Assembly: GCF_002571385.2 (NCBI RefSeq)
Contig: NW_019217795.1
Span: 1,324,715-1,388,714, forward strand
DNA length: 64,000 nt
Direction: 5' to 3'
Source: Stylophora pistillata
Taxonomy: Eukaryota
How positions within the stretch are numbered: position 1 is the first letter of the stretch; the number at the start of each line of letters is the position of its first letter. The translations under genes were made by a program, and so were the position numbers. This document shows positions 1-64,000 of this stretch, piece after piece. The notes beneath the pieces are model-generated. The model did not search any database. It saw nothing but the letters and a program-made list of their open reading frames with translations, and was not told the DNA's origin.

Positions 1-941
1 TTCCAGAAAGTTAAGACTTGCAGGAATTCTGCTCTAAACGCTCTATTCATGACGCCGTATATGACGGGATTAATGGAACAACTGCCGAAGCCGAGATATA
101 TGTACAACATAAAAACCTCTCGTGGGATGGCGAGTTTGTGTGCTGAGAAAGAATCGACCATGTCAATAATAGCTATGGGTCCCCAACAAAGAATGAAGCC
201 CAGTACAGTTGCGAATAATGCTTTTGTTATTCTCACCTCTTCCACATTCAATCGAAGGGTCACCCCTTTTCTTGTATTGTTCATCTCCTCATTGTGATGT
301 TTGATGGTTTTAAAAATCTTGTAATATGCGAAGGTGATGATTCCAATAGGAACAGAGATGTAGATAACATCCAAATACGCCATGTAGGCCATGTCCAGCT
401 GCGGCGTATCAAAGTCCATAAAACAGATAACTTTACCGTAGTGCACGATAAATGTGGCCCATTGAGCCAACGATGAAAGCCCCGCACCAAAAGCAGCGAA
501 AAGTGTTATGGCAACCACAGAAATACAGGTTGATTTGACTTTAAAACGCTGGCGATAAAGATTAGGTTTCACCACGCGAAAATATCGGTTGACAGCTGTT
601 GCAGTCATAAGCAGCAAAGAAAATAGTGCACAGAAGAAACAAAAGAATCCTTGGAAATGACAAACAGCACTGCTGAATGGCCACTGTCCTGTTACGAGAA
701 GAACGACGGACATGGGCATACACAGGACTGCCATGAGAGCATCAGATATAGCCAGCGTCACTACATAGATGTTTGGTATGGTGCGAAGTCGTTGGTTACG
801 GTAGACAGCCCAGCAGACCAGCATGTTACCAGTGGAGGCCAGAATGTTAATACACATCATAAGAGCGCTTTCGAAGACAACCAGACTAATAGAGCGTTGT
901 TGCAGCTCTTGAGAAAGATTCGCTTGTCCTTCCGTTGCCAT
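1..941 (-). CDS. Rhodopsin-class (class A) GPCR, melatonin-receptor-like, copy 1 (3' end runs off the window)
   Basis: ATG at 941 reads MATEGQANLSQELQQRSISLVVFESALMMCINILASTGNML...; the frame stays open to the window edge and is near-identical to 5543-6483 (offset 5542). Motifs GN (TM1), LAxxD (TM2), NRY (TM3), CWxP (TM6), NPxxY (TM7). Confidence 0.9.
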   Translation of the reverse strand, partial: MATEGQANLSQELQQRSISLVVFESALMMCINILASTGNMLVCWAVYRNQRLRTIPNIYVVTLAISDALMAVLCMPMSVVLLVTGQWPFSSAVCHFQGFFCFFCALFSLLLMTATAVNRYFRVVKPNLYRQRFKVKSTCISVVAITLFAAFGAGLSSLAQWATFIVHYGKVICFMDFDTPQLDMAYMAYLDVIYISVPIGIITFAYYKIFKTIKHHNEEMNNTRKGVTLRLNVEEVRITKALFATVLGFILCWGPIAIIDMVDSFSAHKLAIPREVFMLYIYLGFGSCSINPVIYGVMNRAFRAEFLQVLTFW

Positions 942-3209
942 CTTTTCAAGAAAATTAGAACAATCTAGCAGTCGTTTAACGTGATTGTTGCGAGCATCCT
1001 ACGAGCGATGATTTACTTCGTGTCGACTTTTCAATTTTACATTTGTTACTTGTGAAGAATTCCTCGTAGTTGAGGAGTATCAGAGTGTTGTTTCTGAGGG
1101 ATTAAACCGTCATGACCACAGCGTTTAATGTGTGGACATTCGAGGATAAAATGCCAGCACCGTTTATCTGCGAAGATGAAGGTGCGAGTTTGTGCCATTA
1201 ATTTCCATTGTCAGCTTAATGGAGTAAATGAATTGTTATTCAACTCTTAAATTGTTTATGGAATCTTTCACCGAAGATTTTTAAAAGTCGTGAAACAAAT
1301 CATTTGAGAGCAAAGTAAAGTACAACTACATCCATGTCTTCTAAGTCTAAACGACTGAAAATAGCCACAAATTTCGCAGGCATAGTCGTTTATCGAACAG
1401 GTAAGAACTTTTCTCCCTAAAACGACAGCTGCCGTATAATTTCTTTCATTTTATTAGTTTTAGTTTCTATTTTTTTTTGTTCACAAGTCACAGTGTATAG
1501 AAATACAAGAAAAACATCGACTTAACGTTATAAACTCAAAGTAATCCTACAGTGGTACAAGTACATGCAAACAAACCACAACTACATTGAAAAGACTTGA
1601 AAGACAATCCATTAGGGGCAGACCAACTAGTAGAAGAATTGTCCCCGTAAACATTAAATGAAAAATTACATGTCTGGAAAATGATACTGAACAATGGTTA
1701 ACTGCTAATGCGTAGATTAACATTTGGAAAGTACTTGGGGATAGATGTCTACACTACACACTCTAGGATGTTATTGAAAGGTTACGTATTTCAATCTAGT
1801 TTGTTGTCAACAATCCCCTCTCTCAAAAAAACATCATCAACAAAAACACCAGCAGCAGCAGCAGCAAATAGAAATGAGTTTAAGTAATTATTGATCCACT
1901 CAAATGTAAGTAACGGTTGACTGGCACAAAACTCTACTTCTCGCAGCATTTACGTCAGTGTAGTAAATGACATTTTTCATGACACGTTGTAGTCAATATA
2001 ATATCTTGAAAAGTTTCTTACAATGTAATAGCTGCGAAATAGGGACCAGAAAATTTCTAGTTTTAAGCAAGCTTAATTTACGGGACAAAACAGGCTCTGC
2101 TCGGATCATAACAGTGAATACTAAGTGTTTCTATTTGGAAAATAGTGAGTTTAGAATTAACTATTGCTGGAAGCGCCGAAACTATTTAAAATGTAGATGA
2201 CATTATGTAATTCAGTGACCCCTTAAATTTTTTGTTACAAGTCTACACACTAGATTTGGCTCCTTGCCAAACTTGGTCTTATTTTAAGCAAACTGATCTC
2301 AATTAGTGGCATGCTAGATGATAACTGTGAAACGAGGAAAGGAAAACGAGTTTACTTTCCAAGATTAGATACATTAGGTTTACAGTACCGCATTTCCTTA
2401 AGCTAAATAGATAAGGGTAAATGATATAATAAAAAAGGAAAAAAAATAAACAGAAAGCAAAGATTCAATGAGCCATTCGGGCAATATAAAGCAATTATAA
2501 ATCAATCACTCCAACAGAAACATCAAAATATCCTCCTGGTCAGGTCTAACCCGTGTGGGCATTTGATTTCTTTGATGTTCCCGTGGGTGGCTGACGTCAT
2601 TGTATGATATCGGTGCTGTAGTGGTGTTGACTGATCGGCATCAAGCGCCTCGATTTCGTGTTCTGTTTGTACGACCTTATTTGAAAAAGCGATCGAAACT
2701 TTAGAGGATTTTAAAATGAAATTGCGTACCTGGGAATCAAAAGCCAGGGCAAAAGAAATGATCACCTTGACAAATGTAATACTTGAGGGGGGNNNNNNNN
2801 NNNNNNNNNNNNNNNNNNNNNNNNNNNNNNNNNNNNNNNNNNNNNNNNNNNNNNNNNNNNNNNNNNNNNNNNNNNNNNNNNNNNNNNNNNNNNNNNNNNN
2901 NNNNNNNNNNNNNNNNNNNNNNNNNNNNNNNNNNNNNNNNNNNNNNNNNNNNNNNNNNNNNNNNNNNNNNNNNNNNNNNNNNNNNNNNNNNNNNNNNNNN
3001 NNNNNNNNNNNNNNNNNNNNNNNNNNNNNNNNNNNNNNNNNNNNNNNNNNNNNNNNNNNNNNNNNNNNNNNNNNNNNNNNNNNNNNNNNNNNNNNNNNNN
3101 NNNNNNNNNNNNNNNNNNNNNNNNNNNNNNNNNNNNNNNNNNNNNNNNNNNNNNNNNNNNNNNNNNNNNNNNNNNNNNNNNNNNNNNNNNNNNNNNNNNN
3201 NNNNNNNNN

Positions 3210-3360
3210 CGGTTTTGCTTTTCATTGCGGTTTGCGGATTTTCCGTTTTTTGGCATTTGGTTTTCGGTTTCTCGTCAAAAATACTAACAGGTTTTCGGAT
3301 TTGGTTTCCGATGTGGTTTTCGGTTCTTCCTATTTAGATTTCGGTTTCTCTTCGATATGC
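3210..3360. repeat. Degenerate (C)GGTTTTC-type repeat array beside an assembly gap, probably a transposon subterminal region
   Basis: Many imperfect copies of cggtttt/ttcggttt within 150 bp next to the N-run. Confidence 0.4.
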
Positions 3361-5475
3361 GCCTTCGCTGATCGTGATGCGAGTGGAGCCAGGCGTTGAA
3401 ATACGTGAGGGAGGGGCTTCGAATTTAGGATTCAGTTATTCTGTACTAAGTGGTTTTGTTTAGGTTTATCAGGAAATCTCTTTTCGTCGGTTCTAAGATA
3501 ATGCTTTATTTCAATGTCTGTTAGGTTCCTGGAAACGCGAGTTTGCACACCTTTTCGTATATTGTGCCAAACAAATTAACAAATGATTGCAATTGGTATA
3601 AATAAAATGTTTTTATTGTTTTTTAAAGTGATTTGAGAGTGTTCGGTAATTTTAATGTGGGTGAGAGTGTTCGGTGATTTCTGAAATCTTGGTCGGTATT
3701 TCTTTGAGATATGGAAGATCGTTTCTTACAAATTTCGTCTTTGAAGAGACTTTTATTTAGTGTCGCACAAGGAATACCAAACAAATGAAATACATATATA
3801 TATATAGAGAGAAATGTTCAGATTCAAGCGAAAAACGTCGTATTTTTTTGGAGAGGACTCTTTCCTGCTGTATAATAACGGATATGGTTTTCGATCGTCC
3901 AAAGTTGAAGTGACTTTGCTATGAAAATGAGTAACTTTCATTTTCCGTCATGTTATTTTATCGCTTTCTGATGCGCCTCACTTCTCAAAAAGCTTCAATA
4001 ATCGTGTGTTAAAAGTACGCGAAAGTAATGCCTTTTTGTCATTTACAAGATCATTTCATTCGAATTGACTTCTCCTCAGCACTTTACTCTGACAATGTGT
4101 TTTCTAAGCATGCAACATCTCTTTGCACAGATTTCAGCCGGAGTTTGTTTGAATTCTAAAGAATTCCTTTAAAATTTTATACGCATGATGCTAAAGTGGT
4201 TATGGTTTAGCACGCGCTCATGGTGAAAACGTACAACTTTTTTTAAGTGAAAGTATCGCTCATTGTTCAATACAGCTCATAAAGAAGATCATTAAGTTCC
4301 TTAATTTCCTACCGTTCCCATTAAAGTAATATACCTAAACGCGCAAACGAATTGATAAAGTTACAGGAAATAAAAGGGCTCTACACCATATTTATTTAAT
4401 TTTTATTTAAATCGAACTAAAGAAAGCGTTTCTGATGCTTAATGTCAAAGGTGTCAAGACGCTTCCAGGACCAAATGATGGGTGAAGGTTTAAAACGACC
4501 GTGTTTGGCCATTTAGTGTGAATGGCTTTTAAAAAAGGAAACGTGTGCATGTCTCTCAATTTTTTTTGCGCCTCAGACTTTTACCTCTTTTCCGAAATAA
4601 ATAAATAAATAATAAATAATCAGTTTATTTAACCCTTTGGTAGTGTTAAACACTAAATTACAAGGGAGACAATAAAATTCACTCGATTCTACACAGAACA
4701 CAATACACTTGGCATAACAAGAAAAAAAACAACGAAGCGGAATTGAGAACAGAAAACTGTTTCGAACAAAGCTTGTTTTTCGCTTTTTCACCCAGTTGGA
4801 TCTCTTAAGGCTATTTCTTGACTTGAAGGCATTGAAGGAAAATTTATTTCTTAATTTGAATCGTGTACAATGTTTTGAGACGCTTGCAACGAAATCAACG
4901 TTACATTTGTATGCATTTAGTTTCACTTGGTAATTTTTTCTACGTCTAACTTCACAAGGAAATTATTTCAATTTCGTCATACACACACGAAGAAAAAAAA
5001 AACACGGAAATCCTTCCTTCAGAGTAATTCGCTTCTCCTAAGGGCATTGCTCCACATGAATCTAATCTCTACCGTGTTTAAATGTTGGCGTTAATTAAAG
5101 TTCAGGATATTGTATTTCCATAATAAACATTTACCCAGCAAATTGATTCCTTGATACGCTTACAATTCAAATTTATCGGGTGCATGACATGAAATATAGA
5201 AGTGAACGTTTCCACTAAATAAAGTAACGAGAATTTGGTATCCTTGAACGAAAATATGGATTTATGAAATTACATAAAAAGCAATTAAAATAAGTGCACG
5301 TCGTTTATTAACTCTTTTTCTGTTTTTTGGTCTAAATATGAATTTTGTTTACATGAATGGCTTTCACTCACTCTGAATTACTTCTTTTGTTTTATCGTAT
5401 TTTCGTGAAGAGTATGTTTAAGGTCGCCGGTTGGAAAATCTCGATTTTCCTCTTTGTGCCGCACATGCCATTTTT

Positions 5476-6483
5476 TCACTGCGAAGCGGACAGGGCAGTA
5501 ACAGTGAAGGCCTCACCAAGTTGAATTACCTCGTCCTTTCTTTTCCAGAAAGTTAAGACTTGCAGGAATTCTGCTCTAAACGCTCTATTCATGACGCCAT
5601 ATATGACGGGATTAATGGAACAACTGCCGAAGCCGAGATATATGTACAACATAAAAACCTCTCGTGGGATGGCGAGTTTGTGTGCTGAGAAAGAATCGAC
5701 CATGTCAATAATAGCTATGGGTCCCCAACAAAGAATGAAGCCCAGTACAGTTGCGAATAATGCTTTTGTTATTCTCACCTCTTCCACATTCAATCGAAGG
5801 GTCACCCCTTTTCTTGTATTGTTCATCTCCTCATTGTGATGTTTGATGGTTTTAAAAATCTTGTAATATGCGAAGGTGATGATTCCAATAGGAACAGAGA
5901 TGTAGATAACATCCAAATACGCCATGTAGGCCATGTCCAGCTGCGGCGTATCAAAGTCCATAAAACAGATAACTTTACCGTAGTGCACGATAAATGTGGC
6001 CCATTGAGCCAACGATGAAAGCCCCGCACCAAAAGCAGCGAAAAGTGTTATGGCAACCACAGAAATACAGGTTGATTTGACTTTAAAACGCTGGCGATAA
6101 AGATTAGGTTTCACCACGCGAAAATATCGGTTGACAGCTGTTGCAGTCATAAGCAGCAAAGAAAATAGTGCACAGAAGAAACAAAAGAATCCTTGGAAAT
6201 GACAAACAGCACTGCTGAATGGCCACTGTCCTGTTACGAGAAGAACGACGGACATGGGCATACACAGGACTGCCATGAGAGCATCAGATATAGCCAGCGT
6301 CCCTACATAGATGTTTGGTATGGTGCGAAGTCGTTGGTTACGGTAGACAGCCCAGCAGACCAGCATGTTACCAGTGAAGGCCAGAATGTTGATACACATC
6401 ATAAGAGCACTTTCGAAGACAACCAAACCAAGTGAGCGTTGTTGCAGTTCTTCGGAAAGAATTGTTTGGCCTTCATTCGCCAT
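5476..6483 (-). CDS. Rhodopsin-class (class A) GPCR, melatonin-receptor-like, copy 2 (intronless, 335 aa)
   Basis: Single ORF MANEGQTILSEELQQR...ALSASQ with 7 hydrophobic segments and motifs TGN, LAISD, AVNRY, CWGP, NPVIY. NRY in place of DRY is typical of melatonin-type receptors; the ligand cannot be inferred. Confidence 0.93.
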   Translation of the reverse strand: MANEGQTILSEELQQRSLGLVVFESALMMCINILAFTGNMLVCWAVYRNQRLRTIPNIYVGTLAISDALMAVLCMPMSVVLLVTGQWPFSSAVCHFQGFFCFFCALFSLLLMTATAVNRYFRVVKPNLYRQRFKVKSTCISVVAITLFAAFGAGLSSLAQWATFIVHYGKVICFMDFDTPQLDMAYMAYLDVIYISVPIGIITFAYYKIFKTIKHHNEEMNNTRKGVTLRLNVEEVRITKALFATVLGFILCWGPIAIIDMVDSFSAHKLAIPREVFMLYIYLGFGSCSINPVIYGVMNRAFRAEFLQVLTFWKRKDEVIQLGEAFTVTALSASQ

Positions 6484-8956
6484 TGAGAACGGAGTCAACA
6501 AAATTTGTCTCAGTCAACGAAGTAACCTGAATCTTTTAGCACCGAAAACCACGTTCAATGTGCAATCAGTTGACGTAATTTAGTTTCTCTTTAAGATATT
6601 TGGGTATACAGTACTGATGGCCAATTGCGATGTAACGCGGGCAATTCCTTAAGTGGTGTGTTATCTGTCCTTGTAAGGAAATGAAAATAAGACTATACTG
6701 ATTACAATTTTGCATGATTTCAGTTTGCATGTTATTTTTTTCCTACAAGCAGCTGCACATCTATTGAAAAAAAGAAACGTAATTCGATTGTTGATTAACA
6801 AACAGGTGATCACTTTTAAAGCAAGTGGGGACTTATGGAAACTGATAATAACTGAGTATACATTGCAAAGGCCGGTTTTTTTTTCTTCTTTAATTTTAGG
6901 TAAGCAAACGGTTCATCACTGGGGCTTGATCTTTTAAATGAACCTCGAGGAAGTTCGTGTGCTTCAAATTAGCATTTTGTTTGTTCAAAGAAATACTCGG
7001 TAAGCGTGAAGTGGTTTCATGGAAACAATTCTTTTATGTATGAAAAGAAATGTCATGATTAACCCGACTTAGGCGTAAGATTAGCAAACAGCGAAGTGAT
7101 TCTACCGGAAGAATGAATTGTATTTGTACACTGAAAACTGAACGCGTGGAAATGCTGTTTCAGTATTTTTCGACGAAACCACTTTGGAATTTACGAAAAG
7201 CGAAATTTTCATAAGAAATAATTTTTACAACAAAAACAAAAACAGGGACTCTTATTACATTATTTTATAACATAATACTTTGAACAATTGAACAACTAAA
7301 TCATGTAAATCAACTCTAATAACTTTGATAGATGGGAGAAAAAGTTAGTTTTGTGAGTCGCATTTGAGTAAAACGAGTTGGGTTAAAAACGATTTTTTTT
7401 TAAATTAAATTTTCTTCTTTTTTTCTTGATTTTTTTCTTACAGCTACCAATCGATATTGGTGTCATCCCTGGACAAAATTTCTTAAAAGAATCATACATT
7501 ATGCAATGACAAAGCTTAAATTTGTTTTCAATCTCTTTCGGCACATGAGGCGCTTTCGAAATTGCAGGTTCTAGCAACATACATGATGAGTGTCACGTAT
7601 TACTTACCACTCTAAGAGGAGAATTGATCAATCTCAGTGGTTTTATTTCTGTTAGGCGGGACGAAGGTTTTCTTGAGCACTTTTTGTAGACGTGCCTTAT
7701 CACTCTTGTAAATAACTAAAGCATAATTATTCTTTCTCTTCAAAGAGCATGGCCCAAATATCAAATAAATCATCAAAAAAATCTCATGATATCCGATCGA
7801 GTTTGTATGTACTTTCGACTGTTTTTCACTCCTTAGATAGCGCCGATCAGCGGCAGTTCGGCCCTTGTGCGCTACCTTTACCTTCTAAGCGTAAACGTAG
7901 ATTTTTAGATCTGACGTTATACAAAGAAGTCTTCACCCCAATCAATTTGTACATAACATTGACAGCTGTCATAAGGTCCAAATTAAAATTTGGACAATTT
8001 GTCGGTCTCCATTATTCATTTTCAAGGCAGCCAGAGTAGATACTTTTTTCCTTCCACACAATCTCTTAATGAACCATGGATATTAAAGGATTATTAAAAT
8101 ATAAGTGAGGTTTTCCTCTTTCTGATTGACCTTATAATTCTTGCGTTGACTATACTCGGCCGGCTCGATGGGTCGCTTCAATTTTTACTCAGTTATCCTC
8201 CTAGGTATCGTGGTTTTAATTTTTTTATGCTTCATGACACATTTTCTATCTACCAAAGAGAAGCAAAAGAGAAACTTCACGCATCATTTCGTGGTACACG
8301 TAATTATAATTACAGCATCGGAAGTTCTTCAGAACTTTAATATGCTGTTAACAGTGAACAATGACGGTCGTTAGAGAAGATTTGAAACTACCAGCTCAAC
8401 AAATTTCGTGCATTTTGCAATTAACTGCTTTAAACGCAATTAATCATAACAGATGAAGGCGAGAACGCATGGCTCACACCTTATGTTACATTTTACAGGT
8501 GTATCATCGTTAGCCTAGTGATTACAACTTTGAGTTACTTTAATTTATGTTTTGCTTGTTTGCTCACGGTTTGTTTTCTCTTTTGGTTTTGACTGACGAA
8601 TGTTCAGCGTGATTAAGTCATAAAGGCGAGTAGCCCACAACAAGAGGTGTTTATTGCCGGTTTCTTCAGCACTAATGGGCTGTATACATTTCAACACTCC
8701 TCCATTCCATTAGCAGGCAGTGCAGGGGTGATTTTGACGAGTGAGAGCCTAGCTTTTCTTGGTGAAAGATTGAGCGGCCAAATTTGATTTTTCAGCTGCG
8801 GAAAGCAGGGGAGAGAAAGAAATTTGTAACAAAAGGAAGGAAAGGAGAGGGGAGAGGGGGGCGGGGAATAAAAATCGTTGTTGTTTGGACTTTTTAAATT
8901 GATTATACATTTCATGTTGAACGTTTTTTACTCATTGCTACTCCTTCACTCTCCAG

Positions 8957-9456
8957 AGGAATTCCAGCGAGCTGTCCGTATCTCAACAGGGCAGACATTG
9001 GACCCTTACGTAGTCCACACAGTATTTCAGCTATTCGATAAAGACGGTGAGACTTTTTTAAATGTCCTTCATCCAATCAGTCCAATCCTTTCTTTCCCGT
9101 AGTGCCTTGTTATCGCCACGAGCGCTTTCTACGTATACGAACAACTCTTAAGCTATTTCATGCTCTCCAAACAAACTTCCCGCGCGAATTCAACCTCATT
9201 ATTTGCACACCATCTGAGCATGAACCAAGTGTATGAGGGTCATGTTAATTCTTTAACTCCCAAGATTTAATTCGTGATTCTCCGTACATACATTTCCCTA
9301 TTTGCCTGTAGCTGTTGTCGTAGTTACCTTTTTCTGTACAGTGTCTTGATATTGTAAGAAGTTTCTCGTAAATCACATGAGCGAATTGAAGGAATGACTA
9401 AACCAGGGTATTATATTTCCAGCCCAGTGTATTTTCTAGCCTAGAGCACAACCCAC

Positions 9457-9509
<53 letters not shown>

Positions 9510-12500
9510 TGATGATAATAATAATAATAATAATAATAACGAGGCTTGCAATTCTGACATTTGGACGCATGGTGGGAAGGCGGTAGTTCTCAGACCATGA
9601 GTTCTTTTCAAGAATAACAGTGTTCGTGGGAGAAATTTAAGTTTGCACCCCACCTCTAGAACTACCCGTCGATATACAAATGAATATTAAAGCGATTTTT
9701 GCAGTAATGAACGCTACTTGAGCAGTAGTGAAAATAAGGCCTGGGAAAAAAAAATTCAAGCCTGTACGGGATTTGAACTCATGACCTCTGCGATACCGAT
9801 GTAGTGCTCTACCAACAGAGCGAACAAGTCAACTGGGAATTGGTCGTTATGCTGGTTGAATAAATGATGGTGAATATATGAAAATCATATGTGTGAACTG
9901 CGGGTTAAGTAATGAATATCAAAGCAATTATCATCGAGAAATGTAACCTCTCTTCGCTATTTTTCAGGCGATGGTAAGTTAAGTTACAGCGAGTTCATAG
10001 AGTTGATGAAAGATCGCCTCAAACGTGGATTCATGGTAAGCTTTTTTTTTCTTGAATACAACTTTAAGAGCTTAGCCTATGGGCCCCAGGCCCTCATTTC
10101 AAGTGCGAAGGGACGTGTTCGGCAAGACAGACGATTTGAAGAGAGGTTTGCATGGGGGCTGGCACTAATAATCAGTGTTCGACCCCTTTGCAGACCACTC
10201 GCGGGTTCTTGTTGCTCAAGGTCTCTTACCATCCTTCGGGCGAAGAAACGTTCGTCCCGAAGTGATAATGATAAGGGTGTGGTCGTGCTCACGACTAACG
10301 TTAACCTTGACAGAGAAATATCGGGGACTTTAAGCAGTCAGGACGGCAACGCCACGGAAGACGTCGATGAAAAAATGAGTTTCTACTTTTAGTTAGAATT
10401 TCGAAAATGGCTGCATGTGTTTACCGTCTCATAGGGCGCCAGACCTCAAACTCAACATAACGCATAAAAGTAGGGTTGATTTCCAAATGTAAATTAAAAT
10501 AATTTGCCGCCGCGGTTTCCCTTCGCAGACGACGCAAATTTTGGTGATCTCACGTTGTTGTTTTGCCAAGGATGGCTAAGAAATGTACAAAGTTTTAAAA
10601 CGCACGTGCTGGGCTATTGTTCTGCCGATTAGATCTATTGTTTTTCCACGTTCTCGTTGCCGTAGCTGTCGTGGTTTGCTTAAAGTCCCTAATGTCAAGA
10701 GAAAACTCTTCTTGTCATAAAGATAATCTTTGGGCTATCGTGCTGCTGAAGCTTGTATCCGCCCGCTTAGGTGAATTTGAATGTACGGTGATCTTGCTGA
10801 ACTTTTTCCCCCAATTTCTTCGCTTATCTGCTTTGTCTCAATAACTTTAAATTTCGGACGTAAGGTGGTTACTTTTACATGAATGAACACATCTTATCGG
10901 AATAACCTTTAGACGCTAATGCGACTCAAAGATGAATTTCCAAGGGGTATCCATTCTTGTAGATAGTGCGAGATACTTTTTCGGACGACCTTTCACCTCT
11001 TTTAAACGAAGCCTCGAAACAAAATTAACTAGGTCTTACTTTTATGAGGTAAGCTGTCATAAGCCTGCCCTTCTTTTCTGTTAAAAAGGCCCACTCGTCT
11101 CTTGGGCTCATTTACAACAATTCCAAGAAGAGAATATAAATATATAACCGAAACTATGATGACCTAGTGTGATTGTTTTACTGTTGGCGACCGCTTTCAA
11201 GGACCATTCCTGTAGGTGAGCCGTGTCTTCATATTCAATACAGCATGATGTACGTATGATGCACGATCCTCGCAGTAGAAAGCGAGGATCGTGCGAGAAA
11301 GCGAGATCGTGCTGTTACAATGATAGAAGCGCTATCGTTGTAACAGCATGATGTGTTTCATCTTGACTGCTACTTACAAAGAGAACGTGCGAATATACTG
11401 CTTTGATGTGGAAGAAAATGAATGCAGACTCATGCCAACAGATAAAGTTTAGCTAAAGATAATCTTCAAATTTGGGATTTAGTGGACGCACTTCCTTCCC
11501 CCTCCCCTTTCCGCGAAGAAAAAAAAATACAAATTCTCGTGCAGAAGCATTTGCCAAGGGCAAAAGTGTAAATAACGTGCCGTTAAGCGAAGGATTCCGT
11601 TGACAAAATCCGACCGTTGCACATAACTTCAAATCCAAAACTCGTCAAACTTCTCTAAATTTTGTTGGTTAATTCCAGAATAAATGGTCAATTCACGGGG
11701 CGTTTAGTCACTTGAACTGCCTAAACTTGTTGGGAATGATTTGTGAATTGACAAAGGCTTCGAATCAGCGAAACACTGAAGTCTTTCAAATAACTCATTC
11801 GTTTACTTGTACTTGTGACCTCAATGAGCTTGAAGGCCCGTTCAAAATGCGCACCATCAAAGTGAGACATATAAAAAAAAAAAAAAACAACAAAGTTTAA
11901 AAAATGAAACTAGAAGAGCTTTTGTATAAATATTACTATTGGTGGGATTATTTGAAATCCATGTGTCATGTATGTACTGCTCAGTTATTCAAGGCTAACA
12001 AAGATAAGTATTCACATAGTACTTATAAAAAAAAAGCTACTCTTCCAATCGTCTTTGTGATTTTATTCAAAATCTTTCCCCAAACTTCCGGTTTTAAATA
12101 ATTCTCGATTCTTTAGCAGTTTATTTATGTAAAAGAATTCCATCTGAGATGAAGACTTGACCTATAAATATCAAGATTGAGTTCAATCTATTCGAAAAAA
12201 TAAGTTACCGATACTCTGGGACTTTGCTTTCTGATAACTTATACTACCACAGCACAAATGAAAACAATTCAATGATTCCCTTCCATTGCAAATCACAACT
12301 TTATGCCATAAATTGTGCTGAAATTGAAAATAACCTTCTCGACGTTTTTTTAAGTTTATCCAAACGTAATCTTTCTTTCACCTCTGACAAAGTCCCTCTT
12401 TGCCCCAGCTTTACCCCTCTGTCTCTGTGATCTGTTTCAGTTTTTGTTTAAGGCGTAAGGCTTTGATACTATACTTCAGTGAACCCAATCAGCTCCCAAG

Positions 12501-15000
12501 ATTTGATGTATCGGTATTTGGTAGTTCTCCCTTTGGGGTGCTTTACGTTGGGAGAATTGGGAGTTACATCAAGTTAACACCCTCTATCAGATGAGTTTGT
12601 TTATTCCCATCACCTGTTTGTTGCAGAATATATTGAAGTAGTTAGAAAAAGTTACATTTTAGTCGTATGTGGGCGGTAAAGGGTGAATCGCTTGTCAATA
12701 GTAGCGGTATTGTAACAGTTTTCAGATGAGTGATTATTTTACACCCTCTTTCTTCCTTACGCTCTTTCTTTACCTTTGCTTAACCCTTTCTTGATTGCCA
12801 GTTATTATAAAGCAAGGGCAGGTATTCTTGCAAATGTATTTTCTGAAATAACACAGCTTATTATTGTTGTTGTGGACCTTGGAAAGTGATGCTAATCCCC
12901 CTGTAGCCTACAAAGTAGCAGTAAATCAGCTCTTGCTTGCCCCTTCATCAGGGCATGGGAAAGTTTGAACACTTGAGATTTGGTCTTGTAAGAGGAAATG
13001 ACCGGCGCCAGAAGAATATACCCCAGTTCAGCAAGCGGCTGAGGTTTCATGGATCCAGGGTGCAATCTGGAGCATTCATGGGGATCCTTTACCGATCTAG
13101 TTTACTAGGATTGATGAAAGTGTGCGAATGTTATTAGTGAGCAAGGTGAAGAGAACTGGCCTGGACACGTTGAACTAATCTGTTTGGTGCCTCCCTGGCT
13201 CATCTGGTAATTCTAGTAATAGAAACAAAGCTTTCCTTGGGTTATGAAGGCTTTATTTAATCTGATTCTTCCGTTGTGAAACTTGTGCGATCGTCTATTC
13301 CCAGAAATTTGATCGGAAATCTGACTAACTTTAGTTGAAATACCAGCACGTTCGTGATTCAAACTTTCTTGTCAAAGATAAAAAGTTGGCTGCAGCTGGA
13401 ATATCAACCGAAAAAGAGTTGTCGGTGGTTTTTATGCCCAGTTTGGACTCTGCTGTAACTCAGTGTCTGTGCATCTTGCGAAGTCAAGCTTACATTTTTG
13501 GTCTTCATTTGCAAGTTTACTCATTCCCAACCATTATAGTTGTCTTTTGAGTTACTGGACCTTCTGCGGTTTTTGTCTACTGTAGTAAATGATTACATAT
13601 ATTTTGACCTGTCCTTTTGAGGTTTTCTCCGTGACTCTGTTCATACTGTTTCGTGATATTGTGGTTTGAGTAAGAGTTTAAGCTCAGCATAGAATATTGC
13701 TCCTATAATATTTCCCTCTTAACGTCGACAGATGAGATTTCTTCCGCGAAAGTGGTTCTCAACGAGAAGGAACTTTGCCCCGAGTAGTTTGTTTGTTTTG
13801 TTTATCCGGAAGTGCCAAAAAAAAACCGGAAAAACTTGAGTCGGTTTATTTTTCTACTCACAGGAAGTACAGTGTGTAATCATGGTCGTTATTAAGCGTT
13901 TTATAAATGTTCACACGTAGAAGGAACTTCCTCAGTGTTGTTCAAAGAGCAGCACTCATTTTCCTTGTGCGAGAAATGTCAATAGATCACGAACACACAC
14001 ATGGGTCTAATTATAAACGCGATGGGTTATACCAAATGCGTTTAGTTACACTTGAACTAATTCACGTGATGATAATATTGGTGTGCATCATTCAATGTAT
14101 TTTGACAAGTCTCTTCAGGCTTAGAGGTTTAGTTTCAAGTGTGAGTTCTTGTGTTGTTAATAAATCTCTTCAGTACTGTATCTATTTAGCATTCTTGACA
14201 TTGTGTCACAAGTGTTTTTTTTTTGTGTCTTGATTGTAATACTTCAGAACGTTTTCAGTCCTTGACTTCAGTAGTAACTGTGCAGTGATAACTATGCAAC
14301 TGTTAAATCACCTTTTTTTAAGTTAAATCTCTGTTGCGGTTGGAATTGGAATCTGCTTGGAAGTTTCCCTACCTTTTCAAACTAGTGTAGGTCAAGAGTA
14401 ATCTTTGTGAAGTTTTAATCTGTGTTGTAATTATTGAACTTATAATTTTTTTCTTCTTCCTCTCGCCTCTTTTTTTTTCTCATATGTCGCTCCGAAAGAA
14501 GTCCTTGTTGTATTTATTGACACTCGTGTCTGTAGTATTATTCTTCATCGAATACTTTGTACCGTCATCGATGTCTCGGAATTTTTTTCATAAACACATT
14601 TGTACCCTTGCTGTGAATTTATACAGGTAATCTATTGAAGAGTTACGTATCCAACAGGTACCAAATCGTCTTCTTTTTGACAATTGTGGGGTCAAATGTC
14701 AAGACACTTAATACATTAATCTTTCAATGTATCTATTTCAATAACTGATGGTGACGCCTTATTAGCAGTGAGATGAATATGAAGTGTCATGCTCATTTCC
14801 TGTCTAGAGATCGTCTTGTGTGGCGTGGGGTTGATTGAAGTATGGTACTAATTTGTGACTAATGACTTTAAGACAAGGTGCGACTGGTTATTCAAAGTGG
14901 CATCTTAAAGTGAAATCTTTTATATAAACAGGTCCCGGCGTCAGAGAAGACCGGCTGGCTGGGTTTCAAGCAGTGTATCAAGAAAGAGATGTCCTTGTAG
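8957..15000 (+). CDS. MICU3: Calcium uptake protein, mitochondrial (MICU2/MICU3-like), last three exons: 8957-9046, 9968-10035, 14932-15000
   Basis: GT-AG exons with matching phases splice to ..EFQRAVRISTGQTLDPYVVHTVFQLFDKDGDGKLSYSEFIELMKDRLKRGFM-VPASEKTGWLGFKQCIKKEMSL*. This has a canonical EF-hand loop DKDGDGKLSYSE, the MKDRLxRG motif and the C-terminal FKxCxKKE helix of MICU2/3. Upstream exons were not found in the window. Confidence 0.85.
9457..9539. repeat. (AAT)n/(GAT)n microsatellite
   Basis: Visible trinucleotide run; explains the spurious poly-Leu ORF 9441-9653. Confidence 0.95.
9685..9925 (-). mobile_element. tRNA-derived SINE (same family as 52101-52283), degenerate
   Basis: Reverse complement gives ...GCTCTGTTGGTAGAGCACTACATCGGTATCGCAGAGGTCATGAGTTCAAATCCCGTACAGGCTTGA, with A/B-box-like motifs homologous to the 52.1 kb copy. 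Confidence 0.7.
10321..10692. mobile_element. Non-autonomous TIR element (MITE-like)
   Basis: Terminal inverted repeats GGGACTTTAAGCA ... TGCTTAAAGTCCC; no coding capacity. Confidence 0.65.
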
Positions 15001-16519
15001 CAAGGTCGGGGATTTGCTGTTATTTATTACAATTCCACCTCCTGGTTTGGCGTAAACTCTGAACCAAACCTAATATTCGCAACGCTCTAGAAATGAACAC
15101 TGAATTTTCTGTGCACGAATGGAGGAAATCAAAGTAACTTGCCCATAAAATTGAATATCAACTAAAGTTAAAGGATTTGTTTCAGCTGTATCTAAAAAGT
15201 ATTGATTATTCTATCGAGAAGAAATGGGTTTGCATTCAACGAAAACCGAATGTACACCCCAAATATTTGCGCGACAGTTTTAAAGGTTTCAAAACTTTTA
15301 ATGTTTATTTAACTGTAATTTTTTCGTGTTCGGCTCCTAGAGCCTCACAAGAAATTGGATGAAAATGGACACCATTGCCTTCTTTCGGATTAAATTCCCG
15401 AAAAGATTCGAGCCCTGCTACAATGTTTGTGACAACGAAGTTCAATTACCTTGTTCATTTAATTAATAGTTTTCATTGAAGATGATAGACCTCCATCACC
15501 ACTCATGAAGGAGTGTTGACAAGTCTATCACGATGTACACCGCTAACAGGTACATCTGATGACATCTGCGTCCAGAAAAACGTTATCGTACCTCTCCGGA
15601 AACGACCATTAATTAATGATTAGCGGCCATTAGTGTCGAGTGTGGCATGATAATGAACACGCTATGGCTATTAATGCATTATGCAGTGGAATTACAAGGT
15701 GTCTTGCTCTCGTGGATGAGGGCAGCATTTGAAGTGACAATGATTTATTGTTCCTGCAGAGTGGAGTCTAGATTGCGTGTAGTCGTGGTCTCATTTGCGG
15801 TTTACCCAAGGAAAGTAGTGTTTTTACGAGGTGATCGGTAAAACAGGATAATGCAAGGGGCGGCAGTAGACAAACATTCTTACTGACAAGTCTCAAGTTC
15901 TTATCTCAATTTACAGTGGGTTTTAGATTGTTCTAGATGACGTCATGAGGTTAAGTGCGTCCTAACGACAGTCAGTGTTTGGCAAAAAACAGGTCTGCTC
16001 CGAACGAATTGTGATCGCTCACTTGGGGAATTTGTTTTGCATTGAGTTGCCTAAAGCCATCTCAAGAAGGAAACGATCACTCGAGGTTTCACCAAAGATT
16101 GCGTGTATTTTGAGATTATTCGCCTTCTCGCCCCCTTAAATCGTCGACTCGTCTAAGCTCGAATCATAAAGCCGCCTAAAGCCTTTAATCATTCGATCAA
16201 TTTGTCTCGAGAATAGCTTTGAAATTCTTGCGTATATGCCACATAAGATGGATATGTCGCTATCTAGGTTCAGAGGAGACCGCGAGCGGTTTGTGTAGGA
16301 TGCAAAAACTGCTCTTTCTTGTCTTCATCGCACGCATCCCATCAGTGCATCACGCGACGGTAGCAGAAGCTATCTGGGGTTGAATCAGATTTCTACAAGT
16401 CACATGCCATCGCTCTTCACAAGTGCGCGCGTTCTGTTGATTATCACAAGACATAACAGCCTTGACTCGCGGTGATCTTACGTAGGGTATTCAGTGACCA
16501 CTGTGGCGCCCGTTTGGCC

Positions 16520-17586
16520 ATGTCAGTCTCGGTCGCACTTCCATTCTATTCGGCATCTCTGGGCCTTCTCATAGCGTTCGCCATCCTCCGGTTTCTATTC
16601 TGTACCTTGGTGTTTCGCAAGCTGGTCGTTAAACTGTTCATCAAGTTTGCAGGATGCGAAATCAGCCAAGAAGTGTACGGCAATAGTTTGTTTGGATGGG
16701 AGATGTACAAAGCCGTGACGGCCGCTTTGTTGACAGATCTGCAGAAAAAAGCTGAGCTCGGTGCAGAAGCACCAAATCCTTGTGTCGTGTCGGCCGACGG
16801 CCAGTTGCGTTCACATCTGTTGGACTTCGCCAAGAAGAGCAGGCCGCTGGTGGTGAATTTCGGCAGCTGCACTTGCCCTTTCTTCATGGACCGCCTCAAA
16901 GACTTCAGCGAGATCATGGCGGATTTTAGTGATATAGCTGATTTCGTCGTCATTTACATCTCCGAAGCGCATCCTTCAGATGGTTGGGCTTTCAAGGTAA
17001 TCTTAACAGCCTAAATTTACTTCTGAGATACCCAATTTGTCGTATGATCCTAGCAGAAATGTTACTTTCAAATCGGAGGATGGATTACCAACTCAAACTG
17101 GCTTTAAACGTCTCTATGTTATCCTCCTTCGCGCTTAGGTCCGTAGTATTATGGTGTATGTATTCATACGTATTCAGTCGAATTCGAAGAACCATGAAAT
17201 TAGACAACTATACAGTTTGTCGTCTGTATAGGAAGCCCTGTTTGAATATCTAATTAATGAAGGAATGAGCTCGGACTTTGCTCTAACTCGTTTACGCTTT
17301 TTACATCACGATTTAGACCAACTTCCACGTGAAACGGCATCGTACTCTGGAGGAAAGGGTCCAAGCCGCTCGGTTGTTTCAGGACGCGTCTAAGCTACAG
17401 GCTCCAGTGTTGGTGGATTGTGTAGAAAACGAAGCGAACCGAGCGTATGGCGCCCTGCCAATCCGACTTTGTATTATCTTAAATGGAAGAGTAGAGTTCG
17501 TTGGCGGGATGGGTCCGACATTTTACAAAACACAGGAGGTCAGAAGTTGGTTGACGACTTGGAGGGAAAGTGAATTGAACGTGTAA
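16520..17586 (+). CDS. DIO: Iodothyronine deiodinase-like protein A, Cys-type (exons 16520-16996, 17317-17586; 248 aa)
   Basis: N-terminal TM helix; RPLVVNFGSCTCPFF active-site motif (TGC at 16874-16876); YISEAHPSDGW; phase-0 GT-AG intron; exon 2 TNFHVKRHRTLEER...YGALPIRL...GGMGPTFY. Confidence 0.93.
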
Positions 17587-20500
17587 CTGTAGTGCTATAC
17601 ACGTGCACAAGTATTCAAAGTAGCACAGCGAGATACAAGGTGGAACACTAAAAAATGAAAGTTCAAGCACGTGTACTGATCGCGTTCTTTCGCCATCGCT
17701 GTATCACTTACATTCAAGAATATCATGAACAACATTATAAGGATTTTAATCAAGGGGCTAGTGTTGACCACACGACAAACGCTAGCCGTCAAGCCTAAAG
17801 CTACATATCTCTGTATGCTTGTAGGTTGTCATATTCAGTAGACCTGAAAACCTAAGTGCTGCCGGAGAGGCGTATATGGAAGATAAATTTGACACGAAAT
17901 TTCTTACTTGCTTCCCATCCGAAGACAATATTTAATAGCCATACATGCTTATATTTACTCTCGTTTCGTCGTACTAAGAGTTATTGGAAATTTGTATTCA
18001 AAACAGAAATTCTCTAGGATAAAAGGTAAACAGTTCCTTTTAGTCTCAGTTGTGAGTTTCGAGGTGTATATTACCAATAGTGATCCCTTCAAAAGCAATG
18101 TCACCAATTTCGTGGTATTTGCCTGAAGGTTAAAAGGACGAAAATACGATACAACTATTTTAATCTTGCCCTGTGCGGTCATAGCATTTGTGTTGTATAA
18201 CAAAACAAAGAACAAGGTGAGAAAAATAAATAACAGCTAAAAACTTGAATCTCGCTGCGAATTTTAATCCCCTAACCTCGTTTGGCGATCATTTCTACTT
18301 CACCTCAGCATATACAAACATGAAATCTAATTACGCGATTTTCTATCCATCAAAAACCGCAGGAAGTTGGTTAATGTCACTAGACGTCAAGTTGCATTTT
18401 TGTGCGTGAAGGTTGTTTATCGCAAATCCGGAAAAAGGTACACGGTAGCTTGACATTTTCAACTTGACCGGAAGATGAAAGTCCGTGGCATCAATCCTAG
18501 ATGATGAAATATAACATATTGCCAAGGAAATACCTATCAAACTGAACGCTATGAAATGATCCAAACAAAGCTCTTTGTTCAATTACAAGTTGTTTTCTAG
18601 TCGAATGACCCTGGAGGGTGTGCAAGCATTAAAACGTTTGCACTTCTGCAAAGTCCGCATCACGCGATGATTTTCTTATTGGACGTTAACGCTAAATATC
18701 CAAACACATGTGATTTGAGCTGACTGAGGAGAACTCTCGTATTATGCGCGATAATCTCTGATTGTCGAGACCCTATTTGGAAAGAAATGTTTACGAAATT
18801 TATCGCGTGACTATCGGGTCTGGTAAACAGCCTTTGTTTTTAGCGCGTGTGCCCGAGATCATTTAGGAAGTACCTCCTCGTCCATTGATTTACGATCTAA
18901 CGATCGATTGGCTAAGTGCTAATGAATGAGAACCCCACTTGAGAAGATTCGTTTTTCACTAAGTGATTTCTCTCGCTTGAATCCATCTGCGGTACAATCG
19001 TTGGCGACGACTGATTGGTTTCGCTAATCTACACTGTCCTTTATCAGGTTTTTTAGCTGTAGGGCTTCAAGCGTGGTACTGTTTGCTGAAAACTTTTTCA
19101 GTGTATTTCTTTTTTGGCAGGGAAATCAGTCGTTTAGTGGTAATCAGTGTTCTAATTTTAATCAAATGCATCATATTGTGACACATTTCAGCACTCACAG
19201 AGTAAAATGCTATTTGAAATCTGGTGAAATCACAGACTTCCGGTGTCGAAACGAATAAACATCATGAAATAAACAAATTAAGAAAAATACTATGTCACGG
19301 ATGAAAGAGATGGTGGCGAATCGAAAGGAAATTTGTTTTTCTTTTTTATGAAAGTGCAGAAACCAGTGTGAAGCTGATAAAGAGACTTTGAAACTTAAAA
19401 AATCGGCCAAGAATAATTCTAATTTCAGTTCATTCATTATCTGACATTTGAGTTAACCTCGCGTGATAGACACACAACGAATGCGTGAATTTGAACACTA
19501 CGTCATATTTGTCCAATTTCCTCACGAATATAGCTTTTCCTTTTATATCTGGCCGCTTGGATCACGTCTGAAACCCAAAAATATTTTACTTGGACTGGTC
19601 TTTATTAGAGAATTACCTTTTAAAACCTTCCGGTATTTTTCAAAGTATAATTATCGATATTTTCTTATTGTCTAGAAGTTGCTGGGCGGATAGGTCTGAA
19701 ACCGCCGAATTATAATTCTTGTGGATGGACTTTTAAAGAATACTTGAAATCAAAAGCGTTAGCATGGCCACTGGTGATTAAGTTGACATGAATCTCTTCA
19801 ATGCGAAAGAACTGATAAGACGTAAATTAAAATTAACAATTGCAAATTGGCACCTCGCTTCCGAGAAGTTCACTGATTCAAAAAATGGCGTTTACTTTAG
19901 GTCACGTACACCATTTTGTCTATTATCTCAGACGATTTAAAGAGATGATAATTTTTTTTTGCAGAGAACATTCCTTGCAAATTTATATCAGCTTTCGTAG
20001 GAAATGTCTTAAGAAAAAGTTGTAAACATCTTTGGATGTCAAAGGGTAACTACATATTTCTGCACATACACCTCCCTGGAATAGAACGAAACTTTGTTTC
20101 AGACAGGGACCTTCCTTTAAAACAGAACCTTAAAAGCACTCCCAAGGACTGTAGAATTACTCAGGTAGAGTTTCAAATTATTTTTAGACCCGCGTTAAAG
20201 GATTGACTTCATTAGTCATCAAAGAAACACTAATTACTTTTCACCGACGGTTCTTCGAGAAAGGGCAGAAGGGGCTAACCAAAACCATTATCTCTTCTCT
20301 CCAGCTCACGTGGTTTCTCAAATTGCGTGTTTCAAAGATTACTTTGAAAACAGAAAACCACCATCAAACCATGAATAGAAGCTATCTTCTGTCCATTTAC
20401 AAAAAGTATCAAACCAAGGCTTCACCTCTAAAAAAGGTAGCATTTCATTCCTCTGTTAAGACTTCCAGATGTTAATTTCACAGTTCGATCGTTTTAATTT

Positions 20501-23431
20501 TTTAAAGACTTAATTTGGTAATGACCACCACAAACACAGCTCGTTTCCAAAAATAGACTGTTTACTGAAAAGAACGCGATAACAGCTTCAATAGTTTTTC
20601 CAAAAGAGGGAAATATAGCAAGCATCTGCTCTGAGGTCGAATATGGAAGAAAAATGCCCTCAGCACATAACATTTAAACAGCAGGAGGTACAGTTATGGT
20701 TATTGCTTTGTTGCGCCGCACAGAACAAAAAAAAAAAGTGTATGGCCAGTGCAAATGTTGCTACGTCCAAAGGTGTTGGATATCGAGGAGTTGAAACACT
20801 TGAAGCAAGCTATCTACGTACTCTGGCACTCGACAAGGAAGATTCTCTCTCACCAGTGCCTCTCGCTTTAGCGCATAAACTAAGTCGCAGAGAAAAAAAA
20901 TCTAAAAAATTTGAGTTACTGAAAAAGCGCAATTTTTAATTTAGAATATGTCGAAAATTTAATTTAGCTAGTCACAAACTGAAAAAGGAGTTATTTTGTT
21001 ATGTACACAACTCCCGTCTCATAGAAATATGAAAATAAACATTTCACGGTAAGAAAAGTAAACACGGATTTGCTTTATAAACTGTAAATTCTTTCATAAG
21101 AACTAGTTTTCAACCCTTTTCAAGACCAGATACACTGCTACAGAAATTAGTTAAGGCCCGAAAATGTTGCAGTCAACCGCAGTTGATGAATTTTTTTCAG
21201 CTTCTGATGACTATAAATAAATTGTTTTAACTTTTGCGATAGCTGTATGAGTTGTTCAAACATCGCGTGATTTCATTGTATCTTTCATCGATTCTAGAAA
21301 GTTCAACTAAAACAGAATTATTTCACCTAGTACTTCTCATACCGGGAAAAACAAAACATAAATAACCGGTGAAATTGCCCTTACTTTGCAAAGTTTGATT
21401 CGAAAAGTAGAACTTCTCATGCAACTGAACAAATTATTCAATGGGAATACTTCGATCGCGTGACCTCAATCTTCGACAATTTCGCGTGTTCGCTGAATGA
21501 CGTAATGCAGAACATGAATGGGCACACTGCGTGTAAGCTCAATACAAGGGGTCCGTCAAAACAAACTTCCCACAGAGCTTAAGCGACATAGGAAATGAAC
21601 TTAACTGCGATCTTCCTTCAGCAGATTGTAATCTCGCACGCACAGCGACCTAAGTCAGATAAACAAGGAAAATTAAAAGGGAACATTTCTCGATTGTGGT
21701 AAATATTGATCTACGCTTGTTTGCATTTGAGTGAGAAACGTCCGACTTTCAGGCACCGAACAGCTAACACATAGTTTGCAGTGACATCAACCCGCAGTTT
21801 CAATCTGCGACACTTGCCATCAAGTTTATTTGTATTGAAAATAGGTTTAGGGACGCCAAAATGTTCTCTGTTACTGATTAAGTCATTTTGTAGGAGGGAA
21901 AAATCACTCCAAATCGATTTCCCCTTGTACCACTTCACTTTGTTTTGTTTTAGGCCTATCGCCGTCATCGTTTCATTGTTTATCACTCATTTTCAACGAT
22001 TATTAACACGTAATTTGTGTCAAAAGGAACATAAACCTCATTCACCGCAAGTCACGATACTGACGAGATCAAGTCTTTTCGCACATTAGAAACTATGAAA
22101 TGGGCGCAGATTCCAACAAGTATTTTCCCACTAAGACAGAACGACGAAATTGAAACTGGGACCGAAAACCTGCCACAGGTTCGTTTGCGTAGAGCGCGCA
22201 TGATTGACAGTCCTTGTGCAAATAAAATCTGGAAGATCTAGCAAGAGCACTAGCTAGAATTACGTAATTCAAAAATTCTCTGCCACTGGCGATTGTGGAA
22301 GGTTTGCAAACCGATGCGAAGTAATGGAGACGCTTTTAATGCACACTTCTAGTTCACTCTTAAAAGTATTCATCGAACACGACCGAGTCGAGCTGCTGCT
22401 AAAAGTGTTAATTTGATCGATTGATAGACACTAAGCCTCTACAAAAAAATTACAAACATTTAAACAGTTACCATTGCCTTCCGGCTCTTAGTCTCAAATA
22501 CAATGTTATTAATTAAGTGAGTTGTGTGAGGTATTTACTGCAACGCTGCGATACGCGTGCCACAAGAGTTGGCAAAAACGGTCCGAAACGTGTCTAGGAA
22601 CTGAATAAAATAATCAGCGGATTGTGCAGATTCTTTAGCCAAACCAAAGGATTACAGATGGAGAAAACAAGCTCAATAAGATTTTAGATATTTGAGGTGA
22701 ACAACAGGTTGACTTAACCCTGGGCTGCCCAAGGGAGGCGTGTAAAATCAACATGAGCTGCAGTTGTAAATGCACGCAATCTATCTTAATCACTTGGGGG
22801 TGACAGTCCAATCAGAGTTCACCTTAAAGTGCGATAAAAATTCCTTTCAGAGAAAAATTGGAACGAAGCGGGTAGGAATGTACCGCTTCGCTGGCTCAAA
22901 CTGGGCAATCGTGTTGAAATCGAGAGGTGTAAAGTACGTCAGAGGACTCGTACACTTGGAATAGACTATTTAACACGCGATTTATTTACATTCGTGTTTT
23001 CGCACGATGAACGACTGGTCAAGCAACTACAAAGACTTCCTTTCATCAATTATTACACTGAGCTTAGAATTAAAGTTGTCGCGACCGTTTAAGAAGCTAT
23101 TTCTACAGATCAATGACTCAACTGCTTGTAAGTAAGTTAAAGACAAATAGTGCAGTTACTCGGTCTACCACGACATCAAAACACGTCAACAATATCTCTT
23201 TGTTAGTTGCTACCTCAAATCTACCTTAAAAATTAGTATTTCTTTGAACATCGTTCTTGGTCATTGTTCGATACTTTTTGAGCAAGGATTCCCAGATCTG
23301 TGCGTTGCATGAATTGTTATAAACTTCCGGTTTTAGCCATTTATCCTAATTGTCTTTCCTTGCGTGGCTTGTTCTATGGAGGCGCATCATTTGAATGTTT
23401 TGTGTTCCTCGACTCGGTTGTTTCTAATGTT

Positions 23432-24376
23432 TTACGCCCGATGACGGCCAGTTTTCATAAGTTCAACCTTGTATTCCTTTAACCACTTTGCCACATTTTG
23501 TGGGTCGTAAAATGTCGGTCCAGTTAAACCAGCAAATTTCACTTTTTGATTCTTTATCACGTAAAGTCTGATAGGAAGCCCGGCGTATGCATTGTTAGCT
23601 TCGTTACCCATCGTGTCTATCATTATGGGACAGCTAAAGTGAACAGAGTCCTGCATAAGCTTTGCTGCTCGGCATCTATCCTCCAGGGTCTTGTGGGTAG
23701 AAATTTTGACGTTGTTCTAAGTATGAGATAGAAAGATTTAGTCAGTTGCTGTGGGTCTCTAAATCATTTTGCATAGGTTGGACTGTAACAATTACTCACA
23801 TTAGGAAACTTCTAAGGGGCGTGCACAGGTAAATTTTGCTCATGTAGAAACTGTAAGGAAATAGTTTTTTTAAAAGACCTTGTATCTCACCTCAAAAGCC
23901 CAACCGTCACTTGGATGGGCTTCCTCGACGTATATAGTAAGGAAATCAGCAACATCACTGAATTCCTGTACCACGCTTAGAAATTCGCCCACCCTAGCTC
24001 TAAAAACTGGGCAGGTCCAGCTGCAGAAGTTGACAACCAGTGGACGGCTCCCCTTGCAGAAGCTGAGCAGTCGACTATGCGACTCTCCGTCTAAGGAAGC
24101 AAGGAGAGGGTCCGGTGCCGTGTGATCCTTTCTTACAGTTTTCAGAAGCTCGAGATGGATGGAATTGCGCACAGATTTCAACATCTGCCAACTAAACAGT
24201 GAACTCCAGTACATTTCCTTTGGCAGCGGTACAACCGATGTCAAGTCCATCAGTTTAACCACGATCCATCTTGTTCTGGGCAAAATTCTGAGAACGCGTA
24301 GGAATGAAAATGCCACCAAGAGAAGCAGTGTTGCTGCGCAGTGTACAAACGTGATACTGGTCATTTTCCGCGACAT
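23432..24376 (-). CDS. DIO: Iodothyronine deiodinase-like protein B, Cys-type (exons 24376-23891, 23716-23432; about 256 aa)
   Basis: RPLVVNFCSWTCPVF (TGC at 24013-24011); YVEEAHPSDGW; same phase-0 intron as paralogue A; exon 2 NNVKISTHKTLEDR...CPIMIDTMGN...YAGLPIRL...GPTFY. The start could be Met at 24376 or 24364. Confidence 0.92.
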
Positions 24377-27300
24377 TTTTTTTCCTCGTCGAAGCAGCAG
24401 AGCCAGCGAGTCAAAGCTCGTGTGTATCTCCACTCGAACACTTTCCGTGGGTTTGAGGACCGCAATGACAGCGTATTTATACAGCACCGAAGGAATGTCA
24501 GTAATTTTGTTTCTCTTGAAAACACTCATTCGACAAATCTGACCTCGCCGATGAACTCTCGCGTGACGGTTACGCGGTTTTTTTTCGTGCTGGCAGGTGC
24601 GGCGTGCAGCTCTGGAACCAATGAAACCCAAACAGACAGACTTGCGCAACTATGTAGGACAAATTTTGTCTCTTCTTATTCAAATAGCACATCTGTTGTC
24701 ACAATAAAAAAAGGTGTTCAGCTATTTGCGAACAATTGGCGCCGACAATTTCTCTGCGTGCGTAATGTGGTATGATTTATCGTTAGCGCTATGTATGCCG
24801 TCCGATTCTCTTGCGAAAATTGACCCACATTTATTCGTTGCGTCTCACGGAATAGTGATATTTCGTCTAAGCCTCTTTAGTTCAAGCACTACTTTCTTGT
24901 TATTTAAAGTTGTGCATGTGTTCCGTTCAAGTTTCAGTTGTCATCGCTGAAGAGTGAAGAGTTCTTGAAAAAGTTGTTAATCTGACGTTCCCGATTAAGT
25001 CGTGTTACTGATTTTCGCAAGGCCTAGCCACGAAAGCACACGATGCTTTGGTGCTTTGGGACCATGTTGTTAATCGTTTAAACAGATTTAAAACATAAGT
25101 GTTCAAGGACGCCAAAAATAGAGAAGTGCTAGACTTCTTTGCGGTGGTGTTTTTTCCACATATGTGCGTTGACGTATTTTTCGATCTTTTTTGCATGCCA
25201 CAGTATGTAGTCTGTTAAAAATAGCTATTGGCTTGCGCTTGTTTCTCACTGTGCTCTATATTTGGACTTTTTGATGGAATAAAAGCTCTCCTTTAGTGAT
25301 AAACCCATGTGCTTTGTTAAAAGAATGCACGAAGCCGAGTGAGAACATGAACAAGAGAACAACAACTGAAATCAAAGAGACCCTGCTTCGAGGAAGAAAA
25401 AAACAAAAAGGATCACTAGTACGAGAGGAAAATTCGTGCGTCTAGCAACTGTAGTCAACATCTAGAAAAATGAATTACGTTTAAAAGGGAAGTTTATGAC
25501 CAATAAAACTATTTATACAAACAGTGTTCATATTGAAAATAACATGTAATATCTACAGACATTTCTGATGGATTGTAAACAGCGATGAAGCTTGCGTTTA
25601 GAGCCTATTTTGGAGCCTATTGCTCAAAATATTCGTGTCCTATTTGAAGTTGTTCTCAAATGTTGCACATTCTCTGAAAGTTTTTGTTACGGCCTATCGA
25701 CTTTTAAGCATGTATTGTTCAAAACTAATAAGTGTAGGAGTTGGAGTATTGGTTGATAATGAAGTAGCTGTAAAAAGGAAAATTGAAGGTTCGGATACCA
25801 CATCCTCTTAAACTCTGAACTTTAAGAAACCTTTTCTGCATTTAAGATGATGGTTGGTTATAAAATAAACTGCCTTGATTCTTGCTATTTGTGAAACTCC
25901 AGAAATTCGGAGAGCGTACGGATTTTACACCAGAGCATATTTTCAAACAATGAACCTCAGCTCTAGTGATTTCCAAAAATCCAAGTCGCCTGAGGAAGTG
26001 TTTTGATGCAGCGTTCGCGTGACATCTGCTGCTTAACCCGGCTGTGTGTTCGTGCTGAAAACACNCTTATCTTGCACGCAATGATGACGGTGCAATCAAC
26101 AAACCCTTGATTCTTTTCACTCCTTTATTATTGTTTGACTCCGATCATTTGAAAATGTGTAATATTGGATTAAAACGCGACAAGATGAGACACAAGTTGA
26201 GAAAAAAAATCGTGATAACAACGAGCTAGACATTGATATGGGTTAATACCTCTCCACAGTTAACAGACATAACAATGCTATTTCGTCATCGCCTCTCAGT
26301 GACGGTGACCTACGTTGGTTCAAGAGGAGAGTCAAAGTTCCTGCATTCCTCATAAATAATACTTTATCGTTACCTTGGAAAATGCAAGGAATACGAAAGC
26401 ATGCTTTTGATGTCACCAACGTCATTTTTTTAGTCATTTGATTCAAATTAACATGATTCACTGATTTCTTAGATGCGTATATATAAATAAATGGTGTAAT
26501 GTTTATATTGTAGATTTTTAATACTTGTACAGTTTTAGGTTAATTATTGTTGTAATGCGCTTTTGACCACCTGGTATGTTAAAAGGCGCACTATAAACCA
26601 ATAAATTTTTATTAATATTATTCACTGCAGAATTCTGAAAGATTCGTCTGAGGCTTCCAAAAAAGGAAGATTTTTGTAGCCTTCCCGAGAGGCAGATTCT
26701 TCATAGAACAAAAAAGAGTCTTCTTTTACAGTCGAAAGAACATGTTTCTGCCGGGAAATACTAGTACATCTCGTCTAGTTTGTAACTTGTTTGTCGTAAC
26801 AAAGTTGCAACCCAAGTGCTCAATGAACCCTGTCTCTAAGCTGAACATGACCGGTCTTTCGAGTGAGACACCACTTAAGACACCTCTCTCCATTTTACAA
26901 CTGCAACAAGACTTATGATCTTGACTTTTTCTGCCATTTTGCTTGCTAAGTATACAATGATACATCGGATAGGAATTTCTTAATGAAAATACATCACGTC
27001 ATTTAATTAGTTCCCTACGTACGAAGTGATGGAAGGTGGTTTAAATAGTCCACTTAGATCTTAGTGCCTCTTGACTTTTAATTACCTTCAAACGCGTTGT
27101 AGAACTTACGCGATCCCGATAGCGCGCGCTCTCTTTGCAGAAACGTTTGTAAAAGGACACAAGCAGCTCTTTCTCATAGGTTACACGATTTATGAGGCTT
27201 CTTCAATTACACTCAAATGCATGTACCACATACGCTTCGAGGCCAAATAAAATATTGTAATTTGTACTTGTATAGTAATTTATTCATAGCTTCCCTTTGA

Positions 27301-27727
27301 GCAGATCAATGTTCCGACTTAGAACGTGACATTGAAACAGTACATTACCCACTATGCGTGGTCGTCACTAAGTGTTATATGAGGATCTGAGACCTGTAGT
27401 ATCAAAATAATAGTTACAATATGTATGTGTACTGTACAAAATTCTTCTTGTTTTACGACATATTCACACCAGACTTGAAGATTCATATATGCAACATCTC
27501 TTCCTTCAATTTTCTCTTTTGTTGAAACTCCTACAGAATATTGTCTTGGCGGTTTGATTCCTCCAGACAATGATCCTTCAAGATACTACTTAATTATCAG
27601 ACTGAAGTGGTCTGCGGTCAAAGTTAACATACACGCAGATTCAAATAATCCACGTGCGTCTCGCGTGCTAGAGCAGTCATTTGTCTAAAGTCAAACGTGG
27701 GTCCATCTTGTTTTCCCGCGAATTTAT

Positions 27728-29063
27728 CTACGCTCTGTGCCTAGTGGTTTTCGGATGAATTCTGATGCTCTGAAGCCGTTGTCTCACTTCCGTAAGATTG
27801 TAAAATGTGGGTCCCATCCCCCCTGCGTATTGTATTTGGTTCCTTTGAATGATGTAGAGTCTGATTGGCATACCAGCGTAAGCCTTGTTTGCATCATTCG
27901 CCATGGTGTCAACCACAACTGGACAGTTAAATTTCACTGAGTCCAACATCAACTTTGCAGCGCTACTCCTCTCTTCCTGAGTTTGGTGTTGGGGTATCGT
28001 GATGTTATTCTGCAAGACAAACCACATCATTGTGAGGACGATAGTCTCCCAGTGATCTTATATGGACAATGATGTTTGCCCTTAAGGTTTCTTTTCCTTT
28101 AGAGTTAAGTCGCTGTCTTAATTCTTTGAAAAAATTTGCATTAAGTGACGATTTAGAACGCAATGAAAATTTTGCCCCAAAGGTAATCAGTAGAGTTAAG
28201 ACTGCATTCGCTTTTTTTCCCGAACATTCTACGAATGAAAGGCAATTGTTTTGTTTTTGGGATAAATGTGTCTATCAGTGTGATCGTTACAAATAACATT
28301 GATTTGTATTACTAGTATTTCTTTATCTCGGTCTTTCTTATTAAAATATTTGTGAAACAATGAATCATCGACTCCTTAAAACTGACTAAATCCTTCAGTC
28401 AACAGAACGTAACCGGTATCAGCCAATCTTTCCTATGAAATACAGATGTGGCTTCTCGTTAAATTCATGTACTTGATGGCTTGACCTTGAAAGTAATAAT
28501 TTGAACTTGGCATTGCTGCTCACTTACATCAAAATCTCCTAATCTTTGGTATCTGATAACAGTCTATGGCATGCGCTCACCTCCAATTTCCAACCATTGG
28601 TCGGATGGGCTTCTTCAATGTATATCGTCAAGAAGTCGGCCACGTCACTGAATTCTTGCACAATGGAGAGGAACTCGTTCACCCTGTTCCTGAAAACAGG
28701 GCAGGTCCAACTGCCAAAGTTAACGACAAGAGGACGGTTACCTCTACAAAATTCTAAGAGACGGTAACGTGATTTTCCGTCTACGGAAATGAGCTGGGAG
28801 TCTGGAGCGATTTTTCCCCTAGAAGCTGTCTTCTGCAGTTCGAGTAGCATTGACGAGCGTTTGGAACTAAACATGGACCATGTGAATAGTGAATCCCAGT
28901 AGTCTTCCCTGGGCATTTGGATTGTCGAAATCCTGTTTACAAACTCTGAGATGATCCACTGTGCACAAGGAACGAGTTTTAATAGCCGCAACACTATAAA
29001 CGTTAGTAACAGCATTAAAGTCCCGAGGTAGTAGCAGAAAAACGTACACGTGCTGAAGATCAT
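27728..29063 (-). CDS. DIO: Iodothyronine deiodinase-like protein C, Cys-type (exons 29063-28581, 28009-27728; 254 aa)
   Basis: RPLVVNFGSWTCPVF (TGC at 28703-28701); YIEEAHPTNGW; same phase-0 intron; exon 2 NNITIPQHQTQEER...CPVVVDTMAN...YAGMPIRL...GGMGPTFY. Confidence 0.93.
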
Positions 29064-32000
29064 CTTAACGCATAAGAACTGCAGTGTTAACTGCACCGTG
29101 TCTGAGATTCAACTGGACCGAGAGCTTTACGAATTGCTTTTCACAGCGGGAGAATTTAAAGAATGTCTTTTATTGCGACCTCTTACGTGATTTTCACATT
29201 TTTTTTTAGTCACAGCTCGAGCGTGCAATGCGGAAAATAATTATTAGGAGCGGGAAGGGTATATCTTTAGCGAAGTCTTTGCTTCTTTAGCTATATTTGG
29301 CTCGGCTTACCTCTGGTATTTAGCGGTAACGCTTTTACAAACGAACTAAACACAACTGTTCGCAGCAGTAGCACTCGGCGTGCGCTAGACGCAGTGTTGA
29401 ATTGCAGGCCTGCACTCTCTTGTTAAGTATTTTTCAATGACCCCCATTTGTTCTCGAAGTTATGATGAGCACGCAACAAATTAGAATTTCTTTTTACCAT
29501 GACTAAAGATTTCTTATTCCATAAATCACTGTTAGAGGACAAAAATTTGATACGAAGCTGGCAAAAAATAATTACTCTCATCTGCATTTCAATGCGAGGG
29601 CACTTAAGAGCGTCTTGAAATGAAATAGCTAGAGGAATCAAAACTGAACTATCGATATTTCACGCTGCGATATAGTTTGCCAATAGTCCCACAATAGATA
29701 GTTTGCCGCCAAGTTTTGCGTGATTTTGAAGTTGTAAACAAATGTTATTTTCATCACGCGATGAATTGCACAAGACTCACGCGAAAGGAAGCGAAATTTT
29801 ACAGATACTCCGAAATGGTGCTCTTGGCTGTTTATTTTACAATTGCTCGAGGTTTTTGACATAAAGCGCAAATATTAAACACTTGCGTAACTGAACATAA
29901 TTGACTATTTGTGTGTCTTTTCCGTTGCAAAATTTCCTCACGGCATGACGCTCTTTTAAAGTAATCAAGAGTTTGCCCCAGTGCACATGTTGGCATGTTA
30001 GAAGCTGTCGCTACGCTCATTATGGTACGCTTTTAGACGGCAAATTGCGAAAACCCTGTTAAAGGCTTAATGAGTTTCAAAAATAGATAACCATCCTGAG
30101 ACATGCCGCGAGTCATAAATTAACTGCTCTTGGGATGCCCAAATGCAATAATGGATGAACCGCAAACTGATCGCCTAGCTCAGTTCTATAAGAAAAACCT
30201 CACCATCAGAAAAAATAACTCGTACGATAAATGATGACAGAGACTGTTTTTGTAAATTTGGCTTGAAGGTAAATTTCTGCAAGGCACGTTCAACACAGTG
30301 GAAGCAAGTTACTTGGGAGCAAGCGGCCTGTCTTATTTCCTGCTTTTCTGAAGCAGTGATAGCGGCGGAAGGAAGTTCCCATTTTGGCCGCGGCGTTGAA
30401 GCTGGGCGAAAACGCTTTTCTTGCACGTACACTTGCACTTCTCGTCGAAACAAATGGCTACGTGAAGCGGGGAAAGACTTTACTTAAATCATTTTTAAAT
30501 CATGTTTCAATTTTTAAGGTTAGAACACAAGAAAAAGAACACCATATCCGTTTTGATTTCCTCATTCAGTTTGTGCATAATTTGGTGAGCGGAAAAAGGA
30601 GAACGTGCTCTTACCAAGTCGTCTAGACGTAATTATTCAACCTTTAACGCCCTTTCGAGTGGCTCACATACGATGTTTGAAATTAAATTAACGAGAAAAG
30701 AACTACTCGGTGAATGAAAGGCAAAGAAGCCAATGTCAGTAACTGTACCTTTACGAAATCTTTATCTAGTTGTTACGTCTCGGATGGTCTCCATAATATG
30801 ACTGATACATGCTTTTTGCATACGACACGCGAACAGACCTTTTGTTCTATAATCAGCGTGCATAGTTCACTAACTTTGTCACCATCAGTTACCCTGAAGT
30901 TTTTACCACATGTTTCACTCAGTGAAGCTAAAGACTGCGAGAAAGTTCGTCAAACGCGACAAAATTAGATGACTTCGATCAAAATATATTTTGGACGCGG
31001 CTATGAGCTCGTTAAATCATTGACAATTAGTGAAAGTAGGGTCTCGAAAAGGTCTCTTGAGTGTGTTTTCTTCTTCCCCGCGGTTTTCTTTTATACGTCA
31101 GTGCTCCCATAGAAGTACGTGATTTATTGCTTTTACGAAATAAAAGGCAATTACTTAAAGGCTTTAATATGGCGACAATTCAAGAGCTCTTAAGCAGAAA
31201 GCCAGAGAGCCCAAAACACCGAATAATTGGGTGTGTAATCGTTTTTGCGAAGTATTTTGACGAATGCGGACTTTAAACCCTCGCAGAAATTATTTAAAGT
31301 GATTTAATACATGGTAATATAGACACCGCGAGTGTCACTTGCCTTTTGGCACGGGCCAAGGCAAATTTTTAAGGTAAACCACTACAGTGCCACAACTCAC
31401 ACGTCTTTTATAGTGAACTTCGTCAGCACGTAATGACGTAATCTCTAGATTTTTAAGTTTTTCTTCGAGCTGTTTAATAGAACTGAGTACTAATGAAACT
31501 GCGTACCCCGTGCAAAAGTTTATGGTAAGTAAGAAAAATACAGCACAATTCCTTCTTCAGTTCCTTTTATAACATTTTTTTTTTTTAATTAAAGTGAAAA
31601 ACGTTTTTTTTCCTCAATTTAAGAGTGCTCTTGACAATTCCGCCCTTAAATTCTCTGTTGCGGCTTTAGTAATTTTAATAATAAAAATATAGTGGCTGCC
31701 TGTATTATTCCATTCATTAGCTCTTTGCTAAGTTTGCGTCAGTTTTGCACATTCTGTTGCATAGGTACTGCAAAGACTGCTACCTCTATTATTTCAAATT
31801 TGTACAAATTAGAAGGGTTTGGGTGTGTCAAGTTAAACGTGGAAGGGACTAAAAATAACGCAAAGACACTTTCAAAAATTAACTCAATGGGACGGGTGGC
31901 AGATGTTCAATTAGACACGCTTGGTTAGGATCAGGCCATTTGACTTCTGATTAGGGGAGGTACGAAGATGCGTTGTCTCCTCCCATTTCTTAAGAGTCAA

Positions 32001-35000
32001 TTCGAGCAACCCTCTAGCACTTTTGTGTCACGGAGCTAAGCCAAAAATATTTTAAGATCGTAAAATGTAGAGTTTTTTCAATGAAAAGTGAGTGATCACC
32101 TTGTACCCAAAGTCAGCTGCAGTACACTGCTTTTGAATCGAACACCGTCTCTGGAGCGTAAACGGTAAGGTCTGCTGAAAGTTGCCTCTGAGATGCCGTT
32201 TTTAATCCTATGCGAACAAAAGGTTTATTGTGCGTGATTCAAATCGTATGGTGATTTACATTGATCAAATCTTGTGTACCTTGCGATGTCTCAGTTGCAA
32301 TTTTTTCTTTCTGTCACGACGATGGTGAAAAAAAACTAAGTTCTTCATCGTGTTATCGTTCGGTAATGGAAATGTTTGGATCATGAAGAGACTGGAAATA
32401 TTTCCTTCATACATATTCACATATTTTATTGTCGTGAGTGAAAAATAAAACGTAAAAAAAAAAAAATTATGCGCGAGTGGAATTTGAACTCATTTACCGT
32501 CTTGGGAAATACCGGGGTAGCGCTGTTACCTTCGATGTTATCAAGCCGGCAATAGGGCACAAGATGTTGCTTTAACTTTGCACACGCGTTAACGGGAACA
32601 TATGCCGGAAAAACAGGATGTTTAAATTGTGGAATAGAGATTCTATTAAAAGACAATCGCAGTTGTAAGTTCAATGCGAGAACCAATCGTCATGACCGAT
32701 CTGTTCAGCGGTCTGTGGCTCGATCATGAGCTGGTACCAGTAGTCGGGCACGAGATAAATCTTCATTAATTTCTATTTCAAATCGCATATGTTGCCGTTT
32801 TTTAAGCAGAGGAACGTTTTCGAATCCTTCTATCAAACTAAACCAGTTACTGGTCCAATTTTTACAAGGTCATTGAAACAATTCAATAGGCTACTGATCA
32901 ACTGATTGTATTGATACATTTATTCGTTCATTTCAACGATTTTCAAAACATTGAATTCTTACAGCAAGTCGTCTTTATTGAGCATTGTGTATTGTGACAG
33001 TTTTAGGTCTTGATAGTGAATTATTTTTCCATGGGTGCGCTAGCCAACCTTCGCCAAACAAGTTTGCATATCCCGTAATTTCTTCTAAAAAAGGAATCAA
33101 GGTTCTTTCTAAACCGGCCCTGGCATAAAGCCCAGTTCTACAAGTAGTTACGATGGGGTTTTTTCGGAAATTTGGCAACCTTCGAGGTCGCGAAATTCCT
33201 CAAACTCCCTTTGCAAATTTCATGATGATGTTTGCGTGCTTTTCAGAAGGGCTACAATCTCATTCACACATCAAGATAACTGTTTCTACAATTCGGAAAA
33301 TGAGAAATGTTGTAATTCCGGACAGAGGTGAACCCGGGTTAAAGAATTGTAAGGAAAAATATTACTAAAATTTTGATTTTGCGCAATTTTCGCAATTCTT
33401 TTCCATTTTCGTAGTGTCCTGTTGACATCTTGTTGGCATATTCTACAAGTGAACTTTGAGCATCAAAAATGTCTTGTAATCTTACAAAATTTCACCACTT
33501 CATTGATATCTGTAGCCACGTTTAACCTTAAACATATATTCCATCCTTGGTTTAGTTGATTTCTCTTTTACTTAGGCGTTTCTCACGTTCTATTAAGTTA
33601 TTCACAAAGGATTGGCACTCGATTAAAAGCTAAAAAAGAATGAAAAAACAGGGCTTTGCCTCCTTCTCAATACGCTTCTTACAACTTTTGGCATTTGTAT
33701 TCTCGCGTGATCCGTGGTCTGCTCTCAATTAGATCAACTTCTCCATAAAATTCTTATCACAGAGATTGATCTCTGCTAAATGATGATCCAAACCTCGTGA
33801 AATGTATCGTTTTGTTGACAATTCGGAAACCACCAAGGGTTTCATTCAGTCACGTTCGCTAAAGCAGTGATGACATGTAGAATTCAAGGTTATCTTAGTT
33901 ATGTGTCCTTAATCAGTTTTAGCCAACTTATTCGAGATCGGAGTGAAGGGGCGGTACGCCAGGTCAAATGCTCTTTATCTCAGGAATTTTGGGCAGGTTT
34001 GCGATTTTACCTCGCTGAAATACCATTCTTTCCAAAATACACCCACTGGTTTAAGAGCTCAAGTAAGTAACGAAACGTGCTTAATTTGGTGATCTATATG
34101 AGGTTTATTATGAGGCTTTATAGTATGCGTCGAATCGAAATAAATGGGGACCAAAGGTGACCTTAAAGTCTGACCACAAAGAAAAAACAAAACGTACTCC
34201 GAAACGATTCCCAGATTTAAGGAATCATAGATCAAAATAAGTTTGAAACACCATGAATGGACGACTTTAAATCAAACTATGTCGTGAAAGGGGGAATAAT
34301 TTGGGTCATTGTCTGCCCCTCTGACTACACCACAGTGCTAAGTTTGTTTATGCCCCCAGGGTGCATTCTTCTCACAATTATTTGGACGCAATTGAAATTA
34401 GACTTATTGAGCGAACGACGACGTAAACGTGTGCTGTAATTTCAGGGTAGCTTTTAGAACGAATTATAAAGAAGACAACGTGGTAGAAAAGAAATAAGCG
34501 TGGAATCAAGGCGAGGAATACTGTATAGCTGACCATTCTGTTCCATTGATTTGGGACGGTCTGTTACGAGACCAATGCGTCCATGATCCTGTTAGCAACT
34601 TAATTAGTTTAGGTGTATCAATGTGACAATCTTTTAGATCTTCTTGAAACGGCGGGTCTCCCAGCTAGAGTTGAGCAGTTAAGACAAGATTTTGTAACCA
34701 CAGGCTAGGGTATTATGTTCATAATTAAGTATGTAGTTTTGTTGAATTGGTAATTTTAATAGTTGATAGGTTTTGATTTCTCCTTTATCTCCTGTTTTGG
34801 AGGATCAGTTCAAATATGGAGTGGTTATTGTTTGCTTGTTCAACCATCAGTTGTACGTTTCCCTATTAGTTTTGTTCCAAAAAAACAAAATCAGTCATTG
34901 AGTTTGAAATTTACATGACTCGTTTCTTCAACAGTTGAAGGGCTTGACTTATGCAAGAAGACCAGGGAGACTACATTACCTTCCACAAAGGACATACCAA

Positions 35001-35441
35001 CAGAAATCATAGACTGCTTCCAACAATTAATTTAAAATAAACTTAAGCAAACCAGCCCCTTCCCTTTTCTACTTGTGGCTGACCTATGCAAGATTTATGC
35101 AAAGTACTACAAGACTCTAAAAAAGTCGCCCTTTNNNNNNNNNNNTGGGGGGGGGGCCAAAATTCGAGCCAACATTTTTTCTCATTTGTTGCCTAGAATC
35201 AAAGAAAACTGTAAACAGTATGCATTTCTCTGACTAAAAAACCTGCGATAAAGAAAACAGAAACTAATTCAGGCTTAAAATTACATGCTCTGTAACGCTA
35301 TCTAACGAAAGGGGTCTATAAGAAACTGGAAGGTTTAAACGATGGGCTTAGTAAAATAAGGGGAGAAGGGTTTAATAAGAGTGTTTGTGGTGTTCGAGCA
35401 ATCAATGCTTAGTTCTGTCTCCAAAAGCAACAGCTATATCA

Positions 35442-64000: not shown

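Follow-up and report, generated by a model that had tools for sequence, protein, structure and literature searches.

Three cysteine-type deiodinase-family genes in the coral Stylophora pistillata and a pocket residue that may bear on their substrate

What do deiodinases do in animals that have neither a thyroid gland nor a known thyroid hormone receptor? The stretch of DNA analysed here (the window, 64,000 nt) bears on this question. A sequence-only reading had taken it to come from a probable cnidarian, which is borne out, the host being the stony coral Stylophora pistillata. It had also proposed three intact, diverged paralogues of the deiodinase family, one on the plus and two on the minus strand, with TGC as the catalytic codon. 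Both points hold: genes A, B and C (248, 256 and 254 aa, respectively) have two exons each and open frames with no internal stops, pairwise protein identities are 44% (A-B), 41% (A-C) and 55% (B-C), and in all three TGC, and not an in-frame UGA/Sec, occupies the catalytic site, within SCTC in A and SWTC in B and C. No fourth copy was found elsewhere within the window.

Gene structure, splicing and ancestry

Coding exon 1 of gene A (16520..16996, plus strand) encodes the N-terminal hydrophobic anchor, SCTC and the Y-x-x-EAHP-x-x-GW motif. The codon for the catalytic Cys119 (16874..16876) lies at the Dio3 Sec170 position, with the proximal Cys117 two residues earlier. After an intron of 320 nt (16997..17316; GT-AG, phase 0), coding exon 2 (17317..17586) contributes the His219 equivalent and P-I-R-L, including the Ile208 codon (17461..17463) that sequence alignment places at the Dio3 Glu259 site. 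A probable 3' UTR follows (17587..18249), in which a pattern scan gave no SECIS-like hairpin; RNA contigs end at 18182-18249, one run having an A-rich loose end at 18249.

Genes B and C lie on the minus strand. Gene B comprises coding exon 1 (23891..24376; catalytic TGC at 24013-24011), an intron of 174 nt (23717..23890; GT-AG, phase 0) and coding exon 2 (23432..23716), with the distal Cys191 and the Ile211 codon at 23570-23572; a second Met at 24364 is a possible alternative start. Gene C has the same layout, with coding exon 1 at 28581..29063 (catalytic TGC at 28703-28701), an intron of 571 nt at 28010..28580 (GT-AG, phase 0) and coding exon 2 at 27728..28009 (distal Cys190; Ile210 codon at 27863-27865).

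The sequence-only reading had called for the splice junctions to be confirmed in RNA. Three RNA-type runs from three studies (X2, X7 and X8, the last being RNA by guess only) each show all the introns removed, while in run X17, of unrecorded type, all remain unspliced (0/1). Three of the nine splice joints have just 28 letters on their short side, and the gene B joint differs by one letter in X7 and X8. Logan protein P0003 equals the final 238 residues of spliced gene C, and the spliced gene A protein is 100% identical to P0323, "thyroxine 5-deiodinase-like [Stylophora pistillata]". The introns sit three codons past the W of EAHPxxGW, always in phase 0, as had been noted; however, the same single intron is common to all eight intact paralogues of the genome and therefore marks the deiodinase family rather than this cluster.

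Gene A has orthologues in Orbicella, Desmophyllum and Montipora, with 75-83% exon-1 identity to those of other coral families, and Desmophyllum also repeats the A..C arrangement. The suggested old tandem expansion, for which synteny across corals had been named as a check, is thereby upheld. By contrast, the surprise attached to a Cys-type cluster was overstated, given that gene A was already annotated and that a 2012 paper (PMC3473315) had described Cys forms in Nematostella along with tandem clusters in Trichoplax, amphioxus and Lottia. The Trichoplax, Branchiostoma and Lottia clusters also hold at least three paralogues in mixed orientation, but are described there as Sec-type with SECIS elements behind some members, whereas the coral cluster is all Cys. 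Nematostella, with four deiodinases by the count in PMC3909931, has Cys forms only according to the passages of PMC3473315, while the coral also has three Sec orthogroups, which are kept across corals.

Bootstrapping places P0066, the Nematostella protein nearest to the window genes, with A/B/C in 616 of 1000 replicates and recovers an all-Cys clade in 1 of 1000. The Branchiostoma Cys record P0071 joins the window clades weakly in the careful tree (79/52) and is ungrouped in the quick tree. Two independent Cys/Ile origins are favoured by bootstrap but not established, as the AU test does not reject one common origin for every anthozoan Cys/non-acid gene (p 0.229). Separately, a regain of Sec from Cys was considered and dropped: the quick tree put the C25 Sec gene within Cys genes, whereas in the careful tree that gene and the C25 Cys group are sisters (93/76).

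Fold, conserved residues and selenium status

All six exons pass the Pfam cut-off for PF00837 (T4_deiodinase) with 77-133 bits against a required 27, so the family assignment is far beyond chance; in exon-wise scans of the six exons, this was the only profile matched at E<=0.001, and no peroxiredoxin-family profile matched. For the fold we used an AF2 model of gene C built on a 90-sequence alignment (pLDDT 96.4), a single-sequence prediction having reached only 40.9. Its top structural match is Dio3 (4TR4; Z 24.1, rmsd 3.6, 175 aligned; next match Z 15.2), and Foldseek returns Dio3 (E 6e-19) and Dio2 (E 2e-18). A shared Dio3 fold is supported for gene C by this model and for A and B by sequence. 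Next in line after the Dio structures come peroxiredoxins and thiol-disulfide reductases (Z 13-15, identity <=20%).

With DIO1-3 (PF00837; 4TR3/4TR4, 9H48) the window genes share the fold, the S-x-T-(U/C) motif, the omega loop, the relay residues, Arg260 and 42-43% identity across the catalytic core, as well as an N-terminal membrane anchor predicted by hydropathy (best 19-residue Kyte-Doolittle means 2.51, 2.25 and 2.19). The equivalents of Ser167, Thr169, Tyr197, Glu200, His202, Trp207, His219 and Arg260 are kept in all three genes. The catalytic Cys is retained in 23/24 rows assigned to A, 13/13 to B and 24/24 to C, the lone exception having no residue aligned. Unlike DIO1-3, the window genes have Cys for Sec, no SECIS-like element and Ile at Glu259, and B and C have Trp at position 168. 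The Arg275/Lys241 clamp is missing as well, and is also missing from the coral Sec copies.

The sequence-only reading had spoken of a Sec-independent family. That goes too far: the S. pistillata genome as a whole holds five Cys copies, three intact TGA copies, one broken copy (G000:C208) and tRNA-Sec. Using our own pattern, relaxed once after its first version had missed one TGA gene, we found one SECIS-like hairpin in the 5 kb downstream of each of the three TGA genes and none in the 5 kb after each of the five Cys genes. Rfam gave no SECIS in window positions 14000-32000 or at seven loci of other paralogues; these include the TGA genes, making the Rfam scans uninformative here, and they were set aside.

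The pocket residue at the Dio3 Glu259 site

Where Dio3 reads YGAYFERL, the window genes align with YAGMPIRL, so that the Glu259-Arg260 pair of the amino-acid-binding cleft is replaced by Ile-Arg in all three. Across the genome, the site carries Ile in 5/5 Cys genes and Glu in 3/3 TGA genes, and with the catalytic column excluded it is the sole perfect Cys/TGA divider among 253 columns; 3 of the 55 alternative 3/5 splits also yield one perfect column each (V/I, D/E and Q/L). Among 117 aligned rows with both sites, the residue is acidic in 28/29 of TGA type and non-acidic in 71/81 with Cys (7 rows have another catalytic residue); the ten acidic Cys rows include Actinostola with SCTC/PERL. These rows are related: the tree yields one independent pair on well-supported branches and four when every branch is counted, numbers too small for a test. 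Nematostella Cys forms (PMC3473315) likewise pair the catalytic Cys with a non-acidic residue, Thr in P0066 and P0226, a site that the passages of that paper on Nematostella deiodinases do not discuss.

Modelling of Dio2 has led to the proposals that Glu225 binds the alpha-amino group of the substrate ("might support") and that Arg226 forms a carboxylate floor; the same source describes the Glu as conserved in Dio1 and Dio2 and holds that Pro replacing Phe in Dio1, with loss of a second Pro, widens the site and admits TETRAC (PMC11592359). A molecular dynamics study instead has Glu259 form a salt bridge with Arg176 on the floor of the pocket, the amino acid end being held by backbone groups (PMC7506546). 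The window genes keep the carboxylate-floor Arg, have Pro at the Phe258 gate as Dio1 does and lack the second Pro of the PP motif, an arrangement that we propose is Dio1-like and would widen the pocket. The joint loss of selenium and of the pocket Glu hints at action on another halogenated molecule, and the earlier idea of a non-thyronine substrate, unproven as it is, gains in the Glu259-to-Ile change a concrete sequence argument that the sequence-only reading had missed. The Glu loss may, on the other hand, merely compensate for Cys chemistry rather than set the substrate, since the non-acidic state extends to distant Cys homologues, among them some attributed to bacteria or bearing a peroxiredoxin label. 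Five Cys/Ile and three Sec/Glu paralogues, split at one pocket residue, provide a natural comparison within one genome and a single-residue prediction of substrate class (amino acid versus deaminated acid) and of the changes that a selenoenzyme needs to use sulfur.

Possible substrates and the linked receptor

The retained Arg, the widened gate and Ile for Glu together point to a halo-aromatic acid that lacks an amino group as the likeliest substrate. Our tentatively favoured reading, at a little short of an even chance, is that the three genes encode membrane-anchored reductive dehalogenases that act on such acids by thiol chemistry. In the scheme we propose for catalysis, reductant and substrate, the Cys thiolate, in place of selenocysteine, would remove the halogen of an aryl halide as X+, with the conserved Ser/Thr-Tyr-Glu-His network supplying or organising the proton. 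The sulfenyl halide would be resolved by the proximal Cys in gene A or the distal Cys in B and C, and thioredoxin or glutathione would recycle the enzyme. The Cys/Ile genes would act on a TRIAC/TETRAC-like acid or a deaminated halotyrosine derivative, leaving amino-acid substrates to the three Sec/Glu paralogues. Literature searches found no such deaminated substrate in corals. The amphioxus non-seleno deiodinase (Klootwijk 2011, via the review PMC8143656) is likewise a natural Cys form with Sec paralogues in the same genome, and is described there as active on TRIAC and TETRAC and inactive on T4, T3 and rT3. P0071, which may not be the assayed enzyme, resembles the window genes in its Pro gate and in not keeping Glu259, but has Asp at that site where they have Ile. 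Amphioxus has a TRIAC-binding thyroid receptor; TR homologues are listed for bilaterian groups only in the passages of PMC8143656.

Possible, though unlikely, is that A, B and C are ordinary, slower iodothyronine or halotyrosine deiodinases, with Ile either compensating for Cys chemistry (a nearby acid removed, the thiolate helped) or marking a clade. Human Dio2 Sec133Cys with DTT still deiodinates rT3 (PMC11592359), Cys and the non-acidic state go together family-wide, distant homologues included, and the AU result is compatible with one origin of the anthozoan genes. Against this, three Sec/Glu copies in the genome would already cover that job, the Glu conserved in Dio1 and Dio2 is also present in Dio3, and the only natural Cys enzyme with an assay that we found, that of amphioxus, refuses T4, T3 and rT3. 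Ordinary T4 activity would make the locus merely another invertebrate deiodinase cluster.

We consider it improbable that the genes encode debrominases with a broad detoxifying or cue-clearing role, acting on marine bromophenols, bromopyrroles (among them tetrabromopyrrole, a settlement cue) or brominated diphenyl ethers. With its Pro gate, Ile and the Trp of SWTC, the pocket would be wide and more hydrophobic, which would suit them, and Bmp8, a bacterial Cys debrominase, uses a similar chemical strategy; it is absent among the fold matches listed for the gene C model, which excludes nothing. However, the carboxylate-floor Arg is still there, and copy number is apparently stable over coral families, whereas detoxification families turn over fast. 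Literature searches found no link of coral deiodinases to any of these three compound classes. In favour of this reading, the transcript pool enriched before settlement in Acropora millepora planulae includes a deiodinase-like member, paralogue unspecified (PMC3204972).

We rate no higher the prospect of membrane thiol peroxidases or thiol oxidoreductases that use a peroxiredoxin-like scaffold and do not dehalogenate. Their case draws on the next structural neighbours (Z 13-15), on the automatic names "peroxiredoxin/AhpC" of distant Cys homologues and on the use of the equivalent site by alkyl ligands of alkyl peroxidases (PMC11592359), but A, B and C have the complete Dio-specific omega loop (EAHPxxGW...H), match PF00837 as their sole profile and are 42% identical to Dio3, versus <=20% for peroxiredoxin rows.

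That the genes have lost catalysis or are decaying, as binding proteins or relics, is very improbable: Cys mutants of selenodeiodinases are much slower and another genome copy is broken, but here the frames are intact, transcripts are spliced, every relay residue is retained, gene A exon 1 is conserved in other coral families, and pN among the paralogues is 0.29-0.41 versus a pS of 0.70-0.84, with dS near or past saturation.

The thiol dehalogenase reading can be extended to parallel Sec/Glu (amino acids) and Cys/Ile (deaminated acids) systems, a repeated Cys/Ile origin and an enzyme-receptor module of A-B-C with an orphan GPCR for a halogenated signal; as a whole we regard this as quite improbable. 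The signal would time spawning or settlement independently of any thyroid hormone receptor, and if the linked GPCR indeed senses the same molecule, it would offer a chemical handle on one or the other. Five genes rise in Acropora tenuis over the last week ahead of spawning, and two of them are a deiodinase and a GPCR that lie side by side (PMC12573721). Orthology of this pair to the window genes is conjectural: the Nematostella seed orthologue of the deiodinase, EDO36682, is neither P0066 (EDO49673) nor P0082 (EDO41990).

The context of the cluster includes a single-exon, rhodopsin-type GPCR (5476..6483, minus strand), with orthologues that neighbour the deiodinase cluster in other corals, and a further copy of it at about 3-941 with 98% likeness. 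A functional link between receptor and cluster is speculative, and the linkage is weak functional evidence because the window GPCRs appear to sit inside an intron of a MICU2/3-like gene and at least 150 related GPCR stretches occur in the genome. In Desmophyllum, GPCR and deiodinase cluster are consecutive, and in other corals they fall on contigs of matching length.

Three spliced genes with cysteine at the catalytic codon

The three deiodinase-family genes described in the sequence-only reading agree with our analysis in coordinates, catalytic codon and intron. Gene A (16520-17586, plus strand, 248 aa, SCTC), gene B (24376-23432, minus strand, 256 aa, SWTC) and gene C (29063-27728, minus strand, 254 aa, SWTC) each have an intact frame with TGC as the catalytic codon, interrupted by a single GT-AG intron in phase 0. 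Their mutual identity is 41-55%, and all six exons pass the PF00837 cut-off. Splicing was checked by comparing 4 of the 24 listed sequencing runs with the window: the three introns are joined out in all three RNA-type runs (from three studies; that one of them is RNA is a guess), and the fourth run joins out none of them. Just past gene C (approximately 26460-26620) lies an AT-rich repeated element at which many RNA and non-RNA contigs have loose ends and depth is raised.

Spliced gene C is identical from residue 17 onward to a database protein, and Pocillopora records are 92% identical to spliced gene A. The latter also matches, at 100% identity, a record named "thyroxine 5-deiodinase-like [Stylophora pistillata]". 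The two gene A matches identify the host as a pocilloporid stony coral, and public annotation already assigns the gene to this family. We regard the cluster as a genuine feature, both spliced and conserved, of a family that is known and already annotated.

Cysteine and selenocysteine paralogues in one genome

A PF00837 profile search of the genome gave 18 exon matches, corresponding to 9 loci: the three Cys genes of the window, three genes on contig C25 (one with an in-frame TGA for selenocysteine, two Cys), two TGA genes on C51, and, on C208, a copy broken by a frameshift and a stop, whose catalytic site reads TGA. All eight intact paralogues share the intron position, with one acceptor tentative. 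A home-made SECIS pattern, loosened once after its first version had missed one TGA gene, matched three times in 408,000 strand-bases, each time behind one of the three intact TGA genes; no match lies within 5 kb behind any of the five Cys genes. Two tRNA-Sec matches were also found in the genome (77.8 bits, cut-off 47), and we conclude that the Cys state belongs to these particular paralogues and does not reflect loss of the selenium pathway. The label "Sec-independent family" is overstated for this genome; A, B and C themselves have no SECIS-like element behind them.

In the C25 group (G000:C25:557301-623236), the Sec gene has the unusual motif SSSU-QP and is followed by a SECIS-like hairpin; two Cys/Ile genes lie at a distance of 50-60 kb, separated from it by other genes. 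Relatives of this group in Acropora, Oculina, Desmophyllum, Orbicella, Porites and anemones have the same states wherever the site is seen. In a separate pattern scan, the broken copy (G000:C208:155518-157239) had one match, a SECIS-like hairpin approximately 2 kb downstream, despite its premature stop. Two database proteins, P0093 and P0157 (455-458 aa), carry two tandem deiodinase-like domains, with Cys at the catalytic site of the first and Ser in the second.

When database proteins were assigned to the eight intact genes at a minimum of 60% exon-1 identity, Cys was kept in 23/24 rows for A (one row unaligned), 13/13 for B and 24/24 for C, and in 36/36 and 13/13 for the other two Cys genes. 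For the three TGA genes, W occupies the catalytic site in 15/15, 11/11 and 14/15 rows; we took W, the reading of some gene callers, as a proxy for TGA, with P0114 (96% identical to a TGA gene) as a check.

That the cluster is old, as had been proposed, is supported by a careful tree of 50 selected rows, from which the catalytic and Glu/Ile columns were left out. In it, gene A shares a clade with proteins of Orbicella, Desmophyllum and Montipora (100/100), while B and C fall into one with proteins of Desmophyllum, Oculina and Montipora (100/97). On C25, the Sec gene and the Cys genes come out as sister groups (93/76). A, B and C group together with Nematostella P0066 in 616 of 1000 bootstraps and without it in 17, a weak hint that the split between A and B/C may predate that between corals and anemones. 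A single origin of all anthozoan Cys genes appeared in 1 of 1000 bootstraps and was not rejected by the AU test (p 0.229).

A coupled pocket change and the predicted substrates

The motif after the gate is P-I-R in A, B and C versus F-E-R or P-E-R in the vertebrate enzymes. At this pocket position (Glu259 in Dio3 numbering), all five Cys genes of the genome have Ile and all three TGA genes Glu. Apart from the catalytic column, it is the only one of 253 columns that splits the two classes, and when the other 55 possible splits were examined as a control, 3 of them likewise yielded one perfectly splitting column. Across the family, this position holds an acidic residue in 28 of 29 TGA-type rows and a non-acidic one in 71 of 81 Cys rows, in a set of 117 rows (7 with another catalytic residue, two two-domain proteins counted twice) that includes 32 closely related Ile forms, mostly coral. 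Fragments covering the C-terminal part, which probably stem from Sec genes truncated at the TGA, are acidic in 24 of 25 cases. All these rows are related by descent, and the tree offers 1 to 4 independent pairs.

A modelling study proposes that the pocket Glu binds the α-amino group of the substrate and Arg its carboxylate, and that the Pro gate and missing second Pro of Dio1 widen the site and admit TETRAC (PMC11592359). Our favoured but tentative reading, held at slightly below an even chance, is that A, B and C are Cys-thiolate reductive dehalogenases preferring halo-aromatic acids without an amino group. Amphioxus provides the functional precedent: its Cys deiodinase is reported as active on TRIAC and TETRAC and inactive on T4, T3 and rT3 (PMC8143656). 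Against our reading, the amphioxus Cys record that we found has Asp at the Glu259 site, where A, B and C have Ile. An MD study also assigns Glu259 a structural salt-bridge role (PMC7506546), and distant Cys homologues are likewise non-acidic, so that loss of Glu may serve sulfur chemistry; both count against the pocket reading. It is conceivable, if unlikely, that the three are ordinary, slower deiodinases. We consider broad debrominases rather improbable, and a peroxidase role is given the same low weight. Non-catalytic proteins are very improbable. A structure model of gene C (90-sequence alignment, pLDDT 96.4) matches Dio3 (Z 24.1) and also Dio2, with peroxiredoxins next (Z 15). The relay and loop residues (Ser167, Thr169, Tyr197, Glu200, His202, Trp207, His219) are all present in A, B and C. 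Gene A has the proximal Cys (SCTC) and lacks the distal one (Dio3 Cys239 position), whereas in B and C Trp replaces the proximal Cys and the distal Cys is retained; from this placement, B and C probably recycle differently from A.

Neither the Cys state nor the clustering is new: Nematostella DI genes are described as Cys-only, and tandem clusters are reported in Trichoplax, amphioxus and Lottia (PMC3473315). Published accounts further include deiodinase counts of 4 and 5 for two anemones (PMC3909931), a deiodinase among planula-enriched transcripts (PMC3204972), and TR homologues given for bilaterian groups, with cnidarian strobilation described via RXR (PMC8222990). Among the titles and abstracts listed by our searches of an open-licence library, none dealt with coral deiodinase substrates or with a Sec/Glu versus Cys/Ile split. 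What is new is the pocket change coupled to the Cys state, together with coexisting Sec paralogues, and it is sharply testable.

Gene neighbourhood

Upstream of the cluster are two single-exon, rhodopsin-type GPCR copies (3-941 and 5476-6483, minus strand) whose DNA agrees at 98% over 932 nt. Relatives carry names such as melatonin, dopamine or 5-HT receptor-like, and G000:C406:146476-147075 holds another close copy (86%). By our inferred exon chain, both are apparently nested in one intron of a MICU2/3-like calcium uptake gene, whose last exons (8957-9046, 9968-10035 and 14932-15000, plus strand) end approximately 1.5 kb before gene A; a further MICU2/3-like exon lies approximately 8.2 kb before the window. 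Since gene A RNA contigs extend upstream beyond 15800, the 3' UTR of the MICU gene may border on the 5' end of gene A or overlap with it.

Synteny extends to Desmophyllum, where accession order places the orthologues close together: KAJ7325696-98 (GPCR) and KAJ7325699 (A) are consecutive, and KAJ7325701 corresponds to C. Of 120 listed GPCR matches, the 26 used here are the closer relatives on contigs above 16 kb. Among their 25 distinct contig sizes, 8 (one from the host species) equal that of an A/B/C-type record, an indirect sign of a shared contig, and none equals that of another deiodinase orthogroup; one more equals that of a Montipora-cluster record. Of 5 genes reported to increase during the week that precedes spawning in Acropora tenuis, two are a deiodinase (g81) and its neighbour, a "DRD5-like" GPCR (g82) (PMC12573721); a comparison through the Nematostella seed orthologue of the deiodinase did not link the pair to the window genes. 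The linkage needs no explanation beyond ordinary microsynteny.

Downstream of gene C lies a multi-exon octopine/opine dehydrogenase-like gene (PF02317; 35442-38404, minus strand). The multi-exon gene at 45592-58667 (minus strand), in which one exon encodes EF-Tu domain 2 and the exons upstream are rich in lysine and glutamate, is presumably eIF5B, a name suggested by the domain match; within it, open frames at 46363-48231 and 48621-48995 resemble retroelement remains.

Follow-up and report, generated by a model that had tools for sequence, protein, structure and literature searches.

The three deiodinase-like genes in a 64,000-nucleotide stretch of the Stylophora pistillata genome (contig NW_019217795.1; hereafter the window) are membrane-anchored, cysteine-type members of the iodothyronine deiodinase family and belong to an anthozoan clade. 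Comparisons across this family further suggest that the loss of a pocket glutamate, Glu259 in mouse Dio3, tends to go with the loss of selenium.

Three cysteine-type deiodinase genes in the window

Gene 1 is located on the forward strand. Its exon 1 (16520..16996) matches Pfam PF00837 and encodes the N-terminal membrane anchor, the SCTCP catalytic motif and YISEAH; exon 2 (17317..17586) encodes the KRH histidine, PIRL, GGMGP and the stop. The catalytic Cys codon (TGC) is found at 16874-16876 within SCTCP, the Ile and Arg codons of PIRL at 17461-17463 and 17464-17466, and the Met codon of GGMGP at 17509-17511. Genes 2 and 3 are encoded on the reverse strand. Exon 1 of gene 2 (23891..24529) carries SWTCP, with the catalytic TGC at 24013-24011, and YVEEAH, while exon 2 (23432..23716) carries the STH histidine, PIRL (Ile 23572-23570), GLTGP (Thr 23524-23522) and the stop. 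An alternative Met at 24376 corresponds to the start used by most orthologues of gene 2. Gene 3 has the same layout, with SWTCP (TGC at 28703-28701) and YIEEAH in exon 1 (28581..29063), and the PQH histidine, PIRL (Ile 27865-27863), GGMGP (Met 27817-27815) and the stop in exon 2 (27728..28009). An earlier note on this DNA gave the range 17440..27900; the genes reach further, over 16520-29063. Its readings of PIRL in all three genes, with ATC as the Ile codon at the positions above, and of the three loops agreed with ours.

All three genes are expressed, and RNA reads join the introns of each (gene 2 joint 23716/23891; gene 3 joint 28009/28581). With all three introns joined and no variant at the key codons among the differences listed, an assembly or splicing artefact was ruled out. 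The spliced proteins of genes 1, 2 and 3 are 100% identical to XP_022801112.1, XP_022801093.1 and XP_022801102.1, respectively, and are thus already annotated as S. pistillata deiodinase-like proteins.

Each of the six exon translations scored 77-133 bits against PF00837 (cut-off 27), and the gene 3 protein from residue 17 (P0007) scored 214 bits. Structure prediction covered gene 3 only: the AlphaFold model of P0007 (pLDDT 96) had as best structural matches mouse Dio3 (4TR3) and Dio2 (9H48), at E ~1e-19, with target TM of 0.84 and 0.83 and 42-43% identity. Vertebrate Dio1, Dio2 and Dio3 have the same thioredoxin fold, deiodinase insertion and N-terminal hydrophobic anchor, and share with the coral genes Ser167, Thr169, Tyr197, Glu200, His202, Trp207, His219 and Arg260 (mouse Dio3 numbering). 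The proton relay (Ser167, Thr169, Tyr197, Glu200 and His219) and His202 are present in all three genes, in line with the earlier reading that the catalytic relay, the Y-x-x-E-A-H motif and the downstream His are kept. The fold is also common to ResA-type redoxins and peroxiredoxins, and the loss of Sec together with variation at several pocket positions could signal loss of the ancestral activity, leaving membrane thiol redoxins or peroxidases on a peroxiredoxin-like core. We consider this improbable: the deiodinase-specific insertion (Tyr197, Glu200, His202, Trp207, His219) is whole in all three proteins, and the model matched redoxins at E ~1e-6, as against ~1e-19 for Dio3 and Dio2.

The catalytic residue is Cys, not Sec, in all three genes, a feature absent from the earlier note. 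No SECIS was called, since no Rfam match was obtained at E up to 1 across positions 16000-30000, and none of the genes encodes Sec by TGA with a SECIS as selenodeiodinases do. The coral genes also differ from vertebrate deiodinases by Ile in place of Glu259, Thr in place of Asp278, the absence of Arg/Lys at 274 and 275 and, in genes 2 and 3, Trp in place of the proximal Cys168. The subtype marks of Dio2 and Dio3 (Phe258, Pro-Pro after Sec, Lys/Arg275) are missing; the coral proteins have Pro258, as in Dio1, Phe/Val at 172 and Met/Thr at 275.

Pocket positions 259 and 275 in the anthozoan clade

The equivalence of the two pocket positions was confirmed by phmmer alignment of gene 3 exon 2 with mouse Dio3 (4TR3) and Dio2 (9H48), which pairs Ile with the Glu in FER and Met with the Arg/Lys in GG(R/K)GP. 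The three paralogues are gap-free relative to one another across this region. Glu259 of mouse Dio3 is thus Ile in all three, an Ile-Arg pair replacing Glu259-Arg260, and Arg275 is Met, Thr and Met in genes 1, 2 and 3. Substrate roles for these residues are found in print: Glu259 may aid recognition of the amino group, and the carboxyl group is bound by Arg275, contacts that derive from docking, superposition or simulation with no co-crystal behind them (PMC12025243; PMC11592359).

The earlier note had held that both charged residues proposed to grip the thyronine side chain were lost, and the two halves of this claim fared differently. The Glu259 half stands: this residue is kept in 11/11 human, chicken, zebrafish, lamprey Dio2 and Halocynthia sequences; a lamprey Dio3-like Sec protein, a predicted deiodinase, has Leu. 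Position 275 is Ala, Ser or Pro in Dio1 (PMC11592359), and is uncharged in the sequence of the ascidian Halocynthia (GGIGP) and in chicken Dio1 (GGVGP). As this position varies among T4 deiodinases, the Arg275 half does not hold and is, to judge from the sequences compared, ordinary variation. Arg275 was also ruled out as a substrate marker, being basic in only 38/115 family representatives and showing no association with Sec or Cys (pairwise contrasts: 2.2 same, 2.6 opposite). Family members other than vertebrate Dio2/Dio3 usually lack a charge here, so by this comparison the Arg275 change is uninformative.

The earlier note stated the change for all three paralogues. Tree and clade alignment show it to be one inherited anthozoan-clade state: the window clade forms a single branch (support 100/93), and three independent Glu259 changes were ruled out. 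Annotated anthozoan Cys deiodinase-like proteins of Stylophora, Pocillopora, Orbicella, Montipora, Oculina, Desmophyllum, Exaiptasia and Nematostella belong to the same clade and carry Cys. PIRL is common to these proteins and the coral genes, with Asn or Thr in anemone members, and no sequence difference sets the window proteins apart. Cys-only DI genes have been reported in Nematostella (PMC3473315), and no functional or pocket analysis of anthozoan Cys deiodinase-like proteins was found in the literature searched. A second anthozoan clade has a Sec-type PERL gene alongside Cys-type PIRL/PTRL genes. A single origin of all anthozoan Cys forms was rejected (p-AU 0.009), for a grouping chosen after sight of a first tree.

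Within the window clade, Ile occupies position 259 in 36/38 rows and no row has a basic residue at 275, making the rim of the pocket more hydrophobic. This would suit a pocket remodelled for uncharged brominated aromatics, such as bromophenols, brominated diphenyl ethers or bromopyrrole settlement cues. Bmp8, a bacterial Cys enzyme, debrominates tetrabromopyrrole, which also counts in favour of such substrates. Fish debrominate some highly brominated PBDEs, an activity credited to deiodinases (PMC7144113), and a table in PMC3204972 lists a deiodinase in an Acropora settlement subtraction library. Nevertheless, Arg260, the proposed carboxylate floor, and Arg/Lys176 are kept in 38/38 rows, while the acids Glu259 and Asp278 are both lost; the pocket is therefore not neutral, and the suggestion of an uncharged pocket is not supported. 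Moreover, even a selenolate activates C-Br less than C-I, and Cys is a weaker nucleophile than Sec (PMC7144113). Cys forms from Acidobacteriota and other lineages have lost this Glu too, so reef chemistry is not needed to account for the loss. We found no evidence pointing to brominated substrates and regard them as unlikely; the loss of Glu259 may owe more to retuned chemistry than to a change towards brominated compounds.

Covariation of Glu259 with selenocysteine

Position 259 is acidic in 31/33 Sec-type and 8/32 Cys-type representatives, the top-ranked column of the alignment. Pairwise contrasts on the best tree gave 8.5 same, 0 opposite and 4.5 without difference. Over 200 bootstrap trees, from a bootstrap not fully settled, the values were 7.4, 0.1 and 5.6 (median p 0.016); the best of 153 control columns reached a net 4.4. 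Strongly supported branches alone provided 4 independent pairs (1.6 same, 0 opposite), a number too small to reach significance. At the codon level, position 259 is acidic in 33/38 TGA forms and 0/3 Cys forms of Acidobacteriota, and the tree contrasts place the loss in Cys forms of other lineages as well. With an E limit of 1e-10, the family search gave 3126 representatives, the best 150 of which were examined. A scan of metagenomes yielded 80 sequences closely related to a single bacterial protein.

The 8/32 Cys rows that keep an acid include Branchiostoma floridae P0134 (XP_035687791.1), which differs from the coral genes by Asp259 and Lys275 and falls outside their clade in a tree with poorly resolved deep branches. 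The lamprey Sec protein with Leu is an exception in the other direction. Where Glu259 is lost, its replacements vary (Ile, Thr, Asn, Met, Ala, Ser), so relaxed constraint fits as well as compensation. The Sec/Glu259 correlation is, at the sequence level, compatible with thiolate tuning and with a common substrate shift alike. No earlier mention of the motif change or of a Sec/Glu link was found in the literature searched.

Candidate activities and significance

Could the coral genes encode low-affinity, Dio1-like deiodinases that still turn over T4/T3, or iodinated amino acids related to them, in a pocket that the changes have only widened? Pro258 and a non-Pro residue at 172 are features of Dio1 that reportedly make the site more open and reduce its affinity (PMC11592359). 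The Halocynthia enzyme turns over T4 and rT3 with a high Km (PMC8143656), and the Halocynthia sequence compared is uncharged at 275. Coral deiodinase transcripts, of whichever paralogue, track lunar phase and spawning. We nonetheless find this doubtful: Glu259 is kept in the sequences of the characterised T4 enzymes compared, and cnidarian iodinated compounds are poorly characterised. According to the review PMC8143656, the amphioxus non-seleno deiodinase (Klootwijk et al. 2011) is inactive on T4, T3 and rT3 and acts on TRIAC and TETRAC; no other natural Cys form with a characterised activity was found in the literature searched. Like the coral enzymes, the amphioxus one is naturally Cys-type, and it gives a precedent for the deaminated part of the substrate proposed earlier. 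P0134 is probably this amphioxus enzyme.

We give an even chance to the coral genes encoding Cys-type dehalogenases in which the loss of Glu259 aids thiolate activation and the substrate is an anionic, deaminated iodophenol. The Cys thiolate would attack the ring halogen, as in vertebrate deiodinases, with the Ser/Thr/Tyr/Glu/His relay donating a proton. A second Cys, proximal in gene 1 and distal in genes 2 and 3, would resolve the oxidised enzyme, as proposed for Dio2. Losing the Glu259 carboxylate, and Asp278, beside Arg176/Arg260 could help to ionise the weaker Cys nucleophile. It would also take away the contact proposed for the amino group, while phenol-binding His202 and the Arg of the carboxylate floor remain. 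The likeliest substrate class is then that of iodinated, anionic phenols or diphenyl ethers without an amino group (TRIAC/TETRAC-like acids).

More tentatively, and with somewhat less than even confidence, Glu259 may be a selenium partner more than a thyronine grip. Lineages moving from Sec to Cys would repeatedly drop the acid as compensation, at least twice in anthozoans, where a Sec/Glu copy is retained, and the pre-bilaterian substrate would most likely be a deaminated iodophenolic acid. If so, the anthozoan Sec/Glu and Cys copies are natural pairs for testing selenium use and the pre-bilaterian substrate. If the Sec-Glu link is causal, a single residue would explain why deiodinases with Cys in place of Sec are poorly active, and one double mutant would suffice to test why selenium is used. 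A causal link would also caution that a "DIO" label on a coral gene is no proof of T4/T3 signalling; such signalling is at present assumed or suggested in expression work on coral spawning and lunar timing.

Three deiodinase-family genes with cysteine at the catalytic site

Gene 1 (exons 16520-16996 and 17317-17586, forward strand; 248 aa), gene 2 (exons 24529-23891 and 23716-23432, reverse strand; 307 aa) and gene 3 (exons 29063-28581 and 28009-27728, reverse strand; 254 aa) encode proteins with 43-55% mutual identity. Their introns were all joined in RNA, both in raw reads (two runs, gene 1 being the most deeply covered of the three) and in contigs (two sets). Each spliced protein matches an S. 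pistillata RefSeq model at 100% identity: XP_022801112.1 (gene 1), XP_022801093.1 (gene 2) and XP_022801102.1 (gene 3), all already bearing deiodinase-like names. Gene 3 also has a little-used second donor site (28528/28009, reverse strand; 3 reads in one RNA run), which retains 53 intron bases, with an in-frame stop among them, giving a truncated product. For an exon at 37742-38404 (reverse strand), which we take to resemble opine dehydrogenase, the piece searched against Pfam had no match. At 5476-6513 (reverse strand), about 10 kb from gene 1, lies a single-exon rhodopsin-family GPCR (PF00001). The gene numbers of a DIO3-like gene and a DRD5-like receptor follow directly on one another in Acropora tenuis, and the two genes rise jointly before spawning (PMC12573721).

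The catalytic residue, overlooked in the earlier note, is Cys (TGC) in all three genes, within SCTCP (gene 1) or SWTCP (genes 2 and 3). The search of 16000-30000 against Rfam returned no match. The alignment showed that Ser167, Thr169, Tyr197, Glu200, His202, Trp207, Arg176 and Arg260 (mouse Dio3 numbering) are retained in all three, with Asp278 replaced by Thr. Gene 1 has the proximal Cys168 and no distal Cys; genes 2 and 3 have the distal Cys and no Cys168. Four residues ahead of the catalytic Cys, gene 2 (24022-24025 region) has a further Cys (CSWTC), as do the majority of orthologues of genes 2 and 3; vertebrates and gene 3 have Gly there. This extra Cys might act as an alternative resolving Cys. 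The deiodinase scaffold is intact with Cys at its catalytic site, and the three genes belong to the family as a variant of its known Cys type, not as selenodeiodinases.

Positions 259 and 275

PIRL was found in all three genes as claimed (ATC at 17461, 23572-23570 and 27865-27863), as were the loops GGMGP, GLTGP and GGMGP (genes 1, 2 and 3), motif and loop lying in exon 2 of each gene. Alignment of gene 3 exon 2 with mouse Dio3 (4TR3, E 1.5e-14) and Dio2 (9H48) placed Ile at the position of Glu259 and Met at that of Arg275, and the exon 1 alignment runs through the catalytic motif. The public protein P0007 has the sequence of gene 3 from residue 17 onward; its AlphaFold model reaches a pLDDT of 96, and its best matches are 4TR3 and 9H48. 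The residue roles given earlier are in print: Arg275 binds the carboxyl group and Glu259 may assist amino-group recognition (PMC12025243). The same paper proposes His202 as the phenol's partner. Alternative roles given for Glu259 are a salt bridge with Arg176 forming the pocket floor (PMC7506546) and proton transfer (PMC10895443, summarising Schweizer 2014). The Arg directly after Glu259 is described as the floor of the carboxylate site (PMC11592359).

The loss of Glu259 stands in all three genes, as one inherited event and not three separate changes, since they fall with stony coral and anemone proteins on a single branch (support 100/93). Among 38 distinct full rows with at least 52% identity to a window protein, many being near-copies from related corals, Cys, Arg260 and Arg/Lys176 occur in 38/38 and Ile259 in 36/38. 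A second anthozoan branch (support 97/97) joins P0061, a protein that reads PERL and has Trp as its catalytic-site residue, to Nematostella and Orbicella Cys forms reading PIRL or PTRL, which suggests that the Cys form with Glu259 loss may have arisen twice in anthozoans. A grouping of all anthozoan Cys forms without P0061, named after the first tree was seen, was rejected (p-AU 0.009). P0061 and its cluster (P0284, P0285, P0291) are probably a stony coral Sec-type deiodinase; the cluster includes an Oculina protein whose model begins just past the catalytic site. For Nematostella, only Cys-form genes are reported in PMC3473315.

The reading of Arg275 as a lost substrate grip did not hold. Of 6151 representatives at 50% identity we took the best 150, among which 115 aligned rows cover position 275 and only 38 of these have Arg or Lys there; position 260 is Arg in 114/119 and Lys in 3/119. 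The 38 clade rows have Met, Thr, Ile, Ala, Pro or Val at 275, which therefore varies freely among uncharged residues. In Dio1 the residue is Ala, Ser or Pro (PMC11592359), the chicken and zebrafish Dio1 loops reading GGVGP and GGIGP, and a Halocynthia roretzi sequence combines PERT with GGIGP (PMC8699336 supplement). We assumed this sequence, the sole one retrieved for the species, to be the cloned enzyme, which deiodinates T4 and rT3 with a high Km (PMC8143656).

Association of Glu259 with selenocysteine

Glu259 tracks Sec across the family. In 74 representative rows covering both sites (9 with other catalytic residues set aside), position 259 is acidic in 31/33 rows with Trp at the catalytic site versus 8/32 with Cys (Fisher p 6e-9, a statistic that ignores kinship). 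Trp was read as TGA read-through because bacterial relatives of one Trp-type protein have TGA in 77/80 loci, all 77 with Glu (3 were off-pattern). Position 259 was the column most strongly associated with the catalytic residue, followed by 168 and 172, which flank it. Of the pairwise contrasts on a 78-row tree built without the tested columns, 8.5 went the same way, 0 went opposite ways and 4.5 showed no difference (p 0.004). Across 200 of the 1000 bootstrap trees the values were 7.4, 0.1 and 5.6, at a median p of 0.016. On those trees no control column (153 in all) exceeded a net 4.4, and position 275 gave 2.2 same versus 2.6 opposite. Stricter contrasts on strongly supported branches left 4 pairs, too few to reach significance.

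A second set comprised 43 codon-level loci from the phylum of one bacterial genome, G001 (Acidobacteriota by seed-locus titles), with 3 unpublished genomes excluded and 1 frameshifted locus uncounted. Position 259 was acidic in 33/38 TGA forms and 0/3 Cys forms; of the five TGA exceptions, four are also without Arg260 and the loop. Bacteria, in which we know of no thyroid hormone, thus keep Glu259. Acidobacteriota carry TGA-containing deiodinase homologues (loci L082-L111 and L192-L206): of 401 genomes searched, 52 gave a match, in most cases with one in-frame TGA.

Counter-cases are the 8/32 Cys rows retaining the acid, among Cys forms Branchiostoma floridae P0134 (Asp259, Lys275), and the lamprey Dio3-like Sec protein XP_032820886.1 (Leu259, Ser275), in which both charges are gone (PMC8699336 supplement). 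Given the varied replacements at 259, relaxed constraint fits as well. Neither the motif change nor the Sec/Glu259 link came up in our literature search, which was thin for subscription journals.

Candidate substrates

Cys ionises less than Sec and is the weaker nucleophile (PMC7144113), so removing a carboxylate beside two arginines should, by established chemistry, help the thiolate. Loss of Glu259 would also remove the proposed amino contact and leave the carboxylate floor and His202, a combination that favours an anionic, deaminated halophenol over an uncharged one. Amphioxus supplies the sole characterised natural Cys deiodinase in the cited papers, which accepts TRIAC and TETRAC and not T4 or T3 (PMC8143656). 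Of the pocket proposed earlier for an uncharged or deaminated halo-aromatic, the deaminated part is favoured by the lost amino contact and this precedent; the uncharged part is disfavoured by the two arginines, one of which is the carboxylate floor. The observation is confirmed and its earlier interpretation partly supported. Brominated substrates are a less likely fit for the coral Cys enzymes, since even selenolate activates C-Br less than C-I (PMC7144113). In bacteria, the Cys enzyme Bmp8 debrominates tetrabromopyrrole, an activity that our literature search did not return; this precedent leaves the idea a low probability.

Coral deiodinase transcripts, as named in those sources, rise before spawning (PMC12573721) and change with lunar phase (PMC6851572), and a coral settlement library table has a deiodinase entry (PMC3204972). 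Beyond corals, the lamprey protein would let this question of charge loss be examined in a vertebrate.
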